Made by a program: the position numbers and the translations under genes
Notes under the pieces: model-generated
What the model saw: only the letters and a program-made list of their open reading frames with translations
Database searches by the model: none
What the model was told of the DNA's origin: nothing
In this document: positions 1 through 64,000 of the stretch, in pieces
How positions within the stretch are numbered: position 1 is the stretch's first letter
Layout: the number at the start of each line of letters is the position of its first letter
DNA from: Shigella virus Moo19
DNA: 64,000 nucleotides
Direction: 5' to 3' (one strand)
Sequence record: MZ358387

Positions 1-215
1 TGATGGTGACGATGTGATTCTTGCTGTACCCCGCCCAGTGGCTAGTGGCGGGACCGATTAACTAAAGGGCTTTCCACCTCCTTACCCGTTTAGCTAAAGG
101 CTAATAACTACCACAGTCAGGGTTCCTCGGCTCCTTTGACTTAAGACTGCAATCTTAAGTTTAACGGTACATAAGTACCTAGAGGGATGAACTGACCCGA
201 TACTGAAGTCGGTCA

Positions 216-252
216 GGGGCATAGTCGAGAGGCTATGCCCCATTTCTTTTTA
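216..252 (+). terminator. Stem-loop (9-bp stem ggggcatag/ctatgcccc, 8-nt loop) followed by T-rich tract, just upstream of first ORF
   Basis: Inverted repeat read directly; atttcttttta follows. Confidence 0.4.
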
Positions 253-263
253 TAGGAGCTATC

Positions 264-674
264 ATGGACATCTACGGTCTTGATATAGAAACACAGACAC
301 AAAAGAAAGAAGCTGACCCATACGTGATAGGTTCAGCTCAGTTCTTCGCCACCATCTTTGGTAACAAACACGCTATCCTTCTCCCAGATTGTGAAGAATC
401 CCACGAACTAGTAGGTTGCTGGCTGTTAGACAACATCCCACTAACCACTCGTATCATGAAGCAAGGTGAGACTATCATCTACAATCTGGAAGACTATGGA
501 ATACAAGAGGATGGTCAGTACACATGGATGCCACCTACTTACTTTATTCCACTGCCTGACTGGGAACTCATAGCTTCTCACGACGTATTCAAAAGGCAGA
601 TTGCTATCTACTTCCGTCCACGCCCTACCTGGAGAAAGAATCCATATGCAAGTCCAATTAATCTGTCGCAGTGA
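264..674 (+). CDS. Hypothetical early protein, member A of tandem small-ORF paralog family (SHELVGCWLL motif)
   Basis: ORF track; aggag RBS at 255-259; shares H-E-(V/L/F)-x-G-x-L-L motif with downstream ORFs. Confidence 0.4.
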   Translation: MDIYGLDIETQTQKKEADPYVIGSAQFFATIFGNKHAILLPDCEESHELVGCWLLDNIPLTTRIMKQGETIIYNLEDYGIQEDGQYTWMPPTYFIPLPDWELIASHDVFKRQIAIYFRPRPTWRKNPYASPINLSQ

Positions 675-1011
675 TAAAGATTCTGATGTAGTAAACGCAT
701 TAGAAATTCCATTCGACTTCTTTAGTCATGAGCTACACCTGAGCCAAGTAATCCTGGTTCCCTCCCTTGAGCATTATCATGAAGTTCAGGGGCAACTGTT
801 AATCAATGGTGTGACTGCTAAAGTAATCTGCATTCTTCCACCATCCCAATATCAGCCACCAGTTGGAAGTGTTCCTTATGCACTAGTCACTGATGACTAC
901 GTTGCTAAGTGTGACCCACTGCCTAATGTTGGTAAGTACAACGATACTTTAAATCTTACTTATTATTTCGAGAAGAAAGATGCAGCTACAACTAACGAGG
1001 TTCATGAGTAA
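646..1011 (+). CDS. Hypothetical early protein, paralog family member B (YHEVQGQLLINGVTAKV)
   Basis: ORF track 601-1011; first in-frame ATG beyond most of the overlap with upstream ORF is 646. Confidence 0.4.
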   Translation: MQVQLICRSDKDSDVVNALEIPFDFFSHELHLSQVILVPSLEHYHEVQGQLLINGVTAKVICILPPSQYQPPVGSVPYALVTDDYVAKCDPLPNVGKYNDTLNLTYYFEKKDAATTNEVHE

Positions 1012-1288
1012 CCCTCATAACTTATCTCTAGTGCACCCGGACGCAGAACCTTATCTATTAAGTGACGTTGGTTATGTACTCAGCGGTGAGTCCAAAGTCG
1101 TTATGCTTACCAGTGAGTCAGCTAACCTATTCCTCGTTGAGTGCATGATGCGGGGTGTCAATGCTGATATCACCCTCAAGGAACCAGGTGAGAAAGTATA
1201 TGGTGGCCTGCTCTGCTACTTAATACATAGTCCGCATGAGTATCCTGACTACGATAATGATGGTTATGTCTGGATAAGGAGGCCGTAA
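1004..1288 (+). CDS. Hypothetical early protein, paralog family member C (ends WIRRP)
   Basis: ORF track 980-1288; ATG 1004 overlaps upstream stop (ATGAGTAA). Confidence 0.45.
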   Translation: MSNPHNLSLVHPDAEPYLLSDVGYVLSGESKVVMLTSESANLFLVECMMRGVNADITLKEPGEKVYGGLLCYLIHSPHEYPDYDNDGYVWIRRP

Positions 1289-1563
1289 TGTTTGCCTATT
1301 TTGTACGCTCTACTTACGATGCCTACCACGGTATGCTATCCATCAAGTTAGAAGTAGGGCAACACTGGCCTACTTTTGAACCAGGAACAGCAGCTATTTG
1401 GGTTCATCCTGACATAGACTTTCATGAAGTACAGGGTGACCTGTTACTTCGGGGTAAGACAGCTAAGCTGATGGAATGTCCTCCGAACTATCGAATAAAA
1501 GAGAGTGGCATATTCATCCTGGCTCATAGTTACAGTAATGCACTGGAGTTACTGCGTCCATGA
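1288..1563 (+). CDS. Hypothetical early protein, paralog family member D (FHEVQGDLLLRGKTAKL, ends LLRP)
   Basis: ORF track; start overlaps upstream stop (TAATG). Confidence 0.5.
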   Translation: MFAYFVRSTYDAYHGMLSIKLEVGQHWPTFEPGTAAIWVHPDIDFHEVQGDLLLRGKTAKLMECPPNYRIKESGIFILAHSYSNALELLRP

Positions 1564-1922
1564 ATCTCTTCCTAATACCCCCTATGTCCTGTAATCCGCT
1601 TAAGCTGGTGGGCGAACAACCTACCTGGGATAGACTTGGCGTAACTAAAGAGACTGTCCTGTATGAACCAAGTGAAGAAGCACACGAGTTCATTGGTCAC
1701 TGTCTCATGATAAGTAGTGAAATACAGTTCAAGTCTCTTGCTGAACCAGTAGAAGTAAGGGAACAGGATAAGGTTTATGTAATAGGGCATCACTATCCTG
1801 ATGTATGCACCACCTTACAGGGCAGGCTTATCAGGCTTACTGATGAGAGTACCTGCATCCAGTGTACCTGCTATCACCCCTGCCCTTCTTCAAAGAAGGT
1901 TATCTACCCACTGGATATCTAA
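1560..1922 (+). CDS. Hypothetical early protein, paralog family member E (AHEFIGHCLM), Cys-rich C-terminus
   Basis: ORF track; ATGA overlap with upstream gene. Confidence 0.45.
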   Translation: MNLFLIPPMSCNPLKLVGEQPTWDRLGVTKETVLYEPSEEAHEFIGHCLMISSEIQFKSLAEPVEVREQDKVYVIGHHYPDVCTTLQGRLIRLTDESTCIQCTCYHPCPSSKKVIYPLDI

Positions 1923-2210
1923 ATGAATCTTACTAAGATACACGTTACTCCTACTAAGATGGTTAACTGTCCTATAACTAAAAAGTTATTTACTGTATCC
2001 AGTGACATACTCATTCTTGTACCAGACCTGGATAGCTTTCATGAAGTGAAAGGACAGGAGATGTTACTCAATAAGAAATGGGAAGTTCATCTACTTGAAC
2101 CAGGAAAGGAACTTAGGTGGCTGGGTATGTACAGTCCCTGGCATCTTAATACGGATAGCTACCGTCTTACCTTTACTGACCATATTGCTGTATATACTCC
2201 ACGCCCCTAG
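1923..2210 (+). CDS. Hypothetical early protein, paralog family member F (FHEVKGQEMLL, ends YTPRP)
   Basis: ORF track; tttcatgaagt nucleotide motif shared with members B and D. Confidence 0.5.
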   Translation: MNLTKIHVTPTKMVNCPITKKLFTVSSDILILVPDLDSFHEVKGQEMLLNKKWEVHLLEPGKELRWLGMYSPWHLNTDSYRLTFTDHIAVYTPRP

Positions 2211-2245
2211 CTCCTCAAACATAACTGCTTATAAAGAGTAACCTC

Positions 2246-2434
2246 ATGGATAATATTGCATTAAAAAACTACCGTACTGCTATTCAAGCCATAGAGCTTA
2301 TTAAAGCAGAGGTAGAAGTAACCTTTGGGTTACACGTAGGAACAGACCCAGAACCAGAAATAATGGTGGAAGCTTATAACATTGTTCTGGCTATACGTGC
2401 AGGTTATAACAGGCTATGCGAAGCATCTAAATAG
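2246..2434 (+). CDS. Hypothetical small protein (62 aa)
   Basis: ORF track only. Confidence 0.3.
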   Translation: MDNIALKNYRTAIQAIELIKAEVEVTFGLHVGTDPEPEIMVEAYNIVLAIRAGYNRLCEASK

Positions 2435-2480
2435 GAGGTATATAATTACCCTCTATCTAATATTTTTGCATGTCAAAATG

Positions 2481-2593
2481 GTGATAGCTACTTGTGATAG
2501 CTGTGGTGTGGCAGGGGCTACACCCTTACACGTTAACTACCCCCCCGGTATGTTGACTCATGGGTGTACTACCCTACCCCACCTTACACGTTA
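2481..2593. repeat. Intergenic direct repeats: gtgatagct x2 (2481, 2494) and ccttacacgtta x2 (2524, 2582), plus repeated ctaccc runs
   Basis: Read directly from sequence. Confidence 0.6.
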
Positions 2594-2595
2594 CA

Positions 2596-2608
2596 CATGC
2601 TCCGCATG
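2596..2608 (+). promoter_or_regulatory. Tri-loop hairpin catgc-TCC-gcatg (bottom strand GC-GGA-GC); candidate N4-type vRNAP early promoter hairpin
   Basis: Perfect 5-bp stem, 3-nt loop; same core as hairpins at 3584 and 7442; upstream of ORF 2652. Confidence 0.35.
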
Positions 2609-2651
2609 GTATGGACATGTCGTCCTTATCATTAACTATTGGAGCTATACA

Positions 2652-2972
2652 ATGACTACTACTGCTAACGTACGTATGACTGCTGGAACTTTACTGGGTA
2701 CTGTAAATGAAGCAGCTACTACTATTGCTGATACCTTTGGTACTGCAACTAAAGCTGTTGGTATGCTGAACTCATATGTCACTACTATGAGTGAGAAACA
2801 ACGTATTCGTACTAAATTGGAAATGCATACATTTACCAATAAATTAGCTGAAGAAACAGCTATGCAAGATACTATCCGTAAGAAAGCTATCGTAGAATTC
2901 TGCAAAGATGAAAAGAATGCTGAACTCTATAAAGCATCTTACGATGATGTAATGGCACTGTTATCTAAATAG
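2652..2972 (+). CDS. Hypothetical protein (106 aa)
   Basis: ORF track frame 2382-2972; ATG 2652 has ggag RBS 8 nt upstream; upstream part of track ORF is repeat-rich intergenic DNA. Confidence 0.4.
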   Translation: MTTTANVRMTAGTLLGTVNEAATTIADTFGTATKAVGMLNSYVTTMSEKQRIRTKLEMHTFTNKLAEETAMQDTIRKKAIVEFCKDEKNAELYKASYDDVMALLSK

Positions 2973-2981
2973 TAAAATAAC

Positions 2982-3010
2982 GGAAGACTCCTTGGAGTCT
3001 TCCTGTTTTA
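2982..3010 (+). terminator. Rho-independent terminator (9-bp stem ggaagactc/gagtcttcc, loop cttg, then tgtttta)
   Basis: Read directly. Confidence 0.6.
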
Positions 3011-3013
3011 AAG

Positions 3014-3032
3014 ATTAGATAGTCAATCTAAT
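3014..3032. promoter_or_regulatory. Palindrome attagat-agtca-atctaat containing 14-mer ttagatagtcaatc (second copy at 3529-3542)
   Basis: 7-bp inverted repeat read directly; lies just after a terminator and upstream of ORF 3063. Confidence 0.4.
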
Positions 3033-3062
3033 TTGAATAAATAGTTAAAAGAGAATCCTACT

Positions 3063-3209
3063 ATGAGCAAACTAAAAAACGCATTTATCCTGATTGTCAG
3101 TATCCTTGCACTTGTTACTTTGGTTTCCGTTCACATTGGAAAACCTCTGGTAAACACTGACTATGGTAATGGTCAAAAAGTAAAATCCATCCTGTTAGCG
3201 GATAAGTAA
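3063..3209 (+). CDS. Small putative membrane protein (48 aa, MSKLKNAFILIVSILALVTLVSV...)
   Basis: Hand-translated; hydrophobic N-terminal segment; below the 60-aa cutoff of the ORF track. Confidence 0.3.
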   Translation: MSKLKNAFILIVSILALVTLVSVHIGKPLVNTDYGNGQKVKSILLADK

Positions 3210-3276
3210 AAACCGCATCTAGAAACTGGGCTGTTCCACAGCTTACGGATACATTTCAACCAATTAGGAGGCATCC

Positions 3277-3492
3277 ATGAACGTAGAAAATATCCGTATA
3301 ATTGAGAATTGCTTTGGTGATAAACCAGTAGACCTCAGCAACGCAAGAAGGTCTACAGATGAAGAATACAGAGAGTTTTTATCCTTACTCGATGAATATC
3401 ATATGCAAGGGCATGTTGAATTACATGCCCATCTGCATAACTCAGGCTACTTCATGGATAAACTGGAAGCTGAGACAGGCTGTCCATTCTAA
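3277..3492 (+). CDS. Hypothetical protein (71 aa)
   Basis: ORF track; strong RBS aggagg upstream. Confidence 0.45.
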   Translation: MNVENIRIIENCFGDKPVDLSNARRSTDEEYREFLSLLDEYHMQGHVELHAHLHNSGYFMDKLEAETGCPF

Positions 3493-3499
3493 GTAAAGC

Positions 3500-3526
3500 A
3501 TTCCCTCTTAGGAGGGAATTAGCCAT
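3500..3526 (+). terminator. Terminator-like hairpin (attccctc-ttag-gagggaat)
   Basis: 8-bp inverted repeat read directly; weak T tract. Confidence 0.4.
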
Positions 3527-3528
3527 CT

Positions 3529-3547
3529 TTAGATAGTCAATCAAAAG
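3529..3547. promoter_or_regulatory. Second copy of 14-mer ttagatagtcaatc in an imperfect palindrome
   Basis: Identical 14-mer to 3015-3028. Confidence 0.4.
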
Positions 3548-3583
3548 TAGATTGTGATTCTACTTTAGTTCAACTTCAAAACC

Positions 3584-3600
3584 AAGACGCTCCGCGTCTT
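3584..3600 (+). promoter_or_regulatory. Tri-loop hairpin aagacgc-TCC-gcgtctt (7-bp stem); candidate vRNAP early promoter hairpin
   Basis: Perfect inverted repeat; GC-TCC-GC core shared with 2596 and 7442. Confidence 0.35.
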
Positions 3601-3705
3601 AAGGATGTATGAGTGCATCCAATCCTGTATGAAATCTTAGTCCTTTGTTTGGGTATGTTCACCGACGAGCGTACCCATAAATCACATTTATCTGGAGAGT
3701 ATAAA

Positions 3706-4089
3706 ATGTCTATTAAAACTTTTGGTCAAACTTTCGGTTCTGCTGTTGCTAACAAACCTGCTGCAACTGAACGTCCTAAAGCTAAATTCTGGCTGAACGT
3801 TGGCTATACAGCTAACGAAGGCACAGAAGAAGCTAAGTTCATCTCACTGCCTACTGGTATTCCACTGGATACTCAGGAGCATGTAAGCACTAAGTCCAGC
3901 AATGCTGACTTCCGTGCTATGCGTTGTGCTCAGAACGACCTGCTTGACCAGCTTCTGGCATTTGCAGAAGGTCTGGAACCAGGTGAAGAAGGTGTCATTC
4001 AACTTCAGGTTCAACTTCGTCGAGTCAAAGAAGAAGAAGCTGACATCCCAGCAGACGAGAATAAATATGCTCGTAAGCTGACTTTCTAA
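3706..4089 (+). CDS. Hypothetical early protein (127 aa)
   Basis: ORF track frame 3613-4089; ATG 3706 with ggagag RBS; followed by strong terminator. Confidence 0.5.
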
Positions 4090-4098
4090 TCACTAACT

Positions 4099-4127
4099 GG
4101 ACTCCCTTCGGGGAGTCCTTTTATTTT
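4099..4127 (+). terminator. Rho-independent terminator (ggactccc-ttcg-gggagtcc + T tract)
   Basis: Read directly. Confidence 0.7.
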
Positions 4128-4232
4128 AACTCAGCGATAAACTAAGTTTAACTTTTAGGAGCTTTTCGACGAAGAGTCACTAAAACTTAAACGTAAACAC
4201 AAGCAGATAACTTAGAGTAAGGAGTAATCAAG

Positions 4233-4418
4233 ATGCGTGTACTATGTAACCGTTATAATCCGACTAGGTTAATTAACATAATGGCTATGTATGGTAGCAA
4301 GATGGCTTATGATGCTCGTTGGCAGGTATCTGTAGAAGATAGAGATGGTCAGCATTATGACCACTACTTCACAGCTAAGCCAACTCGTAAACAAATCCGC
4401 AAACTTCACAAAGGATAA
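4233..4418 (+). CDS. Hypothetical protein (61 aa)
   Basis: ORF track; RBS taaggag upstream. Confidence 0.4.
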   Translation: MRVLCNRYNPTRLINIMAMYGSKMAYDARWQVSVEDRDGQHYDHYFTAKPTRKQIRKLHKG

Positions 4419-4422
4419 TGCT

Positions 4423-4575
4423 ATGAAGCTACTGGCAGAGATTCTATGTATTTTATTAATGATACTGCTGGTAGCTGCATTTCCGTGGCTATTAGCCGTA
4501 GGCGTAATTATTGGCATGTTCGCAGCCGGAGTGAATGATGCTCGTGGCAGAGATGAACCAGGTGGAGACGTATAA
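4423..4575 (+). CDS. Small membrane protein (50 aa, MKLLAEILCILLMILLVAAFPWLLAVGVIIGMF...)
   Basis: ORF track frame 4345-4575; ATG 4423 with aagga RBS; hydrophobic. Confidence 0.4.
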   Translation: MKLLAEILCILLMILLVAAFPWLLAVGVIIGMFAAGVNDARGRDEPGGDV

Positions 4576-4576
4576 C

Positions 4577-4657
4577 ATGGCCTATGTAATCATAGTTGTT
4601 GCGTGGTTAGCTGTTGGTGTATTCGTAGGTATGGCATTCGGGAGAATGGCTAAATGA
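4577..4657 (+). CDS. Possible tiny hydrophobic peptide (26 aa, MAYVIIVVAWLAVGVFVGMAFGRMAK)
   Basis: Hand-translated; tightly packed between neighbours; speculative. Confidence 0.2.
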   Translation: MAYVIIVVAWLAVGVFVGMAFGRMAK

Positions 4658-4845
4658 TTGAATTTAAGGTAGGCGATATAATTGAACCAATAGAGGGATT
4701 CCCACAGTGGAAAGGTATAACAATACTTGAGTGGAATCCTATTACTCGTGATGCCTCAGTTAAGCTTAAATCCGGTACTGTTATACATGGTTTTAATCTA
4801 GACCCTGACTATGGAGTTGAATTCAAATGCGTAAGTCCATCTTAA
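4654..4845 (+). CDS. Hypothetical protein (63 aa)
   Basis: ORF track; ggag RBS. Confidence 0.4.
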   Translation: MIEFKVGDIIEPIEGFPQWKGITILEWNPITRDASVKLKSGTVIHGFNLDPDYGVEFKCVSPS

Positions 4846-4989
4846 TGGGAACCAGAGAAGATGTTATTAAGCGTCGTGCTAAACAAGTTACTGCTCAATC
4901 AGTGCCTGTTACTGGTTATAGTAGAACATATAACAGTAAGCCTAAGCAGTATATCGTAACTTTCAATCATCCTTGTATTCAATAATAGT

Positions 4990-5017
4990 GGCTCCCATTA
5001 GGGAGCTTCTATTTTTT
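4990..5017 (+). terminator. Terminator (gctccc-atta-gggagc + T tract)
   Basis: Read directly. Confidence 0.5.
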
Positions 5018-5031
5018 ATTTAGAATAGTTA

Positions 5032-5062
5032 GTCCCGAAGGGACAATCTTACGAAGTAAGAT
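5032..5062 (+). promoter_or_regulatory. Two adjacent GAA tri-loop hairpins (gtccc-GAA-gggac; atcttac-GAA-gtaagat)
   Basis: Perfect inverted repeats read directly; function unknown. Confidence 0.3.
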
Positions 5063-5095
5063 TAGACATAGATAGATATAGGAGAAACTATTAAA

Positions 5096-5404
5096 TTGTT
5101 AAATGAAATCATCTGTATTCCACAGAATAAGGCTCGCATTGCAGATAGGAATATTCGTATTCATCTGCCAATGCCATTAGCTAACCCATTCAGTAAGTCT
5201 GAAAGACTGAACCAGGATGATGTAGATGTGGCTTATGAGGCATATCTGCGTAATCGTCTTATCTCAGGCGATAAGCTAATCACTGCTGAAATGGAAAAGA
5301 TTGCAGGCTTTGTCATGGACAAAACAGGCAAACCTGTAGGACTGATAGGCAATGAGCCAGAGGTAAATGTAATACGTAAACTTATTATGGAGGCTATTGG
5401 ATAA
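5096..5404 (+). CDS. Hypothetical protein; N-terminal half resembles DUF4326-type motif (LANPF...AYEAYL) seen in ORF 6220
   Basis: ORF track (non-ATG start at 5096 implied); start uncertain. Confidence 0.35.
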   Translation: MLNEIICIPQNKARIADRNIRIHLPMPLANPFSKSERLNQDDVDVAYEAYLRNRLISGDKLITAEMEKIAGFVMDKTGKPVGLIGNEPEVNVIRKLIMEAIG

Positions 5405-5625
5405 TGATTCTTAATCCTAATTACCGTACATGTGAAATATGTGGTAAACACAGGGCTAAGGGAAATCATAATAAGTGTTCACGTATACTACAGAAGCAAC
5501 GTAATAATGCTGAACAAGCATTAATATTAGAGAACCAGAGGAAACACGAAGAGTACATCTCTGTTCGTAAGGCTTCTCTAAACAAATTTAGAAGGAAACC
5601 ATTTATACGTATAAGTAAAGGTTAA
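5404..5625 (+). CDS. Hypothetical basic protein with CxxC...H...C (possible zinc-binding)
   Basis: ORF track; composition. Confidence 0.35.
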   Translation: MILNPNYRTCEICGKHRAKGNHNKCSRILQKQRNNAEQALILENQRKHEEYISVRKASLNKFRRKPFIRISKG

Positions 5626-5627
5626 CT

Positions 5628-5912
5628 ATGAAAGTAATCACCTATCCTACTCATAAAATAGCACTCTACATGGGACAAAAAGTAGAAGTTCCATTATGGG
5701 TTAAATATTTAGCAGTACTTCCAATGATGTATGGTCATTCAAGTTCTGCACTAATTGGCTTCAGCCATAAACCCAAATTCACTAAGACTGGTATTTGGAA
5801 AATATCATCTCAGTATAAGAACACTAAGCAGGAACAAATAGGCATAGTCCGTAACTTTGCTCCTGCTAAAAATGAAATTGAAGCTACTCTAAGTGAGGTT
5901 CTATTACCATGA
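5628..5912 (+). CDS. Hypothetical protein (94 aa)
   Basis: ORF track. Confidence 0.4.
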   Translation: MKVITYPTHKIALYMGQKVEVPLWVKYLAVLPMMYGHSSSALIGFSHKPKFTKTGIWKISSQYKNTKQEQIGIVRNFAPAKNEIEATLSEVLLP

Positions 5913-6223
5913 CTACCATCGTAGTATTGCATGACACCACATTCAAAGATGTGGATAAGATGATGAACAATATAGACTATGTTGCTCAGCATTCTAAAGC
6001 ATTCAATGGGGAGTTCACTATTTATTGTGAACCAGAATCTCCATTGGCTCCTGTATTAAAAGAAGCAGGGCTTCCGTTCAGTACTACTGACTTCCCAGAA
6101 GAACCTGACTTCGTTATCTCATTCATCTACGATTTACACGACGGTTCTAAAGCCAGTGAACTGGCAATGAACCAGTGGAAGTCTCGCCGTCCTGTATGGC
6201 CTTTCCAGGTACTGAAACCATGA
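5909..6223 (+). CDS. Hypothetical protein (104 aa)
   Basis: ORF track; ATGA overlaps with neighbours. Confidence 0.4.
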   Translation: MTTIVVLHDTTFKDVDKMMNNIDYVAQHSKAFNGEFTIYCEPESPLAPVLKEAGLPFSTTDFPEEPDFVISFIYDLHDGSKASELAMNQWKSRRPVWPFQVLKP

Positions 6224-6600
6224 AGACTATCTCATTAGGTGACGATACCAATGCTTTGCTGGGTGTAGCTGCACGTCCAATCATCATTGTTAATAAACAT
6301 CATGGTAAACCGGGTGAGTATATTGGACGTGGTTCACCATTGGGTAATCCATACCCAATTGGTGATAAATACAACCGTCAACAAGCTATTGCTATGTATC
6401 GTGTCTGGCTGCAAGAACAGATTGATAAAGGTAATCCAGTTGTACTGGATGAACTTAATCGTCTGGGTAATAAAGCCATTGACGAAAAAGGACTGGCCTT
6501 ACAGTGCTTCTGTTATCCGAAACCATGTCATGGTGAGGTTATTAAAGAGAAGCTCGTAGAGGCTATGTACAACTACTTTGTGGAGAATCCAAATGAGTAA
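6220..6600 (+). CDS. DUF4326-like protein (GRGSPLGNPY ... CFCYPKPCHGEV)
   Basis: Motifs GNP and C-x-C-x-P-x-P-CHG recalled as DUF4326 signature; ATG 6220 overlaps upstream stop. Confidence 0.5.
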   Translation: MKTISLGDDTNALLGVAARPIIIVNKHHGKPGEYIGRGSPLGNPYPIGDKYNRQQAIAMYRVWLQEQIDKGNPVVLDELNRLGNKAIDEKGLALQCFCYPKPCHGEVIKEKLVEAMYNYFVENPNE

Positions 6601-6787
6601 GCAATGTAAATGTGGTAAAGGCTATGTATCCCAATGGGATGATAAGTGTGGTAAATGCCGAACCAAGAAGGAACAGCGTGACCATCAAATAGCTTTAAGG
6701 GACTTAGACCTGTATATCGCAGGTCGTCCAGAATTTAATATGACTCCACAAGAAGCCTATAAAGGCTTAAGGAAACTGTACAAATGA
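6593..6787 (+). CDS. Small zinc-ribbon-like protein (CKCGKG...CGKC)
   Basis: ORF track frame; ATG 6593 with ggag RBS; two Cys pairs. Confidence 0.4.
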   Translation: MSKQCKCGKGYVSQWDDKCGKCRTKKEQRDHQIALRDLDLYIAGRPEFNMTPQEAYKGLRKLYK

Positions 6788-7167
6788 AAGAAATATTCGT
6801 ATTCGGTTCTAATCTGGCTGGTGTACACGGTGCTGGTGCAGCTAAGACTGCATATAAGAAGCACGGTGCTCGTTGGGGTATGGGCGTAGGCCATTATGGT
6901 TGCAGCTATGCAATTCCAACTAAAGACCAGAACATCAAAACAATGGAGTTGGTTGATATCGCTGTATTTGTATCTGCCTTCATCCTGTATGCAGCAGCAC
7001 ACCCAGAGTGGGACTTCAAAGTAACACGAGTAGGTTGTGGGCTGGCTGGCCTGTCTGATAAAGACATGGCATTCATGTTCTTACCTGCAACAGGTAATGT
7101 CATGTTTGATGAAGCATGGAAACCTTATTTAGGTGATACCTATAACTACTGGGGTACATTCGAATGA
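6784..7167 (+). CDS. Gly-rich Rossmann-like motif protein (FVFGSNLAGVHGAGAAKTA...GCGLAGL); possible nucleotide-binding (SLOG/macro-like?)
   Basis: Motif only; family assignment uncertain. Confidence 0.35.
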   Translation: MKEIFVFGSNLAGVHGAGAAKTAYKKHGARWGMGVGHYGCSYAIPTKDQNIKTMELVDIAVFVSAFILYAAAHPEWDFKVTRVGCGLAGLSDKDMAFMFLPATGNVMFDEAWKPYLGDTYNYWGTFE

Positions 7168-7436
7168 CCTATGAAGAATTATGGGCTGCTCAAGTAAGAA
7201 GTAAGGCGAGAGCCTTTGCTCATGTCTACAGCACATTGCAGCATCTTATTAAAAGCAGAACCAAAGCTGGACATATACATGGTTACTACAAAGAAGATTG
7301 TATTCCCGATGGTGACTACCTATGGGATAAAAGAATCCGTCACGAGAGTGACATTATAAAAGTGAATATTGCTATTCATTCATACCCACCAAGGGGTAAT
7401 CGCTACCTATCTATTCACTTTTATACAAAGCGTTAG
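7164..7436 (+). CDS. Hypothetical protein (90 aa)
   Basis: ORF track. Confidence 0.4.
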   Translation: MTYEELWAAQVRSKARAFAHVYSTLQHLIKSRTKAGHIHGYYKEDCIPDGDYLWDKRIRHESDIIKVNIAIHSYPPRGNRYLSIHFYTKR

Positions 7437-7441
7437 GTAAT

Positions 7442-7460
7442 AGCTGCTCCGCAGCTTTTG
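7442..7460 (+). promoter_or_regulatory. Tri-loop hairpin agctgc-TCC-gcagct followed by TTTT; candidate vRNAP promoter hairpin or short terminator, 30 nt upstream of RNAP II genes
   Basis: Perfect 6-bp stem, TCC loop; same GC-TCC-GC core as 2596 and 3584. Confidence 0.35.
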
Positions 7461-7488
7461 GTCATTAATCATATTTAGGAGATATGCG

Positions 7489-8307
7489 ATGTACTCATCT
7501 ATTGAACATCAGAAGCAACTGGAAACTCTGTTTAACAAGAATCAACTAATTCCTCGTATGAGGAAAGAGTTCGAGGACTCCGAAGAAATCCAATTCACTA
7601 AGTATTTTGAGCATATTGGCATCGACCCCAAACTGGGTATTGATGCAATGGTGCAAATTGCTCTGCATAAACGTGCTGACATTCCTACTATGGTTGGCTC
7701 ACTCATGAGTCACAGTCAGGATGCTCAGTACATAGCAGACACTCTGCTTAAGATGGCAGAGCACGACTGCTTTGACTTCGACCCAAGTATCGATAAGTTC
7801 ATCGTCATCTATGAAATCAGTGATGATGTACAACTGGAACTGGAAGCATTCCAGTATCCACTGCCTATCGTCAGTGAACCGAGAGAGGTTAAAGATAACC
7901 GTGGCTCAGGTTACTGGAATACCAAAGGCAGTATCATCCTCAAGAAGAACCACCATGAAATGGATGTGTGTCTCGACCACATTAACCGTATGAACAATCA
8001 ACGACTCAGCATCAACTGGGACGTTGCCAAGTTCGTCAAAAACTCATGGGCTAACCTGGATAAACCTAAAGAAGGGGAATCCCGTCAGGACTTTCAGAAG
8101 CGTGTACGTGCATTCGAGAAATACGACCGTACAGCAAAAGACGTTATGGAACTGGTGACTAAAGAAGGTAACAACTTCTCACTTGACCATAAGTATGACA
8201 AGCGTGGACGCACCTACTCACAGGGCTACCACATTAACTATCAAGGTACTAGCTGGAATAAAGCTGTTATCGAGTTCGCTGATAAGGAGTTGGTAAACGA
8301 TGAGTAG
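7489..8307 (+). CDS. Phage RNA polymerase II small subunit (N4 gp15-like)
   Basis: 272 aa; lies upstream of a T7-like RNAP C-terminal-half homolog; N4-like organisation; strong RBS aggag. Confidence 0.55.
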   Translation: MYSSIEHQKQLETLFNKNQLIPRMRKEFEDSEEIQFTKYFEHIGIDPKLGIDAMVQIALHKRADIPTMVGSLMSHSQDAQYIADTLLKMAEHDCFDFDPSIDKFIVIYEISDDVQLELEAFQYPLPIVSEPREVKDNRGSGYWNTKGSIILKKNHHEMDVCLDHINRMNNQRLSINWDVAKFVKNSWANLDKPKEGESRQDFQKRVRAFEKYDRTAKDVMELVTKEGNNFSLDHKYDKRGRTYSQGYHINYQGTSWNKAVIEFADKELVNDE

Positions 8308-8587
8308 GAAAGAATTTAAAGCTATTGCTCAAACCAGTGGTGGTATGGGCACATTAGCACTAGGAGAAGACGGTACAGTACTGTACACGGCTTACGACGT
8401 ATTATCTGGCAAAACAGTAACAGTATGTCTGTTCTTTGATGTAAATACTTACATGTCACTGGAGAATGCTTTCTCAGATTTCAGCAATGTTATGCGTAAT
8501 CGTGACCAGAAAGCTGACTTAACTCCGGCTGACAAAGACTTCCAGGCAATCCTCAATGACCTGAAGAAACCAGGCAAACTTCATTAA
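8300..8587 (+). CDS. Hypothetical protein between the two RNAP II subunit genes
   Basis: ORF track. Confidence 0.4.
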   Translation: MSRKEFKAIAQTSGGMGTLALGEDGTVLYTAYDVLSGKTVTVCLFFDVNTYMSLENAFSDFSNVMRNRDQKADLTPADKDFQAILNDLKKPGKLH

Positions 8588-8636
8588 TTAACCCATATGC
8601 GTGTTCCATACAGGAACCAGATGCAGGAGTAATAAA

Positions 8637-9854
8637 ATGCAAACTTTTACCGCTAAACAGTACCTGGCTATCGATATCGCTAACAACTTTGGTCTGGATA
8701 AGAAGACCTGGGATGAGCGTTTGGCCTGGTTCGATGAGAACAAAGACAACCTCATGAACCAGTTAGAAGCAGCAGAGGAACCTGCTCTGTATTATGCAGG
8801 CGTTAAAGCCTATGAAGACATGCTGGCTGGTAAGCCTATTGGTTATACCATTGCACTGGATGCTACTGCATCTGGTCTGCAATTACTGGCATGTCTGACT
8901 GGTGACCGTAAGGCTGCTCAGTTGTGTAACGTAGTGAACTACTATGGTAGCGAAGGCAAGGCTCGTCGTAGCGATGCCTACACCGTTATCTACCGTACCA
9001 TGCTGGAAGCCGTAGGTCAGTCTTCTCGTGTTAAACGTGATGACTGTAAGCAGGCTGTAATGACTGCATTCTATGGCTCAGAAGCTAAGCCTAAAGAAGT
9101 GTTCGGTGAAGGTATTCTGTTGAAGACCTTTGAACACGTAATGGGTATCGAAGCACCTGGCCCGTGGGAACTGAACAAGTTCTATCTGCAATGTGGTAAC
9201 CCGGATGCAACCTCATATTTATGGGTTCTGCCGGATAACTTCCATTGTCAGATTAAGGTAATGGTTGACGAAGTACAGACCATTAACTTTATGAACAAGC
9301 CATATGACATCATTCGCAAAGTACAGGGTACTGAAGAGAAGACTCGTATGCTCTCTGCTAATACCACTCACTCAATTGATGGAATGGTAGTGCGTGAGAT
9401 GCTGCGTCGTTGTAACTATGATGCTGACCTGATTACCTATGTAAAACAGCTTTGCTATGGCGTACAGGAATCAAATGTATTCCTGCCAGAAAACGCTGAA
9501 ATGGTGCATGAGTTATGGAACCACTATGAACGTAGTGGTTTCCTGTCCATGCGTATCTGCGATTATCTGGATGCAGGCTCCATCGCTCTGGTTGACCGTC
9601 AGGTCATCCTTGAGATGCTGGAGACTCTGCCTAAGAAGCCATTCAAAGTACTGACTGTACATGACTGCTTCCGTTGCCATCCTAATTATGGCAATGACCT
9701 GCGTCGTCAATACAATCAGATTCTGTCTGACATTGCTAAATCCAACCTGCTGTCATTCATTCTGTCTCAGGTACTGGGACAAGAGTTCACTGCTGGTAAG
9801 CTGGACAATGACATGTGGAAAGATGTCTTAGACGCTGAGTACGCATTAAGCTAA
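8637..9854 (+). CDS. Phage RNA polymerase II large subunit, T7-like single-subunit RNAP catalytic half (N4 gp16-like)
   Basis: Motifs DATASGLQ (motif A-like), KQAVMTAFYGS (motif B-like), TVHDCF (motif C-like); ATG 8637 with aggag RBS (track ORF starts 8601). Confidence 0.75.
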   Translation: MQTFTAKQYLAIDIANNFGLDKKTWDERLAWFDENKDNLMNQLEAAEEPALYYAGVKAYEDMLAGKPIGYTIALDATASGLQLLACLTGDRKAAQLCNVVNYYGSEGKARRSDAYTVIYRTMLEAVGQSSRVKRDDCKQAVMTAFYGSEAKPKEVFGEGILLKTFEHVMGIEAPGPWELNKFYLQCGNPDATSYLWVLPDNFHCQIKVMVDEVQTINFMNKPYDIIRKVQGTEEKTRMLSANTTHSIDGMVVREMLRRCNYDADLITYVKQLCYGVQESNVFLPENAEMVHELWNHYERSGFLSMRICDYLDAGSIALVDRQVILEMLETLPKKPFKVLTVHDCFRCHPNYGNDLRRQYNQILSDIAKSNLLSFILSQVLGQEFTAGKLDNDMWKDVLDAEYALS

Positions 9855-9857
9855 TAT

Positions 9858-9895
9858 GAGCCTCATACCTTCGGGTATGGGGCTTATTTTTTTCG
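9858..9895 (+). terminator. Rho-independent terminator (catacc-ttcg-ggtatg extended, then ttattttttt)
   Basis: Read directly. Confidence 0.6.
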
Positions 9896-9911
9896 AATTG
9901 AGGACACAACT

Positions 9912-10733
9912 ATGCCTGAGTTAAAAGTTGCTTTTAACAAAGACACCTATGTAGCTACCGTACTGGATGCCAGTGGTAGCGTTCCGAGTGGTTCTGTGAA
10001 CGTAGGTACTTTCTTCCATCCTGATGAGACTTACCCTGATAGTTATGTTATCTATCATGGTGTTCGTGAACTCCTGTATAAGCGTTCTGAAGTTGACCCG
10101 GCACAACCAGGCTTCTGGCCTGAGAACATTACCAACATGCAAGCTGTTACCATCGATAACAAGGCTACTGCACGTCTGGTACTGAATACCTCCCTACCTC
10201 GTGTAGTATCTACCATCGAAGGTGGTAAGGTTACTCTGTCTGTTGTTGCTCTGGGTGGTAAGGCTCCTCTTAAATACAAGTGGGAGTTCCGTGCACCTAA
10301 TGCTTCAACCTGGACTGCTGTATCTGGGCAGACTACTGCTAATCTGGTTCTGGATAATATCGATGCTGATAAAGCAGGTGAGTATAAAGTCACCGTTACC
10401 GATGCTGCCGGAACCAGTGTAGATAGTACTGCTCTGGTAGCTGTGGGTGCTTATCCACCACCAGCACTGACGGGCATTAAGGCTACGCCTACTTCCCTGT
10501 CTCTGTCTGTAGCTACTGACGCTGCTGGTAAAACTGTAGCTCTGTCTGCTATCCCGACTGATGCTGAACTGGGTACATTGTCTATTAAGACTGCTCCAGA
10601 TTCTGCTCGTGCTACTGCTACTATTTCTGGTTCTACTCTGACTGTTAAACCAGTGGCTGCTGGTGCTGCAACTTCTGTTGTAGTAACCAACGGTAAAGTT
10701 GATGTGACTATCACTATCAACGTTGCAGCATAA
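9912..10733 (+). CDS. Ig-like domain protein; probable capsid decoration protein (N4 gp17-like)
   Basis: Ig-like sequence features (GEYKVTVTDAAG; Big_2-like C-terminal repeats); position after RNAP II genes. Confidence 0.5.
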   Translation: MPELKVAFNKDTYVATVLDASGSVPSGSVNVGTFFHPDETYPDSYVIYHGVRELLYKRSEVDPAQPGFWPENITNMQAVTIDNKATARLVLNTSLPRVVSTIEGGKVTLSVVALGGKAPLKYKWEFRAPNASTWTAVSGQTTANLVLDNIDADKAGEYKVTVTDAAGTSVDSTALVAVGAYPPPALTGIKATPTSLSLSVATDAAGKTVALSAIPTDAELGTLSIKTAPDSARATATISGSTLTVKPVAAGAATSVVVTNGKVDVTITINVAA

Positions 10734-10754
10734 GCTGATAGTTTTGTTTGGCTA

Positions 10755-10784
10755 AAGCCCTCCTTGTGAGGGCTTTCTTGTATC
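10755..10784 (+). terminator. Terminator-like hairpin (aaagccctc-cttgt-gagggcttt)
   Basis: Read directly; T tract weak. Confidence 0.5.
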
Positions 10785-10799
10785 TATAGGAGAGTAAAA

Positions 10800-11114
10800 G
10801 TGACTAACAAATTACGTGTATGGCATATCCCGCAAGTGCCAATGAAAGCATTCTTTGTAGAATGCGATAGCATTCAGGAAGCTGTTAAAATTCGTAGTGC
10901 ACTGGCAGATTACGACTTGTTCCAGTATGAGAACAATGTCAAAGGTGATTACTGTAACGCCAGCGGTATTCATATCTGGGATGAAACTCTGTCTGACCAA
11001 GACCTCATCGATATGGAACTAGACGACCGTTGGGTTGACTGGTTCTATGAAGATGAAAATGAATACTTCGATGACCCAGAAGAATATCTGGAATGGCTTG
11101 CTACGCAATCCTGA
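10800..11114 (+). CDS. Small acidic protein (C-terminal half D/E/W/Y-rich); candidate DNA-mimic-type host-interference protein
   Basis: ORF track (GTG start with aggag RBS); composition; bracketed by terminators. Confidence 0.45.
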   Translation: MTNKLRVWHIPQVPMKAFFVECDSIQEAVKIRSALADYDLFQYENNVKGDYCNASGIHIWDETLSDQDLIDMELDDRWVDWFYEDENEYFDDPEEYLEWLATQS

Positions 11115-11161
11115 TTGCTTTTTTGGGTTGAGCAAACCCGTAACATTCCTTTGATATCCTT

Positions 11162-11190
11162 GACCTCCCTAAATGGGAGGTCTTTTTTTG
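11162..11190 (+). terminator. Rho-independent terminator (gacctccc-taaat-gggaggtc + T7)
   Basis: Read directly. Confidence 0.75.
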
Positions 11191-11216
11191 GTTGTTATCT
11201 ACTTTGGAAAATAAAT

Positions 11217-11417
11217 ATGAAATTTTCTGATTTACTCTGGGCAATTCTATTCCTGTTACTTACTGCCTTTATTTATGGGGTAGTACTGCCTAATGCAGTA
11301 TCTGCTTCAGATAGTATAAGTGTAGTAATTGGATTGATTGTTTCTATTATGTGGCCTGTTATAGCAGGTCGTGTTGTTTACCTTATCGTTAAGAAACGGA
11401 AGAAGAAACATGCGTAA
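11217..11417 (+). CDS. Small membrane protein (66 aa, two hydrophobic segments, basic C-terminus)
   Basis: ORF track frame 11115-11417; ATG 11217. Confidence 0.4.
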   Translation: MKFSDLLWAILFLLLTAFIYGVVLPNAVSASDSISVVIGLIVSIMWPVIAGRVVYLIVKKRKKKHA

Positions 11418-12246
11418 ATTTATTATAGGTTGTTTACTGGCAATAGTTGCAATGGCTAGTCTTACTGGTTGTTATCAACGAGTAGAGCCAGGTAATGTAG
11501 GTATTATCGTTAACCGTTTGGGTGACGATAAGGGCGTTGACCAACAAGTAAAAGGCGTAGGCCGTTACTGGATTGGTTGGAATGAAGACCTGTATACGTT
11601 CCCGACATTCAAACAGATGAAAACCTACGACGATAAGTTTTACTTCCAACTGTCGGACGGTACTCAAATTGGCCATCAACTGGCTATCAGCTATAAGGTC
11701 AACCCGACCAAAGTAGCGACCATCTTCCAGACCTACCGTAAAGGTGTCGATGAAATCACTGACCAGGATTTACGTCAGCGTATTGCCGATATCCTGAACC
11801 GTCAGGGTAACCTGATTAACACTGACAAGTTCATTGACGGTGGTAAGTCACGTTTGCTGGATAGTGTAGCTGATGCAGTTAAAAAAGAGATGGAGCCAGT
11901 CGGTATCGACATTATGGCTATCTCCTGGGTAGGTGCACCGGAATACCCGGACAACGTGAAGCGTGCAATTAACGCGAAAGTTGAAGCTACCCAGAAAACC
12001 CTGCAACGTGAGCAAGAAGTGCAACAGCGTATCGCTGAAGCAAATATGGCTCGTGAGCAAGCCAAAGGTGAAGCTGATGCCGTAGTACTGAAAGCAAAAG
12101 CAGAAGCTGATGCTATTAAGCTGCGTGGTGATGCACTTCGTGAAAACCCTGGTGTAATGGAACTGGAAGCAATCAACAAGTGGAATGGTGTATTACCAAC
12201 CACAATGATTCCAGGTGCAGCCACACCATTTGTGCCTGTTAAATAA
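11410..12246 (+). CDS. SPFH/band-7 (prohibitin/HflC-like) lipoprotein
   Basis: Lipobox LTGC after signal peptide; SPFH-like core and C-terminal coiled-coil; ATG 11410 with ggaag RBS. Confidence 0.65.
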   Translation: MRKFIIGCLLAIVAMASLTGCYQRVEPGNVGIIVNRLGDDKGVDQQVKGVGRYWIGWNEDLYTFPTFKQMKTYDDKFYFQLSDGTQIGHQLAISYKVNPTKVATIFQTYRKGVDEITDQDLRQRIADILNRQGNLINTDKFIDGGKSRLLDSVADAVKKEMEPVGIDIMAISWVGAPEYPDNVKRAINAKVEATQKTLQREQEVQQRIAEANMAREQAKGEADAVVLKAKAEADAIKLRGDALRENPGVMELEAINKWNGVLPTTMIPGAATPFVPVK

Positions 12247-12252
12247 CAATAA

Positions 12253-12282
12253 AACCCCCAGACATTGCTGGGGGTTTTTACG
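12253..12282 (+). terminator. Rho-independent terminator (aaccccca-loop-tgggggtt + T tract)
   Basis: Read directly. Confidence 0.7.
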
Positions 12283-12295
12283 TCTGGAAAGTGTA

Positions 12296-12646
12296 ATGGA
12301 AAAGAACCGCAGGAAGACACTCATTGAGCGTCTGCTTGCCCGTATCAAGATAATGGATATGGGCTATACCGTTAATGGTCAGCCAAGCCTATGCCACATC
12401 TGGACTGGTTCCCACTCTGGGAATGGTCGAGGTGGTCAATATGGCAGGATTTCCGTGAATGGAGTTACCTCTGCTACACATATTGTGGCCTATACCCACT
12501 ATCACGGTTACATCCCTTGCAAAATGCAGGTAGACCATCTCTGTAATAACCGTCTGTGCTGTAACCCGGAACATCTCGAACTGGTGACTCACCAAGAGAA
12601 CCAGAGAAGAAGAGCTGCACGCCAAACTAAAGGTAAAAAGAAATGA
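12296..12646 (+). CDS. HNH homing endonuclease (HNH_3 type)
   Basis: Motifs CHIWTGS...GYI...VDHLCNNRLCCNPEHL...HQEN; ATG 12296 downstream of terminator. Confidence 0.7.
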   Translation: MEKNRRKTLIERLLARIKIMDMGYTVNGQPSLCHIWTGSHSGNGRGGQYGRISVNGVTSATHIVAYTHYHGYIPCKMQVDHLCNNRLCCNPEHLELVTHQENQRRRAARQTKGKKK

Positions 12647-12813
12647 TGAACTATTTAGGTGGTATTACTCTTGGTTGGCTTATTACCGCATTAGTTTTTG
12701 TATATCTGCCAGATGAGCATATTGCTAAAGCAAAAGCCATGAAAGAAACTTGCGAACAAAAACTTTCTCGTGAGCAGCAATGTGTAATGCAATTCGTACC
12801 GGAGAAAAAATGA
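12643..12813 (+). CDS. Small membrane protein (56 aa)
   Basis: Hand-translated; hydrophobic N-terminus; overlapping start/stop with neighbours. Confidence 0.3.
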   Translation: MMNYLGGITLGWLITALVFVYLPDEHIAKAKAMKETCEQKLSREQQCVMQFVPEKK

Positions 12814-13007
12814 CCTTAACTCGTACTCAACAGTCTACCCTGCGAATGATTGCAGGTGGTTTAACTCGTGTTGCACCGAATAACAAAACAGCCCTTGCTT
12901 TGAAAAAAGCAGGGCTGATTACATTCAATCCACCTTTCGGGTGGGTATGTACTAAAGCTGGTCTTGAAAAGAACCAGGAACTGATAGGTATGCGTAAGCC
13001 TACCTGA
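12810..13007 (+). CDS. Hypothetical protein (65 aa)
   Basis: ORF track frame 12780-13007; ATG 12810 overlaps upstream stop. Confidence 0.35.
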   Translation: MTLTRTQQSTLRMIAGGLTRVAPNNKTALALKKAGLITFNPPFGWVCTKAGLEKNQELIGMRKPT

Positions 13008-13035
13008 TAATTAATTCCCTAACAGGAGATGCAAA

Positions 13036-13380
13036 ATGAGTGACCGTACTCCCTCAACTGATGCCCTGGAAACTCTCGGCATGATTCACTTCAAACCGGA
13101 ACATCGTGACGCTATTCACTTAGCTGTTGAACCAGTTAAAGCAGGATTGCCACTGTCACCCGGTGAACGCATTGGTATCGTGGATGGCTTTGCTTATCCG
13201 GCTGGTTATAAACTGGTACTGGAAAACAAAGCATTGGTAGTCCCTTACCACGGAATTGTTGACCCATTCCTGCCTAAAGGTGTTATTACACCAGGCAAAT
13301 CCTTCTGGTTCGTAATGGCTCCACGTATGGTTACATCTCTACGTCATGTCTGGTCACACCCGGAGTTCCCTGATGAGTGA
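13036..13380 (+). CDS. Hypothetical protein (114 aa)
   Basis: ORF track; RBS aggag. Confidence 0.45.
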   Translation: MSDRTPSTDALETLGMIHFKPEHRDAIHLAVEPVKAGLPLSPGERIGIVDGFAYPAGYKLVLENKALVVPYHGIVDPFLPKGVITPGKSFWFVMAPRMVTSLRHVWSHPEFPDE

Positions 13381-13732
13381 ACCATTAGATATTAATGATA
13401 CCGGGCTGTGTGAAGCACTGCTCATCATGGGCGACGAAAAAGCCGTAGCCTGGGCATGGATTCGAGGTTATACCAAGAATCTGCTACAACAAATCGAAGA
13501 GTATCTCGGTGACACAGACTATAAATATCAGTCCAATGTCATTGAAGATGAATACGACTTAATGGAACTCGCTGACGGTCACCAAAATGGTAACTGGGGC
13601 GATTACATGATTGTCGGTGGACTCTTTGAAGGTGAAAGAATTGACCCAACTTTTTGGAACAAATATGCCCTCGTCCGTGGTATTCCTCGTGAAGAAATTT
13701 CAGAAAGTAATCTCTTCTCTTGCTCCTGTTAA
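13373..13732 (+). CDS. Hypothetical protein (119 aa)
   Basis: ORF track frame 13346-13732; ATG 13373 overlaps upstream stop. Confidence 0.4.
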   Translation: MSEPLDINDTGLCEALLIMGDEKAVAWAWIRGYTKNLLQQIEEYLGDTDYKYQSNVIEDEYDLMELADGHQNGNWGDYMIVGGLFEGERIDPTFWNKYALVRGIPREEISESNLFSCSC

Positions 13733-13743
13733 GGAATGAAATA

Positions 13744-14799
13744 ATGTCAAACATCGATTCACTTGTCGTGTGTAACTCAAGACAAGCTCGTAAATTTATC
13801 ATCCGTGCATTGCAGGCAGGTAACGTACCGTTCCTGACCTCCTCACCCGGTATGGGTAAATCTGCAATGATTCATAGCATTGCAGAAGAATTTGGCATGA
13901 AGCTGATTGACCATCGTCTGTCTACTTCTGCCCCAGAAGACCTGTCTGGTCTGCCACGTTTCCGTCCAGATGGACGTGCAGAGTTTGCACCGTTTGCAGA
14001 CCTGTTCCCACTGGAGGGTGACGAAGTACCCGAAGGTTATAACGGCTGGCTCCTATTCCTTGATGAGTTCAACTCAGCCAAGAAAGAAGTTGTTGCTGCT
14101 GCATACAAACTGATTCTCGACCGTATGACTGGTCAGAAGAAGCTGCATCCTCAAGTGATGATTGTATGTGCTGGTAACAAACAAACTGACCGTGCAATCG
14201 TTAACCCAATGGGTACTGCAATGCAGTCTCGTGTTGTGCATCTGGAAATGGAAATCAACTTCGACATCTTTGTCGAAGACGTAATGATTCCTCAGAAATG
14301 GGATGAGCGTTTAGTTGCATTCCTCCATGCTAATACGTCGTATCTGCATGACTTCGACCCGGCACACAAGAACAAAACGTTCTGCTGTCCTCGTACCTGG
14401 GACTTCGTTAACGAAGACCTAAAGAACCAGCCTCCTGGTGCTCTGCCTGATGAAGATTCTATCTTCTATGCTGGTCACGTCACTGCTGGTAAGGCAACTG
14501 AGTTCGTTCAGTTTACTCAGGTATATAACCAACTGGTCACTATTGAGCAAGTGGTTAAAGACCCTAAAGAGGCACGTTTACCGAAAGATAACAACCTCTG
14601 CTGGGCAACTGTTACCTATCTGGCTAATAAGACCACGGTAGATAACTTCCCGGATGTAGTTGAGTATATCCAGCGTCTGGATAAGATGACTCACCGCATC
14701 CTGTACTTCCGTACTGTGCATAAAATCGTACCAGATGTTACTGGCCTCCCTGAATGGCGTAAAGCTGGTGCAGAACTGTCTCGCTACCTACACGGATAA
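13744..14799 (+). CDS. MoxR-like AAA+ ATPase
   Basis: Walker A SSPGMGKS, Walker B LLFLDEF; ATG 13744 with aagga RBS. Confidence 0.75.
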   Translation: MSNIDSLVVCNSRQARKFIIRALQAGNVPFLTSSPGMGKSAMIHSIAEEFGMKLIDHRLSTSAPEDLSGLPRFRPDGRAEFAPFADLFPLEGDEVPEGYNGWLLFLDEFNSAKKEVVAAAYKLILDRMTGQKKLHPQVMIVCAGNKQTDRAIVNPMGTAMQSRVVHLEMEINFDIFVEDVMIPQKWDERLVAFLHANTSYLHDFDPAHKNKTFCCPRTWDFVNEDLKNQPPGALPDEDSIFYAGHVTAGKATEFVQFTQVYNQLVTIEQVVKDPKEARLPKDNNLCWATVTYLANKTTVDNFPDVVEYIQRLDKMTHRILYFRTVHKIVPDVTGLPEWRKAGAELSRYLHG

Positions 14800-14802
14800 A
14801 AC

Positions 14803-15975
14803 ATGAACCAGATACCTCAGCACACTTTGACCGACGAGCAACTCATGCGAGAGTATGACCGTACTCAGGCTCAGGCTTTTCTGGGCAAGAGTGCTGCGTT
14901 CTTTGGCTCACTACTGTGTAGTCTTAAATTCTCCTGGCAACGGGAGAATTGCGATACCGCTCAGACCGATGGTACTGAGCTTCAGTTTAACCCTGACTTC
15001 TTTGTCTGGTTAAAGCCTGAAACAAGAAAGACCGTGCTTATGCACGAGCTTTGGCATGTAGGTTATCTGCATGGTGTCCGTCAGGGTTCTCGTGACCCAG
15101 AGTTCTGGAACTATGCCTGTGACATCTACATTAACAACCAGTTAGAAGACGACGGCTACTCCTTCGAGGGAGTAGAGAACTGCTGGAAAGACCCAAAATA
15201 TAAAGGTTGGGTCGAAGAGGATATTTACGATGACCTTATGAAGAATCCCCACAAGAAGCCGAAGGCATTGGGGGCATTTGGAACAGGGTCTGGTGGAGAT
15301 ATGGTTAGCCCCACTTCGGGTTCATCTCCTGCAACTATCGTCAACAACGTAGTACGTGCACTGCAACAACAAAAACTGGCTGGTGGCACACTAGCTGGTA
15401 CTGGTGCAGGCCGTATGCAAGAGGTGATTACCCAATTCCTCAAGCCAGTAGTTCCGTGGCAGCAAGTCCTGTTCGACTTCTTCACTGACATTGATGACAC
15501 CAAGTACACCTGGGCAAGACCTAATCGTCGTTACCCGGATATGTACCTGCCATCTCTGGAAGATGATGAAGGTCGCTTACGACATCTGGCCTATTTCGAG
15601 GATGTCTCTGGTTCCATTAGCAATGCTGACTCTCTGCGTTTTAACTCAGAAGTGGCCTATGTTAAGAGCCAGTTTAATCCGAAGAAAATGACCCTACTCA
15701 CTTTCGATACTGTTATTCAGGACGAAATCGATATCACCGAAGAGGATACCTTTGAGGAGATTAAGATTACAGGCCGTGGAGGTACTTGCCTCAAGCCTGT
15801 TCGTGAGTGGATTATCAAGAACAAGCCAACTGCTGCTATCATCTTCTCTGATATGCACGTTGCACCTATGGAAGAACTCCCGTTTGATATACCTATCATC
15901 TGGGTTTGTTTGGGAAACCGACATGCCACCGTGCCTTTCGGTGAAATCTTACATATTGACCCAGGAATGAAATAA
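14803..15975 (+). CDS. VWA domain protein with N-terminal metallopeptidase-like HExxH (DUF2201-like)
   Basis: MIDAS-like DVSGSIS; HELWHVGYLH; typical partner of MoxR ATPases. Confidence 0.7.
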   Translation: MNQIPQHTLTDEQLMREYDRTQAQAFLGKSAAFFGSLLCSLKFSWQRENCDTAQTDGTELQFNPDFFVWLKPETRKTVLMHELWHVGYLHGVRQGSRDPEFWNYACDIYINNQLEDDGYSFEGVENCWKDPKYKGWVEEDIYDDLMKNPHKKPKALGAFGTGSGGDMVSPTSGSSPATIVNNVVRALQQQKLAGGTLAGTGAGRMQEVITQFLKPVVPWQQVLFDFFTDIDDTKYTWARPNRRYPDMYLPSLEDDEGRLRHLAYFEDVSGSISNADSLRFNSEVAYVKSQFNPKKMTLLTFDTVIQDEIDITEEDTFEEIKITGRGGTCLKPVREWIIKNKPTAAIIFSDMHVAPMEELPFDIPIIWVCLGNRHATVPFGEILHIDPGMK

Positions 15976-16481
15976 TGGTTTTAAACGGAAATGCTCTGTA
16001 TCGTTCGTCTCAACTGCTGGATGTCCCAGACCGTAAGGTATCCGAGCATGGTGTAAGCTATGGATTGGGTGAAGCTGGTTATGATATTCGTATCAAACAA
16101 GACATCACCTTCTATCGCTTATTTGGGTTGATTCCAATGGTGAAAACTGTCGATGGTGAGACGGTAACTCGTCGCTTCGGTAAGTTCGCATTGGCTTCAG
16201 CAATTGAGAAGTTCAATATGTCTCCGTCCTGTGTAGCTATCGTTCACGATAAGTCTACCTGGGCAAGACGTGCATTATCAGTGTTCAATACCGTGATTGA
16301 ACCAGGATGGAAAGGGTATCTTACTCTCGAACTGGTCTATCATGGTCGTAAGAAACTGCATATCCCGGCTGGTGCTGGGATTGCACAAGTGCTGTTCCAT
16401 CTGGTTCAAGAACCTGCCCATTACAATGGGAAGTATCAGAACCAGGAAAACCAACCTGTCGCTGCAAGAAGCAGCAAATAA
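15975..16481 (+). CDS. dCTP deaminase/dUTPase-fold protein
   Basis: Sequence resemblance to dCTP deaminase family (GYDIR...; beta-barrel motifs). Confidence 0.55.
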   Translation: MVLNGNALYRSSQLLDVPDRKVSEHGVSYGLGEAGYDIRIKQDITFYRLFGLIPMVKTVDGETVTRRFGKFALASAIEKFNMSPSCVAIVHDKSTWARRALSVFNTVIEPGWKGYLTLELVYHGRKKLHIPAGAGIAQVLFHLVQEPAHYNGKYQNQENQPVAARSSK

Positions 16482-16490
16482 GGAATTACC

Positions 16491-16688
16491 ATGTCTGTAT
16501 TTACTACTAAAGTTGGCGGTGTAAAAGTTACTGTTGTTGCTGCAAATGTTGCATTTGTACGCGATATCGAAGGTAAAGGTGAACTGAACTTCGTATCCGG
16601 TCTGCAACTGCAAACTGAAGTCGGTTATGACTCTGTACGTCGTAACGTAGCTAAAGCACTGTCAGGGGCTGAAGCAGAAGCTGAATAA
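16491..16688 (+). CDS. Hypothetical protein (65 aa)
   Basis: ORF track; RBS aagga. Confidence 0.4.
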   Translation: MSVFTTKVGGVKVTVVAANVAFVRDIEGKGELNFVSGLQLQTEVGYDSVRRNVAKALSGAEAEAE

Positions 16689-16708
16689 GTAGCAAGTGCT
16701 TACCTTAA

Positions 16709-16736
16709 TAGCCCTGCAATGCAGGGCTATTTGTGG
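16709..16736 (+). terminator. Rho-independent terminator (tagccctgc-aat-gcagggcta + ttt)
   Basis: Read directly. Confidence 0.6.
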
Positions 16737-16746
16737 AAGTTCCTTC
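16731..16746 (+). repeat. 16-mer ttgtggaagttccttc (copy 1), near-palindromic core ggaagttcc
   Basis: Identical 16-mer at 17055-17070. Confidence 0.6.
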
Positions 16747-16764
16747 AATAACTCAGGAGTCTTA

Positions 16765-17025
16765 ATGGAAGTTTTATCTGCATTACTGGTTCTGGTAATT
16801 GCTCTTACAGCTTATCTGTTACCAACTATCATCGCATTCGTTCGTGGTCATGCTTCTAAGTGGGGCATTTTTATCACTAATTTACTGTTGGGCTGGTCAC
16901 TGATTTTCTGGATTGTTGCACTGATTTGGTCACTGTCCAATAAAGGACAATCTCAGACTACAATCGTTAACGTTGGAAGTGGTAACAGCTACAACGTGTC
17001 TCAAACGAGTCAGTCTGATAAGTAA
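16765..17025 (+). CDS. Superinfection-immunity (T4 Imm-like) membrane protein
   Basis: Motif LPTIIAFVRGH...NLLLGWSLIFWIVALIW; ATG 16765 with aggag RBS. Confidence 0.6.
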   Translation: MEVLSALLVLVIALTAYLLPTIIAFVRGHASKWGIFITNLLLGWSLIFWIVALIWSLSNKGQSQTTIVNVGSGNSYNVSQTSQSDK

Positions 17026-17054
17026 CTAACCTAAGCATCATTTAAAAGTGGTGC

Positions 17055-17070
17055 TTGTGGAAGTTCCTTC
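17055..17070 (+). repeat. 16-mer ttgtggaagttccttc (copy 2)
   Basis: Identical to 16731-16746. Confidence 0.6.
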
Positions 17071-17098
17071 CAGCTCATTGCTTATCCATGCGTAACCC

Positions 17099-17127
17099 AA
17101 AGCCCACTTAATCGTGGGCTTTTTTAA
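17099..17127 (+). terminator. Rho-independent terminator (aaagcccac-loop-gtgggcttt + T6)
   Basis: Read directly. Confidence 0.75.
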
Positions 17128-17140
17128 TTTAGGTACTCTT

Positions 17141-17602
17141 ATGTCAGTCGTTAAAGGTTCATGGTCTGCCCGATACCCTAACTTAATGAATATACCCCGT
17201 GGCTCAGGTAAGTCAGTACTAGTAGGAATGGACTTTTCTAGTTTGGAAGACCGTGCAGCAATAGCTATACGTGATGGTAAATCTGCAAGAGTTATATCAG
17301 TATCGCCTACAGGTCGTATAAAAGATGACGCTATAGATGCGATGCTTATGCAAGCTCTACAACATAACCTGTCTGGAACAAAAGCTGACTGGTACACAGT
17401 AGATGACTTGTATACACCCCCTAAACCACACTGCATGTCCCAAGTGCATGACATTATTGATAGCTTCTGGTCTGCCCCGGCACTGGGATTATATGGGCAA
17501 TATATTGCTCAGTTAGACAAGAAGCCAAAAACCAAAGATGTTTTTAAAGGAAAAAGCACTACTCACCATTACCCCTGGTATAGAAGAGGAAGCAAATACT
17601 AA
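17141..17602 (+). CDS. Hypothetical protein (153 aa)
   Basis: ORF track frame; ATG 17141. Confidence 0.4.
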   Translation: MSVVKGSWSARYPNLMNIPRGSGKSVLVGMDFSSLEDRAAIAIRDGKSARVISVSPTGRIKDDAIDAMLMQALQHNLSGTKADWYTVDDLYTPPKPHCMSQVHDIIDSFWSAPALGLYGQYIAQLDKKPKTKDVFKGKSTTHHYPWYRRGSKY

Positions 17603-17604
17603 TA

Positions 17605-18051
17605 ATGCGTATCCCATTCTTAAACAAAAGGAAAAGGGTTCCAACCCTGTTTCAAAAGGGAATTGAAGACGAGTTCGCTCTTAACCGTAAAGCACAGCAA
17701 TACATCGTAACTTTGTTCACTGGTGCAAAGGTAGATGCAGAAATGCAGCTTACTTTCATATTTGAACAGCTATTCATCGTGTACAATCTCGCCTTGTTTA
17801 CTGGCTCTCACGAAGTGAGTGATTGTGCACGAGAAGCCCTCCGTAAGCTCCGTGGTGAGTTTGAAAGACTACATGCCAGCTTTCCCTTCACTATGGATGC
17901 AGTCGCCTCTGTGAACTGCTCAAAGGCTCTGGCAATGGGTATACCCATTTTGCAAGAACTACCTCGTAGTGAATTTAAGTTGGCTTATGTGCAAGCCCGT
18001 AAGCTAACGGAGTCCAAACAAACCCTAATCTATTTAGAGAACCTACGATGA
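17605..18051 (+). CDS. Hypothetical protein (148 aa)
   Basis: ORF track. Confidence 0.4.
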   Translation: MRIPFLNKRKRVPTLFQKGIEDEFALNRKAQQYIVTLFTGAKVDAEMQLTFIFEQLFIVYNLALFTGSHEVSDCAREALRKLRGEFERLHASFPFTMDAVASVNCSKALAMGIPILQELPRSEFKLAYVQARKLTESKQTLIYLENLR

Positions 18052-18992
18052 TTAAAGCAGAAGTAATTGCTGATAGTCTTCATGAGAAGACAGGCACTCG
18101 CATTACCACGTTTGAACTGGTTTACCCACGTTTCATTCACAGTGAGTTTATGACTCACCGCATCTTCAACCGTAATGCTTCAAGCAGTCGTGCAATTCCT
18201 ACCGACCGTTTTATTGAACAGGTGCGTACTGACCCTGTATTCCCAAGCTATTGGGGTAAGAACCAGAAAGGGATGCAGGCATTTGAAGAACTGTCTGAAG
18301 ACCAACGTAGTGATGCAATGTTTATCTGGGACCAGGCTGCGTCCAGTGCTGCTACCTATGCAGAAATGCTGCGTCGTGGACAAGTCCATAAGCAGATTGT
18401 TAACCGCATTCTGGAACCGTTCACCCATATCCGTGTGGTAGTTACATCCACTAGCTGGACAAACTTCTATGGTTTACGTGACCATGAGGATGCCCAACCG
18501 GAAATCCGTTTACTGGCTCAGGCCATGAAGAAGGCTCATGAAGAATCTGTTCCGCAAAAACTCAAGAAAGGTGACTGGCATCTGCCTTATATTCGTGGTG
18601 CTGATTGTGCTAACGCTTACAATCATTGCAAATATCAACGAATTACAAGGGATGAACCAGGTAATGAGGAAATTTTAGGCTTACTGCTTAAAGTTTCTGC
18701 TGCTCGTTGTGCTCGTGCCTCCTATAACAACTTCGAAGGCAAGCCATCTACTATCAGTGATGACCTTGACCTCTTCGCTAAGTTGGTAGAGAAACAGCCA
18801 ATTCATGCCTCACCTACTGAGCATCAGGCTACACCGATGGACTTCAGTACCAAGTACGTTAATAACTCAAACCCAGCAACCTGGGAACAGGGTGTTACCT
18901 CTATGGATAGGGAGGGTAATCTCTACTCCGGTAACCTGCTGCACTTCGTCCAATTCCGTAAACTCATCCCCGGCGAAACAATCACTGCGTGA
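18048..18992 (+). CDS. Putative FAD-dependent thymidylate synthase (ThyX-like)
   Basis: ThyX-like signature region (FMTHRIFNRNASSSRAIP); assignment by recall, not searched. Confidence 0.45.
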   Translation: MIKAEVIADSLHEKTGTRITTFELVYPRFIHSEFMTHRIFNRNASSSRAIPTDRFIEQVRTDPVFPSYWGKNQKGMQAFEELSEDQRSDAMFIWDQAASSAATYAEMLRRGQVHKQIVNRILEPFTHIRVVVTSTSWTNFYGLRDHEDAQPEIRLLAQAMKKAHEESVPQKLKKGDWHLPYIRGADCANAYNHCKYQRITRDEPGNEEILGLLLKVSAARCARASYNNFEGKPSTISDDLDLFAKLVEKQPIHASPTEHQATPMDFSTKYVNNSNPATWEQGVTSMDREGNLYSGNLLHFVQFRKLIPGETITA

Positions 18993-19028
18993 TTGTGTTG
19001 TTTGGTTTGAACAACTCTTAAGGCAAAT

Positions 19029-19301
19029 ATGAAAAAGCTCGCTTTGTACGCAATGATTGCTAGTTGCATCATTACACTGGTTTATGTAATTAAGCTCCAA
19101 TGGTTCGTTGAAACAGACTATGCGTTCTGGCGAATCACAGCCATTACTGCACTAAGTGAAATTGGTCTGTGGTGCTTCTATTACTACGCTCGTGACTACG
19201 AAGGCATCAAAGCACACGAAGAAAATGCCAAGCGTATTGCACGGCACTTTACTATGATGGTTCAGCCATCAGATGAAGACGACTCAGGACAAAAGCAGTA
19301 A
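19029..19301 (+). CDS. Membrane protein (90 aa, two TM-like segments)
   Basis: ORF track; hydrophobicity. Confidence 0.45.
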   Translation: MKKLALYAMIASCIITLVYVIKLQWFVETDYAFWRITAITALSEIGLWCFYYYARDYEGIKAHEENAKRIARHFTMMVQPSDEDDSGQKQ

Positions 19302-19307
19302 ACTTAA

Positions 19308-19334
19308 AGACCTCCTACGGGAGGTCTTTTTTTG
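19308..19334 (+). terminator. Rho-independent terminator (agacctcc-tacg-ggaggtct + T7)
   Basis: Read directly. Confidence 0.75.
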
Positions 19335-19359
19335 AGTCTACTACTGTCCGGGAGGACTT

Positions 19360-19578
19360 ATGCCACATAAATACCGTATTAAAAGCTCTGGTGATTTCGT
19401 CTATGCGTTAGTTTACTCGGACTACGGAGCAGCTAAGTTAGACACCAATGCTACTGGCATTGAGCACAAATCCGTAACCCTGGAAGAGAATGGAGGGTAT
19501 CCATTCTTCACTGTACCAGTTAATCAGTTGGAAGAAATTTATGATGAATCCAAAGGTAATACACAGCAAAACGGGTGA
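19360..19578 (+). CDS. Hypothetical protein (72 aa)
   Basis: ORF track; RBS ggagg. Confidence 0.35.
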   Translation: MPHKYRIKSSGDFVYALVYSDYGAAKLDTNATGIEHKSVTLEENGGYPFFTVPVNQLEEIYDESKGNTQQNG

Positions 19579-19888
19579 AGCTGTAGAGCTTGATACCATT
19601 GCTAAAGTGGAAGATATTCTGGCTTGCCCTGCAAATATTGCATCACTTTGCCAGTGTATTGTTGCACTGTCAGAGGAGCGTAAGCTATGGCTTGAACCAA
19701 ACAAAGAGATGGTTCAGGCTGGGATTGCTGAAGTACATAGTACTTTAGAAAATATTTCTCAGGAAAACTACGAAGCTGGGGAATGTAGTCATGTTGGTCA
19801 TATTGACCTTGATACAATGACTGATGACCAGGCTTCTGATTTAGCTGTATTCGTCCTGCAAGCTATGGCAGGTAAGCGTAGTGGTTGA
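19541..19888 (+). CDS. Hypothetical protein (115 aa)
   Basis: ORF track frame 19490-19888; ATG 19541. Confidence 0.4.
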   Translation: MMNPKVIHSKTGEAVELDTIAKVEDILACPANIASLCQCIVALSEERKLWLEPNKEMVQAGIAEVHSTLENISQENYEAGECSHVGHIDLDTMTDDQASDLAVFVLQAMAGKRSG

Positions 19889-20022
19889 GCTGTTCAACCT
19901 AATATCCCCACTGATGTATACCTTCAATGATTTTCTTGGAACATACGGCACTGCTTTAGGTAGTGCCGTAGTTCTATTCGCTCTTTTCTATTAAAAGCTG
20001 CATTCTATCTGGAGAGTTAAAA

Positions 20023-22647
20023 ATGCAAGTCGCAGACAATCAAGAATTAACTACCTCTGCTACCCTCGGTGGCAAACAAGCTATCTCATTCGGTATCTCG
20101 GATGACCCGGCATTCTTTCACGTACTGAGTTCATCTCTGTATAACAATCCAAATCTGGCTGTTGTACGTGAAACCATCTGTAATCAGTGGGATGCTCACA
20201 TTGAAGCAGGTAAGACACACCTGCCCGTGCTAATCGTCATTGATAAAGACAACTTTATTACCTTTCGTGACTACGGTAAAGGTATCCCATCCGATAAGAT
20301 TGGTGCTGTATATGCCACTTATGGGGCATCCACCAAGAAAGCTAATTCCAGTGTAACTGGTGGCTTTGGTCTGGGATGTAAATCACCATTCGCTTATACA
20401 GACAGCTTCCAGGTTACTTCATGGAACCAGGGTAAGATGTCTATCTATAACGTTACTAAGTCCTCGGTAGAGACTGACGGTAAGCCGGGTGTAATCCCAA
20501 TTATTACGGACGTTGCCTCTGACGATACTGGTCTGGAAGTTAAATTCCAGCTTCGTCCTGAAGATGTGAACGAGTTCATTCGTTACATCGAATCCATTGT
20601 TTATAACGGTGAGATTAAAGCAATCCTGCGTAGCCCTAAGATGGTACTCAATCCTGATGGTAACCGTACCATCGAGCTGCAAGACCGTAGTCTGCCTGTA
20701 CTAGGTATGTCCTTTGAACCTGGTTCATATGACATTAACGGTACATGGCATCGTAGCTATATGGGCAGCAGTGCTGTTTATGTACGTTATGGTAACGTAA
20801 TGTATCCGGCTGTTGAAAGTCCGGCTACAGAGGAAGCACTGGGAGTTATTCATAACTTCATGAACATCATTGGTGCTAACCGTATTGTTGTTCAAGCTGC
20901 TCCATCTACTCTGGCTATTGCCCCAAGCCGTGAAACACTGTCGAACCAGAAAATGACTGACGATGGTATCGTAGACATCTGTGTTGACCTCGTTGACCGT
21001 CTGGAAAAGGAAATCAAAGCAGGTATCCCAATAGCTTTGAAAGAAATTGAAGAAGGTATTGCTAAGTCTAATCACTTTAGCATGTATGACTGGGAAAATT
21101 TCTTTGATTACGTATCTAACACTCGTGTTAGAGGCTACATGAAGTCAAGCCTGTGGCGTAAAGCATCTCGCCACTATCGTAAACACTGGAAAAAACTGTC
21201 TAATAAACGATTCTTTGAACAAGAAGAGTTTAAAGGTATTCACTTTAGTCGTAGTCGTGCAATGACTGCACTAAAGCAATCCCGTTCAAGCCAAAGACAG
21301 GATTATTTTCTGAGCTTCCTGCAACGCTATGTTGTACTGCCTAAGCTGTATGAATGGAAGTTGTGTAAGCTGAAATGGTCTGGTCACGTTGTTGGTCGTT
21401 ATCACAACTGCATGTTAGTAAAGCATGGGTTACGTACCTATATGCGTACCTATTCTGACCTGGCTGTGCTTCAGACACTGGTAACCAAAAACGTAATCAT
21501 TACCCGTCGTATGTCAGATTGTCATGAATCGTTTTATTACCATCCTGATTATCATGGTTCAGCATGGGAAGCTAAATGTGGTGGCAATAGTGGTGTATAC
21601 ACTACTAAAACTGCTCATGTTATTCACATTGGAGCCAAGAAAGGCGAAGCTGAGGAGGTAGCTGCTAAGTATACTGCTCTGGGCTATCAAATCATTGACC
21701 TTACCAAGCAAAATGATTGGGATAAACCAGCAGAAATGCGACGTATTGCTACTGCATCGGCTAATGCTAAACGTGCCAAGAACAAAGCTGATTTATTAGC
21801 TGCTGGCATGAAAGGCTCTGAACCAAACCGTTTAATTTCAATTAACTGTGTGCTTAATAAGCGTAGTGGTATTGACCGTGATACCAAAAAAATCTATGAG
21901 TTCGATTATATCGACCCTGATTTTGCTGCACCAGAAAAGTGGAAACAATATGGTCACGTTGACGTAGAGAATCCACTCTATTACGTAGAACTTAAAGAGA
22001 TTCGTTCTGGGCGTCCTGAACAGAATCCTGACATTGGTTCTATGCACCAATGGACTGATTTAACTGATGAAGTTAAAGCAGTAACCGTTGTCTGCCGTAA
22101 TAAAATTGAGGTTAACAAAGCCATTAAACGTGGTGCTGTGCATCTCGATGACAAACGCTACAAGGAAGTGCTGGACATTGTTAAATCCAAAGAGTTCAAG
22201 AAATACGTTACTTATGAACGTATTGGTATTCTTGAATATCTGAACATGGAGGATGGTCAGTACCAAGAGTTGCTTAAGCTGCTCGGCATTAAAGCTAAGG
22301 TATTCGATAATCTGGTTCTAAGACCAGAGTTCGAGTGGGCATATAAATTCCTCAATTACATGGACTCCAGTAAGAAACGCAAATTGGTTTCTCTGGGTTG
22401 CATGGAAAAAGAGGAAGATATTGACCAGTACCTACCATTAACTCACTTGAAGACGTTCAAAAACCTTCAATCGTTACTGGATATCAAGGGTATCTTCCAA
22501 GTAAGGGAAGTAAGTGGTCCTGCTATGTATTACTCATCTGTGCAGGATTTAATCAACTGGCTTACTGAACACCCAGAGGATATTCCTGGGTATAAGATAC
22601 TCATCCGTAACTGTTTAACTAAACGTAAAGGTATATACACAAGATGA
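20023..22647 (+). CDS. rIIA-like protein with N-terminal GHKL-type ATPase domain
   Basis: Bergerat-fold motifs (RETICNQWDAH; RDYGKGI; TGGFGLGCKSPF); size and pairing with downstream gene. Confidence 0.55.
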   Translation: MQVADNQELTTSATLGGKQAISFGISDDPAFFHVLSSSLYNNPNLAVVRETICNQWDAHIEAGKTHLPVLIVIDKDNFITFRDYGKGIPSDKIGAVYATYGASTKKANSSVTGGFGLGCKSPFAYTDSFQVTSWNQGKMSIYNVTKSSVETDGKPGVIPIITDVASDDTGLEVKFQLRPEDVNEFIRYIESIVYNGEIKAILRSPKMVLNPDGNRTIELQDRSLPVLGMSFEPGSYDINGTWHRSYMGSSAVYVRYGNVMYPAVESPATEEALGVIHNFMNIIGANRIVVQAAPSTLAIAPSRETLSNQKMTDDGIVDICVDLVDRLEKEIKAGIPIALKEIEEGIAKSNHFSMYDWENFFDYVSNTRVRGYMKSSLWRKASRHYRKHWKKLSNKRFFEQEEFKGIHFSRSRAMTALKQSRSSQRQDYFLSFLQRYVVLPKLYEWKLCKLKWSGHVVGRYHNCMLVKHGLRTYMRTYSDLAVLQTLVTKNVIITRRMSDCHESFYYHPDYHGSAWEAKCGGNSGVYTTKTAHVIHIGAKKGEAEEVAAKYTALGYQIIDLTKQNDWDKPAEMRRIATASANAKRAKNKADLLAAGMKGSEPNRLISINCVLNKRSGIDRDTKKIYEFDYIDPDFAAPEKWKQYGHVDVENPLYYVELKEIRSGRPEQNPDIGSMHQWTDLTDEVKAVTVVCRNKIEVNKAIKRGAVHLDDKRYKEVLDIVKSKEFKKYVTYERIGILEYLNMEDGQYQELLKLLGIKAKVFDNLVLRPEFEWAYKFLNYMDSSKKRKLVSLGCMEKEEDIDQYLPLTHLKTFKNLQSLLDIKGIFQVREVSGPAMYYSSVQDLINWLTEHPEDIPGYKILIRNCLTKRKGIYTR

Positions 22648-24734
22648 AAATCGAGCTGATTTCAATAATCGCACTCGCCGTAGACAGCCGTAACATCACG
22701 CTGTGGAAACCTGATGGTTCCACGGTAGTCTTCCCACAAGGCGACCTTCGTGTCGCCCGTATCGTTGCCGAAGCTAAAGCCAAAGGTCTTGAACCAGGCA
22801 AGGTAATTGAAGTGAATATCGCACCAGAAATCGCAGGTAAAACTGAGTTCACTGATGCAGAGAAACACACTAACGGCCTCGTTAAATTCTTCAAAGTGGC
22901 TAAAGCCAAACTCAAAGAGTTCTTTGAAGACGAAACCGAAGTCCGTCCTGCACCACAAGTACCTGATATCAAAATGGGTAGCCCATGTCAGGTAATGGTT
23001 GATAAAGCAATGGATACCTTCCTGGCTATCCAGGCTAATCAACCAGAGGTAACTGTAGAGTATGGGGATTACGACCGCTGTAATCACCTGCTGTGGATTA
23101 CCGGGTATGACAAAGAGCATGACCGTGTTGGCTTAATTCGTTTCATTAGTGAGACTCTGAATTACAGCCCGGAACGTGCAACTACTCATGCCAATCTGGA
23201 ATGGCCTATTGCCCTGAAAGCTGTGTCTGATGATGCACTGGTAGAATTTACCAATCGTCTACAACAACTTAAGGGTGTGCACTGGGCAGTTACTAATCGC
23301 AGTGTAACGCCGGATGCTTATGAAGAACCTAAAGTTACTCAGGACAAACCTGCTGAACCAACTAAGCAAGAAAAACTGACTGCTGCGTCTGAGAAGCTGA
23401 AAGCACTGGGTGCTGTAAGTACCGATGATGCTTCCTTCCACGAAGATGTAAAAGAAGACGAAGCAATCGTAGCTGTTACGAGTGCTGGTGTAGTCCCTGG
23501 TGTTGAAGGGCTGCAACGTCATCTGCGTCAGGCAAGTAAGCTGAAAGACTACAAGGGCTTTAACCGTTTCCTTGAGCGTCTGGCTCCGGTAGTTAAAGAC
23601 CGTCGTCACTCAGTTGAAGACCTGATGAAATTCATGGAAAAAGCAGAACTTCCTATCGCTGATGATGGTTGTATTCTGTTCCTGAAACGCCTGAACTTCA
23701 AAGAGACTGGCGTAGATGGTCGTCGTGTATTCGTGGATTGTCACTCCGGTAAAATTAAACAATGGGTTGGCATGAAGGTACAGGTTCGTGAAGACCTGGT
23801 AGACCCTGACCGTCGTAAAGACTGTTCTAACGGTCTGCACGTTGCTGCTATGAGCTATATTACTGGCTTCAGCGGTAATGTAACCATCCTGGGTAAAGTA
23901 GCACCTGAAGACGTATTTGCTGTTCCTGAGTACAGCACCAACAAGATGCGAGTAGCTGCATATCACATCATTGCTGAGTTGCCTGAAAAAGAACGTAGTA
24001 ACGTCTGTAATGGCGTTTACCTGTCCAAAACGGACGTAGGTAAAAAACTACTTAACGATGCAATTGTGGGCAACCACACTGCACCAACAGACCTGGTAAT
24101 GGTTGGTGGTCATATGGGCAGCAACCTGAAATACACCCAGTTAACTGGCGGTACTGTAGAGCAAATCCGTACCACTGCATCGAAAGAAGCATTGGATATG
24201 GAAGAGTCTCTGTCACCAGAAGCTCTGAGTGCTGAACCAGTGAAAGCACTTGATGTCAAACCCGTAAACAAACCAGCGGTTGAAATTAAACCTGCTAAGG
24301 CTCCTACTGTGAAAGAACAAATCCTGGAACTGGTAAAAGAGTTCCAAAATGCAACTTCCCCGGAAGATAAGCTGGCTGCTGCTGACCTGCTGGTCGAACT
24401 ACGTGGTAAGGCTAAGAAGCCGTGGGGTGCATTCGGCGTCGATAGCTCTATCGTCGATGAGATTGCCAAAGTACGTTCCACTCAGGAACGTCTGGAAGAA
24501 GCTAAAGCCGAACCAGTGAAAGTAAGCAAGCCCGTTAAGGCTGCTGCTAAACCTGGTAAGGGCAAACATGCTGATACCATCCGTAGCTGGCTCAATGATA
24601 GTGGTATGTCTGACTATCAGAAAGCCCACTCTATTCATGACCTGAAACGTGCTGCTAAGAAATCTTATGCTGCACTGGGTCTTACTGAAGAAGAGTGCAA
24701 AGCTATTGACAAGCTTAAGCATCATCTGAAGTAA
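22644..24734 (+). CDS. rIIB-like protein (by adjacency to rIIA-like gene)
   Basis: ORF track; translational coupling (ATGA overlap) with rIIA-like gene; no independent motif. Confidence 0.35.
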   Translation: MKIELISIIALAVDSRNITLWKPDGSTVVFPQGDLRVARIVAEAKAKGLEPGKVIEVNIAPEIAGKTEFTDAEKHTNGLVKFFKVAKAKLKEFFEDETEVRPAPQVPDIKMGSPCQVMVDKAMDTFLAIQANQPEVTVEYGDYDRCNHLLWITGYDKEHDRVGLIRFISETLNYSPERATTHANLEWPIALKAVSDDALVEFTNRLQQLKGVHWAVTNRSVTPDAYEEPKVTQDKPAEPTKQEKLTAASEKLKALGAVSTDDASFHEDVKEDEAIVAVTSAGVVPGVEGLQRHLRQASKLKDYKGFNRFLERLAPVVKDRRHSVEDLMKFMEKAELPIADDGCILFLKRLNFKETGVDGRRVFVDCHSGKIKQWVGMKVQVREDLVDPDRRKDCSNGLHVAAMSYITGFSGNVTILGKVAPEDVFAVPEYSTNKMRVAAYHIIAELPEKERSNVCNGVYLSKTDVGKKLLNDAIVGNHTAPTDLVMVGGHMGSNLKYTQLTGGTVEQIRTTASKEALDMEESLSPEALSAEPVKALDVKPVNKPAVEIKPAKAPTVKEQILELVKEFQNATSPEDKLAAADLLVELRGKAKKPWGAFGVDSSIVDEIAKVRSTQERLEEAKAEPVKVSKPVKAAAKPGKGKHADTIRSWLNDSGMSDYQKAHSIHDLKRAAKKSYAALGLTEEECKAIDKLKHHLK

Positions 24735-24793
24735 CCTGTTCAAGAACCCTCAGTTGAAATATACTGAGGGTATCTTTGAAGAGGAAATGTACT

Positions 24794-25189
24794 ATGTCTA
24801 AAGTTTATCGTGTTAATCGCAAAGCAACTGATGAAGACATCATTAAGATGAATGCAGTTGGTTTATCCCTGGCAACTATTGCAAAGACGTTGGGGATTCA
24901 TCCCACAACAGTTACTTTGCGATTGCGTTCTCTAAATATTGAACCTGCCGACACCCGTCGGACGTTCATGGAGAATGTACTAACACCACTGCCCACCCAT
25001 GTGGTCGATTGGTTAGCCGAGCAAGTGGGTCCACAATATGAGATTCGCTCATATGTTCGTGACCTGCTTATGGAGGCTTACAACAATCGCCACCAATATC
25101 AAGAGAGTGCTCATGAGCGATTCCTCAAACGATACGCTGGTACAAACTCAGAACTGGTTTCTGAAAGCAGTACCAAACCCAACGAGTAA
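24794..25189 (+). CDS. Helix-turn-helix DNA-binding protein
   Basis: HTH-like segment GLSLATIAKTLGIHPTTVTLRL; ATG 24794 with gagga RBS. Confidence 0.45.
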   Translation: MSKVYRVNRKATDEDIIKMNAVGLSLATIAKTLGIHPTTVTLRLRSLNIEPADTRRTFMENVLTPLPTHVVDWLAEQVGPQYEIRSYVRDLLMEAYNNRHQYQESAHERFLKRYAGTNSELVSESSTKPNE

Positions 25190-25574
25190 AAATATCAGTA
25201 CCCAAATTGGTTGCCATTTAGAAGAAGTTCTAGAAATGGTAGATGTATTAATGGGGGAAGATTCATTTTCCCAGATGGCTCTTACCGATTTACGCCATGC
25301 ACTACGAACTGTGTCAGAGCGTATGAAAAACAATTCAGATGCCATTTATATTAATCAGGAAGACAGGGAAGAACTTCTGGACAGTCTTGCTGACCAGATT
25401 GTTACAGCGACTGGTGTCGGTGTTTTCCTGGGTATGAATGTACCCGGTGCTCTCGATGAAGTTAACCGTTCGAACTACTCTAAGTTCGAGAATGGGGAAC
25501 CAGTATTCAACGAGAACAAAAAGGTCATGAAAGGCAAAGACTATACGCCACCTGACCTGAGCAAATTTATCTAA
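25113..25574 (+). CDS. Putative MazG-like nucleotide pyrophosphohydrolase (all-alpha NTP-PPase)
   Basis: EExxE-type motif HLEEVLEMVD and downstream acidic residues; overlaps upstream gene by 77 nt. Confidence 0.4.
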   Translation: MSDSSNDTLVQTQNWFLKAVPNPTSKNISTQIGCHLEEVLEMVDVLMGEDSFSQMALTDLRHALRTVSERMKNNSDAIYINQEDREELLDSLADQIVTATGVGVFLGMNVPGALDEVNRSNYSKFENGEPVFNENKKVMKGKDYTPPDLSKFI

Positions 25575-25595
25575 CCCTCTACGGAGGGTTTTTTA
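25573..25595 (+). terminator. Rho-independent terminator (aaccctc-tacg-gagggtt + tttt)
   Basis: Read directly. Confidence 0.65.
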
Positions 25596-25604
25596 CTGGA
25601 GAAA

Positions 25605-26918
25605 TTGATGTTTTCTAAACCTACCAAGTCCCCGTTGAACCAGGGGCAGAATGCTGTCGCAGACGCTTTCTTTGACTTCCTGCTTGACCCTAATCAGTCA
25701 GAGTTCAATATCAGTGGACCTGGGGGTACTGGTAAGACTTACCTCATGTCTCACCTGATTGATGACACGATGCCACGTTACATGGAAACATGTGAACTGA
25801 TGGGTACTAAACCCATGTATCAGGAAGTTGTCATGACAGCGACGACTAACAAGGCTGCTGAAGTACTGGCTCGTGCTACTGGGCGTCCTACGTCTACGTA
25901 TCACTCATTCCAGGGACTGACTGTTAAGAACGACTTTAAGACTGGTGACAGTAATGTAATTCCGTCCAAGTCATTCAGTGTTAAACGAAACAAAATCATC
26001 TTTATTGATGAAGCGTCAATGATTGACCGTCAGTTACTGAAGTATGCCCGTGAGGGAACTCATAACAGTAAGCTGGTATTCGTAGGTGATGCAAGTCAGC
26101 TACTGCCAGTAAAAGAAAACAAGTCACCAGTATATGCTGGTAACATCCCGACTCACTATCTGACCCAGCAGATGCGTACCGACCAGCCAGAACTGAAAGC
26201 ATTGCACCAGCAACTGCGAGATACAGTTAACGGCGTAACGGGATTCCTGCCAATCAAATGTGTACCGGGAGTTATCGACTGGGTACAAGGCGAGGAGATG
26301 GAGAAGCTGGTACTTGACCACTTCACCCAACCTACTGATAGCCGTATTGTGGCCTACACGAATGACCAGGTTATTAATTACAATAACTACATTCGTGGTG
26401 CTAATGGTCACACTGGCGAATACAAAGTAGGTGAGAAACTCGTTTCTAACTCTGCTGTAGCAGTTACTGCCGAAGACCGTCTGTCTATTGAACAGGAAGT
26501 CGAAATCATCGACCAAGACAGTGCAACTCGTATGATTCGTGTCGTTAACGACATTGAATTAGAAGTACGGGATAGCACTCTTGACCTGGGTTACGGTGGT
26601 ATCGTCAGCAGTGTACCTGTTCCGACTGACCCAGATTATTTCAACCGTTTGGTTAAATGGCTGGGTAAGGATAAGAACTGGGAACCCTATTTCCGTATGA
26701 AGGAAACTATCCCAGACCTCCGTGCTCTACATGCCTGTACTGTTCACAAGTCACAAGGCTCGACTTACGACACTATCTTCATTGATGCTTCCGACCTCTC
26801 AAGCTGTCGCCAACCTGACATGGTTGCCCGTCTGCTTTATGTCGCAGTATCCCGTGCTCGTAAACGAGTTGTGTTCTATGGTGACCTGGCTCAGAAATAC
26901 GGTGGCCTTACCTACTAG
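25605..26918 (+). CDS. Dda-like SF1 DNA helicase
   Basis: Walker A GPGGTGKT, Walker B IIFIDEASM, motif TVHKSQGSTYD, VAVSRARKRV. Confidence 0.75.
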   Translation: MMFSKPTKSPLNQGQNAVADAFFDFLLDPNQSEFNISGPGGTGKTYLMSHLIDDTMPRYMETCELMGTKPMYQEVVMTATTNKAAEVLARATGRPTSTYHSFQGLTVKNDFKTGDSNVIPSKSFSVKRNKIIFIDEASMIDRQLLKYAREGTHNSKLVFVGDASQLLPVKENKSPVYAGNIPTHYLTQQMRTDQPELKALHQQLRDTVNGVTGFLPIKCVPGVIDWVQGEEMEKLVLDHFTQPTDSRIVAYTNDQVINYNNYIRGANGHTGEYKVGEKLVSNSAVAVTAEDRLSIEQEVEIIDQDSATRMIRVVNDIELEVRDSTLDLGYGGIVSSVPVPTDPDYFNRLVKWLGKDKNWEPYFRMKETIPDLRALHACTVHKSQGSTYDTIFIDASDLSSCRQPDMVARLLYVAVSRARKRVVFYGDLAQKYGGLTY

Positions 26919-26926
26919 GAGGAACT

Positions 26927-27457
26927 ATGGCACAGATAGGAACCAGAACGATTAACGACATTTCCAACAGTAGTGAAATCGTTAAACATTTGTTCTTCGC
27001 TGAATTAACCCGTCTGGATGATGTGCTTAACAAGCTCATTGACCAGAATGACCGTATTCACGGTATAGATATATCAGCAGGATTCATGTATCAGGGGGAG
27101 TATTACCTACGTTCCAACGCAAGCCGTGCACCAACCTACGGTGAGAGACTCATGCTTAACCCAGAACTCTGGGAAAAGATGAATAATTATCTCAAAGCTG
27201 CTAGTCGTCTGGTCATGGAAGTGCATCTGGTAAACCAGACCGTATTCCGTCTGGTTCGTGGTTGTATGACCTATCAGGATGTACGTGATGCTCTACCTGA
27301 ATGTCTGGTAGCGCAAGACCAGTCAGGACGTTATAAAGGGCTGGAGCGTACTCGTGAGGCTGCTTGGACACTGGCTGGTGACAAACGTGCACTAGAACAG
27401 TACGAAAAGATTTTGCCTTCGATTGAATATTACGCTGCTGCCCACTTAATCTTCTAA
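26927..27457 (+). CDS. Hypothetical protein (176 aa)
   Basis: ORF track; RBS aggagg. Confidence 0.45.
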   Translation: MAQIGTRTINDISNSSEIVKHLFFAELTRLDDVLNKLIDQNDRIHGIDISAGFMYQGEYYLRSNASRAPTYGERLMLNPELWEKMNNYLKAASRLVMEVHLVNQTVFRLVRGCMTYQDVRDALPECLVAQDQSGRYKGLERTREAAWTLAGDKRALEQYEKILPSIEYYAAAHLIF

Positions 27458-27467
27458 GAGGGAAGCT

Positions 27468-30047
27468 ATGCGTCATATCGTATCCCATGATTCCGGCAAG
27501 TATCCTATTGCCATTCTGTCTACCCGACTCAACAGGGAAGACATGATAAAAACCTATCTGCACCCCGACCAGTTATCTATGGAAGATTTTATCTTCCTGG
27601 AACTGCATTCTGCACCGGGTAAAAAGAAAACTCCTGCCAAGGAAATGAAGGAGTTTATTCAGTCAGAGTTGCAGCAAGTGCTCGACACTGCTGAGACTAA
27701 GTACGTTATCTGTACTGACTCTGACTACTTTAAGGTGCTGACTAAGGAAACTAAAGCTGAAGCCAACTTAGGCTACATCGTTGATTCCATCTGGGGTGAC
27801 CAGAAAGTTATCTATGTGCCTAACTACAGACAGGTCTTTTATGACCCACCTGTGGTTAAGGCCAAGATTAAACAAGGGATGGATGCTTTACTCAACCATA
27901 TCCGGGGGCAGTATGCTGAACCAGGACAAGGAATAATTGAGTTTGAAGCCTATCCCCGTACTAACCAGGAAATCAAAGCATGGCTTGACCAGTTGCTTGA
28001 GATGAATAAGCCATTGGCAATAGACATCGAAGCATTCGGTTTAAAGCACTATAACGCAGGCATAGGAACGATTACGTTCTGCTGGAGTAAGACACAGGGC
28101 ATTGCCTTCAACGTCGATTACGAGCCGATTGTAGGGGCTACACAGCCACCTTACGGACGAGTTAACCGTAACGACATTGTTCGTAACCTGTTACGTGACT
28201 TCTTCATGAAGTACATGCAACGGCAGATATATCACAATATCAGCTATGACGTGTATGTCCTCATCTATCAGTTGTTCATGGACAACCTGATTGATACAGG
28301 AGGACTGCTTGACGGCATGGACGTAATGCTTCGTAACTGGGACTGTACAAAACTGATTACCTATCTGGCTACAAATAGCTGTGCTGGTAATCACCTTAGC
28401 TTGAAGGAACAAGCTCAAGAATACGCTGGTAACTATGCTCAGGATGACATTAAAGACATCTGTCAGATTCCTAATGACCAACTGCTGCGTTACAACCTCA
28501 TAGATGGTCTATGTACCTGGTACACCTATGAGAAGCACTGGGATACTCTGGTAGCTGATGACCAACTGGATGTTTACAACAACATCTTTAAGCCAGCATG
28601 TGAGGATATTATTCAGATGCAGCTTACGGGTATGCCCATGAACATGGACACCGTAAATGAAGTTGCAACTGAGATGGAACAAGACCGGAACCGGGCAATG
28701 AAGACTATCCAGAGTAGCACTCTGGTTAAGAACTTCACCCTGCATCTTCGTCAGAAGTGGGTAGACGAAAAGAATCAGAAGCTGAAAAAGAAACGAGTAA
28801 CACTGGCTGATTGTAACCTTGAGTTTAATCCAAACTCTGGGCCACAACTGCAAGATTTGTTATTCGAATTCATAGGCTTACCTGTATTAGGTCTGACTAA
28901 GAGCAAGCAACCTGCTACCGATGGTGACACCATTAAAGCTCTACGAAGTCACACCAAAAATGACGACGTTAAGGAACTGCTCAATGCACTTATCGACTAT
29001 AAGCTTGTGGATAAGATTATCACTAGCTTCATCCCAGCCTTCCGTAATGCTCAGCCAGGGCCAGATGGATGGCACTACTTATTCGGCAACCTCAACCTTG
29101 GGGGAACTGTATCTGGACGGCTGTCGGCAAGCGAGCCTAACCTTCAGACAATACCATCTGGTTCGAAATATGCTAAGGCAATAAAACGTTGCTTCCAAGC
29201 ACCACCGGGATGGATATTCTGTGGATTAGACTTTGCCTCACTGGAGGACAGAATCTCTGCACTGACTACGAAAGACCCTCAGAAACTTAAGGTATATACC
29301 GATGGTTACGATGGTCATAGTCTTCGTGCATATGCTTACTTCGGTGAGCAAATGCCCGACATCGTAGACACAGTTGAGTCAATTAATTCCATTCAAGAGA
29401 AGTACAAACACTTGCGTGGTGACTCTAAAGCCCCAACATTCTTGCTTACTTATGGTGGCACGTATATGGGCTTGATGAAAAACTGTGGATTCTCGGAAGA
29501 GAAAGCTAAGACAACAGAGAAACGTTATCACGACCTCTATACGGTCAGTGATGCGTGGGTACAGGCTAAGCTGGACGAAGCTGCCAAAACTGGTTATGTT
29601 ACTGCCGCATTCGGTTTGAGAGTGCGTACTCCTTTACTGGCTCAGGTATTACGTGGGACATGTAAGACTCCGTATGAGGCAGAAGCTGAAGGCCGAACTG
29701 CTGGTAATGCTTTAGGGCAAAGCTGGTGTCTGCTTAATAACCGTGCTGGTTCAGAGTTCATGCGTAAAGTCAGAACCAGTGAGTTCAGGCTGGATATCCG
29801 ACCGAGTATTCATATTCATGATGCTCAGTACTTCATGATTCGTGACAACATGGACACGTTGCAGTTTACCAACAAGCACCTCGTTGATGCAGTTAACTGG
29901 CAGAATCACCCGGATATTGCCCATCCAGATGTTGGTCTGGGTGGAGAGCTATCTTTATTCTACCCAACGTGGGCTAACGAGATTGTCATTCCAAATCACG
30001 CTACCCCGGAAGAAGTTCATTCAACAATTCAAAAGGCATTTTCATGA
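27468..30047 (+). CDS. Family A DNA polymerase with 3'-5' exonuclease domain
   Basis: Exo I LAIDIEAFG; pol motif A GLDFASLEDR, motif B KAPTFLLTYGG, motif C IHIHDAQY. Confidence 0.85.
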   Translation: MRHIVSHDSGKYPIAILSTRLNREDMIKTYLHPDQLSMEDFIFLELHSAPGKKKTPAKEMKEFIQSELQQVLDTAETKYVICTDSDYFKVLTKETKAEANLGYIVDSIWGDQKVIYVPNYRQVFYDPPVVKAKIKQGMDALLNHIRGQYAEPGQGIIEFEAYPRTNQEIKAWLDQLLEMNKPLAIDIEAFGLKHYNAGIGTITFCWSKTQGIAFNVDYEPIVGATQPPYGRVNRNDIVRNLLRDFFMKYMQRQIYHNISYDVYVLIYQLFMDNLIDTGGLLDGMDVMLRNWDCTKLITYLATNSCAGNHLSLKEQAQEYAGNYAQDDIKDICQIPNDQLLRYNLIDGLCTWYTYEKHWDTLVADDQLDVYNNIFKPACEDIIQMQLTGMPMNMDTVNEVATEMEQDRNRAMKTIQSSTLVKNFTLHLRQKWVDEKNQKLKKKRVTLADCNLEFNPNSGPQLQDLLFEFIGLPVLGLTKSKQPATDGDTIKALRSHTKNDDVKELLNALIDYKLVDKIITSFIPAFRNAQPGPDGWHYLFGNLNLGGTVSGRLSASEPNLQTIPSGSKYAKAIKRCFQAPPGWIFCGLDFASLEDRISALTTKDPQKLKVYTDGYDGHSLRAYAYFGEQMPDIVDTVESINSIQEKYKHLRGDSKAPTFLLTYGGTYMGLMKNCGFSEEKAKTTEKRYHDLYTVSDAWVQAKLDEAAKTGYVTAAFGLRVRTPLLAQVLRGTCKTPYEAEAEGRTAGNALGQSWCLLNNRAGSEFMRKVRTSEFRLDIRPSIHIHDAQYFMIRDNMDTLQFTNKHLVDAVNWQNHPDIAHPDVGLGGELSLFYPTWANEIVIPNHATPEEVHSTIQKAFS

Positions 30048-30355
30048 CCAAAGAAACCCAAAAAGAAGATAAAGCCATGCACCACTGGATGGTATCTGCA
30101 CAGGTTGTATTTACCAACAAAGATGCCAGTGATGGTGGCGTACTTCCAATGAATGCCATTCTGCTGACCGAGCAACAGTATGTTAACGCTGCTTCTCTGG
30201 CACAGGCTCAACGTACTCTGACAGCAAATACGATGGAACGTATGCAAGCCCCAGATATGGGTATTGTTGATATCGTATTTATGGGTATCAGCTATCTGGG
30301 TCACATGACTCAGGCAGGCTTCAACCCGGATAACTCAGTTAAGCCGGGGGTCTGA
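30044..30355 (+). CDS. Hypothetical protein (103 aa)
   Basis: ORF track. Confidence 0.4.
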   Translation: MTKETQKEDKAMHHWMVSAQVVFTNKDASDGGVLPMNAILLTEQQYVNAASLAQAQRTLTANTMERMQAPDMGIVDIVFMGISYLGHMTQAGFNPDNSVKPGV

Positions 30356-30356
30356 T

Positions 30357-30635
30357 ATGACTAAGCTCTCCGGTGGTCTTAATAACTGGTATGTAGTACC
30401 AGTAAAAAATCCCCAACGGAAAGAGCAAGAGCCATATCAGGCAGAGTGTGAGGATATTATCCAGGCACTGGGCATGACCTTCGATGAAGGTTGTGCCTTT
30501 AAAGCCTTATGGCGAAATGCTGCTGCTCGTATGGGTAATGGTAAACCAGGCAACACTGCTGTTTACGATGCTCAAAAAATGGTGCATTACACCACTCGTG
30601 TATTGAATAAGGAGTTAGCTGATGAAGATAACTAA
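30357..30635 (+). CDS. Hypothetical protein (92 aa)
   Basis: ORF track. Confidence 0.4.
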   Translation: MTKLSGGLNNWYVVPVKNPQRKEQEPYQAECEDIIQALGMTFDEGCAFKALWRNAAARMGNGKPGNTAVYDAQKMVHYTTRVLNKELADEDN

Positions 30636-31602
30636 TGAACATGACGTAAGTCTGGCCTTAGCTGTCTGGCTCCTGTACGACGAATATGACTATGTGGATA
30701 ATCCGAAGTATCTTTCGGCTACCACACTGCTTAAACCACTTAAGCAGATTGTCATGAAGCACCGTGTTGACTTCAGCAATGAGTCAATCGATGTGATGGA
30801 CTTTGCTCAGGCTTCGATGGGTACTGGTTTACACGACTCTATCGAGAAAGCATGGAAGTTAGGCCATAAGTCTGCACTCAAGAAACTGGGATACCCAGAC
30901 CGTGTTGTTAATGCTGTAGTCATTAACCCTACCAAAGAAGATTTCGATAAGAACCCGAATTTAATTCCGGTGTATATCGAACGTCGTGGAACCAAGAACC
31001 TCAGAGGCTGGCTCATTGGGGGTAAGTTCGACATTGTAACAGAAGGTCTGTTGCAGGACTTTAAGTCCACCTCAACCTATTCCTGGGTTGCAGGTTCCCG
31101 TGACGACGAACATAAAATGCAAGGTAGCATCTACCGTTGGATTCACGATGATGTAATCACAGAGGATGTGATTCGCATTAACTACATTTTTACCGACTTC
31201 GTTAAGTACATGGCAGCAAATAATCCGAAGTATCCTGCCCGTCGCATTATGCACAAAGATATTCCGTTGCTGTCTTACGAACGTACTGAAGCCTGGCTAA
31301 ATGAAAAGCTACAGCTTATTGAGAAGTACTGGGATGCTCCTGAAAGTGAAATCCCTGAGTGTACTGACGAAGAGCTGTGGCGAACTGAGCCACAGTTTAA
31401 GTATTTTTCTGACCCAACAAAGGTAGATGTACCCGGAGCGAGAAGTACTAAGAACTTTGATGACATGATTTCTGCTCGCAAATTCATGGCTGAAAAAGGT
31501 GGTAAGGGTGCAATCAAAGTAGTCGAGGGACAAGTTAAACGCTGCGAGTATTGTGCCGTAGCACCTATTTGTAAACAAAGAGAGAGATATTTCCCATCAT
31601 GA
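30622..31602 (+). CDS. Putative PD-(D/E)XK exonuclease with Cas4-like C-terminal Cys cluster
   Basis: GGKFDIV...DFKST core-like motif; C-terminal CEYCAVAPIC (C-x2-C-x5-C). Confidence 0.5.
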   Translation: MKITNEHDVSLALAVWLLYDEYDYVDNPKYLSATTLLKPLKQIVMKHRVDFSNESIDVMDFAQASMGTGLHDSIEKAWKLGHKSALKKLGYPDRVVNAVVINPTKEDFDKNPNLIPVYIERRGTKNLRGWLIGGKFDIVTEGLLQDFKSTSTYSWVAGSRDDEHKMQGSIYRWIHDDVITEDVIRINYIFTDFVKYMAANNPKYPARRIMHKDIPLLSYERTEAWLNEKLQLIEKYWDAPESEIPECTDEELWRTEPQFKYFSDPTKVDVPGARSTKNFDDMISARKFMAEKGGKGAIKVVEGQVKRCEYCAVAPICKQRERYFPS

Positions 31603-32114
31603 GTAAGCTGACTCAGCAACGGCTGAAAGAGTTGCTGCATTATGACCCATTAACTGGGATATTCACTCGCCGCATTTCTTTAAGCAACCGCACACCAGTA
31701 GGTAGCGTTGCTGGGTCACTTAATAAAAGTGACGGCTACGTCTACATAACTGTTGATTCAATACGTGAATCTGCACATAGATTGGCTTGGTTGTATGAAA
31801 AAGGTGTTTGGCCTAAAGGTCTTATAGACCATAGGGATACAATACGTCATCACAACTGGATAGCAAATTTAAGGGAAGCAGATAAAAGTACTAATGGTGC
31901 TAACCGTGGACTGAATATAAACAACACCACTGGTTTTATGGGTGTTGCAAAATTCAGAAAGGGATACCGAGCAGCAATAAAGGTAAACCATAAATCATAT
32001 TTTTTAGGCGTGTTTCCAAAGGCAAACGATGCAGCAAAAGTCTATGACCAAGCAGCTATTGAACACTTTGGTGAATTTGCTGTCACTAACATGAGTTTAG
32101 GATTAATTACATGA
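31599..32114 (+). CDS. HNH homing endonuclease with AP2-like DNA-binding domain
   Basis: HNH_3-like region (SAHRLAWL...IDHRD...NLR) and AP2-like region (GFMGVAKFRKGYRAAIKV...YDQAA). Confidence 0.7.
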   Translation: MSKLTQQRLKELLHYDPLTGIFTRRISLSNRTPVGSVAGSLNKSDGYVYITVDSIRESAHRLAWLYEKGVWPKGLIDHRDTIRHHNWIANLREADKSTNGANRGLNINNTTGFMGVAKFRKGYRAAIKVNHKSYFLGVFPKANDAAKVYDQAAIEHFGEFAVTNMSLGLIT

Positions 32115-34267
32115 GTATCGACCTTACTGGTATAAGCCACCATCCTGCAATTGAAGAAATTGTGGATGTGTTGTGTAACAAGACACAAAATAACGACCGG
32201 GGGTTCTTCCGTGTCGAAGTAGCTTACTTCCTGGCTAAAATGGCATCCTGTATGGGTGCAACCATCGTCACTAAAGACCGTGGTGACCTGCCAGTAAACA
32301 TCTATGCTATGGCGTTAGCTACGTCTGGCTTCGGTAAAGGTCACTCGGTAAATATCATTGAAGATGGGTTCATGTCTGGATTCCGTAAACGTTTTATGGA
32401 AGACACCATGCCCGTCATCTCTAACGACCGTCTATGGCGTATTGCCAATGACCGTTCTGCAAGGAATGGTACTGACCAACAGGAAGAGTTTGATAAAGTT
32501 GAAGCTGAGTATAAACGTGCTGGTGCATATCCATTTACGTTTGACTCAGGTACTCCACCAGCAGTTAAGCAATTACGCCATAAACTGTTAATGGCTGGCT
32601 GTGGTTCTATCAACCTACAGATTGACGAAATTGGTTCCAACTTGTTAGCCAACGTCGATGTGCTGAATCTGTTCCTGGAGTTATATGACCAGGGTAAGGT
32701 TAAGCAGAAGCTGACCAAGAACACTGCCGAGAGCCAGCGAGGTGAGGAACTGGACGGTAAGACTCCAACTAATCTGCTGCTTTTTGGTACGCCAAGTAAA
32801 CTGCTGGATGGTGGTCAGACCGAAGACCAGTACTATGACTTCCTGGACACTGGTTACGCACGTCGTTGTATCTTTGCTATCGGTCAAGTTGACCGTAAAG
32901 CCTATAACACAATGACTCCTGAAGAAATCTACCATAACCTGACTAAGCAGGATAATACGGCATCGTTAAGTAAGTGGGCTAATAAGTTTCACGACTTAGC
33001 TGACCCAAATTTATTCGGCTTTAAGATGGTAGTAGAAGACGATGTAGGTATTGCCCTGATTGCTTATAAAATTGACTGTGAAAGACAAGCTGAAGCTATG
33101 GCTGACCACGAAGAAATTCGTAAAGCTGAAATCTCTCACCGTTACTTTAAAGCACTCAAACTGGCTGGTGCATTGGCCTTTGTTGACCAAAGTTCATTTA
33201 TTGAAATGGGTCACTTACAGCAAGCCATTCTGTTAGTAGAAGAGTCTGGTGCAGCATTCCAAACAATTCTGAATCGTGAGAAAGCTTACGTTAAGCTGGC
33301 TCGTTACATTGCCTCTGTAGGCAAGGAAGTAACTCACGCAGATTTGCTGGAGTCATTGCCATTCTATAAGAGTGGTAATGCAGCTCGTAATGAGATGATG
33401 ACCCTTGCTACTGCATGGGGCTACAAACAGCACATTATTATTAAGAAGACCTTCAACGAAGGAATTGAGTTCTTCCGTGGGGAAACTCTGAAAGAAACCA
33501 ATACTGATGAAATGGTAATCGCCTACAGTGATAACTTTGCTTATAACTACATTGGCGAAAAAGTACCATTCGACCAGCTTCATGTGCTGACCCAGCATGA
33601 GGGTATGCACTGGATTAACCACCACGTTAAGAACGGTCATCGTTCTGAAGAAAACGTTATCGCTGGCTTTAACATGATTGTTATTGACTGTGATGGTGGC
33701 ATTCCACTGAATACGTGCCATGAACTGATGAAAGATTATAAGTTCATGACGTATACCACCAAACGTCACACAGATGACGAAAACCGTTTCCGTCTCATTC
33801 TGCCAATGAACTACCAACTCGAACTGGACACAGAAGAGTACAAGGAGTTCATGAATAACGTTATGGCCTGGCTCCCGTTTGATACGGATGAATCAGCCAA
33901 CCAACGTGCTAAGAAATGGATGTCTTGTGAGACAGGAACGTATCACTACAACCTTGAAGCTCCACTTCTGGATGTACGTGATTTCATTCCTCGAACCAGT
34001 AAGAACGAGCAATTCCGTCAGCATATGCAACAGGTTCAATCATTGGATAACCTGGAACGTTGGTTTGCTGGGCGTATTGCCTCTGGCAACCGTAACAACC
34101 AGATGATTAAGTATGCCCTGGCTCTCGTAGACAGTGGCTGGGACTTTAATCAGGTTCATAAGTCAGTGATGGAATTTAACAAGAAATTGTCTAATCCATT
34201 GCCAGACGATGAACTTAACTCAACTGTTATGGTCACTGTAGCGAAGAAATTCGCAGGCAGTAAGTAA
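32111..34267 (+). CDS. Putative DNA primase / replication protein
   Basis: Size and position in replication module; possible primase-like acidic motif IVIDCDGG; weak. Confidence 0.4.
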   Translation: MSIDLTGISHHPAIEEIVDVLCNKTQNNDRGFFRVEVAYFLAKMASCMGATIVTKDRGDLPVNIYAMALATSGFGKGHSVNIIEDGFMSGFRKRFMEDTMPVISNDRLWRIANDRSARNGTDQQEEFDKVEAEYKRAGAYPFTFDSGTPPAVKQLRHKLLMAGCGSINLQIDEIGSNLLANVDVLNLFLELYDQGKVKQKLTKNTAESQRGEELDGKTPTNLLLFGTPSKLLDGGQTEDQYYDFLDTGYARRCIFAIGQVDRKAYNTMTPEEIYHNLTKQDNTASLSKWANKFHDLADPNLFGFKMVVEDDVGIALIAYKIDCERQAEAMADHEEIRKAEISHRYFKALKLAGALAFVDQSSFIEMGHLQQAILLVEESGAAFQTILNREKAYVKLARYIASVGKEVTHADLLESLPFYKSGNAARNEMMTLATAWGYKQHIIIKKTFNEGIEFFRGETLKETNTDEMVIAYSDNFAYNYIGEKVPFDQLHVLTQHEGMHWINHHVKNGHRSEENVIAGFNMIVIDCDGGIPLNTCHELMKDYKFMTYTTKRHTDDENRFRLILPMNYQLELDTEEYKEFMNNVMAWLPFDTDESANQRAKKWMSCETGTYHYNLEAPLLDVRDFIPRTSKNEQFRQHMQQVQSLDNLERWFAGRIASGNRNNQMIKYALALVDSGWDFNQVHKSVMEFNKKLSNPLPDDELNSTVMVTVAKKFAGSK

Positions 34268-34273
34268 GAAACC

Positions 34274-34303
34274 GGGAGTCTTTCTTTGGTTTGAAGGACT
34301 CCC
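34274..34303. promoter_or_regulatory. Inverted repeat gggagtc ... gactccc with 16-nt loop, intergenic
   Basis: Read directly; no T tract. Confidence 0.3.
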
Positions 34304-34322
34304 AATTAACCGAGGAAAAGTA

Positions 34323-35078
34323 ATGTCCGAAGAATTAGTCGCCAATGACATGAACACACAATTGATTCTGATTGCTGGGTTCTCTGCGAGTGGTAAATCA
34401 GCGTCACTCCGTAACTTACGGAACCAAGAACGCTGGTTGTATCTGAATACCGAAGCAGGTAAACGTCTGCCATTCCGTAACAAGTTTCAGTCCTACAACA
34501 TCGAAGACCCGTATCAAATCTGGGAAGCGTTCGATGCTGCATCACCTGGTGGTGATATGGCTAATGACATTGATGGCATCATCATTGACTCAGCCACATT
34601 TATGATGGATATGCTGGAATCCCAGTATGTACTTCCATCAGCAAACACCCAGAAAGCCTGGGGGGACTTTGCTCAGTTCTTCAAAATTCTGCTTCAGCAG
34701 AAGGTTGTTAAGTTTGGTAAGCCAGTGATTATCACGGCTCATGCCAAAGACGAACTGGACGAAGCAGCAGGTATCATGAAGACGTTCATTCCAGTGAAAG
34801 GTTCGCTGAAGAATAACGGCCTGGAAGCATACTTCTCAACTGTCGTTTACGCAGAGCGTGTAGACATTAAGGAACTAGAGAAGTATGGCAATAAGATGCT
34901 GGAGATTACGGAAGAAGAACGTGACTTAGGTTATAAACACGTATTCCAGACTCGCCCGACTAAGAAATCTGTCGGTAAGCGTCTTCGTTCACCAATGGGT
35001 ATGTTCGAGAAGTCAGAGACTTATATCGATAACGATGCCCAGAAACTGCTCGACCACCTGGCTGAATACTACGCTTAA
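34323..35078 (+). CDS. RecA-fold P-loop ATPase (Sak4/AAA_24-like)
   Basis: Walker A GFSASGKS; acidic DSAT motif; position next to SSB. Confidence 0.45.
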   Translation: MSEELVANDMNTQLILIAGFSASGKSASLRNLRNQERWLYLNTEAGKRLPFRNKFQSYNIEDPYQIWEAFDAASPGGDMANDIDGIIIDSATFMMDMLESQYVLPSANTQKAWGDFAQFFKILLQQKVVKFGKPVIITAHAKDELDEAAGIMKTFIPVKGSLKNNGLEAYFSTVVYAERVDIKELEKYGNKMLEITEEERDLGYKHVFQTRPTKKSVGKRLRSPMGMFEKSETYIDNDAQKLLDHLAEYYA

Positions 35079-35117
35079 GCGTTTGCCTGGTTGTTAATAA
35101 CTTATTAGGAAAATCAC

Positions 35118-35909
35118 ATGTCAAATCTGTTTGGTAATCTGAAAGACAAAACCAAAAACGCTGAAGCTACTAAAGACTCCCTGGGTGGTGGCTTCGGTGC
35201 TAAAGAAACTGACATCTACACTGGTGTTGTGAAAGTTGCCTACGTAGGCAAAGCTGACTCCGGTGCTGACTGGATGCAGCTTATCATCGAAGAACTGAAG
35301 AACTCTGACGGTGCACCTGCTGGTGAATACCGTGAGCAAGTCTACTTCACTTCCGGTAAAGAAAAAGGCAACAAGCCTACTTACGAGAAGAACGGTAAGG
35401 AATACTTCCTGCCTGGTTACACCACCATCAACGATATGATGTTGATGACTACTGGCAAAGAACTGTTCGAAGCTGACTTCGAAGAGAAGATTGTCAAAGT
35501 GTATGACTTCGACCAGCAAGCCGAAGTTAACAAGTCTGTCATGGTTCCAGTCGAAATGATTGGTCAGCCAATCACCATTGCGATTGAAAAAGTTCTGGAG
35601 AACAAACAGTCCAAAGGTGACGACGGTAAGTACTACGACAACGGTGAAACCCGTGAAGTAAACAACATCCAGAAAGTGTTCCACCCGGAACTGTTGGTTA
35701 CTGTTGTTGAAGCTCGTGAAGCCGAAAAAGCAGAGAAAGACCTGACGCCTGAACTGGCTCAGTTCCATGCTGCATGGCTGGATAAGAACAAAGGTAAAAC
35801 CCGTGATAAAACCAGCAAGACTGGTGGCAAAGCGGGTACTCCACCTAAACCAGGTTCTACTGGTGGTTCTGCTCCGGCTGGTGGTAAGTCTCTGTTCGGT
35901 AAGAAATAA
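35118..35909 (+). CDS. Putative single-stranded DNA-binding protein (N4 SSB-like)
   Basis: 263 aa; Gly/Lys-rich flexible C-terminus; synteny with replication and recombination genes. Confidence 0.5.
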   Translation: MSNLFGNLKDKTKNAEATKDSLGGGFGAKETDIYTGVVKVAYVGKADSGADWMQLIIEELKNSDGAPAGEYREQVYFTSGKEKGNKPTYEKNGKEYFLPGYTTINDMMLMTTGKELFEADFEEKIVKVYDFDQQAEVNKSVMVPVEMIGQPITIAIEKVLENKQSKGDDGKYYDNGETREVNNIQKVFHPELLVTVVEAREAEKAEKDLTPELAQFHAAWLDKNKGKTRDKTSKTGGKAGTPPKPGSTGGSAPAGGKSLFGKK

Positions 35910-36469
35910 TGCAAATCCCAATTCTCGGAGCAGACATCTCTCTTCGGAATTGGGGATTAGCAAGGGGTATGCTGGACATTGAGTCCGGCGTGTTTGAGAA
36001 GGTAGAACTCAAACTGGTTCAGACTGAAGTTGACCACAACAAGCAAGTCCGAACCAACTCCAAAGACATTCAAGCTGCCCATGATATCTTCATTGGCGTT
36101 AAGGACTGGTTCATTGAAGACAAGCCCAAAGCTGTATTCATTGAAGTGCCTGTAGGCTCTCAGTCTGCTAATGGCATGAAGTCATATGGCTTGTGTGTCG
36201 GACTCGTTGGGGCATTCCGTGCATTGGGATGCCCCGTCTTCGAGGTATCCCCTACCGAAAACAAAATTGCACTGGCTGGTAATAAAACAGCCTCCAAAGA
36301 CGTAATGATACGTACTGCCTACGAAATCTATCCTGAAGCTAACTGGCTCAAGGATAGTAAGGGTAAGTTGCTCAATAAGAATGAGCACTTAGCTGATGCA
36401 ATCGGTGCAATCCATGCTGGTGTAAATCTGCCAGCGTTTCAAAACTTACTGAAAATGTTAAAGGCTTAA
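35909..36469 (+). CDS. RuvC-like Holliday junction resolvase
   Basis: N-terminal ILGADIS...GLA and C-terminal EHLADAIGAIHAG resemble RuvC catalytic motifs. Confidence 0.55.
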   Translation: MQIPILGADISLRNWGLARGMLDIESGVFEKVELKLVQTEVDHNKQVRTNSKDIQAAHDIFIGVKDWFIEDKPKAVFIEVPVGSQSANGMKSYGLCVGLVGAFRALGCPVFEVSPTENKIALAGNKTASKDVMIRTAYEIYPEANWLKDSKGKLLNKNEHLADAIGAIHAGVNLPAFQNLLKMLKA

Positions 36470-36470
36470 C

Positions 36471-36968
36471 ATGCAAATCACACTGAACCAAGAAGAAGTA
36501 CAGGCTGCGTTGCAGGCTCACGTTGACACACTTGTTAACGTAGCAGGTGATGCTCATATCACCGTCAACGAAGATGGTACTGCCCTGGTTATTATCGGGG
36601 AGGAACATCATGAAGATACTCCACCCGTGGTAGATAAGCCAAAACGTACCCGTGGTCCGAACAAACGCAACCCTGCTGAAGCTAAGCATGTTCCTGTAGA
36701 AGCAAAAAAGGAACTGGAACAGCCTGCCGAAACCCAGACCTCGACTGGTGGTCAGAACGAGAGTTCTACGCAGGAAGCTAAAGAATCCGAGCAGGAAAAG
36801 GATACTGAATCAACCGAGCAACTGAAAGAAGAAGCTACCGAGCAAGCTGAAGAAGCAGCATCGAAAGGGGCTTCTCAGGAAGCTGAAGTAAAACAGGAAG
36901 TTCAGGAAGAGAAGGCTGCTGAAGCTCCGGCTGCAAAACCTTCCCTGTTTGCTAACCTGAAACGTTAA
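36471..36968 (+). CDS. Acidic low-complexity protein (E/Q/T/S-rich)
   Basis: ORF track; composition. Confidence 0.45.
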   Translation: MQITLNQEEVQAALQAHVDTLVNVAGDAHITVNEDGTALVIIGEEHHEDTPPVVDKPKRTRGPNKRNPAEAKHVPVEAKKELEQPAETQTSTGGQNESSTQEAKESEQEKDTESTEQLKEEATEQAEEAASKGASQEAEVKQEVQEEKAAEAPAAKPSLFANLKR

Positions 36969-36976
36969 TCTGGTAG

Positions 36977-37138
36977 GTGGCTCAGAAGCTGCTGCTATTT
37001 GTGGTAGTGTTCATAATTCTGATGCTATTGCTTATCAGGATTCTGGACGTGTCGGCTCCATACATAGCCTTTATCATCACTGTGATTATCCTCTGGAAAT
37101 GCAGTGAAAAGTCCGGTGGTGACAAGCCGCCAGATTAA
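36977..37138 (+). CDS. Possible small hydrophobic protein (53 aa, GTG start)
   Basis: Hand-translated; two hydrophobic segments; weak RBS; overlaps next ORF; speculative. Confidence 0.2.
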   Translation: MAQKLLLFVVVFIILMLLLIRILDVSAPYIAFIITVIILWKCSEKSGGDKPPD

Positions 37139-37445
37139 TAACAACCGAACCAGTGTGCAGGAATACTCTCCCCTGTGCATTGGTTCAACTCGGATAAGTA
37201 ATATGACTGTTCATCCTATGGAAGAGTACATTGATGCTCTTGTTACCTGTGAAATTGCCATGTTGATGGCCATCAAACACAAGGAGAATCCGAATGTTTC
37301 TGTAGCTTTGTGTGCTGCAAGGCAGTCACTTAAGTGCACTAACAGAATGAACAGGGATTTGTTTCGTGAAGTCAGTAAATCTGAATTACCTGCTGTAATG
37401 GTCTATAGTTTCAGGACTATGCTGGATGAAGCAATTAGTAAATAG
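37104..37445 (+). CDS. Hypothetical protein (start uncertain)
   Basis: ORF track. Confidence 0.3.
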   Translation: MKSPVVTSRQINNNRTSVQEYSPLCIGSTRISNMTVHPMEEYIDALVTCEIAMLMAIKHKENPNVSVALCAARQSLKCTNRMNRDLFREVSKSELPAVMVYSFRTMLDEAISK

Positions 37446-37484
37446 TTGCACAAGCAGATAAGTTTGTAGTATAAAGATTTCCAC

Positions 37485-37566
37485 GGGGGAGTAGTCAAGC
37501 GGTCGAAGACGGCAGACTGTAAATCTGTTATCCCACACGGTAGTTCGAATCTACCCTCCCCCACCA
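37485..37566 (+). tRNA. tRNA-Tyr (anticodon GTA), 10-nt variable region, CCA encoded
   Basis: Hand-folded cloverleaf: acceptor GGGGGAG/CTCCCCC, T-loop TTCGAAT, anticodon loop CTGTAAA. Confidence 0.65.
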
Positions 37567-37567
37567 C

Positions 37568-37642
37568 GGTAAGTTAGCTAATTGGTGAAGCGGCTGACTG
37601 TTAATCAGTGATAGAGTGGTTCGAGTCCACTACTTACCGCCA
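37568..37642 (+). tRNA. tRNA-Asn (anticodon GTT), CCA encoded
   Basis: Hand-folded: acceptor GGTAAGT/ACTTACC, T-loop TTCGAGT, anticodon loop CTGTTAA. Confidence 0.7.
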
Positions 37643-37647
37643 CATTA

Positions 37648-37724
37648 CGGAGTTTAGCTCAGTCTGGTAGAGCATCTGCTTTGGGAGCAGAGGGTCGTAG
37701 GTTCGAGTCCTGCAATTCCGACCA
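37648..37724 (+). tRNA. tRNA-Pro (anticodon TGG), CCA encoded
   Basis: Hand-folded: acceptor CGGAGTT/AATTCCG, D-arm GCTCAGTCTGGTAGAGC, anticodon TGG. Confidence 0.7.
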
Positions 37725-37730
37725 AACAAT

Positions 37731-37806
37731 TAGGGGTTAGTTCAGTTGGTAGAACATCGGACTTTGATTCCGAATGTCACAGGTTCGAATCCTGTACCCC
37801 TTGCCA
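37731..37806 (+). tRNA. tRNA-Gln (anticodon TTG), CCA encoded; position 1-72 is T-T (unpaired)
   Basis: Hand-folded: D-arm GTTCAGTTGGTAGAAC, anticodon loop CTTTGAT, T-loop TTCGAAT. Confidence 0.6.
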
Positions 37807-37808
37807 AA

Positions 37809-37884
37809 TGCTTCATAGCTTAGTAGGTAGAGCACACCCCTGATAAGGGTGAGGTCATTGGTTCAAATCCAATAACGGACGCCC
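37809..37884 (+). pseudogene. tRNA-Ile(GAT)-like element with non-complementary acceptor stem (possible pseudo-tRNA)
   Basis: D-arm, anticodon arm (CACCC-CTGATAA-GGGTG) and T-arm are canonical, but 5' TGCTTCA cannot pair with 3' AACGGAC. Confidence 0.4.
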
Positions 37885-38112
37885 AATTTGGCAGTAACAT
37901 AGTCCTGATTGTATAGCACTCTAAAGACAACACTGGTAAGACAGTCCAGTGGCTGCTAATATATTGTTATTCCCCTCGACGGGAATTTCGCTGGAGAATA
38001 GGAACTCCTTAAATCCTAGCCCTGATGAAGTAGTGGACTATCAATCCATCCTCGCTCTAGTGATGAGTACTACTGAATCTGCAAGCCTCCCAGCTATGGG
38101 TAAATAGTACTA

Positions 38113-38148
38113 AGCCCCTCAGAGCCGTCACTCTGGGGGGCTTTTTTA
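38113..38148 (+). terminator. Rho-independent terminator (11-bp stem gcccctcagag/ctctggggggc + T6)
   Basis: Read directly; ends tRNA-region transcript. Confidence 0.7.
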
Positions 38149-38176
38149 TTCGAACAATACAAACACTGAGGAACCT

Positions 38177-38599
38177 ATGGAACTCGAACAAAAGATTAAA
38201 GAAGCTGGTGCTGATAAAGCTCCACGTATTACCCCTGACCATATCCAGAGCAAAGTAATTGCTAAGCACTTCTTCACAGCATTAGATGGTGCATCCACTC
38301 AGATGCGTAGCGAAGATAAGTTCTCGAACCAGGAAGTACAGTCACTGTCTCTACTGACTTTCTGTGTACTGGTTCTGGAGAATGGCTTTACTGTTACTGG
38401 TGAGTCTGCCTGTGCATCCCCGGAAAATTTCAATGAGGAAATTGGACGTAAGATTGCCTATGACAATGCAATCGATAAAGTCTGGTTGCTGGAAGGTTAC
38501 CTGCTTAAGCAGAATCTCCATGAGCAAGCTCAGAGCCAGGAAATGCTGAAGGGTTTTCTGGAAAACAATGAATGTGAGGGTGGGGGCTGTAAAATATAA
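38177..38599 (+). CDS. Conserved phage protein (N4 gp49 / Phage_gp49_66-like)
   Basis: Motif NGFTVTGESACASPENFNEEIGRKIAYDNA recalled as characteristic of this family; immediately precedes vRNAP gene as in N4. Confidence 0.45.
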   Translation: MELEQKIKEAGADKAPRITPDHIQSKVIAKHFFTALDGASTQMRSEDKFSNQEVQSLSLLTFCVLVLENGFTVTGESACASPENFNEEIGRKIAYDNAIDKVWLLEGYLLKQNLHEQAQSQEMLKGFLENNECEGGGCKI

Positions 38600-38835
38600 T
38601 GTCGTTAACTGAAATCATCCGAAATTCTATTATCGAAACGGATACCCGTGGCAAAGCCTTTGACTTTATTCAACGCGAAGCAGGTGTACCCCGTATCGTA
38701 GCTAAGAGACTACTGTTCTCTTTCCTCTGGTTCCCTACTGAGGAAACACTCCAGAAGATTAAAGATAGTGGTGGTGATGATTTACCTGCCGATATCAAAA
38801 GCAACCTGGAAAGTGCAGTAGCAGCAAAGCTGTAA
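38599..38835 (+). CDS. Hypothetical protein (78 aa)
   Basis: ORF track. Confidence 0.4.
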   Translation: MSLTEIIRNSIIETDTRGKAFDFIQREAGVPRIVAKRLLFSFLWFPTEETLQKIKDSGGDDLPADIKSNLESAVAAKL

Positions 38836-38840
38836 AAATT

Positions 38841-38872
38841 AAAGCCCCTCTAATGAGGGGCTTTTTTATTTT
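38841..38872. terminator. Bidirectional terminator (aaagcccctc-taat-gaggggctt flanked by A-run and T-run) between convergent + and - transcription units
   Basis: Read directly; T/A tracts on both sides. Confidence 0.7.
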
Positions 38873-41800
38873 AGTTTACCAGATTCATCCAAGGGTTGAG
38901 GTTATGAGCACGTAAGCCCTGACCCAATCCGATAGAGTAATCCAGTCTACCATCAGCAGCAGCCGAGAACAGGTTATCCTGTAATGGCAGACCAACGTTA
39001 CCAAACATGGTAGGAGTTGGAGCCAGCATAGCCATAGCTGCATGAACAGGGTTATTACGAATCATGGACACTGCAACTTTAGTAGAACGAATCTTAAAGT
39101 TATAGAACCACATCAGACCCATGCTTTCCATGTAACCACGGAAACGACCCGGCAGACGGTCATAGTTAATGAACTCTTCGGTAACACGACCCAGAGCTTC
39201 TTCCTTACTCTTACCTTTACGCTTAGTCAGTTCATCATAGATGATTGCTTTAGCAATAAAGTCAGAGTACTCAACCGTCTTCTGGATACCCTGGAACAGA
39301 GCAGTATCCTTAGTGATAAGTGCATAACGACCAGCAGTTTGCAGCTTCTTAGGCAGCTTATCTGCTAAACGCTGCATGTACTCCTGTACCTTACCATCCG
39401 GGATTAACAGGTCATCACGAGAGATACCAGCATCAGCAATAGAAGAGAACTCACCAGCTTCCAGCAAAGGCCAGATACTCATACGCTTATAGCTATCATT
39501 GATGGACTGAATCTCAGCTTTCAGTTTACGAGCCTGGTTCGGATTAGTAGTTGCACGAAGTTCTGCTTCAGCATCAACCTGGCGAAGACGAGACTTCATA
39601 TACTGGTTAATCTCAGCAGTCTTCTGAGGGATACCTTTAGCAATATCCTTAACTGGAACACCACGGGCAACCATCTGATAGAGGTTAGCCAGGAAGTTCA
39701 CAGCAGGAACCACGAGAGACTTGACCACGATTAAGGTCTTAGCCTCACGTACAACCGTCTGAGTGATATTCTCACCCTGCATAAAGTATTTGTATGCACG
39801 GTTGCCAAATACGCCCAGCATTGCTTTCTTGAAGGTATCCAAAGTCTCAGGTGACCAACGAGAGTTACCAGTCCATACATCACCAACAGAAGCAGCACGA
39901 TAACCAAGTGCATCATTCAACATGTCACGACGTACCCACAGTTCACCATTACCAAACAGTGACTCAGCTTTCTGACGAGTTTCTGCATTCATCAGACGCA
40001 TAGCATCAGCAGTAACTGGGTCAAGTTTAGAACCAAGAAGGTTAATGTACTGGCTCTTATTGCTGGTAGAATCTGCCATGTCCTTCTCGTACATAGCGTG
40101 AAGATTTTCAATCAGAGCATCGTTAAACTTCTGGGCTTTAGCTTCTTCTACCTGACGACCTCGCCATACACCAATTGCTTTAGCAAGGTTATCCTCACCA
40201 GCAATGTGAGTCAGCATGTTAGGGTCAATAGAGTGCTCATAAGCAACCACACGACCATTGCCATCATAGATAGGCATCAGTGGTTCATTACCACGTTCAC
40301 CCTTCGCCAGAGCTTTGGTGATACGGTCAACGGAAGGCTTGTCAGTAATACGACCAGCAACCATTGTTCCCATTGTGAAGCCAGTACCAACATCCACACC
40401 ACCAGCAGTATTACGAACGTTCTGGAGAATACCCTGTGAGTATGGAGCACGAGCAGCAACCGGGCTGAAGTAGTAACCACGACTACGAGTACGTTCACCA
40501 GAGCTACCCTGATAACCAGCAATACGAGTGAATGACTTCTCACTCAGTTCGTTAAACTGGCTGTCTTCTGCAACAATCAGGTTAACACCCTGCTTAGTCT
40601 CAGAAGGAATGTAGCCTTTGTAGTGGTTCAAACGAGCACGGTCATCATTCTGTGCTTTACGTTTCTCTTCCACACGCTGGCCTACCAGATAGGAAGTGAC
40701 AAAGTCCATACCTTCGGTTTCAGTCTGAGCCAGGGAAGCTAATGCCTCACGGTCAGCCTGACTCATTGCTTCGATGGCATACAGAGTAATCAGCTTGTCT
40801 AAGGTGTCCACATCAACGGTAGATTTAACGCTGGTACGCTCACCTAACAGACGGGAGATTGCCTCAGCATTACGCAGCAGGTTGTTACCGACAGTACCAT
40901 TAATCATGTACTGAGCCAGTTGCTTAGACTTACGGTTAATCAAAGGCCAGTTACGTCCTGCCTGATTCTGGAGGTCAGCTTCCAGCTTATTAACCAGCTT
41001 ATCCATTTCTTTCTGTGAAGACAGCAGGTCACGAATTTCACCCAGACTCATGGTGTCACGCAGTACAGCAAGGTCAGTTTTACCCATACCAGTGTGCATA
41101 GCTTTCCACTCTGCATCAGTCAGCTTACGGCTGAACTTAGAAGCAATAGTGGTAGGCAGATGCTCACGGAATTGCTGACGGTCAGCCTGTACCTGAGAGC
41201 GAACAGCTTTAATCATGTCATAGACAGAAGCATTCGACTTAGTACGACCTACGATGTCATTAACCAGGTCATAGAAAGGTTGCCATGCTTTTCCCTGGTT
41301 CATTGCAGCCATAACACCCTGTGCAACTTTCTCACCGTTCTTCTCAGTAGCAATAGCAGCTACCAATTGAGCAGCATGAGCAGTTGCCTTAACCAGTGGG
41401 TTCTTAGCATTAGCAGCAACATCACGAGCAGTATCCAGTGTGGCATCAGCCAGACGTTCTACACCATCAACAATATATTGGTTAGCACGGTCAATCATAT
41501 TCCCAGTTGGGGTAGCAACAGAGTCATAGAAGGACTGAGCATTCAGGCTGGATTCCATAATAGTTTCTGCCAGAGCATCAATACCTTCCTGAACGTTAGT
41601 TGCTTTGGTATCACCAGCAACACGCTTGTTCAGGCTATCCATTGCAGCTACGCCAATGTTAGTCAGCATTGCATCAATAGTATTACCGGATGCTTTATCT
41701 GCTTTCATAACAGGCATGTCAGTCAGTACGTTACGTACCTCTTCGCTTACCATTGCCAGACCAACAAAGGTAGGCAGTAAGGAAGAACGACCCTGAGCAT

Positions 41801-44800
41801 CAAACTCAATATTGTTAGCACCCATCAACGTATCGAACTTCTGTTGAGCATAGTAACGGTCAGCAGGGTTAGTGCTGTTCGGGTCTGCCATGAAGTCTTC
41901 TACTTTCAGGTTCTTGGTAACGTGAGTGTAATACTCCTGAGCACGAGCCAGAGCAGCAGGATGAATTGCAGCCTCAGTTGCTAGTGCAGCAACAATGTTG
42001 GTGAACAGACGACGTTCTTGCATGTTCATAGTAAAACCATGCCCCTGAACATCACGAGTTACCTTAACTGCATTCACTACTGCGTCAGAGAATTTACCCT
42101 TACGCATATGTTGCTGTACCGGGTCATTACCCAGGTAGTTCGTAATGAGACGGTCAAAGGTTTGACCCAGTGAAGTAAGACGGTCATTGTTGCCATAAGC
42201 AGTGCTATGGAACAGGGTAGCCTCAGCAGTAACCGGAGCAACCGGAGGCTGTGAACGCATCACTACAGCAGAGTTAAACAGCAGACCGGAGAACATATCT
42301 TCACCGTAAGCAGGGGCTTTCTTACGACCAAAAATGAGGCGTTTAATTGCTTCATAAACATCTTTAACCATCCTGGTAAGAGCAGTGGTTTTCTTCTGCT
42401 TCTTAATCAGTTCATGGTTGGTTAAGCCCCATGCCATGTACTCATTCAGTGCAGCAGCTTTAGCCATTGCTGGGTCAATGAAACCGTTGGACAGATGACC
42501 ATTGATAGTATCCAGTGCATCAGCGTAAGCCTCACGCATAGCCGGAGTATCTTTGGATACATCCAGACTACGGAACTGTTCCATCAGATTCTCGATGTTC
42601 TGTACAGCTTCATTGGTCTGGCCTTGATAGTGGTCAAGTACAGTCTCAAAAGTAGAAGCATGAACCAGTTCATGAATCAAGGTTTCCATTGATGGGCTAA
42701 CCAGGTAGACAGTCTTATCTGCAAAGTTAGTCCAACCATAGATATTACCTGCATTTGCAGCTTCAATATCTTCTGGAGCAGGACGCTCTACGTTACGTTC
42801 CATTGCATACTGGTCAATCTGGTTCACGTTACCGTAAACAACCTTGTAGCCTTTAGCAGCCAGTGACTTCTGAATCTCATTCAGTACAGCAGCCTGTTCA
42901 ACAGGAAGGTTGGACTCTTTAGCCAGTTTGTTAATAGCAGTCTGAGACAGCACACGAACACCAGACTTCAGAGCACGGCCTACAGTATCAAACTTATTAG
43001 TATCGGCTACTGGAGTCTTCTCAGCTTTACGAGCCTCTTTACGAGCCTGCAATTCAGCATCGAATAGCTCATTCAGTTTTGCTACTTGCTGGTCAACAGT
43101 CAGACCATCCAGAGAGATATTACCGTTGTTCACATAAGGGGAACCAACAGCAGCCATCTGGTCAACAGTAGTCTGTACCTGGTTCATTACCTTGTGACGG
43201 ATATCGACACCCAGAGCAATGTTACGCAGGTTACGCTCAATAAGATTAACACCTGCTTTCTCAATCATATCAATCTTATACTGCCTGTCACCATCAACAC
43301 GACTGATATGAGAAAGTTGTTCAAAATCCAAAGCAGAACGGGCAATACTATCAATTGCTTCATCTGATAACTTATTGAAATCTACATTTTTTACAAACTT
43401 AGAGAAGGAGTCATACACATTCTTGATAGGGTTACCCTGCCATGAAGTGTATACAGCTTCGTTAGCCTTACGGCTTGCATCAGTGATGTCATTGATACCG
43501 ATGTTCATACCATCAAAGATTTTGAGAGTATTTTTCGGTGCACCTTTCATAATAGAAAGGGTCTGCATCATCATGCCGTCACCAGTACCAATCGTCATGA
43601 AAGGAATACCAGCAACACCAGCTTGTGACGGTGCATAGATGCTCATTGGCACACGCATACGGTCATCAAAGTTGGTAGCCAGAACCTGGTTAGCAACATC
43701 AGTATTCTCAGAACCAGCAATGTAGAAAGTCTGGGAACCAGTCTCAATCATTGGAGCTAAGTCAGACAGTGAAGCCTGAATATCGTTAAGCTCTTTCTGA
43801 GTTAAGAAGTCACCCTTCTTCCAGTTAGGGTCTTTTTCTTTTTCTGCCAGCTTCTCCTGGACACGTTGCTGGAACATGTCTTGCAGAACCAGAGACTGAA
43901 TCTGGGTAGCTTTCTGAAGCTGTTCAGTGGAGTGCATCAGCCCTTCACCAACAGTATTCTGAATACCCTGTCTCATTGGTTCAACGAAAAAGTGCAGCAT
44001 GTTCTCTTGCAGAGACTTCAGTTGCTCACCTTTGACAGTGAACTTCTGAGGGTCAATCTTGCCAGACATAGCAGTACCAGTGTCTTCAAGAGACAGTTTA
44101 CCTTTACGCATAACTGGAACAGTACCAGTCAATGCTTTCATGTCTTCAATGAAACGACCGAGCATAGCCTCAGCATCGGCCTCAGATGCTGCCTGCTTGC
44201 CGAACATTGCCATAGCCGGGGAAATGTCCGGGTTCTGTGCACGGGCTTGCAGAACGTCGCTGAAGCGTTCGTAGATGGCATCAGTAATTGCACTCACCAT
44301 CTTGCCTGCAATACCACGAGCACCGGAACCATAAATGGTAATGGTCAGTGGGTTCTTGGCAATGCCACGTTTCAGTTCGAGGTTGCCTTCTTCATTGATG
44401 TTATAGTCAGGAATGAACAAGTCCATCAGAGAGGACAGATGATTCATCTGAGTATTAACAGCCGGGTTATTGGCATAGGTATTTCGCAGGTTAGTCAGTG
44501 CAGCTTTCAGACCGTTAGTGGATGCTTCGTACAGGTCAACGCTATCGTCAATAGAACGATGTTCGTTCATCGTCTTACCAGCACGACCAAAGAATAGACC
44601 ACCCTTAGCAGTATTCTGTACCCATTCTTTGGTGAACTTACCACCAGTCATCAGCATCATTGCGTTAATCGGACCGTTGGTTACACCATCAGCCTCAACG
44701 TACAGTGGAGTGTTGAACTTAGACTTGTCTTCAGCATTCAGGTAACGGGCATACTCCATCAGAGCCATGAGAGCTACGAAGGATTTATCACCACCCAATG

Positions 44801-47800
44801 CAGTATTCAGAATCTCAACAGAGTTATCTGGCAGGTTCCCAGTTTTATCGAAATCAACCATCATATCGACAGCAGGTTTCAAATTGCCTTCCAGTGCAGC
44901 AGTCAGTTTTGCTGACATTGCCTCACGAGACATGTTGTGAACCTTGATGCCCAATGCCTGAGCCAAGCCAACCTGGAAATCAGAGAAGGTCTGTGAGTTT
45001 TCATTGGACAGGTCAATAGTAGAAAACGTAGGCAGAATAGCTTCACGAACCAGCTTACTGGACTGAGGATTATTCTTACCAAGCATCTGCATACGACCAA
45101 CACGAGTCATGTTGTAGGCATAGTGGATTGGAGTTTCCAGTCCGTTTTCCTGTGCACGAGTTTGCTCTACCACACTAAACAAGGAATCATAAGCCATAGC
45201 TACTGACAGGTTTTTACCTTCCAGTGACTTAGCAGTATTCACATTCAGCAGTTCAGGATTAAGCGTACCAGCACCCATCAATTCCAGAATCTTGTCACGA
45301 CCCATAGCCTCATAGAAGTTAACCATAGGTTCATGAATACGGAACTCAGTAGCCTGTTCTGCTTTCAGAGCAGCTTTCTGTTCCGGGGTATTCTTAACAG
45401 CAGGGTTGCGTAACTGAGTCTGAGCCACAGAAGGTACGTCGTCACCGAAGTACATTTTCTCTTCTGGTTCTACCAACACAGCTTCTTCAATTGCTGTAGG
45501 GAATTTATTGATAGGGTCATTGTCTGCCAGCTTATCAATGGTATACAGACCAACAGTCTTAGTGGAGTCTGGGTCAATTTCAGAGACATCTAGCATAGTC
45601 TCAGTAACTTCACCTGCTTCAATAAGAGCAGACAGAATCTCAGTTGCCATAGCAACAGGGATACCTTTGGTATAACCCAGTGGTGCATTAGGGTTACGGT
45701 CAAAGCCCCAGTAAGATTCAATTTTCTGAGCCAGTGAGTTAGTAGCTTCAACGAGAGTCTGAGCATTCTCAAACATCTCAACTACACCTTCCGGTAACAG
45801 AGCCTGTTCAATACCAGTAATAGCAGCCACGTCTTTAGCATCTTTAACGGCAGCATTCTGAGTAGCAGTCAGTCGCCATTGCAGACCAGCAAGTACGGCA
45901 GTTTCAAGCAGAGAATCGTTGAACTTAAAGCTATTGCCATCTGGTTCAACAATATTCAGCAGCTTACCACCAACCCAACGGTTAGCTTCAGTGCCCTCAG
46001 CAAAACGCTTACCTACGTTCTTGTTAGACAGGAACTTAGCCAGTCGGTCATTCAGAATGGATTTAATGTTTTCACCCGTGTTCATCAGGTCTTTATAACG
46101 ACCAGATACATCAGGGGTAAGAGCAGTATTCTCACTCTGAGTAAACGTTTCGAAACGTGCATTAGAAGACAGAGCCTGACCAATATCTTTCATTGGAGAC
46201 TCGGAACCAGTGGTACGAGACTTAGGTTCAGCAGGTAATGAGTAAGCAATCTTGAGGTAATTTTTTACCCCAGGCTGGCTGACATCAGTACTCCCAACCA
46301 AATCAGGATAAGCAGCGTCAATACCACTACGAGTGGATTCCACTTCATTAGTAGTTTCCTCAGTATTTTCAGTAACATCCTCGATGCTACCCTCATTGAT
46401 GAGGGTAGCATCCTTTGCCTTTTCGGATTGAGGCTTAGTTACTTTCTCTGGTTCTGCCTTAGACTCAGTAAAAGGAGCACTATTTTCTACCGTCGATTCC
46501 CTATTAGGAGTTACAGTAGGTGCAGCCTCCTGAGTTTGTGCAGGAGTTTCGTCAACTTGATTCACTGGTTCATTAGTCTGTTGGGATTGAGCAGCGTCAA
46601 GATTGCCCTGACGGAACTCTTTAACCACCTGGGCAGCAGGCTTGTCCAGACGTGAATCCAATGAGGTAACATTGATATGAGAAACGTTAAGCTCCGGGTA
46701 AGCCGTAGCAAGTGCATTAGCAATATCAGCTACGGTTTTGGCTTCCAGTCCTACTTGCTGGGCAAACTTAACCGACTTGGTATCGTAAGGATTAACACCG
46801 AGTCCAGTACGACTTCTTACCCATTCACGGGAAGGGGTGAGGGCTTGGTAATGGACAGACTTATTCTTATCCGCATTCCCAGAAATCAGATGTTCATTCA
46901 ACGCTCCGACCTTGTTCTGCATGTGCTGGGCGAACTGCATAAAGTCGCTCAAATAAGCGGAAGCCAAATCGAAGTTACCAGAGTTATACGCAGACCGAAT
47001 GCGTTTAGCATGTTGCAACGCAGAGTACTGGCCTTCATTAGAACGAGACTCGTCGGTTTTAATCTGTTTACCCACAATGTCTTGAGGCCGTAAACCAAGC
47101 TGTTCAGCTTTGGTATCAAACTCACGTGCTCCCTGTAATAGAGCAGCAGCGGATTGCAGGGCAGCACGTTGACGATTGTTCAACGTAATCTTGCCTTCAC
47201 TCGCATGTTTCAGAACCATGTTCACTGAATCAGCGTCCAGTACTTCCGGGCTTACGTCAGCAGCCATTGCTACGTTGTTAGCCTGATTCTGGTCTGCTAC
47301 ATCTTCGGTCACATTCAGATTACCTTGTTCAGCTTGTTCCTGAATCATGGAATGAATGGCACGGAATGCACGAAGTACCTTTGGAGTATTCTGGATGTTA
47401 GCCATCAGACCCGAATACTGGTCGAGCACAGCATTAGCAGGACTATCTTTAGGCAGATTGTTCAGTGCAGCAGGGTCACGGTTAACGAAGTCTTCCATCT
47501 GCATAACCATGTCGTACATATTGGCAGCAGCTTCCATCATCTGGTTCGGGTCTTCAGTAGTGTTAACTACATCAGCCAGTTTCTGGATTACCTGAACTCG
47601 GTCAGTGGAACCGTTAACAGCTTCCTGAACCACAGGAGAAGCATCAGCAAATTCTTCCGGGTTAATACGGGTAGCATTAACCAAATCACTTGCATACTGG
47701 TGTGCAGCAGCCTTCTCTTCAGGAGAGATGTCCATTGCTTCAACAGCATCAGCCATAGTTGCCTGAGCAGTATCTGCTTGTGCAGCAGCTTCCTGAGCAG

Positions 47801-49310
47801 CCTCAGCTACTTTAGCGTCAGCAACAGGAGAAGCCTCTTCATTGCGTCGTGCAACTTCTTCACCACGTTGAACCAGGATATTGGTAATAGGTGAAGCAGC
47901 TTTAGCTACGACATTACCAGCAGCGTTAAGACCAGCCAGGGTAGTACGCAGAGCAGGACCAGCAGCAGCACTTGCAGCTTTAACAGCAGAGCCAGGAGCT
48001 TGAGCAACTCCAGCAGAGCCGAAGCCATAGAGTGCACCCAGACCAGCTTGCTCACCCACACCTTTGAGTGTGTCACGGGTAGCATCAACGTTACTCCGAA
48101 TTGCACGGTTCTGTGCATACTGACCAGTACCAGACTGAATACCTTCTTCCACAGTCTCACGAAGCATGTTGGAACCAGCACCAGCAAGTGAACCTACTTT
48201 CAGTGGATTCAGTTCAAACTTGGATACCAGTGGACCCGTTGCAGCAGCAACCGGAGCAGTGATAGCAGCAGCATCAATACCTGTTTCAGAAGCAGTCTGA
48301 CGACGAGCTTCATCTGGAGAAAGACCATCTTTGATATGTTGCTGATAAACAGGAGACTTAGCAGCCAGTTCTTCATGAGACATTTTCATAATCTCAGAAG
48401 CAGTTTGCTGATAAGCACCACCAGCTTCCATTGTGCCAATAGCAATGGCAGCAGGAGCAACCTTAGAGGCAGCATTAACCAACTGTGCAGGACGATGGCC
48501 TAATTCAGCAGCAAGTGCAATTGCACGAGCAGCTTTTTCACCACCCATTACAGCACGACCTAATGCAGCAACCCCTTTAATAAGAGGACCACCCGTAAAC
48601 AGTGAGCCTACTCCTTCGCTCAATCCATCTGTTGCAGCCATACCAGTGTCAAGAGTGTTGGCAACAGAATCATAAGCGTCACGGCCAATACGAGAAAGAG
48701 AAGCGACCAAATCACTCTCGCCATCTTTAATATCCTGTTCGTATAAACGCTGGTTTTTCTGAGCAGATAGCTGGTTCTGGTTCTGAACTACTTTACGGGA
48801 AAGATTTAAAGCATCAGACTGAAGACCATGAACACCTTCATTCAACCAGTCCATGCCACTAGCTATGGTAGCACCAGCATTATCGTTGATAAGACCTGTT
48901 CCAAGAGAAGCAATGCCCCCAAGGGTATTAGCAACACCAAGACCAACACCAGAAAGAGAATCACCAATTGCTTCTGCATTCGTTCTCTCTCTGGATAAGT
49001 CCTGACGAACAGAATCGGCTGCATTAGCACGGCTATTAAGAATACGAAGACCTTCTTCGGTTCCATACTTAGCAATAAGTTCCATTGGGGAGGCTTGAGT
49101 AAAATCAGCCTGAAGTGAACCTGGTTCGAATGCACCAATGCCGAGATTACCTACCCGACCTGTTTGAAGGTTATAGGCAGTATCTGGGGTGAGTTGGAAA
49201 GGGTTATACCCTTCAGCAGCTTGCTTCTGGGAGGTTGCAGTAGAGACATCGACTTGCTTAGCATTAGTGATGCTGTCTGCGAAACCTGCCAGTCTGTCAA
49301 ATGTTGACAT
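38871..49310 (-). CDS. Virion-encapsidated giant RNA polymerase (N4 vRNAP gp50-like), ~3479 aa
   Basis: Size; T7-like motifs in central part (YVEADGVTNG; RGIAKNPLTITIYGSG; KIFDGMNIG), the two Asp 392 residues apart; ATG 49310 has aggaaa RBS (track start 49352 is GTG). Confidence 0.85.
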   Translation of the reverse strand: MSTFDRLAGFADSITNAKQVDVSTATSQKQAAEGYNPFQLTPDTAYNLQTGRVGNLGIGAFEPGSLQADFTQASPMELIAKYGTEEGLRILNSRANAADSVRQDLSRERTNAEAIGDSLSGVGLGVANTLGGIASLGTGLINDNAGATIASGMDWLNEGVHGLQSDALNLSRKVVQNQNQLSAQKNQRLYEQDIKDGESDLVASLSRIGRDAYDSVANTLDTGMAATDGLSEGVGSLFTGGPLIKGVAALGRAVMGGEKAARAIALAAELGHRPAQLVNAASKVAPAAIAIGTMEAGGAYQQTASEIMKMSHEELAAKSPVYQQHIKDGLSPDEARRQTASETGIDAAAITAPVAAATGPLVSKFELNPLKVGSLAGAGSNMLRETVEEGIQSGTGQYAQNRAIRSNVDATRDTLKGVGEQAGLGALYGFGSAGVAQAPGSAVKAASAAAGPALRTTLAGLNAAGNVVAKAASPITNILVQRGEEVARRNEEASPVADAKVAEAAQEAAAQADTAQATMADAVEAMDISPEEKAAAHQYASDLVNATRINPEEFADASPVVQEAVNGSTDRVQVIQKLADVVNTTEDPNQMMEAAANMYDMVMQMEDFVNRDPAALNNLPKDSPANAVLDQYSGLMANIQNTPKVLRAFRAIHSMIQEQAEQGNLNVTEDVADQNQANNVAMAADVSPEVLDADSVNMVLKHASEGKITLNNRQRAALQSAAALLQGAREFDTKAEQLGLRPQDIVGKQIKTDESRSNEGQYSALQHAKRIRSAYNSGNFDLASAYLSDFMQFAQHMQNKVGALNEHLISGNADKNKSVHYQALTPSREWVRSRTGLGVNPYDTKSVKFAQQVGLEAKTVADIANALATAYPELNVSHINVTSLDSRLDKPAAQVVKEFRQGNLDAAQSQQTNEPVNQVDETPAQTQEAAPTVTPNRESTVENSAPFTESKAEPEKVTKPQSEKAKDATLINEGSIEDVTENTEETTNEVESTRSGIDAAYPDLVGSTDVSQPGVKNYLKIAYSLPAEPKSRTTGSESPMKDIGQALSSNARFETFTQSENTALTPDVSGRYKDLMNTGENIKSILNDRLAKFLSNKNVGKRFAEGTEANRWVGGKLLNIVEPDGNSFKFNDSLLETAVLAGLQWRLTATQNAAVKDAKDVAAITGIEQALLPEGVVEMFENAQTLVEATNSLAQKIESYWGFDRNPNAPLGYTKGIPVAMATEILSALIEAGEVTETMLDVSEIDPDSTKTVGLYTIDKLADNDPINKFPTAIEEAVLVEPEEKMYFGDDVPSVAQTQLRNPAVKNTPEQKAALKAEQATEFRIHEPMVNFYEAMGRDKILELMGAGTLNPELLNVNTAKSLEGKNLSVAMAYDSLFSVVEQTRAQENGLETPIHYAYNMTRVGRMQMLGKNNPQSSKLVREAILPTFSTIDLSNENSQTFSDFQVGLAQALGIKVHNMSREAMSAKLTAALEGNLKPAVDMMVDFDKTGNLPDNSVEILNTALGGDKSFVALMALMEYARYLNAEDKSKFNTPLYVEADGVTNGPINAMMLMTGGKFTKEWVQNTAKGGLFFGRAGKTMNEHRSIDDSVDLYEASTNGLKAALTNLRNTYANNPAVNTQMNHLSSLMDLFIPDYNINEEGNLELKRGIAKNPLTITIYGSGARGIAGKMVSAITDAIYERFSDVLQARAQNPDISPAMAMFGKQAASEADAEAMLGRFIEDMKALTGTVPVMRKGKLSLEDTGTAMSGKIDPQKFTVKGEQLKSLQENMLHFFVEPMRQGIQNTVGEGLMHSTEQLQKATQIQSLVLQDMFQQRVQEKLAEKEKDPNWKKGDFLTQKELNDIQASLSDLAPMIETGSQTFYIAGSENTDVANQVLATNFDDRMRVPMSIYAPSQAGVAGIPFMTIGTGDGMMMQTLSIMKGAPKNTLKIFDGMNIGINDITDASRKANEAVYTSWQGNPIKNVYDSFSKFVKNVDFNKLSDEAIDSIARSALDFEQLSHISRVDGDRQYKIDMIEKAGVNLIERNLRNIALGVDIRHKVMNQVQTTVDQMAAVGSPYVNNGNISLDGLTVDQQVAKLNELFDAELQARKEARKAEKTPVADTNKFDTVGRALKSGVRVLSQTAINKLAKESNLPVEQAAVLNEIQKSLAAKGYKVVYGNVNQIDQYAMERNVERPAPEDIEAANAGNIYGWTNFADKTVYLVSPSMETLIHELVHASTFETVLDHYQGQTNEAVQNIENLMEQFRSLDVSKDTPAMREAYADALDTINGHLSNGFIDPAMAKAAALNEYMAWGLTNHELIKKQKKTTALTRMVKDVYEAIKRLIFGRKKAPAYGEDMFSGLLFNSAVVMRSQPPVAPVTAEATLFHSTAYGNNDRLTSLGQTFDRLITNYLGNDPVQQHMRKGKFSDAVVNAVKVTRDVQGHGFTMNMQERRLFTNIVAALATEAAIHPAALARAQEYYTHVTKNLKVEDFMADPNSTNPADRYYAQQKFDTLMGANNIEFDAQGRSSLLPTFVGLAMVSEEVRNVLTDMPVMKADKASGNTIDAMLTNIGVAAMDSLNKRVAGDTKATNVQEGIDALAETIMESSLNAQSFYDSVATPTGNMIDRANQYIVDGVERLADATLDTARDVAANAKNPLVKATAHAAQLVAAIATEKNGEKVAQGVMAAMNQGKAWQPFYDLVNDIVGRTKSNASVYDMIKAVRSQVQADRQQFREHLPTTIASKFSRKLTDAEWKAMHTGMGKTDLAVLRDTMSLGEIRDLLSSQKEMDKLVNKLEADLQNQAGRNWPLINRKSKQLAQYMINGTVGNNLLRNAEAISRLLGERTSVKSTVDVDTLDKLITLYAIEAMSQADREALASLAQTETEGMDFVTSYLVGQRVEEKRKAQNDDRARLNHYKGYIPSETKQGVNLIVAEDSQFNELSEKSFTRIAGYQGSSGERTRSRGYYFSPVAARAPYSQGILQNVRNTAGGVDVGTGFTMGTMVAGRITDKPSVDRITKALAKGERGNEPLMPIYDGNGRVVAYEHSIDPNMLTHIAGEDNLAKAIGVWRGRQVEEAKAQKFNDALIENLHAMYEKDMADSTSNKSQYINLLGSKLDPVTADAMRLMNAETRQKAESLFGNGELWVRRDMLNDALGYRAASVGDVWTGNSRWSPETLDTFKKAMLGVFGNRAYKYFMQGENITQTVVREAKTLIVVKSLVVPAVNFLANLYQMVARGVPVKDIAKGIPQKTAEINQYMKSRLRQVDAEAELRATTNPNQARKLKAEIQSINDSYKRMSIWPLLEAGEFSSIADAGISRDDLLIPDGKVQEYMQRLADKLPKKLQTAGRYALITKDTALFQGIQKTVEYSDFIAKAIIYDELTKRKGKSKEEALGRVTEEFINYDRLPGRFRGYMESMGLMWFYNFKIRSTKVAVSMIRNNPVHAAMAMLAPTPTMFGNVGLPLQDNLFSAAADGRLDYSIGLGQGLRAHNLNPWMNLVN

Positions 49311-49372
49311 AGCTTGTTTCCTGTTCAAACTTATATCTATAAGAGAACTCACTGTACATTAAGTGAGGGTAA

Positions 49373-49398
49373 GAAAAAAGCCCCGAAGGGCTTTTATA
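49373..49398 (-). terminator. Terminator between upstream virion gene and vRNAP gene (hairpin aagccc-cgaa-gggctt; U-run on - strand)
   Basis: Read directly. Confidence 0.55.
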
Positions 49399-49401
49399 GT
49401 A

Positions 49402-51366
49402 TTACTGATTTTGTCTTGGTTGCATATACTCTGGCAACCCTTGTGCTTGTCTCATATATCGAGCAGCACGCTCTCTGTTTTCTTTCTCAACTGCCCGGTC
49501 TACGGAAGCCTGAGATTGAAAGTTTCTCGGAGCCAGATTCTGTGGGTCAGCTTGAACCTGTCCTTGTGCAGCTTGCAACATTGCAGCAGCTTTCTGTACT
49601 GCTTCCTGACGTGATGGAAGCAACGCAGTGAGTGCAGTCTGACCTGTAGCAATCTTATTCTGAGTGTTATTGAGTTGAGCAACAGCAGCGTCATAAGCTG
49701 TCTGTGCAGCCTGGATATTTTGAATAGCCTGAGCATTACCCAGATTACGAACACTTGCTTCCAGTGGTTCACCACGCTTCAATCCCTCAACCATCTGGTC
49801 TACAGCACGGTCATTAAGACGCAAGCCATTACCAGCTTCATTACTAATGAATGGGTTTAGTGCATCAATACCACGACTAATATAGCCTTCCGGTACGTTG
49901 GTCATTGCACGTTGAATAACGTTAGCAGCCATCGCCGGGGACACATTAGCACGTTGACTAATATCATTGATACGAGCCACAACCCAATTCTTATCAGCAC
50001 CCTTAAAGTCACCTTCCAGAAGTTTGGAAGCAACTTCACCTACAGTAGAGGTGTCATTCAGAGAACGTAAATAATCAGGGGTAATACCACCTGCATTATT
50101 CTCCATCAGACGAGTACCAATCATACCAGAAGCAAGAGTAGATACAGCCTGATTACCCTGAGCATCCTGAACCAGAGCAAGAGGATTAGCTCCTACTTCA
50201 GCCTGAGCAATCACAGGTTTAATCTGTTCCCAGGTCATATCTTTGTAAGCACCTGGAGAAGAGTTAGGCAGAGCAGCCCAGGTATCTTTCAAGTTGCCAT
50301 TCTTACGAGCTTCAAAGATAGCCTTACCAATCTTCTCCTGATTCTCAGCAGACATTGGCTGACTAGCCCAGTTATCTCCCAGTACTTTAGGTGCAAAGTC
50401 CTGAAGAGTAGCCTGATTAATCTGGAATGCACCAACAGGGGAAGCACCCAGATTAGTCTTCATACCATCCTGATGTTTGACCACATCACCAATGCTCATC
50501 TGAGTAATTGGAGTAGAGGTTGGGGTAAAACCATACGTTGTATCATATGGAGAACCAGCACGAGTACCAGCAGTTCCTGGGGCAGAAGGAGCACCAACCC
50601 CATTGCCATAGACACCTGGGTAAGCCTGAGCAAGTAAACCTTGCAGACGAGCCTGAGCTACTGGGGACAGTTGCTTACTATATGCCTCAGCCAGGATACG
50701 AGCATCGTTGGGGTTCTCAGCACCACGAGTAATCTGAGACATAACACCCATAGCAGCCTGAGCATCAGCATCATTACGCATCTGAGTACCCAAGTTGAAA
50801 CGAGATTGGTTGTTACCAATACCACCCCGTTCCTGACCTTGCAGACGACCCATAATATCAAGAGCCTGGTCAGCAGGAAGAGTAGACAGAGCATCCCCTA
50901 CCTGACTTTGTGCAGCCTGAATCTGTTTAGGGTCACCAGACTGGTAAGCCATAGCCAGTTGACGAACAGCAGGGGAAGCAGCATCCATTGCAGCGTCAGT
51001 AGTCTTAAGACGACCAAAACGGTAATCATTATAGGCATTAGTCCCAGCCTGACCTTCCTGGTTCAACAGAGTGCCAGCACGGTTATCCAGATTTTCCAGA
51101 GTACGGGTACTAATCAGATTGGGGTCAACACCCTCAAACAGAGCACCAGATGCCAGAGCATTACGGTACGCTGTAGGGTCTTGATAACGCATAGCGTTCA
51201 TCATGACAGCACTGCCAGCATCCTGACGAGCAGCGTTCTGGAAGTTACCCAGTGCATCACTCAAGCCAGTAGTGGCATTACCAATCATGTTGCCAAATGT
51301 GCGAATGCTATCACCAACTCCAGAGAAGTTAGGTGTATCAACATTACGCCAAGTAATTTGAGCCAT
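49402..51366 (-). CDS. Virion structural protein (N4 gp51 position), Gly/Ala/Gln-rich
   Basis: ORF track; aggaaa RBS; late-operon position. Confidence 0.5.
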   Translation of the reverse strand: MAQITWRNVDTPNFSGVGDSIRTFGNMIGNATTGLSDALGNFQNAARQDAGSAVMMNAMRYQDPTAYRNALASGALFEGVDPNLISTRTLENLDNRAGTLLNQEGQAGTNAYNDYRFGRLKTTDAAMDAASPAVRQLAMAYQSGDPKQIQAAQSQVGDALSTLPADQALDIMGRLQGQERGGIGNNQSRFNLGTQMRNDADAQAAMGVMSQITRGAENPNDARILAEAYSKQLSPVAQARLQGLLAQAYPGVYGNGVGAPSAPGTAGTRAGSPYDTTYGFTPTSTPITQMSIGDVVKHQDGMKTNLGASPVGAFQINQATLQDFAPKVLGDNWASQPMSAENQEKIGKAIFEARKNGNLKDTWAALPNSSPGAYKDMTWEQIKPVIAQAEVGANPLALVQDAQGNQAVSTLASGMIGTRLMENNAGGITPDYLRSLNDTSTVGEVASKLLEGDFKGADKNWVVARINDISQRANVSPAMAANVIQRAMTNVPEGYISRGIDALNPFISNEAGNGLRLNDRAVDQMVEGLKRGEPLEASVRNLGNAQAIQNIQAAQTAYDAAVAQLNNTQNKIATGQTALTALLPSRQEAVQKAAAMLQAAQGQVQADPQNLAPRNFQSQASVDRAVEKENRERAARYMRQAQGLPEYMQPRQNQ

Positions 51367-51378
51367 GATGGTTTCCTA

Positions 51379-51834
51379 TTAGCGAGAAAGTTTATTCTTC
51401 TCAATGTACTCGTCAGCAGTAGATTGGTCACGGTTTTCTGCAACAGCACGACTACGTGCACGGTCTTCTAACGCAGTGTTATAAGACTTAATCGAGTTAT
51501 TAAGGTTCGTGTTAGTAATGTCCTTAGTAAAGGACAACTGGTCTTTGGCTAACTTGTTAGCCTGGAAACCACCATAGATATTAGCCAATGAACCAAGAGC
51601 ACCAAGTCCCAATTGGAAGGTTGGAATATTCAAGCCTAAGCCCTGAGATGCCCCACCAAACAGAGAGGTATTACCAGCAGAGGAAGTACCTGGGGAAGTG
51701 TAATCTCCCAAAGTCATGCCCGGCTGATAATTCATTGCTGGAGTATTAAAGTTTTGGTTCTGGTTGTTACCAGATAACCAGGACATCCCACCAGCATTTT
51801 GAGAGGGATTCCCTGTAAGGAAGTTCAAATCCAT
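51379..51834 (-). CDS. Virion protein (N4 gp52 position), Gly/Asn-rich
   Basis: ORF track; aggag RBS. Confidence 0.45.
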   Translation of the reverse strand: MDLNFLTGNPSQNAGGMSWLSGNNQNQNFNTPAMNYQPGMTLGDYTSPGTSSAGNTSLFGGASQGLGLNIPTFQLGLGALGSLANIYGGFQANKLAKDQLSFTKDITNTNLNNSIKSYNTALEDRARSRAVAENRDQSTADEYIEKNKLSR

Positions 51835-51847
51835 AAGGATTCTCCTG

Positions 51848-54490
51848 TTAATCTTTCAGTGTTAAGTCTAAGGTCATGTCAGAGAAATTGGTAATCATAT
51901 CCAGAGACATACCAGCAATATCGGAACCAGTTAAGGTAGTACGAGAGAGGAAGGTATCCAGCGACTCGATAGAGACAAACTGCATTGGGTCAATTACACC
52001 CATACCATCTGTACCGAACATCTCTTCATACTTCTTATTAACAGCCATCATATCAGTATTGTACTGCTGCATGGTTTGCTCTGCCTGACGAATGATATCA
52101 GCAGTAGAGGCATTAATGTACTGAGTAATCCCATTACCTACAGCAGAGGTAAGCTGCATGATATTCTGAGCATTCATCATGTTAGCTGCCATAGTAGACA
52201 TAGTAGTACCTGTAGCCATTGCAGTACCCACGTTCATTGCAACTACAGAGGCAATAGCAGCTACGATGAAACCAATCTTATCACCGAACAGTTGAGTAGA
52301 AGCCAACTGAAGAATAGAGATAAGAACCATTGCAGCAATGGCATTTGCCACAGCACCTACAATTACAGCAGCTAAGCCAGCAAAGCCTAATGCAGCCCCT
52401 ACAGCACCGTAAGCACCCAGGATACCAGCACCACCTGCACCAGCAGTAAATACTGATACAACCACAGCAACCACAACTACTACGATTTTAAATGTCCCAG
52501 TTTGATACCACTTCTGCTTAACCTTCTTGTATGAGTTCATTACAAGATAGGAGCAAGCAGTAGCTAACTGAGTACTATGAGTCAGTGACATAGCACGATA
52601 AATATTGGTATGCAGTGGGATAAGGAATCCTGACTCCTCAGCATCACCCATAGCCTCTGCTACATCAATGCCAACAGACTTGTTCTTATACACCCGGTTA
52701 TTATGATACAGACCCAGAACACGAAGACGGCGATAGGTGTTCTTACCATCCTGCCATAACATTTCATACTCCTGCATGTTATAGACAGTATTGGTTTTTA
52801 CTAAGTCACCCGTTTGATTATCTTTACGGAAATTGCTACGAGTAAGCTGAACATCACCAGCATAGCGAGTTCTTAGCTGGCTCTGCTTTGCACCTTCCCA
52901 TGCTTGACCTGTATGAATAGTTTCAAATACGAAGTTCCACTCAATGGTCATATCATACTTGTAACCCTTATCACTGCTAACCCTAAAGCTACGCTTAGGA
53001 ATTACAGGATACTGTGGGGGTTCTGGTGGATTACCAGCAGAATGGTCACCCTCTTTCCACCACTTATAATATGCCTCAGCAGCGGCATTAGCATCAGCAA
53101 ACCCCTGGATAACAGCTTCCAATGTCGGATATTCTGGGTCAGGTGGGAATGACTCAGTAGCCATCTGGAAGAATCGATAAATATACTCTTTAGCCGTATC
53201 TTCCGGTGTATTGAGTGCACAACCGAATGTACCGTAGATGTATTGAATATCCCCAATTTTGTCGTTCTTTTTTAATTCAGTAACGACATCATCAAGCTTC
53301 CCTCCGGTTGCCTTCTTCATTGCTTTTTTGCAATCAGGGTAGATAGGGTCATTCTCTACCCAACGTTTATCATTACGAATAGGAATGAATGGATAGAAGC
53401 GGTTATCAGACGCTGGGGTATCAAATAAAGCGTCCAGCACAGGATTACCATCCCCCTGCTTATAGATAAACAAATGAGGTTCATCAGTAGCAGTCATGGT
53501 TGTGTTGTTACTGGTGGACTGAGATACATAGAAGTTAACCAAAGATTCTTTGGTCACTTCAGTAATTGTAGTAATGGTTACCCCACCAACAGTTTCAGTC
53601 TTAGTATCGGTAGTGGTTTGCTTATCCACTCTCCCACGTTTAGATTGAGTCATCACACGGTTATCAATGATGATAGTAGTGCCATCAGTGTTAAGAGTGA
53701 AGCCTCGTTTATAAACATTGACCCAGGAAGTCCAGTTCTGGGTAGTAGTAACAGGAGTAGTTGTTACTTCATCGGGACGACCATCACTGTACTTCTTAGT
53801 TACCTTGGTGGTGGTAGTCAGGGAAGTACTTTCTGCCTTATCTGTTTCAGACACAGTAGACCATAGAAAGGTAGACGGTAAATCACCCTCAGTAGGATAA
53901 ATATCTTCTGGTCTTACTACAGGTGGTTCAACAGTAGGTTGCCTGTAATAGCTGTAATCCACATAGAGGTAAAGAGCACCCGGAACAAAGTTCTCAGGGA
54001 AGAAGGAGATATCCGTTCCCCCATCCTGAGAAATCATGGTGATTTCGTTGGTATCCTCATCAATATCAATTTCGAATTGTTCCATAATTCGTTCCGGATA
54101 ATTTTCGTAAAGATACTGGTCACACCAATACTCAAAGTCAGCAAACCCAATCTCAGCAGATTGCACGAAAGTAGTGCTGTCTGCCTGAGTAGGTAACTGG
54201 CTGGCAACCACATCTGGGTCAACCTTAGCCAGTACACCTAATGAACTTGCTGCCATGCCTACCTTGTCATCGTAATGGTCTTTGCTCCATGAAGAGAACA
54301 AACGCATACGTACACCCGGACCATTCAGATAACTGCTTTGAATAGTGTCTGCCATAGTAAATCCTGTGTTGGAAACAATGTTCCCAATCACCACGGTCTT
54401 CATATAGTTAGGACGTTGGGCAATATCCCCAGCCAGGTTATACACTGAGGATGCTACGTAAATTTTTGTTTTCCTACTGAACAATCCCAT
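51848..54490 (-). CDS. Large virion protein (880 aa) with long C-terminal hydrophobic Gly/Ala/Val-rich region; candidate ejection/internal protein
   Basis: ORF track; ~100-aa hydrophobic stretch (VVVVVAVVVSVFTAGAGGAGILGAYGAVGAALGFAGLAAVIVGAV...). Confidence 0.5.
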   Translation of the reverse strand: MGLFSRKTKIYVASSVYNLAGDIAQRPNYMKTVVIGNIVSNTGFTMADTIQSSYLNGPGVRMRLFSSWSKDHYDDKVGMAASSLGVLAKVDPDVVASQLPTQADSTTFVQSAEIGFADFEYWCDQYLYENYPERIMEQFEIDIDEDTNEITMISQDGGTDISFFPENFVPGALYLYVDYSYYRQPTVEPPVVRPEDIYPTEGDLPSTFLWSTVSETDKAESTSLTTTTKVTKKYSDGRPDEVTTTPVTTTQNWTSWVNVYKRGFTLNTDGTTIIIDNRVMTQSKRGRVDKQTTTDTKTETVGGVTITTITEVTKESLVNFYVSQSTSNNTTMTATDEPHLFIYKQGDGNPVLDALFDTPASDNRFYPFIPIRNDKRWVENDPIYPDCKKAMKKATGGKLDDVVTELKKNDKIGDIQYIYGTFGCALNTPEDTAKEYIYRFFQMATESFPPDPEYPTLEAVIQGFADANAAAEAYYKWWKEGDHSAGNPPEPPQYPVIPKRSFRVSSDKGYKYDMTIEWNFVFETIHTGQAWEGAKQSQLRTRYAGDVQLTRSNFRKDNQTGDLVKTNTVYNMQEYEMLWQDGKNTYRRLRVLGLYHNNRVYKNKSVGIDVAEAMGDAEESGFLIPLHTNIYRAMSLTHSTQLATACSYLVMNSYKKVKQKWYQTGTFKIVVVVVAVVVSVFTAGAGGAGILGAYGAVGAALGFAGLAAVIVGAVANAIAAMVLISILQLASTQLFGDKIGFIVAAIASVVAMNVGTAMATGTTMSTMAANMMNAQNIMQLTSAVGNGITQYINASTADIIRQAEQTMQQYNTDMMAVNKKYEEMFGTDGMGVIDPMQFVSIESLDTFLSRTTLTGSDIAGMSLDMITNFSDMTLDLTLKD

Positions 54491-54495
54491 GTTAC

Positions 54496-55335
54496 TTACC
54501 CGTTAAGATTATTGTTACGTTTCAGGGTAGTCAGAACATCATCGATGCTGGAGTTAGTGAATCCATTAGGTGGAGTCAGACCTTCATCAATGGTTTTCTG
54601 AGTAATCCATGCGTCAGTAAACAGCTTGGATGCTTTAACTTCTGCATCACGCTGGTAGCTAGTAATCTGCTGAGTATACAGTTCTTTCTGTTTACCAATA
54701 GAACCAGAAACAGTAGCACCGTCAGACCGTTTATCCAGAGTCTGTGCACGTTGTGCTTCAGTCTGCTCGATAAGCAGTTTGAGTTGCTGAGGCAGAGTCT
54801 GTTCTACATTGAACAATGCAGCACAGTAAGTCTCAGATTCAGTAGAGAGTTTGAGCTTGGTAAGAGCATATTCACTCTTAGCATTCAGTGCCTGGAACTT
54901 AGCCAGCACGTACTGAGCTTTAGAAGTAGCCAATGCAACACGAGCACTAACAGCCTGAATCTGTGCCATAGCAGCAGCCCAGTAAGCCTGGTCACGACCT
55001 AACAGATACTGAGTGGCATTGCCCATACAGGTCTCTACAATAGCAATATATGCTTTGGTGTATTCACCACCAGTAATACGACCTTCCTTGAACTCCTGCT
55101 TAAGGTGAGCAGCAGCAGAAGCCATCAGTGCATCGAATGTACCGGAACCACCAACAACACGGGTAGTCAGGTCTTCATTAGTAAGTCGGGTTACTTCTGC
55201 AAAGATAGGGGAACCGTCCCCACCTGGGATATCCCATTCAGGACCGGACATATCAATATCGGGTAGGGCAAAGTCCTCGCCCTCAGTTAATGCTAACAAC
55301 AGTCGGTTAGCTTCTACCTCTGCACCACATGACAT
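54496..55335 (-). CDS. Virion protein (N4 gp54 position)
   Basis: ORF track; ATG 55335 has gagga RBS (track start 55350 lacks one). Confidence 0.45.
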
Positions 55336-55351
55336 GATGTATTTCCTCATG

Positions 55352-55391
55352 GTTCAAAAAGAAACGGCTCACGGAATTAACCAGTGAGCCG
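55352..55391 (-). terminator. Putative terminator hairpin (cggctcac ... gtgagccg; U-run on - strand)
   Basis: 8-bp inverted repeat read directly, long loop. Confidence 0.35.
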
Positions 55392-55412
55392 TGTTATCGG
55401 TCAGCTTACAAC

Positions 55413-56051
55413 TTAATCGTTGTTTGTGCTACCAGCAGCAGTCTGGGCAGCAGCTAACTTATCCAGGTCTTCCTGGGTCAGTGGTGGGAGTTCTTCAATT
55501 GCAAACTCACGCACCCATGCCTGTTCAATCTTTTTACCCTTATTCGATACACGAATGTTCAGGAATTTACGATTCTTCAGGAACTCATAAATACAGTAAG
55601 GGATATGGTATCCATTATCAGTTGCTTCACCGAATGGAACGAACTTACGAATCGTACCCATGTATTCGTTAGCAACAGTGATAATCTCACCCGGTAGGTC
55701 TTTCTTCTTAGGGTCGAGATTCTGGATACGAACACGAATCAGACGGGTTTGTTCCAGACGAATGCGTTGACGCATTTGTGCTTCAGTCTCTTTGACTGGA
55801 GCTTTTTTAGTATCTTCGAGTGGATTCACTTCCGGTTCTTCCTGTTCTGGTTCAGATGCTTTACCTTCCTGTGCATCTGCAATTTTCTGACGCAACTTCT
55901 CAAGACTAATGTTGTTTGAGAATGAAATGTTCATCAGCTTGGCACGTTGCTTCAGTACTGTCAGTTCATCTGGCATTGGTACATCATCAACAGTGTCGTT
56001 GCTCTGAATGACTTCTTCTTGTTCAGGAGTCGGCTTGTCGTTAATGCTCAT
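55413..56051 (-). CDS. Hypothetical late protein (212 aa)
   Basis: ORF track; aggaa RBS. Confidence 0.45.
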   Translation of the reverse strand: MSINDKPTPEQEEVIQSNDTVDDVPMPDELTVLKQRAKLMNISFSNNISLEKLRQKIADAQEGKASEPEQEEPEVNPLEDTKKAPVKETEAQMRQRIRLEQTRLIRVRIQNLDPKKKDLPGEIITVANEYMGTIRKFVPFGEATDNGYHIPYCIYEFLKNRKFLNIRVSNKGKKIEQAWVREFAIEELPPLTQEDLDKLAAAQTAAGSTNND

Positions 56052-56067
56052 GTTAATAATTCCTGTG

Positions 56068-56098
56068 GTTCATAAATAAGGGGGAGGTTCCCCTCCCC
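56068..56098 (-). terminator. Terminator downstream of major capsid gene (ggggagg-ttcc-cctcccc; U-rich on - strand)
   Basis: Read directly. Confidence 0.5.
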
Positions 56099-56111
56099 GT
56101 TAGGTTAGCTA

Positions 56112-57317
56112 TTACAGAGGTGCAACAGCTTTCATTACGGCAATACGTTCTGGACGTTTAACCAGGATACCGTAGTACCACTTGATGCTGGAGAAGCCAG
56201 TCTCACCGTAAGGGTCATTACGGTCAGCAGTTTCTTTACCAGGCATCTTGGTCATAACATTGAACTTAACAGACTTACCGTCAGTCTGGAAGCCAATAGT
56301 GGTGAAGGAATCATCACCAACAACCAGTACTGGGTAGACATCGTAGTGCTCAGTACCGTTAACGGTAGAAGTACGATAACCAGGGTTAGCATCAGTAGCT
56401 GCTGCACCTGCACCTGCCCAGTGGAGCATCTCTGGAACCTGGATGATACGGAACTTATCGATAGTACCGATTTCACCGTTCATCAGAGTACCAGCATCAC
56501 CGTAGTGCTGAATCTCGATGAATGCTTTGTTACCGAACAGGTCTTTCATTGCCTTCAGGTCAGGAACCAGTTCAGAACCAACGTACATTACACGAGTACC
56601 ACCAATCACTTTGGTATCAACCAGACGGGAACCAGTGATGATAGTAGTTTGAGTAGGAGTACGGTTATCGGTCAGGATGGCATCCAGACGCATCAGGTTT
56701 TTATAGGTGATAACAGAAGGGGTAGAACCTTCACCAGTGATGGTTGCATCAGAGGTAGCAGCGCCTGCATACAGTACTGTACCAGCAGCAGCCAGAAGGT
56801 CTTTCTGGAGAACAGCTTCGGTAATCTGTACTGCACCGTTCATCAGTTCACGGGACAGGTGTTCTTTCAGTTGGTCATCAGAGTCGAAGTCCAGAGATTC
56901 CTGGGTGAACTCGTAGAAGAAACCGAACTTATGGATGGAACCTTCACGAGACAGACGGGTGAAGCCAACACGGTTAACACGACCACCGTTCTCGGTCAGC
57001 AGAGGCAGCTTGGAGGTAATAGTACCGATGTCTTTACTTGAACCATACAGGTTACCGTTTACGATGTGTGCACCGTTAGCATCGATACCCTGGTCGTTAA
57101 TGTTACGGTCATCCAGCAGAGGAACATATTCGTAAACCTTAATGGTTTTACCCATGTTCTTCGGCATGTTAGTAACGGAAGCCAGGGGCATAAAGTATTG
57201 GTCTTTACGAGCCTGGATAATAGCTTTCTTGAGCCAGTAGAAGGTATTCATCTGGTCAGAGCCAGCACCATCGATACTGGATTTCTGACCGTCAATTGGA
57301 GCGTTATAGTTCAACAT
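56112..57317 (-). CDS. Major capsid protein (N4 gp56 position, 401 aa)
   Basis: Size and synteny (scaffold-like acidic protein upstream, portal further upstream); terminator immediately downstream; no motif verification. Confidence 0.5.
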
Positions 57318-57329
57318 AATAATTTCCTG

Positions 57330-58565
57330 TTAAAGTCCACCGGGATTCGGCAGTTTAGCGAACTCTTCATCACTCATAGCGAGTGGATTAATGAAACGTT
57401 CTACTTTTTTAGGTGCAGCTCGACTTGGCGAAGCAGCACTTGCTTGTTCAGAGTGGGTCACCGTAGGTTTCGGTTTAACCACTCGTGTTGCTACTGCTGC
57501 ACGTTGAGCAGTAACTTCCGGCTTAGGTTCAACAGGTTTACCAGCCAGATGGTTAAATGCACCTTGTTTAGCAAGAGCATCACCAACATAGTTATAAGCC
57601 TGAATAAACGGTGTTCCGGCTGGAATCTGACCTAACATCTGAAGACGGTTAATCTCATTCGAGATAATGTCATAAATGCCATTTTCACGTTGAGACTGAA
57701 TCGTCTGGATTAAGCCACGATTCTCAAACAGTGCATTCTTACTGGCTTCATCCCATGTCTGAGAAATTACACCTAAAGTAGCTTGTCCTTCTGGGGTAGA
57801 CTTTAAATCGTCCAGTTCGGTTGCAAATGCTGCTTCAGTGTCAGATACACGGTGATTGCCTTTCTGGTAATTGATTTCCTCATCCATATTAATATCGAGA
57901 GGGTCAGTACCAGAATCTTTAAGCAACTTACGAATGGCTTCTGGGTTCTTCTTATCTAAGTCAATTAGATAAGACAGCTTGTCCTCATCCATCAGTCCGT
58001 TGTTTTCTAACATCAGCATCACCTTACGGTAAGGCTGTAATGCTTGCATCTTACGAGTGTAGTTAGCACCCATCTGCATCAGGCTAATGGCCTCCTCCGG
58101 TGATTGGGGAGTAATCATTTTACCGTTAGCTTTAAATGGAGCCATCAAACGTTCGTAACCAGCTTTATAGTCGAAGTCGGTTGGCAGACCTTCAGACTGT
58201 TTATCCTCTTCTGTCTTACTCTGGCCGGAGTCTTCAGTAGCAGGAGCAGCTTTAGTAATCGGCTTACCGTTACTATCAACTTCATTGGCGTCAACTTTAT
58301 CATCAACTTTATCAGAAGTTAAATTTTTTGCTGCATCTTCATCTACTTCAGACTGCTCAGAGTTATCTTCTTCTGGTTCGTCCGTTGTGGTTGTTTCTTC
58401 AGATTGGGTAGTAACTACTTCTTCTTGTTCAGTAGTAACGTCTTCTTCTGGGTTGTTCTGAGTGTCTTGCTCAACTTCCTCTGAAGGAGGAACAGACATA
58501 TTCAGAATCTCATCATCCGACATTGCGAGAATGTCGGAAGCCTGTTTAGTGGCTTCCGTAGTCAT
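57330..58565 (-). CDS. Acidic protein, possible scaffolding protein
   Basis: Very acidic N-terminal 140 aa; located between portal-side genes and capsid gene. Confidence 0.4.
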   Translation of the reverse strand: MTTEATKQASDILAMSDDEILNMSVPPSEEVEQDTQNNPEEDVTTEQEEVVTTQSEETTTTDEPEEDNSEQSEVDEDAAKNLTSDKVDDKVDANEVDSNGKPITKAAPATEDSGQSKTEEDKQSEGLPTDFDYKAGYERLMAPFKANGKMITPQSPEEAISLMQMGANYTRKMQALQPYRKVMLMLENNGLMDEDKLSYLIDLDKKNPEAIRKLLKDSGTDPLDINMDEEINYQKGNHRVSDTEAAFATELDDLKSTPEGQATLGVISQTWDEASKNALFENRGLIQTIQSQRENGIYDIISNEINRLQMLGQIPAGTPFIQAYNYVGDALAKQGAFNHLAGKPVEPKPEVTAQRAAVATRVVKPKPTVTHSEQASAASPSRAAPKKVERFINPLAMSDEEFAKLPNPGGL

Positions 58566-58583
58566 GGGGAGTATCTCCGGTTA

Positions 58584-58946
58584 TTAGTCTTGAATTACTT
58601 CTTCGTCTTCATCCGGTTCTGCACGAACCGTATCCAGCATTTCCTGAACACGTTCGATAGTACCGATAGCCTGGTCACCCAGACGCAAGGAGATATCCAG
58701 CCAACGACGGATATGACCAGCAGCTTGTGCCATTGCCAGAGCATCAGCACGTTGTTCTGCTGTCAGCAGAGGGTCGCCTGATTCCTGAACGTAGCGAGCA
58801 CATTCTTTCTCACAGAACTGTTCCAGAATTACTTTACGGAACAGACGGTTTTCACACAGTTTGCGAACGTCTTCTGCACGGGCAACAATTTCTTTGTTGC
58901 CAGCCAGTTGATATTCCAGTCCTGCGATTTCTTGTTCTTTACTCAT
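58584..58946 (-). CDS. Hypothetical late protein (120 aa)
   Basis: ORF track. Confidence 0.4.
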   Translation of the reverse strand: MSKEQEIAGLEYQLAGNKEIVARAEDVRKLCENRLFRKVILEQFCEKECARYVQESGDPLLTAEQRADALAMAQAAGHIRRWLDISLRLGDQAIGTIERVQEMLDTVRAEPDEDEEVIQD

Positions 58947-58960
58947 GAAGGTCTGCCTTA

Positions 58961-61243
58961 TTAAAGGTTCATGCCGGGACTCAATGCTGGGTCACGACTT
59001 GGGTCAAAATACTGGGAACCAATGGAAAGAGATGGGTCTTGGGGTGCAAGAGCATCACGTTCTAATTCATTGTTCACCTGGTTGTTACCATCGGTAATTG
59101 CATTATATCCGATAGCAGCAGATATGTTAGGGGAAGTTTCGCCTTCTTTTACTGGTTGTGTCAATGCTTTAGTTACTTGAAGGTTCTGGTTACCCTGAGA
59201 TTGTGCTTTTTGTTTTTCCATTTCACGAGCATGTTTAGTGCCGGATTCCTGTTCCAGATAATCCAGATTAGTCATATCTTTCTTAGCATCTTCTGCACGA
59301 ACCTTAGCTTCGTTCAATGCAATCTCAGATTGCAGCTTTTGGTTTTCCAGTTGAGCTTTCTGAATAGCCAGTTGCTTAAGTTGTTCTTCCATTGGGTCTG
59401 GTTCTGGTTTCCAGGTACGTAACTCGTGTGCCAGTTCAGGCATACGTTTAAGTTCTGCAATACGTGCAACCAGTTTAAGAGTAACTTGCTGGTCAACCGT
59501 GTTACCAATAGTCTGAACCATGAAGCCCAGGTCTTGGGATTTCTGGTTATCGACTTCAGCAGTGTTGATATCTACTTCAATATCAAAGTTGCCTTTCAGG
59601 TCTTCACGGTTAATAGTCACGTATTCCTCATTGGTAATACGAACGACTTCTGTCTCAGAAAGGAATACGGCATTCATTGCACAAATCTTTGTACCAATGT
59701 CAGCCATACCTTTTGCCAGACGACGAAGGATTGCCATCTCACGTTTAGAAGCTGCATCCAGTGCACCACGAATACCAGCAGCAACATCACCATAAGCTGA
59801 ACCAGTAACACCACCTGCAAATGCCTTTACCCCGGTAAGTGCTTCTGCTTCTTGGTTCTGCATCTGAGACATTACAATTGCAGACTGAGGTAACTCAGGG
59901 AATTTATGTTCGATAATTGCCTGAGAAGGATTACCCGTCTGGGGATTGTATTCATAGTCCAGACCATCTTCGAAACGACGACGGTTAAGAGTATCCAGCA
60001 TACCTTTAGGGTAAGCACGTTGACCATTGGCACTACGACCAAGTAAGTCAATCATGCCACGCATGGTAGCACCCAGGATTTTCTGGTTATCACCTAACAG
60101 TTCTGCATCTGCTTCGCCATACAATTCACGTTTACGTGGCATATATGGAACCAGTACGAATGGTAGCTTACCATCTGGGTATGGATTCTCTTCCATACGG
60201 ATAAGAGTTGTACCAATCCAGGTAGCTACAATTGGCTTAAGTTCACCGTCACCGTTAGTATCCCAGAATCCCCAGTATTCATATGCAATGACACGTTTAC
60301 GCATAGCATCACGGAACTGGAAGTCACCAGGAGTTTTACTCTCATGGTCTGGGTCAGTAAGTGGGGAAGAACTTTCCCAATCAATTTTATCCAGATTGTG
60401 ATAACGGTCTGGGGTCTTTAACAAATCTGCTTTACAGGTTTCGAATGAGACAACTGCAAACAGTGCTCGGTCGAGGTCACCATTACAGGACGGGTCGATA
60501 ACAACGTTGTTTGGGTCGAGCATTTCAACCGTTGGCCTGTTAACCACAGCCTTCTCGACTTCAACTTCCGTAGTACCCGTCTGGATAGCATAAGTAGCTT
60601 CACCCGTTTCATTGAAATAGTTAACAGCTTCCTTAACGTCATCTGCTACTTGTTCCTCATATCCACGGGGGTTTTGTGCCTGAAGGTCTAAGGCTTGTTG
60701 CAGAATCTGAACTTGTTCTTCTGTTTCAACAGGGTACATCTGGAAGACAGGGGCGTCCTGTTTAACCTTAACTACCTTGCGTTCCCAACCAACACGAGCA
60801 ATGCCAGTACCGTCATCGCAGACAGAGTGAACGTAATCATCCACCAGCTTCACACGGTTAAGCTGAGTACGGAACTGGTAATTAAGTACAAGTTCGTTCT
60901 GACGTGCAGCTTGTTCATCTTCCCAGGTAACCGGGGTAAGTTTGAATAACTTAGGGGATGACAGAAACGGCTCAGACAATGGGGCATAACGCCACTCTGC
61001 CTGACGTCGAACCAGTTTAGGCTGGACCTGGGAACGGCCTTTTACCTTTGGGGGCTTAGCCGAACCTTCTGCTTTCATGAGGTCATTCCATTTCTGGATT
61101 TCTTTCATGATTGCATCATGGGCTGGTTTACCTGCTTCAAGGTCAGCCTTCAGTGTCTGAATACTTGGCTCTTTCTTCCAGTTAGTCAGCTTATCTGATT
61201 GCCCTGGGTCTGGAAGAGGAGTCATAGAATCTTGATGTTCCAT
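58961..61243 (-). CDS. Portal protein (N4 gp59 position, 760 aa)
   Basis: Size and synteny only. Confidence 0.5.
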
Positions 61244-61251
61244 AGTAATTC

Positions 61252-61752
61252 CTATTGTAAAAGTTTCCGGTCGGCCTTGATTTGGTTCCCCAACTCAATC
61301 AATTGGTTGTCACGGAGTCTAACAGTTGCCCTGAGTTCTTCAACCACTCGTCTGCCTTGTTCAAGACTGGAGTCGAGTTCGGCTGCATGGCTTGCAAGAC
61401 TTCTGCACTCAAAGGTTCCGGCTTCGGCTTGACGTTTATATACGTCGGCTCTTTTGCTTGATTGCTGCATCCGGCTGTCGTAATCACTGCTAAGGCGAGC
61501 AAGCTCGCCTGCGTAATTACTCTCAGCCGTCTGCAATCTGGTAGTGAGCATACCGACTTCATAGCTGTGTTGTCTGTTAAGGACATCGTATTCACCCTTA
61601 AGTTTATTGTAGGCTTTCTGGTCTTCTACTTTCTGAGCATCCCACTTGGCCTGAACTTTATCCTGACCATTACTGGAACCCCAAAAGTAAATGGTGGCTC
61701 CCAAAGCCACCACTACCAGATAAGGCCAACCTTTAGAGATTAGCGTCATCAT
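61252..61752 (-). CDS. i-spanin (Rz-like): N-terminal TM plus periplasmic coiled-coil
   Basis: ATG 61752 with ggagg RBS; TM segment [22 protein letters not shown]; adjacent to endolysin. Confidence 0.5.
61299..61586 (-). CDS. o-spanin (Rz1-like) lipoprotein embedded in the i-spanin gene in another frame
   Basis: Lipobox-like ITTAGC after hydrophobic signal; ATG 61586 with aaggg RBS; embedded architecture. Confidence 0.45.
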   Translation of the reverse strand: MSLTDNTAMKSVCSLPDCRRLRVITQASLLALAVITTAGCSNQAKEPTYINVKPKPEPLSAEVLQAMQPNSTPVLNKADEWLKNSGQLLDSVTTN

Positions 61753-62368
61753 TACATGCCTCCAGAGGCACATTACCAATACGGTTTGATATCCAGCCAT
61801 ACGTATAGTCAGGCATGTTTAACGAGGTGTAGTGATTAAGTTGTTTACCATCCAATAGCTTAATCATAGTCTTACAGGCTTCTACTTTGCCTCGTTTTTT
61901 CTGGAGTGCCCTATACGAGTTAATGGTTGCTGTACCAACTTTACCATCAACTTGTATTTTAGGGTAGTCTTTGCCATTACGACTAACGTCATTCAAAGAC
62001 TCTTGAAGCCAACGTGCTGGACGTGGTGTCCCAGTGTTTACTCCAGCATCCACCAGCTTGTGGGTCACAGCAGGACTAATAGAAGCGAACTCAATAAAGT
62101 TTGGCTTGATAATGTAGTCATCAACATAAACTTCAGCAGCCATCTCTTTAGTAAGTCCTTTCATAGTCCCATCCCATCCGTATTTCTTTGCTAAGACTTC
62201 CTTGTGGGACTGGGCTACTTTCTTAGTTATCCCGTGATTAGTTTCCCCTCCTGGGTCTTTGGGGTCATTTACATAACCACCTTCCAGCATAAAAACGGAA
62301 CCAAGAATGGCAGCAACTACTGCTCCCACTGCACCACCCCTGGTTGCTAGTTTTTTATTTATTGCCAT
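61733..62368 (-). CDS. GH108-family N-acetylmuramidase endolysin with N-terminal SAR-like hydrophobic segment
   Basis: Signature EGGYVNDPKDPGGETNHGIT; N-terminal GGAVGAVVAAILGSVFML; gaggagg RBS. Confidence 0.75.
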   Translation of the reverse strand: MAINKKLATRGGAVGAVVAAILGSVFMLEGGYVNDPKDPGGETNHGITKKVAQSHKEVLAKKYGWDGTMKGLTKEMAAEVYVDDYIIKPNFIEFASISPAVTHKLVDAGVNTGTPRPARWLQESLNDVSRNGKDYPKIQVDGKVGTATINSYRALQKKRGKVEACKTMIKLLDGKQLNHYTSLNMPDYTYGWISNRIGNVPLEACNDDANL

Positions 62369-62621
62369 GATAGTCCTCCTCTTTAGGCTTTAAACGAATA
62401 AGCCTGCCAACGATGTTCAAGGCAAATAAGCCAATGGCAACACCTGAACCATGTGGAATCTGGTCAAGCAGATGTCTTGGCAAACCTGAGAACATTGGCT
62501 GGATTATATCGACGGCAGAGAAGAGAATCAGACCAATAGTACTAATCTGGATAGAAGCCCATTTCCAGGCTCGTTTCCAGTTAGGTACTAGTTCAACCCT
62601 TTTGGTTAACCTGCGAACCAT
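62355..62621 (-). CDS. Two-TM holin (pinholin-like)
   Basis: Two hydrophobic segments; overlaps endolysin start; aaggag RBS. Confidence 0.5.
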   Translation of the reverse strand: MVRRLTKRVELVPNWKRAWKWASIQISTIGLILFSAVDIIQPMFSGLPRHLLDQIPHGSGVAIGLFALNIVGRLIRLKPKEEDYHGNK

Positions 62622-62935
62622 GCGAAAATCTCCTTACGTGCTGCAACCAACAGACTTAAGATTGCACCTGCTGCTGCCCATACCCACTTACCAAAGATTC
62701 CTGCACCAACTACCTTGTGCTTAATGGTAATGAACTCTTCGATGGTAGGCTCATTTTTAGCAAGACTCTCTTCAACATTCTTAAGTCTGTTACTAACTTC
62801 AGCAACTGAGTCCTTAAGATTGGTGATGGAGTTTTCCAGCTTTGCTCGGTCATTCCTTTCACGTTCCTGGTTCTCGAACATGGTTTTAAATCGTTCCTCC
62901 AGTCGAGCCAGTAATACATCAGTGGGTTCAGACAT
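62606..62935 (-). CDS. Coiled-coil protein with C-terminal TM; possible holin/antiholin-type lysis regulator
   Basis: ORF track frame (ATG 62935); C-terminal hydrophobic GAGIFGKWVWAAAGAILSLLVAA. Confidence 0.35.
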   Translation of the reverse strand: MSEPTDVLLARLEERFKTMFENQERERNDRAKLENSITNLKDSVAEVSNRLKNVEESLAKNEPTIEEFITIKHKVVGAGIFGKWVWAAAGAILSLLVAARKEIFAWFAG

Positions 62936-63031
62936 AATAATTTTCCACGTAGTAATAATATGCACCAGGAATAATACTTATAAACGCTAGCCTACGAAAG
63001 GAAAAAGCCCCCATTAAGGAGGCTTACTTTT

Positions 63032-64000
63032 TTAAAGCTGGGAGATGCTCCAGTATGCACTACGTGATTTTGTCAGTGGTGGTCTAGTGGTAAGTGGTTC
63101 GGTTGCCCGAATACGAGTACCTGCCGGAACTGCTGTCTGAATAGGATGAGCAATGTCCATCGTAATCGGAGCAGAGATGTTTGTAGCAGGTGTCTGATAA
63201 GGAGCCTTAGTAATATAAGTCTCAAGGTCAGCACCTCCAGCCCCAGCACCCGGAATTGTAATACGAGTACCTGGTGAGAACTGGCAAACGTACAACCATG
63301 CTGAACCCTTAGACGTACCATCTGGAGTCAGATTCTGGGTAATGGTTTTAGTCCCAACAGCAGCAGCTTTAATATCTGCTTCTTCGGTATCCGGGATAAA
63401 CACACCAGGGGAAGTAACTACGAATGGGCTGTTAACGTAAACGTCAGCAGCAACAAACTTAGTCTTATCCCTCATGTTGTCACGACCAGAGAGTGACGTG
63501 TTAGGAACCATCATGGAACGTTGAAGCTCCATAACAAACACCGTATCCCCATAGTTAAACTGACGACCAGTAGGGAAACGAGTACCATTCTGACCGTGGT
63601 CAGCTTCACCAGGGAAGTAGACACGACCAGCAGAACCAACAGGCACACCGTTAGAACCAATGAAGTTAGCGTATGGTACAGACGTAACGTTAGAACCAGT
63701 GATGCTCACCTCAGAGTAACGGCAACGTAACCAGCCCTGACTAATTGCAATACGGTCACCGTGGGTAGCGTTAACGTTAGTCATGTTCAGGACAGAACGT
63801 TGGAACGTAAACCAACCATCACCAGTAAAGCCATCAGCAGAAGAATACTGACCAACACAGTTAAATACCTGAGTCAGTACGTTGGACATGTTCAACTCAG
63901 ATGCTACACCGAACACAGTGAACTTGTAGGCATCAATGTTATCCAGTGTCACACGGTTATTGTGCTCAACCAGATTGCCGTCCAGACCAGCAGATACACC
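63032..64000 (-). CDS. Virion/tail structural protein, C-terminal part (gene continues beyond window edge)
   Basis: Open reading frame continues without stop to position 64000; Gly/Thr/Ser-rich beta-type composition. Confidence 0.4.
   Translation of the reverse strand, partial: GVSAGLDGNLVEHNNRVTLDNIDAYKFTVFGVASELNMSNVLTQVFNCVGQYSSADGFTGDGWFTFQRSVLNMTNVNATHGDRIAISQGWLRCRYSEVSITGSNVTSVPYANFIGSNGVPVGSAGRVYFPGEADHGQNGTRFPTGRQFNYGDTVFVMELQRSMMVPNTSLSGRDNMRDKTKFVAADVYVNSPFVVTSPGVFIPDTEEADIKAAAVGTKTITQNLTPDGTSKGSAWLYVCQFSPGTRITIPGAGAGGADLETYITKAPYQTPATNISAPITMDIAHPIQTAVPAGTRIRATEPLTTRPPLTKSRSAYWSISQL

Follow-up and report, generated by a model that had tools for sequence, protein, structure and literature searches.

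Does a 14-mer that recurs behind two hairpins near the left end of a phage genome represent a coincidence, the scar of a cassette insertion or a signal, and, if it is a signal, what would read it? The window (the whole stretch of DNA analysed, 64 kb) belongs to the G7C type (Gamaleyavirus) of N4-like coliphages, and the two sites lie ~0.5-1 kb from the left genome end. N4 is a model system for phage-encoded RNA polymerases, for which a 2015 review described promoter finding by RNAPII as still being worked out (before 2022, those of the middle class were regarded as "impossible to identify" in relatives of LUZ7), while the reason why genome entry covers only ~500 bp in its first step constitutes a second open question.

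The 14-mer pair and its surroundings

Exact copies of TTAGATAGTCAATC, both on the + strand, were found where the original prediction had placed them, and the 64-kb window holds no further match at up to two mismatches. The elements around them are as follows (coordinates, strand, description).

2453-2460, - strand: inverted copy of the box (CTATCTAA on the + strand), ~50 nt before the left genome terminus; relatives have it at this position in + orientation
2483-2500, + strand: GATAGCT twice, shortly before the left terminus (~2508)
2982-3003, + strand: gp1 terminator hairpin t1, GGAAGACTCC-TT-GGAGTCTTCC and then TGTTTTAAAGA; terminator-like on both strands by scan
3014-3032, no strand: inverted repeat ATTAGAT-AGTCA-ATCTAAT around copy 1 (7-bp AT-only stem, 5-nt loop)
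3015-3028, + strand: copy 1 of the 14-mer, core TTAGATAG at 3015-3022, PWM score 18.0; the universal box after gp1
3029-3528, + strand: gp1.1-gp1.2 accessory cassette between the two 14-mers, delimited by homology blocks and gene scan
3063-3209, + strand: gp1.1, a 48-aa hydrophobic protein
3230-3242, + strand: internal virion-RNAP-type hairpin of the cassette
3277-3492, + strand: gp1.2
3500-3519, + strand: hairpin after gp1.2, ATTCCCTC-TTAG-GAGGGAAT, with no + strand T-run (scan)
3529-3542, + strand: copy 2 of the 14-mer, core at 3529-3536, PWM score 17.5; a lineage-specific second box
3544-3566, + strand: hairpin AAAGTAGA-TTGTGAT-TCTACTTT, carrying the second conserved word YCTACTT at 3559-3565
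3564-3574, + strand: degenerate partial box TTTAGTTCAAC, keeping the family-consensus 3' half GTTCAAC (read from the sequences)
3584-3600, + strand: virion-RNAP early promoter hairpin P2, AAGACGC-TCC-GCGTCTT and then AAGGATG; the true gp2 promoter, separate from the box
5069-5079, + strand: third box TAGATAGATAT, just before the RBS of a gp9-like gene

Taken alone, the pair is only marginally non-random. The identity between the copies spans exactly 14 nt (the immediate flanks differ on either side), 9 of 100 shuffles contained at least two matches to the 14-mer at up to two mismatches, and in 11.5% of Markov-randomised windows an exact 14-mer recurred within 600 nt at least once; several further pairs of this kind exist in the real window. 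At three mismatches, 7 matches were observed against 7.0 expected. A genome-wide repeat was ruled out, as no related word is over-represented and the PWM gives 2 strong hits only. Moreover, IMG/VR contains the exact 14-mer as single matches on at least 120 unrelated viral contigs, and none of the matches listed fell on another N4-like contig; these are chance singles, and the exact word is private to this genome. The frequency of pairs in randomised windows and the IMG/VR result are what one would anticipate if the pair had no function of its own, having arisen by chance or been left as a neutral scar when the gp1.1-gp1.2 cassette was inserted. The 14-mer owes its significance to an 8-nt core kept across lineages, and the real feature is this core, (T)TAGATAG (hereafter the box), rather than the exact 14-mer.

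The original prediction further held that both copies follow terminator hairpins and sit inside the inverted repeat ATTAGAT-AGTCA-ATCTAAT. Both do lie behind GC-rich hairpins (gaps of 11 and 9 nt, respectively) with 8-9-bp stems and a 4-nt loop, features that recur in the relatives, and a hairpin homologous to t1 stands behind gp1 in every one of them. A T-run on the + strand is present only at the first site, and the hairpin at 3500-3519, which is of the same sequence type as the t1 hairpin of relative L050, is followed by TAGCCATCT and was flagged as terminator-like on the - strand only. The inverted repeat holds for site 1, where it is weak (dG -3.7 kcal/mol, z -2.1); the 14-mer at site 2 pairs GAT with ATC only (3 bp), and what folds stably there is another hairpin next to it, at 3544-3566, whose homologue in SP5M, IME11 and N4 is AAAGTAGATAacTATCTACTTT. 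Rfam returned zero covariance-model hits at E up to 1 in positions 2300-5300.

Conservation, strand and spacing of the box

The box is a conserved regulatory-type element of N4-like phages and not a coincidence. GATAG is the top shared 5-mer in the 110 nt after gp1, where it occurs in 13/13 lineages (background 0.12), and TAGATAG follows gp1 in 9/13 (background 0.033); the complement CTATC, found in 2/13, stays at background. A second word, CTACTT, follows gp1 in 7/13 lineages (background 0.059). The search in relatives that had been proposed as a check was thus negative for the exact 14-mer and positive for its core at the homologous site after gp1.

The core (8-9 nt, 75-78% AT) is strand-specific and coupled to a hairpin at a set distance. 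A search for GC hairpins (at least 8 bp) whose end lies 7-15 nt before AGATAG found one at 25/107 + strand occurrences, 1/66 on the - strand and 2.3% of random positions. Across lineages the hairpin-to-box distance was 9-13 nt in 19/19 cases, the box occupying +9 to +20 after the stem, often in tandem with a 4-nt period (TAGATAGATAGATAG). Many of the associated hairpins have no U-tract, which makes them poor simple terminators. The hairpin-box unit is kept in inbricus/Axy13 (phages of Pseudomonas/Achromobacter) despite unalignable flanks, and LUZ7 carries the unit once (GAGCCGCCC-GTAA-GGGCGGTTC, 9 nt, TAGATAGTCA) directly upstream of the gene for the RNAPII small subunit; its persistence on other hosts and where the flanks no longer align speaks for a reader encoded by the phage. 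For the core, conservation in 13/13 lineages with strand and spacing constraints, together with the hairpin association and the third copy at 5069 being kept in relatives (L005, L006, L008, L019), largely refutes the absence of function, which we regard as highly improbable.

The number of strong PWM matches is small (2 in the window and 3 in N4, the next-best scores being far lower), and the bulk of the middle region of the window (8-35 kb) has none. The strong copies of N4 (at 535 and 1108) stand in the opposite orientation relative to genes, and in + orientation after t1 N4 retains only a degenerate GATAGTT. The hexamer TAGATA/TATCTA is enriched in intergenic DNA of the rightward half (5/11 occurrences in N4 and 4/9 in the window, against 9.3% of sequence that is intergenic). 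A literature search found the motif mentioned in no paper and returned no published description.

An accessory cassette between two boxes

Copy 1, ~506 nt from the left genome end, represents the universal position, and copy 2 is common to G7C only, being missing in E20, ZQ2, St11Ph5, KKP 3715 and pSb-1. Homology blocks shared with relatives break at the boxes: the block shared with G7C spans exactly 3016-3537, and the cassette is missing in L050 and L051, whose gp1 is 98% identical. The 14-mers thus bracket a swappable gp1.1-gp1.2 cassette. Since both copies share the same derived 3' half, a recent duplication or conversion is indicated by the sequences; a shared 3' half with breakpoints inside the boxes is also what a recombination junction without function would leave. 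Simple target-site duplication is unsupported, as the 'empty' relatives L050 and L051 carry different terminator and box variants.

The two sites had also been taken for the starts of two transcription units. This description suits site 1, which precedes gp1.1, a gene without a virion-RNAP promoter of its own, and sits poorly with site 2, which precedes the true gp2 promoter and is missing in most relatives. Other genes behind boxes and without a virion-RNAP hairpin are the gp9-like gene and SP5M gene 02, and the box abuts the RBS and start codon of the next gene at site 3 (behind a terminator at 4995-5012 and twin GAA-loop hairpins at 5032-5063) as well as in L006 and L019. As for neighbouring products, gp1, gp1.1, gp1.2 and gp2 matched only families of unknown function in Pfam/PHROGs, with no DNA-binding family among them. 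An RNA-level role through GGAGATAG leaders was set aside: these precede 18/251 genes (a weak enrichment), none of them in the window.

Signal types that do not fit

Promoters of the virion RNAP have a 5-7-bp stem, a 3-nt loop (TCC/TTC) on the coding strand with a purine at its centre on the template strand, a start region like TTATGGATG and a G start ~11 nt from the loop centre. The 14-mers differ on loop, stem (5-nt AGTCA loop on an AT-only stem at site 1; 3 bp at site 2) and start region (downstream of them stand TAATTTGAAT and AAAAGTAGAT, where P2 has AAGGATG), and true hairpins of this type occur in the window at 2596-2608, 3230-3242, 3584-3600 and 7442-7456 (the N4 counterpart of P2 reads AGAAGC-TCC-GCTTCT TTTGGATG). 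Scanning 2000-5000 for sigma-70 promoters (-35 and -10 hexamers with 16-18-nt spacing) yielded none at or beside the two 14-mers, and the total number of sites was below that of shuffles. Resemblance to IHF sites, DnaA boxes or gyrase sites was judged poor, by eye only.

A proposed promoter-type signal for RNAPII

Of the original prediction, the idea of a conserved promoter element has fared best: the element is real and conserved, and this remains the leading reading. We tentatively favour RNAPII, the middle polymerase of the phage, as the reader of the box, which would be a promoter-type signal coupled to a hairpin; this reading, drawn from sequence comparison, we consider plausible rather than probable. 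The composite unit comprises a GC-rich hairpin with a 4-nt loop, ~9-13 nt, and (T)TAGATAG, in many cases as TAGATAGATAG, behind which an AT-rich hairpin with YCTACTT usually stands. Its reader would be a phage-encoded T7-like RNA polymerase, most likely RNAPII (the middle enzyme) together with gp2, its cofactor that binds ssDNA, and the box would act as a restart signal: the hairpin that closes the upstream early unit would also present the DNA for initiation in or beside the AT-rich box, and initiation would drive rightward transcription of the next genes, which have no virion-RNAP hairpin promoter. Accessory cassettes would run from box to hairpin, making boxes the places where they recombine, and recombination here may have left two identical copies around gp1.1-gp1.2. 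Both the identity of the polymerase and initiation, rather than pausing, at the box are what we infer.

Boxes that precede genes without virion-RNAP hairpins, the abutment on the RBS at site 3 (which is not terminator-like), the hexamer enrichment in rightward intergenic DNA, the mosaic breakpoints in boxes and the second block, CTACTT, in 7/13 lineages all argue for such a promoter, as do the published descriptions for N4 RNAPII and LUZ7. N4 RNAPII promoters (Abravaya and Rothman-Denes 1990, in the summaries of PMC4496689 and PMC9163698) are described as minimal and AT-rich, spanning -7 to +2 (PMC4496689), starting at T with two consensus motifs, and being many in the rightward-transcribed left half, where they need gp2 and possibly gp1. 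The box core agrees with a short AT-rich core of this span, and two conserved blocks (the GATAG box and YCTACTT) with available T residues are candidates for the two motifs and the T start. Middle promoters of LUZ7 carry a GC-rich hairpin (stem of at least 6 bp, loop of 3-4 nt) ~15 bp upstream of the transcription start (PMC9163698), and hairpins of this make precede the box at both sites and in relatives.

Several observations argue against the RNAPII promoter. Strong matches are few (none in 8-35 kb) for a phage group in which N4 is said to have many middle promoters; the opposite orientation of the strong N4 copies means that a single directional promoter model fails to cover both genera; and site 2 has a sound virion-RNAP promoter downstream of it and is lacking in most relatives. 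Furthermore, the opposite strand of the box, (A/G)ACTATCTAA, resembles the T7-group core ACTATAG with a T at +1, in which case the boxes of the window would face left.

Taken at face value, this last resemblance would make the box a leftward promoter on the - strand, (G/A)ACTATCT(+1)AA, from which RNAPII would fire into a bidirectional hairpin and yield an antisense RNA of ~45 nt against the gp1 3' end, which would act as a regulatory RNA or prime DNA synthesis leftward across the terminal repeat. Intergenic CTATCT words share T-(G/T/A)-A-(A/T)-CTATCT-A, which in-ORF copies lack; aligned on T7 ACTAT the conserved span runs from -8 to +2, matching the published -7 to +2 with a T start; and in N4 each of t1, t2 and t3 is followed by CTATCT on the + strand, with rightward genes coming next. 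The hairpins of L005, L019, L022 and L050, with an A-tract before and no T-tract after, would terminate leftward transcription only, and the scan called both window hairpins - strand terminators. However, there are no leftward genes at this place, early and middle transcription of LUZ7 comes almost entirely from the Watson strand (very short RNAs might have escaped notice, though), the likeness to T7 amounts to 5 nt, and boxes in front of promoterless genes would be left unexplained. We therefore hold a leftward promoter to be distinctly improbable.

Pausing, protein binding and the left genome end

The box may instead have a pause/termination, protein-binding or genome-end role. As a sequence-specific pause or termination signal of the virion RNAP or RNAPII, comparable to T7 class II, it would stop or delay those polymerases that get past the hairpin. 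Its shortness, strict orientation, frequent reiteration and position 9-13 nt after a hairpin that frequently has no U-tract would suit this function, and the low copy number befits a special-purpose stop more than a general promoter. The T7 class II signal (ATCTGTT on the non-template strand) is likewise a 7-nt orientation-dependent word, with the pause or 3' end 6-8 nt downstream helped by a U-run; in rrnB T1 one such signal is placed behind the class I hairpin, and another stands at the T7 concatemer junction. In T7, CCCTATCTGTTACAG occurs at 156-170, on the edge of the 160-bp terminal repeat, and the N4-type box, itself ~100 nt beyond the terminal repeat of its own genome, shares CTATCT with it on the opposite strand. 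The orientation dependence of T7 class II finds its match in the counts of GATAG against CTATC (13/13 vs 2/13) and of hairpins on the two strands (25/107 vs 1/66). On the other side, ATCTGTT is absent (the + strand of the box reads TTAGATAG, the - strand CTATCTAA), and with respect to rightward transcription the shared CTATCT is on the other strand; the likeness therefore does not transfer directly. No U-run stands behind site 2 and only ATTT behind site 1, the gp2 terminator (4099-4118) is not followed by a box, and a terminator abutting the RBS and start codon, as the box does at site 3 and in L006 and L019, would block the gene. A pause signal is accordingly an unlikely function, albeit one that retains some weight.

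The box could also be the site of a phage-encoded sequence-specific DNA-binding protein, operator or architectural, acting around the left end, where it would regulate gp1, gp2 or the early genes or melt DNA as 'protein X'. The published N4 model lacks a protein that recognises and melts middle promoters ('protein X'), and gp1 is genetically implicated (PMC4496689); gp1 is always beside the box. GATAG words gather in non-coding DNA around the left end (the pre-terminus GATAGCT twice, kept near the terminus of relatives as GTGATAGCTA, the box ~50 nt upstream, the box after gp1, and at ~1 kb and ~2.6 kb), the element takes either orientation relative to genes in different genera, and inverted-repeat partners are common: hairpin potential downstream of the box is raised (Stouffer z -5.7), and ~half of the lineages have palindromes like that of site 1, in another register.

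The specific version of this idea in the original prediction, an operator for a dimeric regulator, was not borne out. The core is asymmetric and strand-specific, direct copies with a 4-nt period are common, could not each hold a dimer and are unsuited to a dyad-symmetric site, and no DNA-binding family was matched among gp1, gp1.1, gp1.2 and gp2. Instead of a fixed half-site spacing, the palindrome exists at site 1 only in the window, and its partner arm shifts in relatives (TTAGAT/ATCTAA, GATAGTT/AACTATC, TAGATA/TATCTA) or is missing, the register varying or being lost in, e.g., G7C site 1 and L022. A duplex-binding protein has no obvious need for a strand-specific core at a fixed hairpin distance, as found at the universal site. 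In addition, the model of gp1 is a long helix and shows neither an RHH nor an HTH fold (pLDDT 68.5, i.e. low), so that the low-confidence model and the Pfam/PHROGs matches lend no support to gp1 as a classical DNA-binding regulator. Overall, we judge a protein-binding site unlikely, if still worth considering.

The post-gp1 hairpin-box unit is always ~506-526 bp from the left end and ~100 nt beyond the ~404-bp terminal repeat, which ends inside gp1; the box is thus not a boundary marker of the repeat in the strict sense. By analogy with the T7 concatemer-junction signal, the unit might be a genome-end checkpoint at which a phage polymerase or a box-bound protein would stall. Stalling would set the 'first 500 bp' step of genome entry and/or the place of the imprecise cut at the right end by which the terminal repeat is made during packaging, and the pre-terminus GATAG words would belong to the same end-processing system. 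We consider this analogy quite unlikely to hold.

Comparison with known systems and significance

The box, with fixed strand and hairpin spacing, is kept from coliphages to phages of Pseudomonas/Achromobacter beside gp1, a gene genetically tied to middle transcription, and therefore offers a concrete mutable target for both open N4 questions. Cassettes running from box to hairpin would explain the exchange of small genes in the hypervariable gp1-gp2 interval of therapeutic-candidate phages; should the box prove a redundant terminator accessory, the result would be a modest one.

Among the systems that invite comparison, LUZ7 is an N4-like phage with a heterodimeric T7-like RNAPII and a hairpin at a fixed short distance before the start. 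It differs in that four middle promoters were found, which start at G and for which no TAGATAG consensus was reported, and in lacking gp1/gp2, in place of which it uses Drc (PMC9163698). The N4 RNAPII promoters, as portrayed in published summaries, share with the box (core 8-9 nt, 75% AT) the AT-rich core and the placement in the rightward left half, with YCTACTT as a putative counterpart of a second motif, and depart from it in being many, against 2-3 strong boxes per genome, and in the opposite orientation of the strong N4 copies. T7 class II signals are, like the box, short oriented words (in their case of a T7-like polymerase) that can follow a class I hairpin, with CTATCT in common; the defining 7-mer is absent here, the shared bases lie on the other strand, and the box, in 2-3 copies, is ~100 nt beyond the repeat. 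The N4 virion-RNAP promoters (P1-P3) are hairpin signals of the same early region and are also recognised through DNA structure, whereas their 5-7-bp GC stems and 3-nt loops contrast with the 4-nt-loop or AT-only hairpins of the box. Finally, the T4-type PeSL, a stem-loop with a promoter-like word, flanks small accessory genes at recombination breakpoints in a hyperplastic early region; it belongs to another phage family, has another sequence and relies in T4 on the host sigma-70, whereas the box is only a candidate promoter.

Two copies of a 14-mer near the left genome end

The stretch is about 80-85% identical (megablast) to G7C, pSb-1, Jgk1 and others and, judged by sequence, is a member of the G7C group of N4-like coliphages (Gamaleyavirus, Schitoviridae). 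Because the G7C, Mimir124, SP5M and N4 records start at window ~2508-2516, the physical left end of the genome lies within the window, so the assembly behind it must be circularly permuted or concatemeric. The terminal repeat, ~403-404 bp in Mimir124, Axy13 and two IMG/VR genomes (3' limit within gp1), is collapsed here into a single ~404-bp copy reaching ~2910, inside gp1. A block common to most G7C-/N4-like relatives, TTTTTGCATGTCAAAATGGTGATAGCTA(CTTGTGATAGCT), directly precedes the terminus (2462-2502); it includes two GATAGCT words and is a candidate end-recognition (packaging) sequence.

Features of the left part of the window (positions as given; genes by homology)
~2504-2525, left terminus TGGTGTGGCAGGGGCTACACCC, position 1 of the N4, G7C and Mimir124 records
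2596-2608, virion-RNAP-type hairpin upstream of gp1
2652-2972, gp1
3063-3209, gp1.1
3230-3242, virion-RNAP-type hairpin upstream of gp1.2
3277-3492, gp1.2
3584-3600, virion-RNAP-type hairpin upstream of gp2
3706-4089, gp2, ssDNA-binding cofactor of the middle polymerase RNAPII
5069-5079, third box TAGATAGATAT, preceded by a terminator and a pair of GAA-loop hairpins, adjoining the RBS of a gp9-like gene
7442-7456, virion-RNAP-type hairpin upstream of the RNAPII small-subunit gene
7489-8307, RNAPII small subunit

The same 14-mer, TTAGATAGTCAATC, does occur at 3015-3028 and 3529-3542, ~0.5-1 kb rightward of the left end, and each copy follows a hairpin, at a gap of 11 nt (copy 1, from 2982-3003) or 9 nt (copy 2, from 3500-3519). 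The original prediction took both hairpins for terminators and placed each 14-mer within an inverted repeat; a plus-strand T-run follows the first hairpin but not 3500-3519, and site 1 does form the palindrome ATTAGAT-AGTCA-ATCTAAT, though a weak one, while at site 2 the 14-mer lies in no meaningful stem. The copies share exactly 14 nt, and no third match occurs in the 64-kb window at <=2 mismatches. Taken alone, the pair is statistically marginal: exact 14-mer pairs <=600 nt apart arise in 11.5% of randomised windows, at least two matches at <=2 mismatches in 9 of 100 shuffles, and unrelated viral contigs, at least 120 of them, hold one copy each of the exact 14-mer.

A hairpin-box unit conserved across lineages

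The expectation that relatives would carry the 14-mer held only for its core: the exact sequence was found on 0 other N4-like contigs and its 3' half is variable, whereas (T)TAGATAG (the box) is retained directly 3' of homologous hairpins. Across representatives of 13 lineages, with gp1 as little as ~29% identical to that of the window, the 110 nt beyond the gp1 stop share GATAG more than any other 5-mer (13/13; background per 110 nt, 0.12); TAGATAG occurs in nine (background 0.033), and the complement CTATC in two, which is background level. A second word, CTACTT (within TATCTACTTTA or CTCTACTT), lies 15-50 nt beyond the box in 7/13 lineages (background 0.059). In 19/19 cross-lineage cases the box starts 9-13 nt past a GC-rich hairpin of 9 bp (counted from its 3' end), and GC-rich hairpins stand 7-15 nt upstream of 25 of 107 plus-strand AGATAG copies, 1 of 66 on the minus strand and 2.3% of random positions. 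Many box-associated hairpins lack a U-tract. At or just past the box, the potential for an AT-rich hairpin reaches overall significance (Stouffer z -5.7), but the stem includes the box itself in no more than about half of the lineages.

The unit also occurs in Pseudomonas phage inbricus and Achromobacter phage Axy13. LUZ7 (54% GC, another subfamily, without gp1 and gp2) has one, GAGCCGCCC-GTAA-GGGCGGTTC, 9 nt and TAGATAGTCA, directly 5' of its RNAPII small-subunit gene. Two more LUZ7 TAGATAG copies (42762, 42884) lie between orf69 and orf70, a region of abundant small late RNAs according to an ONT-cappable-seq study (PMC9163698); one is inside the spacer of a sigma-70-like promoter (TTGACT-N17-CATAGT), and this may be coincidental.

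The third box is kept in four relatives (L005, L006, L008 and L019). Between its terminator and the box, twin GAA-triloop hairpins (5032-5063; GTCCC-GAA-GGGAC and ATCTTAC-GAA-GTAAGAT) give, as a pair, a much more stable fold than shuffles do (z -3.9); their virion-RNAP-type loops stand on the strand from which transcription would run leftward. A genome-wide element was rejected, as only two window matches to a weight matrix are strong (scores 18.0 and 17.5, then 11.8) and N4 has three. Elsewhere, the word CTTTTCGACGAAG(A/G)G is conserved in gp2-gp3 intergenic regions with diverged surroundings (window 4148-4166, N4 1141-1160, and relative L006). Two middle-region terminators have in common the 16-mer GGGAGGTCTTTTTTTG (11175-11190 and 19319-19334); past the former, at 11196, comes TTATCTACTTTGG, which reproduces the second conserved block (YCTACTT) exactly. 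Where the rightward-transcribed region ends, four tRNA genes form a cluster at 37485-37806 (Tyr-GTA, Asn-GTT, Pro-TGG and Gln-TTG).

Origin of the identical copies

The family consensus, TTAGATAGTTCAAC, is seen in G7C site 2, pSb-1 site 1 and relative L005 (N4 version, CGATAGTTCAAT), and the derived 3' half GTCAATC is identical in both window copies. Homology blocks against 20 relatives break at the boxes: 3022, the final base of TTAGATAG, is where eight left blocks stop, the G7C cassette block spans 3016-3537, and the right block of relative L051 begins at 3530. L050 and L051, with gp1 98% identical to the window's, lack gp1.1-gp1.2 and show the order hairpin, two tandem boxes, YCTACTT hairpin, P2 (the virion-RNAP early promoter hairpin); E20, ZQ2, St11Ph5, KKP 3715 and pSb-1 have a box after gp1 only. 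The site-2 hairpin is of the type found after gp1 in L050, and the window's own post-gp1 hairpin is of SP5M type. The shared derived half, the breakpoints, the cassette-free relatives and this mix of hairpins make it well supported that the 14-mers are the ends of a swappable box-to-hairpin cassette and that their identity stems from recent recombination or conversion.

What the box may be

N4-type phages use a virion RNAP (hairpin promoters), RNAPII (middle genes) and host RNAP (late genes), and at middle promoters RNAPII works with gp2 and, genetically, gp1 (PMC4496689). The window has only four TCC-loop hairpins, all intergenic (stem of 5-7 bp, TCC in the coding-strand loop, and behind it a start region resembling TTATGGATG), corresponding to N4 P1, P2 and P3; all are separate from the boxes, which rules out a virion-RNAP promoter. 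Also ruled out are a sigma-70 promoter (in a scan of 2000-5000, no such site at or beside either 14-mer), an Rfam family (no match with E of 1 or below in 2300-5300) and the terminal-repeat boundary, which falls inside gp1, ~100 nt ahead of the box. Another exact 16-mer, TTGTGGAAGTTCCTTC, is found in two intergenic gaps of the middle region, at a distance of 324 nt (16731-16746, immediately after a terminator hairpin, and 17055-17070); it holds a GGAAG-TTC-CTTCC hairpin with a 3-nt TTC loop as in N4 P1, and the copies are possible middle-region hairpin promoters.

Since strand and spacing relative to the hairpin are fixed, we argue that hairpin and box would be read jointly by a machine with polarity, and since the unit persists across hosts, that the reader would be phage-encoded. 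Gp1 bears the Pfam tag Phage_N4_Gp1 in a precomputed annotation; its low-confidence model (one very long helix, residues 4-83, and a short C-terminal helix) looks more like a coiled coil than a globular DNA-binding fold, no classical form of which was seen in it. Neighbouring proteins belong to unknown-function families.

A class II-like pause or termination signal would recall T7 CCCTATCTGTTACAG, at the edge of the T7 terminal repeat, but the defining 7-mer is not in the box and site 3 lies within a translation-initiation region. GATAG words directly before the left terminus, and an element orientation that differs among genera, would suit a protein-binding site. According to a review (PMC4496689), the leading 500 bp of N4 DNA go in before transcription takes over as the driver of entry. 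The universal box stands ~506-526 bp from the left end in the window as in N4, Mimir124 and Axy13; this coincidence is noteworthy, and an end-checkpoint role at the genome end is improbable. Read on the opposite strand, (A/G)ACTATCTAA, the element is similar to ACTATAG, the core of T7 promoters, but has T as its +1 base, and the window boxes would then face leftward; a leftward promoter yielding a short antisense RNA is at odds with LUZ7, in which early and middle transcription is almost exclusively from the Watson strand.

Our tentative reading is that the hairpin-box unit would be a putative promoter-type restart signal for RNAPII. The boxes stand before genes without a virion-RNAP promoter, and the third adjoins an RBS, which favours this reading; the leftward-facing opposite strand, the scarcity of strong copies and the opposite orientation of those in N4 (535, 1108) are objections to it. 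Full-text searches for the motif with N4-like phages found no description, the primary N4 middle-promoter papers lying outside their scope. Support for an RNAPII restart signal also comes from known systems: the N4 minimal middle promoter spans -7 to +2 (PMC4496689), and the box core is likewise 8-9 nt and AT-rich; N4 RNAPII reportedly starts at T and uses two motifs, and in LUZ7 the middle promoter consists of a GC-rich hairpin, its loop 3-4 nt long, ~15 bp ahead of the TSS (PMC9163698). The box could belong to a known type, a hairpin-associated signal for a phage polymerase, and may have been described before.

Follow-up and report, generated by a model that had tools for sequence, protein, structure and literature searches.

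The closest described counterpart of the locus analysed here is promoter P2 of phage N4, a hairpin promoter of the virion RNA polymerase (vRNAP; Haynes & Rothman-Denes 1985) whose structure with mini-vRNAP is available as PDB 3C3L (reviewed in PMC4496689). Published determinants of vRNAP promoters comprise -11A/G, -10G, -8G and +1C on the template strand, a G:C loop-closing pair, plus 3'A and 5'G in the loop, with -8G contacted by the polymerase via the major groove and the start site located 8 nt downstream of -8 (PMC4496689). N4 gp2 (p17) is a ssDNA-binding activator that binds and recruits N4 RNA polymerase II (Carter et al. 2003, via PMC4496689 and PMC7145618) and is required for middle transcription, and old work on N4 recovered gp2, like the complex for middle transcription, in the membrane fraction of the cell (PMC4496689). 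The promoters of N4 RNA polymerase II are described as short and AT-rich (PMC4496689), spanning -7 to +2 with a start at T and two motifs. In Pseudomonas phage LUZ7, early hairpin promoters driving Drc were mapped by ONT-cappable-seq (PMC9163698).

Here we analysed a stretch of 64,000 nucleotides of Shigella virus Moo19 (MZ358387; the window), an N4-like coliphage whose nearest public record is phage G7C (84.8% nucleotide identity). A preliminary description of this DNA had listed four structural elements stacked ahead of a 127-aa ORF, all of which we found where it had placed them (Table 1), and had guessed that they belong to an early transcription unit of the N4 kind whose product may resemble gp2. 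Our comparison makes it very probable that the region from 3500 to 3705 is a junction at which one early transcription unit of an N4-like coliphage gives way to the next, with P2 as its sole promoter element. Together, the hairpin promoter and gp2 amount to the textbook P2-gp2 unit of N4, present here in a further relative; the finding is real but ordinary.

Table 1 Features of the early-unit junction in Shigella virus Moo19 and related features elsewhere in the window.
Feature	Position	Strand	Basis
Sister promoter P1 (CATGC-TCC-GCATG; predicted +1 G2613)	2596..2608	+	upstream of gp1 (2652-2972)
Terminator-like hairpin ATTCCCTC-TTAG-GAGGGAAT	3500..3519	+	fold, conservation
TTAGATAGTCAATC, second copy of the 14-mer ('TTAGATAG box')	3529..3542	+	exact repeat, conservation in relatives
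Hairpin AAAGTAGA-TTGTGAT-TCTACTTT, second half of the spacer module	3544..3566	+	fold, relatives
Early promoter hairpin, ortholog of N4 P2	3584..3600	+	fold, sequence signature, relatives' alignment, published determinants
Predicted transcription start (+1 G, +2 G)	3603..3603	+	geometry of N4 P2 and start-site rule of PMC4496689
Stem-loop at the predicted transcript 5' end (GGAUG...CAUCC)	3603..3620	+	relatives' pairing, covariation
Long gp2 frame, 158 aa, GTG start, 17.7 kDa	3613..4089	+	open frame, coding-type conservation
Stem-loop in extension-coding mRNA, TGGGTATGTTC / GAGCGTACCCA, conserved ACCGAC loop	3650..3677	+	relatives' pairing
Shine-Dalgarno GGAG for ATG 3706	3694..3697	+	8 nt before ATG
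Short gp2 frame, 127 aa, 14.0 kDa	3706..4089	+	homology to N4 gp2 family core
Intrinsic-type terminator of the gp2 unit, GGACTCCC-TTCG-GGGAGTCC + TTTTATTTTA	4099..4128	+	terminator scan
Sister promoter P3 (AGCTGC-TCC-GCAGCT; predicted +1 G7460)	7442..7456	+	upstream of RNA polymerase II subunit genes
Virion RNA polymerase gene (3493 aa), reader of hairpin promoters	38871..49352	-	68% identity to N4 gp50

In its sequence, its location and its distance from the start site, the GC-TCC-GC hairpin agrees with N4 P2, which bears out the guess of an N4 early transcription unit. Its 7-bp stem, within the 5-7 bp of N4-type early promoters, is free of mismatches and closed by a loop of 3 nt (non-template AAGACGC-TCC-GCGTCTT; template 5'-AAGACGC-GGA-GCGTCTT-3'); it folds with z = -4.4 to -4.9 on either strand. 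With the loop centre, 3592, at position -11, the template strand carries every published vRNAP contact base (-8G, -9C, -10G, -11G, -12A and +1C), the -8G being opposite non-template C3595, an invariant column in the relatives' alignment. The G:C loop-closing pair is present as well (-13G:-9C; minus strand ...GC-GGA-GC...) and invariant in 16 relatives. In these 16 Enquatrovirinae the hairpin lies 113-120 nt 5' of the gp2 ATG (151 nt in one with an insertion), GG occupies the +1/+2 offset in 16/16, and the stem shows compensatory changes in three pairs while loop and closing pairs are invariant. Overall, 95% of alignment cells pair, compared with 30-47% in slid controls, and 92% of cells in the helix are paired even as the bases outside the conserved core vary. 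One base counts against the assignment, namely the T at template -1, where N4 has a purine stacked against the initiating GTP; the T recurs in several relatives. Judged from its sequence, the hairpin is the ortholog of the N4 early promoter P2, and extrapolation from N4 predicts transcription to start at G3603, 11 nt 3' of the loop centre and 8 nt 3' of -8G, with G3604 as +2.

The full signature, defined as GCTCCGC with a stem of at least 5 bp and GG at +11/+12 from the loop centre, occurs at three sites in the 64 kb, all on the + strand, against a mean of 0.0023 sites in mononucleotide shuffles of the window; the GCTCCGC heptamer alone occurs 3 times with 2.9 expected, and significance attaches only to the full hairpin-plus-GG signature. 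Besides P2, the sites are P1 and P3, so that the three promoters precede gp1, gp2 and the RNA polymerase II genes in the arrangement known from N4. A variant TCC hairpin lies at 3247. The P1 stem differs from the GTTGC/GCAAC stem of N4 and G7C by compensatory changes, and the genes behind P3 (7489-8307 and 8601-9854) match phrog_2166, 'N4-like RNA polymerase', and phrog_2051. The left genome end probably lies near window position 2505, as judged by alignment to G7C position 1, which would place P1, P2 and P3 at 0.1 kb, 1.1 kb and 4.9 kb from it, respectively. The polymerase expected to read these hairpins is encoded in the same window, and its residues equivalent to K114, R119, W129, D901 and R904 of mini-vRNAP are conserved; the intercalating-hairpin lysine K267 is a T in Moo19, which counts against the assignment.

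It is extremely improbable that the hairpin at 3584-3600 is instead a terminator or an RNA-stability hairpin of the upstream gene. It is indeed a G+C-rich perfect hairpin 3' of an ORF, and read-through RNA would include it, but it has a loop of only 3 nt, lacks a T-run and is absent from the terminator scan. Moreover, an invariant TCC loop, invariant closing pairs and an invariant GG at +11/+12 beside a covarying stem are the signature of a promoter, and the same signature stands before gp1 and the RNA polymerase II genes. A promoter for the host polymerase was also considered and rejected, as a sigma-70 scan was empty in 3400-3700.

With hairpin extrusion, the exact start site and termination carried over from N4 biochemistry, P2 would work as follows. 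Gyrase-driven negative supercoiling of the injected DNA would extrude the inverted repeat as a cruciform, host SSB would melt its non-template arm, and the virion-injected RNA polymerase would bind the template-strand hairpin via -11G, -10G, -8G and the G:C loop-closing pair. Initiating with GTP at G3603 in a rifampicin-resistant manner, it would transcribe gp2 and stop at the 4099-4128 terminator, giving an RNA of ~520 nt.

The second half of this unit was identified by protein comparison with the N4 early proteins, in which the 127-aa product matched N4 gp2 (N4 685-1068) over its full length (71.9% identity, 127/127 residues, E = 9e-56). The G7C homolog is annotated gp2, and the earlier suggestion of a gp2-like product is borne out. 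A total of 195 phage records match this core, which hits phrog_4099 at E = 3e-47; its homologs carry PF26984 in a precomputed table, and a local Pfam-A scan of four small proteins returned no significant match for gp2. By homology the ORF at 3706-4089 is gp2, an early gene that follows gp1 and precedes the RNA polymerase II genes, with a hairpin promoter and a terminator dedicated to it. The strong ribosome-binding site (RBS) and the terminator ascribed to it in the preliminary description are both present: the string ATCTGGAGAGTA(C/T)AAAATG, ending in the start codon, has the same nucleotides in every relative, and the terminator hairpin (4099-4118) is followed by TTTTATTTT, with homologous terminators visible in N4 and G7C. 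By orthology, gp2 would recruit the phage two-subunit RNA polymerase II to middle promoters, and the P2 unit would therefore drive the early-to-middle transcription switch. A PDB sequence search yielded no structure for the family; the AlphaFold2 model is of moderate confidence (pLDDT 65, pTM 0.40), and comparing it with the PDB by Foldseek gave no match with E < 1.

The 127-aa ORF is nested in a frame that is open from GTG 3613, adding 31 codons, and the gene probably begins at this GTG with ATG 3706 as an internal start, so that the preliminary description was right about the ORF and probably too short in its view of the gene. Both N4 and G7C annotate the long form, and public annotations as a whole are split between long and short. 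Residues 1-31 consist of (M/V)(H/N)P, 13-14 hydrophobic residues, TD and a charged linker, and AlphaFold2 predicts a helix at residues 3-22. Alternatively, 3613-3705 could be an untranslated leader conserved for RNA structure, with gp2 being the 127-aa protein only, as several GenBank records assume. This would agree with the invariance of the strong RBS and ATG 3706, with the near invariance of M32 as the residue at which distant homologs begin, and with the pI of 5.20 given for N4 gp2 (PMC7145618), which is the value calculated for the short N4 form. It would also fit the upstream start, which lacks a proper Shine-Dalgarno sequence and lies partly inside the 5' stem, and the two conserved stem-loops within the segment.

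We nevertheless consider an untranslated leader unlikely, because the segment varies as a coding sequence does. Its frame is open and in phase in 16/16 relatives despite four different lengths (93, 96, 99 and 132 nt, all multiples of three) and translates fully in 82/82 phage records. Differences among the relatives fall on the three codon positions as 323:94:283, the second position thus being the conserved one, and pN/pS is lowest in the gp2 frame (0.46, compared with 0.78 and 7.1 in the other two). Serine residues survive changes from one codon family to the other (TCC/AGT), every version of the frame begins with ATG or GTG, and homologs at 57-61% identity retain the hydrophobic pattern of the extension with conservative replacements. 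Public records disagree on the gp2 start; the comparative evidence argues that an extension of 31-33 codons is translated and that the internal RBS is under selection as well.

The two conserved stem-loops differ in their support. The stem-loop at the predicted transcript 5' end, in or beside whose loop lies the GTG/ATG of the long frame, pairs in 98.7% of cells, and one of its pairs covaries (GGAUU/AAUCC in the relatives L004 and L017); within the loop, the NTG just before CATCC is conserved and the other positions vary. The ACCGAC-loop stem pairs in 94% of cells, compared with 34-57% when the partners are slid, and contains two compensatory pairs; as the sequences are close relatives of one another and the stretch also encodes protein, we rate this support as moderate. 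Tentatively, and with somewhat more doubt than confidence, we suggest that gp2 of N4 and its enterobacterial relatives may come as two in-frame forms from one early mRNA. The long form (158-164 aa) would start at the ATG/GTG ~10 nt from the transcript 5' end, within the 5' stem-loop and without a normal Shine-Dalgarno sequence, and would carry the conserved hydrophobic N-terminal helix; the short form (127-128 aa) would be made from the invariant internal RBS and ATG. Lying between the two starts, the ACCGAC-loop stem could determine how much of each form is made, or gp2, being a nucleic-acid-binding protein, could regulate its own synthesis through it. The hydrophobic helix might explain the membrane fractionation of gp2 and the middle-transcription complex. 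Having 13 apolar residues, a Glu that is conserved and a mean Kyte-Doolittle value of ~0.7 over 19 residues (hand calculation), it is too short and too interrupted for a classical transmembrane span; it could equally be an in-plane anchor or a helix for protein-protein contact.

Upstream of P2, the junction begins with the hairpin at 3500-3519, which starts 8 nt after the stop codon (TAA 3490-3492) of a 71-aa gp1.2 homolog (ORF 3277-3492). Its 8-bp stem contains 4 G:C pairs and folds as DNA with -7.6 kcal/mol (z = -3.6, 0/200 shuffles as good). No T-run follows on its 3' side, where the tail reads TAGCCATCTTTAG, and because a T-tract is missing the + strand terminator scan lists 2982, 4099 and 4990 and leaves this hairpin out. 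The preliminary label of a terminator-like hairpin therefore stands for the stem behind a stop codon and goes no further, a terminator role being weak or uncertain. The hairpin is conserved in G7C and, with the loop changed to TTAA, in E20, and it is missing in pSb-1, ZQ2, EC1-UPM, CU10EC and ShWW44; it may mark the end of the gp1.2 mini-unit, as a weak terminator-like element or a 3'-end hairpin.

The next element, described earlier as a palindromic 14-mer, is present in sequence; this copy is not palindromic, and the span 3529-3547 given for it amounts to 19 nt. It is an exact copy of 3015-3028, these being the sole two exact copies in the 64 kb and both on the + strand, and it is the first copy that is palindromic (TTAGAT-N5-ATCTAA). 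An exact 13-14-mer repeat alone is within chance for 64 kb, and its significance comes from position and from conservation in relatives: each copy lies just 3' of a terminator-like hairpin, the two copies flank the gp1.1-gp1.2 cassette, and almost every Enquatrovirinae relative has the TTAGATAG box behind its gp1 terminator, the box also occurring in the distant loci L019 and L024. The hairpin behind the box has a 7-nt loop and folds with -4.7 kcal/mol (z = -3.0). In four related phages (L008, L009, L011 and L016) the order is ...AAAGTAGAT..ATCTACTTTAGGAG..ATG, the 3' arm of the hairpin adjoining AGGAG and an ORF of 60 aa (MSLNPKQAEKL...), of which G7C retains a 17-codon remnant; N4 retains ATCTACTTTAAAGAG immediately 5' of P2. 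No ORF follows the hairpin in Moo19. Because the 60-aa ORF that the module precedes in relatives is absent here, we read 3529-3566 as a putative relic of a conserved early-region spacer, made up of the TTAGATAG box and the AAAGTAGA/TCTACTTT hairpin, which would once have been the 5' leader of the lost small ORF. The conservation of the box in distant N4-like phages makes it probably functional, and 'relic' may therefore understate it.

Such a function could be that of an active signal, at which RNA polymerase II or some other polymerase starts, an RNase processes the RNA and stabilises it, or a T7-like phage polymerase pauses or terminates; gp2 would then have a second, differently timed expression mode. 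The box does follow terminators and precede ORFs that lack a dedicated hairpin promoter (such as the 60-aa ORF and, at 3063, gp1.1), its long-range conservation and the short, AT-rich character of N4 RNA polymerase II promoters would suit this role, and a transcript from 3529-3566 would carry AAGGA 7 nt before GTG 3613. Against this, boxes of the TAGATAG type are confined to the early region (3016, 3530 and ~5068), with none intergenic in the 8-37 kb middle region, where many promoters for RNA polymerase II would be expected, and a copy between gp1.2 and P2 is missing from several relatives. A CTACTT map and k-mer enrichment likewise revealed no genome-wide motif in intergenic DNA, CTACTT itself not being enriched there; statistics for TCTACTTTA were also computed. 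We give an active signal at 3529-3566 a small chance only. A scan of viral contigs for AAAGTAGAT-N3-8-ATCTACTTT hit 78 contigs, mostly unrelated, and was uninformative because the pattern is a short AT-rich palindrome.

The distribution of these elements also bears on whether all four act jointly as one regulatory leader of gp2 (an attenuator, a riboswitch-like switch or an operator array). They are packed into ~100 bp directly 5' of gp2, each folds better than shuffled sequence, and the TTAGATAG box is kept across wide evolutionary distances. Three of the four, however, lie upstream of the predicted +1 and would be outside the P2 transcript. In addition, at least five relatives have the same P2, leader and gp2 without these three: in pSb-1, ZQ2, EC1-UPM, CU10EC and ShWW44 the gp1.2 stop codon runs straight into P2, and E20 has the first hairpin only. 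No Rfam family was found in 2400-5300 even at E <= 1, and the same spacer module precedes a different ORF in other phages. A joint leader is thus very unlikely, and the single regulatory stack of the preliminary description does not survive. Because relatives without the three upstream elements keep P2 and gp2, these elements are dispensable for the promoter; preceding the predicted +1, they are, as far as the alignments tell, not part of it. The module of box and hairpin is common to early intergenic spacers, in which it marks boundaries where small early genes are gained or lost.

For annotation, the assignment of the P2-gp2 unit is helpful in that it fixes the early promoters (predicted starts 2613, 3603 and 7460) and the putative gene of the early-to-middle switch; existing knowledge of N4 early transcription is unchanged by it.

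Compared with N4, the promoter shares the 7-bp stem, the 3-nt loop, GGA on the template, -8G, -9C, the G:C closing pair, GG at 11-12 nt from the loop centre and a distance of ~115 nt to the gp2 ATG, together with conserved polymerase contact residues. The N4 sequence is AAGAAGC-TCC-GCTTCTT-T-GG and that of Moo19 AAGACGC-TCC-GCGTCTT-AA-GG. In N4 the loop centre is 565 and +1 is G576, preceded by TTTT, which is the same offset as in Moo19; positions -2/-1 are AA in Moo19 and TT in N4, and the template base at -1 is therefore a pyrimidine in Moo19. Whereas gp1 adjoins P2 upstream in N4, two extra small genes, gp1.1 and gp1.2, stand between them in Moo19, and the Moo19 start is a predicted one. 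The gp2 genes agree in gene order, dedicated early promoter, terminator and a core of 127/128 aa with 72% identity, and both have the in-frame N-terminal extension (giving a long form of 161 aa in the N4 annotation and 158 aa in Moo19), which starts with ATG in N4 and with GTG in Moo19.

Escherichia phage vB_EcoP_G7C (Gamaleyavirus), the closest annotated genome, has the same order gp1 - gp1.1 - gp1.2 - gp2, an identical hairpin after gp1.2, and the TTAGATAG box and CTACTTTA upstream of P2. Its spacer is ~150 nt long and includes the 17-codon remnant, in contrast to 65 nt in Moo19, and it has an extra hairpin promoter after gp1 and an HNH endonuclease gene after gp2, both absent from the Moo19 window. 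More remotely, LUZ7 likewise dedicates a strong hairpin promoter for the injected polymerase to a ssDNA-binding cofactor of RNA polymerase II; Drc is, however, unrelated in sequence to gp2, and the LUZ7 promoters are tandem with a start 13-14 nt from the hairpin centre, whereas Moo19 has a single promoter and a predicted distance of 11 nt. For the putative two forms of gp2, the counterparts are in-frame dual-start phage genes such as T7 gene 4A/4B and lambda S107/S105, in which, as proposed for gp2, each mRNA offers two in-frame starts, the upstream one weak and structurally masked and the downstream one with a strong RBS.

All four elements that the preliminary description had listed within about 200 bp upstream of the gene at 3706 are present where it placed them, and its proposal of an N4 early transcription unit holds, with the GC-TCC-GC hairpin as promoter P2 and the gene as gp2. 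The early region of N4 is transcribed by vRNAP, an RNA polymerase injected with the virion, whose promoters need -11A/G, -10G, -8G and +1C in the template, together with a G:C loop-closing pair and the 5'G and 3'A of the loop, and which initiates 8 nt downstream of -8 with GTP at +1 and +2 (PMC4496689). When 3592, the centre of the loop, is numbered -11, the template bases on the minus strand are -12A, -11G, -10G, -9C, -8G and C at +1/+2, and the predicted start is thus G3603. Overall, the sequence-level defining features of an N4 vRNAP hairpin promoter were all tested and all found at this hairpin.

Features of the early region and related loci, in window coordinates
Feature	Position	Strand	Description
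Physical left end	~2505-2520		GGGGCTACACCC...
14-mer, first copy	3015-3028		palindrome spans 3015-3031
gp1.1	3063-3209		48-aa hydrophobic ORF
Fourth TCC-loop hairpin	3230-3248		GCTGT-TCC-ACAGC; GG at +11/+12 (3247-3248)
gp1.2 homolog	3277-3492		71 aa
First upstream hairpin	3500-3519		8-bp stem; -7.6 kcal/mol as DNA; z = -3.6
14-mer, second copy	3529-3542		TTAGATAGTCAATC; exact repeat of first copy
Second upstream hairpin	3544-3566		8-bp stem; -4.7 kcal/mol; z = -3.0
P2 hairpin	3584-3600	+	perfect 7-bp stem, 3-nt loop; z ~ -4.4 to -4.9
gp2, long frame	3613-4089		158 aa; GTG start
Second leader stem-loop	3650-3677		conserved ACCGAC loop
GGAG	3694-3697		
gp2, short frame	3706-4089		127 aa
gp2 terminator	4099-4118		followed by T-run
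GAC-loop hairpin	4140-4175		conserved CTTTTCGACGAAGAG
GAA-triloop hairpins	5033-5066	+	GTCCC-GAA-GGGAC and AATCTTAC-GAA-GTAAGATT; then TAGATAGATA (region 5033-5080)
tRNA cluster	37485-37806	+	Tyr-GTA, Asn-GTT, Pro-TGG, Gln-TTG
vRNAP gene	38871-49352	-	3493 aa; 68% identity to N4 gp50

Scanning the window returned 124 hairpins with a 3-nt loop, only three of which carry GC-TCC-GC (at 2602, 3592 and 7449), all on the plus strand, intergenic, with GG at +11/+12, and located 5' of gp1, gp2 and two RNA polymerase II subunit genes, respectively. The heptamer by itself is not enriched (3 seen vs 2.9 expected); of the full signature, hairpin plus GG, a shuffled window would hold 0.0023 copies on average. 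Among 16 relatives (IMG/VR), the hairpin lies 113-120 nt 5' of the gp2 ATG and shows compensatory changes at three stem pairs, while loop, closing pairs and +1/+2 are invariant; 95% of alignment cells are paired overall, compared with 30-47% with slid partners. The vRNAP of this phage keeps the base-contacting residues K114, R119, W129, D901 and R904, with K267 as the one exception. Judged by its sequence, the hairpin is promoter P2 and belongs to the N4 vRNAP hairpin-promoter class.

Using megablast, the segment 3000-4400 matched 78 phage records, every one from an N4-like coliphage or a Klebsiella or Shigella relative, with vB_EcoP_G7C (Gamaleyavirus) as top match (84.8% identity). The window represents a circular permutation of the physical genome: G7C and N4 align from their position 1 with ~2505 onward, C-rich left end included, which puts the P2-gp2 region within the early region at ~1 kb from that end. 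Bases 1 to ~2500 are the counterpart of the right end in a G7C-type genome.

The open reading frame, its GGAG and its terminator with T-run match the preliminary description, and the guess of a gp2-like product is borne out by protein comparison, the 127-aa product being 71.9% identical to N4 gp2 over its full length (E = 9e-56). With homologs throughout the N4-like family (195 phage records), membership in phrog_4099 and a G7C ortholog annotated as gp2, the predicted gene is a member of the gp2 family. A PDB sequence search and Foldseek against the PDB found no solved gp2 structure and no fold match. GenBank names for gp2 orthologs are inconsistent ('RNA polymerase RNAP1 subunit A', 'integrase', 'portal protein', 'ssDNA-binding protein', hypothetical protein), and their start coordinates are split between a long and a short form.

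At the 5' end of the predicted transcript is a conserved stem-loop, GGAUG...CAUCC, in which one pair covaries, and from the GTG in and beside its loop a frame runs open into gp2. The equivalent frame is open in 16 of 16 relatives (ATG start in 14, GTG in two), with extensions of 93, 96, 99 or 132 nt. Pairwise differences per codon position are 323:94:283, pN/pS is 0.46 in the extension frame vs 0.78 and 7.1 in the remaining frames, and serine is preserved across TCC/AGT switches. Furthermore, the 31-residue peptide translates over its whole length in 82 of 82 enterobacterial N4-like records; homologs of 57-61% identity share the pattern M(H/N/Y)P, hydrophobic core, TD, charged linker and (S/T)GEY(K/Q)M, and the AlphaFold2 model has a helix at residues 3-22 with a disordered linker to the core. 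From these patterns we conclude that the N-terminal extension is probably coding. The long form is annotated in N4, G7C and ShWW44, the short form in E20, ZQ2, EC1-UPM and CU10EC; distant homologs start at the internal Met, and the string ATCTGGAGAGTA(C/T)AAAATG is nucleotide-invariant among relatives. Calculated masses of the long and short forms are 17.7 and 14.0 kDa for the window's gp2 and 18.0 and 14.3 kDa for that of N4, historically named p17. The calculated pI of the short N4 form, 5.20, equals the value quoted for N4 gp2 (PMC7145618). The second leader stem-loop shows 94% pairing and two compensatory pairs. Both starts may be used.

The elements at 3500-3566 all lie upstream of the predicted +1, and their content differs among relatives. 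In pSb-1, ZQ2, EC1-UPM, CU10EC and ShWW44 the gp1.2 stop codon leads directly into AAAACC-P2, E20 has the first hairpin only, G7C has it with a longer spacer, and in N4, where gp1.1 and gp1.2 are missing, the order is gp1 terminator, GATAGTTCAATAACTATCTACTTTAAAGAG, P2. Although the stem and loop of the first hairpin are like those of the phage's true terminators, no T-run follows, and our reading is a weak terminator or a hairpin at the 3' end of the gp1.2 unit. The 14-mer occurs as described, except that 'palindromic' applies to the first copy only (TTAGAT-N5-ATCTAA). With the second hairpin it forms a single module: in four relatives (L008, L009, L011, L016) the gp1 terminator is followed by ATTAGATAGATAGTCAAAAGTAGAT..ATCTACTTTAGGAG..ATG and a 60-aa ORF (MSLNPKQAEKL...), G7C keeps the module with a mutated Shine-Dalgarno and the ORF reduced to a 17-codon remnant, and the window has box and hairpin only. 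The two 14-mer copies flank the gp1.1-gp1.2 cassette, and removing one copy with the intervening DNA yields the N4-like order of terminator, box, hairpin and P2. The box, conserved as far as the distant N4-like phages L019 and L024, probably plays some part where units adjoin; the confinement of TAGATAG-type boxes to the early region (3016, 3530, ~5068) speaks against a general middle promoter. The palindromic first copy lies 3' of the gp1 terminator and 5' of gp1.1, an ORF that lacks its own hairpin promoter; nearly all relatives carry a TTAGATAG(ATAG) box there, and TTAGA-N7-TCTAA also occurs in L024.

Other hairpins were seen in the early region. The fourth TCC-loop hairpin, 30 nt upstream of the gp1.2 homolog and conserved in G7C and pSb-1 (8-bp stem in pSb-1), retains -8G, -10G, -11G and -12A but closes its loop with T:A, where extrusion is said to need G:C; it may serve as a vRNAP promoter of weak or variant type. 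An additional canonical hairpin promoter, absent from the window, follows gp1 in G7C (504-590, AACGC-TCC-GCGTT), with a terminator ~65 nt downstream and no ORF in between, which may specify a small early RNA. Two hairpins similar to the GAA-triloop pair form a 33-nt in-frame insertion within the gp2 N-terminal extension of L016 (~2455-2490), and such hairpins look like recurring, perhaps mobile, mini-hairpins of early regions. The small GAC-loop hairpin, 3' of the gp2 terminator, is conserved in N4 and G7C as well.

Together, the P2-gp2 unit is real, correctly read at the outset and already known in kind; the coding extension with possible dual starts is the sole part beyond the textbook, and interest lies in possible two-isoform expression of gp2 and in the conserved spacer module. 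N4 P2 reads AAGAAGC-TCC-GCTTCTT, T and GGATG; P2 here reads AAGACGC-TCC-GCGTCTT, AA and GGATG, and the targets of the three hairpins are those of N4 P1, P2 and P3. In Pseudomonas N4-like phages the functional analogue of gp2 is Drc, whose gene is likewise driven by a hairpin promoter (PMC9163698; PMC7145618).

Follow-up and report, generated by a model that had tools for sequence, protein, structure and literature searches.

A probable recent 33-bp insertion of two promoter-class DNA hairpins in the early region of an N4-like phage

Introduction

To our knowledge, promoters in the form of DNA hairpins are peculiar to N4-like phages, and both this class of hairpin and its use by such phages are well known. 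The coding strand of N4 reads GTTGC-TTC-GCAAC ttatGG at promoter P1, AAGAAGC-TCC-GCTTCTT ttGG at P2 and AAGCTGC-TCC-GCAGCTT ttGG at P3; given these TTC and TCC loops on the coding strand, the N4 template strand carries C-GAA-G at P1 (GTTGC-GAA-GCAAC) and C-GGA-G at P2 and P3, and a cryo-EM oligonucleotide of P2 confirms the orientation of the hairpin on the template strand. Supercoil-driven extrusion of the hairpins, like their stability, requires a C:G closing pair and a loop with G at its 5' end and A at its 3' end (PMC4496689). The polymerase, vRNAP, reads -11A/G, -10G, -8G (via R904) and +1C, while its beta-hairpin places the junction of duplex and single strand at -5/-4 (PMC4496689).

Other described systems bear on tandem or unusually stable hairpins of this kind. 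The tandem early promoters of the N4-like phage LUZ7 lie 33 nt apart, both point rightward, have start sites mapped by ONT-cappable-seq and drive the drc gene (PMC9163698). Early promoters of Ithacavirus all carry C-TTC-G on the coding strand followed by GG, with a variable base at -8, and four of these genomes (UTK0001, B2, UTK0002 and SP154) have a tandem pair of hairpins upstream of an NrdA.1-like gene that reads ACTTAC-TTC-GTAAGT at CTCAC-TTC-GTGAG taatGGG on the coding strand. The short hairpin of that pair, with its downstream taatGGG, is invariant in five Humphriesvirinae and is, judging from its sequence, a genuine promoter, and the long one is lineage-specific. Lastly, the mini-hairpins d(GCGAAGC) and d(CCGAAGG) resist heat and nucleases and occur at phage and plasmid priming sites (PMC13037366).

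Here we analyze two adjacent hairpins in a 64,000-nucleotide stretch of Shigella virus Moo19 DNA (sequence record MZ358387), referred to in its entirety as the window. The pair shares with N4 P1, P2 and P3 a C:G-closed 5'-G-R-A-3' loop on a short perfect stem as well as a position only a few kb in from the left on an N4-type genome, and its loop is exactly the template-strand loop of P1, C-GAA-G, which, together with a sheared G:A pair, also characterizes the mini-hairpins described by Hirao. It differs from the N4 promoters in being inverted, in having C or A rather than G at -8 and A rather than C at +1, in lacking a GG start, in an 8-bp second stem that exceeds the 5-7 bp range, and in not being conserved. 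As in LUZ7, an N4-like phage has two hairpins near each other in its early region; unlike those of LUZ7, they abut and face leftward. The novelty lies in the reverse orientation of the pair, in its back-to-back layout and, most of all, in the evidence from filled and empty sites for its insertion as a unit.

Results and Discussion

The locus and the hairpin pair

The window represents a G7C-like N4-type coliphage. Genomes of Gamaleyavirus, the genus of the Schitoviridae to which G7C is assigned, match it best, and the closest deposited genome is that of phage Jgk1, with ~78-84% identity along most of the window. Because several deposited genomes of the group, and also N4, start at the equivalent of window position ~2505-2515, the pair lies ~2.5 kb from the genome's left-hand end, in the early region. 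All ORFs flanking it are on the + strand. The upstream ORF (4827-4985, + strand, 52 aa) is a homologue of N4/G7C gp6, annotated at the homologous place in G7C as 'gp6, similar to N4 gp6', and is the last gene before an intrinsic terminator (4990-5017, + strand) in which the stem-loop GGCTCCC-ATTA-GGGAGC(T) (4990-5007) is followed by the T-run TCTATTTTTT (5008-5017). This terminator is kept in relatives, is labelled 'terminator' in the annotation of SP5M, and scores as terminator-like on the - strand too (5006-4991, then CACTATTATT). The downstream ORF (5096-5404, + strand, 102 aa, TTG start) is a homologue of N4/G7C gp9, and its Shine-Dalgarno sequence AGGAG (5080-5084, + strand), kept in all aligned relatives, lies ~17 nt beyond the hairpins.

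Direct reading of + strand positions 5032-5062 gives gtcccGAAgggac a atcttacGAAgtaagat. Hairpin 1 (5032-5044, + strand) is GTCCC-GAA-GGGAC, with a 5-bp stem and the core CCGAAGG, a d(C-GAA-G) mini-hairpin; hairpin 2 (5045-5063, + strand) is AATCTTAC-GAA-GTAAGATT, with a C-GAA-G loop. The letters are those described in the first-pass annotation, which had noted two adjacent GAA tri-loop hairpins at 5032-5062, although the second stem, taken there as 7 bp, gains one further pair with a base on each side and is in fact 8 bp long, so that the two hairpins abut with a spacer of 0. Their placement immediately after a terminator was likewise accurate in that the pair starts 14 nt past the terminator tail.

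Secondary-structure prediction on both strands, proposed as a check, returned both hairpins in the MFE and centroid folds of the + strand DNA, the - strand DNA and the RNA. An isolated 36-mer with both hairpins folds at -8.4 kcal/mol (z = -5.1), and none of 200 shuffles folds as well; the nearest-neighbour DNA folding used here yields equal energies for both strands, the GNA bonus not being in the model. To assess chance occurrence, the 64-kb window was shuffled 300 times with its dinucleotide composition preserved. Hairpins closed by C:G, with a GAA, GGA, TTC or TCC loop and 5 bp or more of stem, numbered 6 against 0.56 expected, C-GAA-G hairpins 3 against 0.15 expected, and an adjacent pair of the C:G-closed class was observed once in the window and in 0 of the 300 shuffles. 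Abutting triloop hairpins with arbitrary 5-bp stems are not rare, five such pairs being present within the window; the significance of the pair stems from the common C-GAA-G loops and the 8-bp stem, not from adjacency alone.

Three features define mini-hairpins of this type: a GNA loop, closure by C:G, and G:C or C:G as the second pair. All three are present in CCGAAGG, the hairpin 1 core, which equals both the CC/GG mini-hairpin variant and the RSF1010 ssiA sequence (PMC13037366), whereas the core of hairpin 2, ACGAAGT, has the loop and the closing pair only, its second pair being A:T and hence outside the GC/CC stems deemed essential (PMC13037366). The C:G closing pair, the loop 5'G and the loop 3'A are all present on the + strand in both hairpins. 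These features support the assignment of both to the GNA-triloop DNA mini-hairpins, the structural class to which the N4-type vRNAP promoter hairpins belong.

Filled and empty sites

A MAFFT alignment (A2) of the spacer between the terminator and the gp9-like gene contains a clean 33-column gap in 9/9 aligned relatives. The corresponding window segment, TCCCGAAGGGACAATCTTACGAAGTAAGATTAG (5033-5065 as placed by MAFFT), comprises the two hairpins and a duplicated TTAG, the window reading aatagTTAG[TCCCGAAGGGACAATCTTACGAAGTAAGATTAG]acat across it. In the same alignment the left (5029-5032) and right (5062-5065) copies of the TTAG direct repeat correspond to a single TTAG in the relatives. BLAST matches of the relatives to the spacer end at window position 5032 or resume at 5062, and direct reading of the relatives at the homologous place finds unbroken gaatagTTAGAcat/gaatagTTAGAtat. 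The empty site was found in Jgk1, G7C and SP5M, in six IMG/VR genomes and in the Logan contigs L036, L037 and L039, the Logan and ENA contigs having been reached through the gp9 protein. It was found also in L038, the decisive case: in this 72-kb contig, ~45 nt to the left of the site and ~80 nt to its right agree with the window but for one mismatch, a match that spans the terminator, the spacer and the start of the gp9 gene.

The hairpin pair is absent from every relative examined; the lack of conservation in related phages that had been named in advance as refuting evidence is therefore observed, even in L038 with its near-identical flanks. Because empty sites occur with diverged as well as identical flanks, and the flanks of the filled site are those of one empty allele, the event is best placed as an insertion in the lineage of the window, and as a recent one. 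Deletion in the relatives was rejected on parsimony, and repeated deletion misfits the flanks of the empty alleles. We also considered that the pair marks a mosaic junction and ruled this out, since homology with L038 and Jgk1 runs on both sides of the insert. The inserted DNA is almost exactly two folded hairpins and nothing else. Our best reading of these comparisons is that the pair constitutes a recent, lineage-specific 33-bp insertion in the conserved terminator-to-gp9 spacer; that it is an assembly artefact is formally possible.

We searched for further copies and for a donor in collections that did not contain the window's own genome; exact look-ups of the two flanking proteins likewise returned no record. 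No second copy with up to 3 mismatches occurs within the window, and BLAST with a 44-mer found no other copy in 50,697 phage records and none in 5,426 E. coli genomes. IMG/VR, JGI metagenomes and GTDB genomes were scanned with the pattern CGAAGN7CTTACGAAGTAAG, which gave no other copy of the pair in IMG/VR and, in the JGI metagenomes and GTDB genomes, chance matches only, all without the first hairpin. When the window was compared with the whole Jgk1 genome, no other palindromic-cassette indel emerged. A filled and an empty site with target duplication (TTAG, L038) are what a mobile element would leave, but are equally expected for microhomology-mediated insertion, and the multiple copies typical of MITE, REP or IS200-IS605-derived elements are lacking, the window having a single one. 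The 33-bp indel resembles short templated insertions and microhomology-flanked or palindrome-associated indels in its 4-bp direct repeat TTAG and its palindromic content, and differs from a repeat family or MITE in its single copy and in the lack of a donor sequence in any collection searched.

The sole look-alike that we found is the Ithacavirus tandem pair. Compared with the reverse complement of the window pair it is identical at 26/32 positions (81%), with equal loop-to-loop spacing; both pairs consist of abutting C-GAA-G/C-TTC-G triloops, one with a 5-bp stem and one longer, and have the core CTTAC-GAA-GTAAG in common. In Ithacavirus, however, it is the template strand that carries the stable hairpins, whereas the window pair has the opposite orientation with respect to the genes and lacks the GG start. 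The resemblance may reflect shared origin or shared constraints, and with a BLAST E-value of 9 we do not claim homology. A further, improbable reading is that the insert is the footprint of a process that makes or moves hairpin-promoter-class cassettes among N4-like phages, here having deposited what would serve as a leftward vRNAP binding site. Such a cassette could have arisen by capture of nuclease-resistant folded single-stranded DNA from a co-infecting Ithacavirus-like phage, or as a minimal hairpin element that duplicated TTAG on insertion, and it might yield a short antisense RNA ending at the bidirectional terminator or act as a polymerase decoy. Recurrent insertions, or a donor with TTAG-TCCCGAAGGGACAATCTTACGAAGTAAGA-TTAG, would support a mobile or captured cassette.

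Comparison with vRNAP promoters

The window's own rightward promoter hairpins provide the standard against which the pair can be judged. These are the vRNAP-type hairpin CATGC-TCC-GCATG gtatGG (2596-2608, + strand), a homologue of N4 P1; the candidate GCTGT-TCC-ACAGC ttacGG (3230-3242, + strand), which has a T:A closing pair; AAGACGC-TCC-GCGTCTT aaGG (3584-3600, + strand), upstream of a gp2-like gene; and AGCTGC-TCC-GCAGCT tttGG (7442-7456, + strand), a homologue of N4 P3 upstream of an RNAPII subunit gene. A TCC loop on the coding strand, a coding C at -8 (template -8G) and a GG start are common to all four. The promoter hairpins of Jgk1, seven in number with five distinct sequences, every one show a C-TCC-G loop, a coding -8 C and a GG or CGG start near +1, and in the genomes examined the template-strand loops of this genus are GGA only. 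The GAA loops of the pair are indeed unlike those of the hairpins at 2596, 3230, 3584 and 7442, as had been remarked from the sequence.

Measured against the 5-7 bp stem and 3-nt loop of vRNAP promoters, hairpin 1 (5 bp) fits and hairpin 2 (8 bp) falls slightly outside. The bases -11A, -10G and -9C are present on the + strand in both hairpins. The stable C-GAA-G hairpins, however, sit on the coding, non-template strand of every flanking gene and could for that reason only drive leftward transcription; the template strand for rightward transcription offers C-TTC-G, whose -11 base is a pyrimidine and whose -10 base is T. If the + strand is read as template, -8G is replaced by C (5035) in hairpin 1 and by A (5051) in hairpin 2, and +1C by A at both 5027 and 5043. 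The leftward sequence past hairpin 1 is taacTATTC, as against xxxxGG in real promoters, and contains no GG start. Nor does the pair point toward downstream early genes or recur among the relatives examined, as a promoter would be expected to. The promoter interpretation fails three defining tests. What stands of the earlier suggestion of a variant promoter hairpin is the structural class, the GNA class to which N4 P1 belongs; a working promoter is not supported, given the wrong strand and the missing -8G, +1C, GGA loop and GG start.

Conventional signals were also sought at the site. A second intrinsic terminator was considered and rejected, the terminator scan calling 4990-5017 and not 5032-5063; neither hairpin is followed by a T-run, hairpin 1 leading into AATCTTAC and hairpin 2 into AGACATAG. 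A promoter scan called no sigma-70 promoter at the site of the pair.

Transcription in the leftward direction deserves separate consideration. vRNAP might bind the C-GAA-G hairpins of the + strand as a weak promoter, giving a short antisense or abortive RNA that runs to the reverse face of the terminator, or might simply be held there as on a decoy; either would modulate the sharing of the few injected polymerase molecules among the early promoters. The + strand hairpins have all determinants of extrusion together with -11A, -10G and -9C, the GAA loop has a precedent in N4 P1, and a left-facing terminator-like structure stands at 5006-4991. Ithacavirus promoters use C-GAA-G with a variable -8, with an 81% identical tandem pair in one lineage, and LUZ7 has tandem early hairpin promoters. 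We nevertheless regard a leftward promoter or decoy as unlikely: -8G, +1C, a GG start and a GGAYRTAT-like initial sequence are missing, only GGA loops occur in the genus among the genomes examined, all relatives examined do without the pair, and we found no precedent for an antisense early promoter in the N4 literature consulted.

We favor, with about an even chance of being right, the reading that the pair is a tolerated pseudo-promoter or a neutral cruciform that contributes little or nothing to gene expression. Negative supercoiling by gyrase would cause both inverted repeats to extrude, the arms on the + strand forming SSB-resistant mini-hairpins with a sheared G:A pair and the C-TTC-G arms on the - strand being melted by SSB. 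Given -11A, -10G and -9C, vRNAP might dock weakly, but productive initiation is unlikely because -8G, +1C and the GG start are missing. A leftward RNA, if any, would start near 5027 or 5043 and, within ~40-50 nt, meet the terminator from its reverse side (5006-4991), leaving a short product. Since the stretch from the terminator to the ribosome-binding site is a safe location, the element is probably tolerated as near-neutral. Three observations sit less easily with a tolerated pseudo-promoter. Its perfect stems and identical loops could be due to selection and not to recency; the insertion consists of exactly two hairpins with the same loop polarity, a hint that polarity matters to something; and Ithacavirus promoters use C-GAA-G with a variable -8, so that specificity differs between genera.

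Possible roles in RNA, melting or replication

The pair could alternatively act in RNA, as stem-loops in the 5' UTR of read-through transcripts of the gp9-like gene that either stabilize the message against 5'-end-dependent decay or mark a place for RNase processing within the AU-rich sequence downstream. Both hairpins form in the MFE and centroid folds of the RNA, and their distance of ~17 nt from the Shine-Dalgarno sequence would suit such an element. No rightward promoter hairpin occurs between 3584 and 7442, so that the genes at 5096-7436 need read-through or an unrecognized promoter. An RNA element is nonetheless quite unlikely. The C-GAA-G triloop is a stability motif specific to DNA, and the RNA terminator hairpins of this phage have 4-nt loops; the stems are too short for RNase III; and relatives express the same gene without the pair. 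No family of Rfam 15 reached its gathering score, the covariance models giving sub-threshold chance matches only (up to 19 bits, E of at least 1).

A further candidate role concerns the conserved AT-rich TTAGACATAGATAG just downstream of the hairpins. If the + strand hairpins resist SSB, they could hold the duplex open like a wedge, exposing the - strand so that the ssDNA-dependent RNAPII/gp2 machinery would start middle transcription of the gp9 operon. N4 RNAPII binds only ssDNA and needs its promoter melted, its AT-rich minimal promoter spanning -7 to +2, and middle promoters of LUZ7 have hairpins ~15 bp upstream of the start site (PMC9163698). The stable hairpins of the pair lie on the non-template strand, as such a wedge would demand, and the motif TTAGAYA is found after three early terminators; the spacer itself is conserved across the genus. 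We consider this very unlikely, however, since a C-GNA-G hairpin stands before no other intergenic AT-rich site of the genome, the relatives lack the pair, and a middle promoter at the TTAGACATAGATAG site is itself putative.

The identity of the hairpin 1 core with the CCGAAGG core of RSF1010 ssiA raises the possibility of a single-strand initiation signal, that is, a primase or replication start comparable to the phage G4 origin or ssiA. Mini-hairpins, CCGAAGG among them, occur at ssDNA priming sites and are SSB-resistant (PMC13037366), and the transcription machinery of N4 is linked to replication. Origins are expected to be conserved, however, and this element is unique to one genome; its flanks have no origin-like features, and we found no literature on an N4 origin. 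We hold a role in initiation to be highly improbable. The same grade applies to the proposal that the two perfect palindromes, of 13 bp and 19 bp, situated in a regulatory spacer, are operators bound as duplex by a dimeric regulator of the phage or host: their half-sites are unrelated save for CGAAG, the genome holds no second copy, relatives lack the pair, and the identical odd-length centers with the same polarity point to a strand-specific hairpin rather than a duplex operator.

Implications

The present case pairs a filled site with a near-identically flanked empty site and involves a promoter-class pair in a non-productive orientation. Repeated insertions of this sort, if they occur, would reveal how phages gain, lose and re-orient hairpin promoters, and would amount to a natural in vivo test of the determinants that are needed (strand, -8G and +1C). 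Most likely, the event was a one-off neutral insertion, in which case its main value is as a warning: even where a hairpin pair in a regulatory spacer is perfect and stands out statistically, it need not regulate.

Other C-GAA-G hairpins

We lastly considered whether the pair might belong to a clade-wide family of + strand C-GAA-G hairpins. This was rejected, and three other cases are treated as chance. The Jgk1 hairpin TAACCTC-GAA-GAGGTTA lies within an ORF found only in Jgk1, and a hairpin at window position 17807 is likewise within an ORF. The third, ATACCC-GAA-GGGTAT in contig L036, consists of codons of the conserved HNH motif IPEGY, and a synonymous change breaks the hairpin in G7C.

Triloop hairpins in the window

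Perfect triloop hairpins with a stem of at least 5 bp are in general excess across the window, with 124 observed in its whole length versus a mean of 69 and a maximum of 95 in 300 dinucleotide shuffles. Further C-GAA-G hairpins on the + strand were found at 17807-17819 of the window, at 4763-4779 of Jgk1, the closest deposited genome (2772-2788 of its part L001), and at 312-326 of L036, a Logan contig of a relative; all lie within ORFs and were taken as chance occurrences. The Jgk1 hairpin has a 7-bp stem and sits in a gene found only in that phage. The hairpin of L036 arises from the codons that specify IPEGY, a conserved HNH motif; in G7C a synonymous change disrupts the hairpin. Compared with Jgk1, the window also has two short specific insertions at 46323-46405, in a spacer that aligns poorly, each of which forms a hairpin (CCACT-ACG-AGTGG and CCCTCA-TTGA-TGAGGG), neither belonging to the C-GRA-G class.

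Early promoters

The rightward vRNAP-type promoter hairpins of the window (2596-2608, 3230-3242, 3584-3600 and 7442-7456) share a TCC loop and a C at -8, both on the coding strand, and a GG start. The hairpin at 3230, located in the 67-bp spacer ahead of the ORF at 3277-3492, is unusual in being closed by a T:A pair (GCTGT-TCC-ACAGC ttacGG). In the Ithacavirus Salmonella phage UTK0001, early-promoter hairpins are located at 28, 657, 2272, 2325 and 4977, those at 2272 and 2325 being 53 bp apart. Every early promoter of Ithacavirus takes the form of a C-TTC-G hairpin with GG after it, and the base at -8 varies among them. This pattern implies that the specificity of the Ithacavirus vRNAP differs from that of N4 and G7C.

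Terminators and downstream motifs

Both strands score as terminator-like at 4990-5007, and likewise at 2982-3003, so that both terminators may be bidirectional. Three early terminators are followed by a TTAGAYA motif (3015-3030, 3529-3544 and 5062-5075), a putative signal that could serve as a middle promoter or in processing; the TTAGA(C/T)AT... sequence of the spacer ahead of the gp9-like ORF is kept throughout the genus, and TAGATAGTCAATC is repeated exactly in the window at 3017 and 3531. A candidate conserved regulatory element, TTTTCGACGAAG, is common to the spacer 3' of the gp2 terminator in the window phage (4164-4175), N4 (1145-1156 of L007), G7C (785-796 of L002) and Jgk1 (2404-2415 of its part L034). 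It can fold into CTTTTC-GAC-GAAGAG, a hairpin in which one pair is T:G.

Genome end and tRNA genes

N4 and several deposited Gamaleyavirus records start at a point corresponding to ~2505-2515 of the window, and the window therefore contains the genome's physical left end; its own first 2.5 kb is right-end sequence or reflects a permuted record. The P1 hairpin is present three times in Jgk1 (87, 587 and 73745). Four tRNA genes, Tyr-GTA, Asn-GTT, Pro-TGG and Gln-TTG, are clustered at 37485-37806, where Jgk1 has 96 bp extra. Directly 3' of the cluster lies an uncalled sequence resembling one more tRNA.
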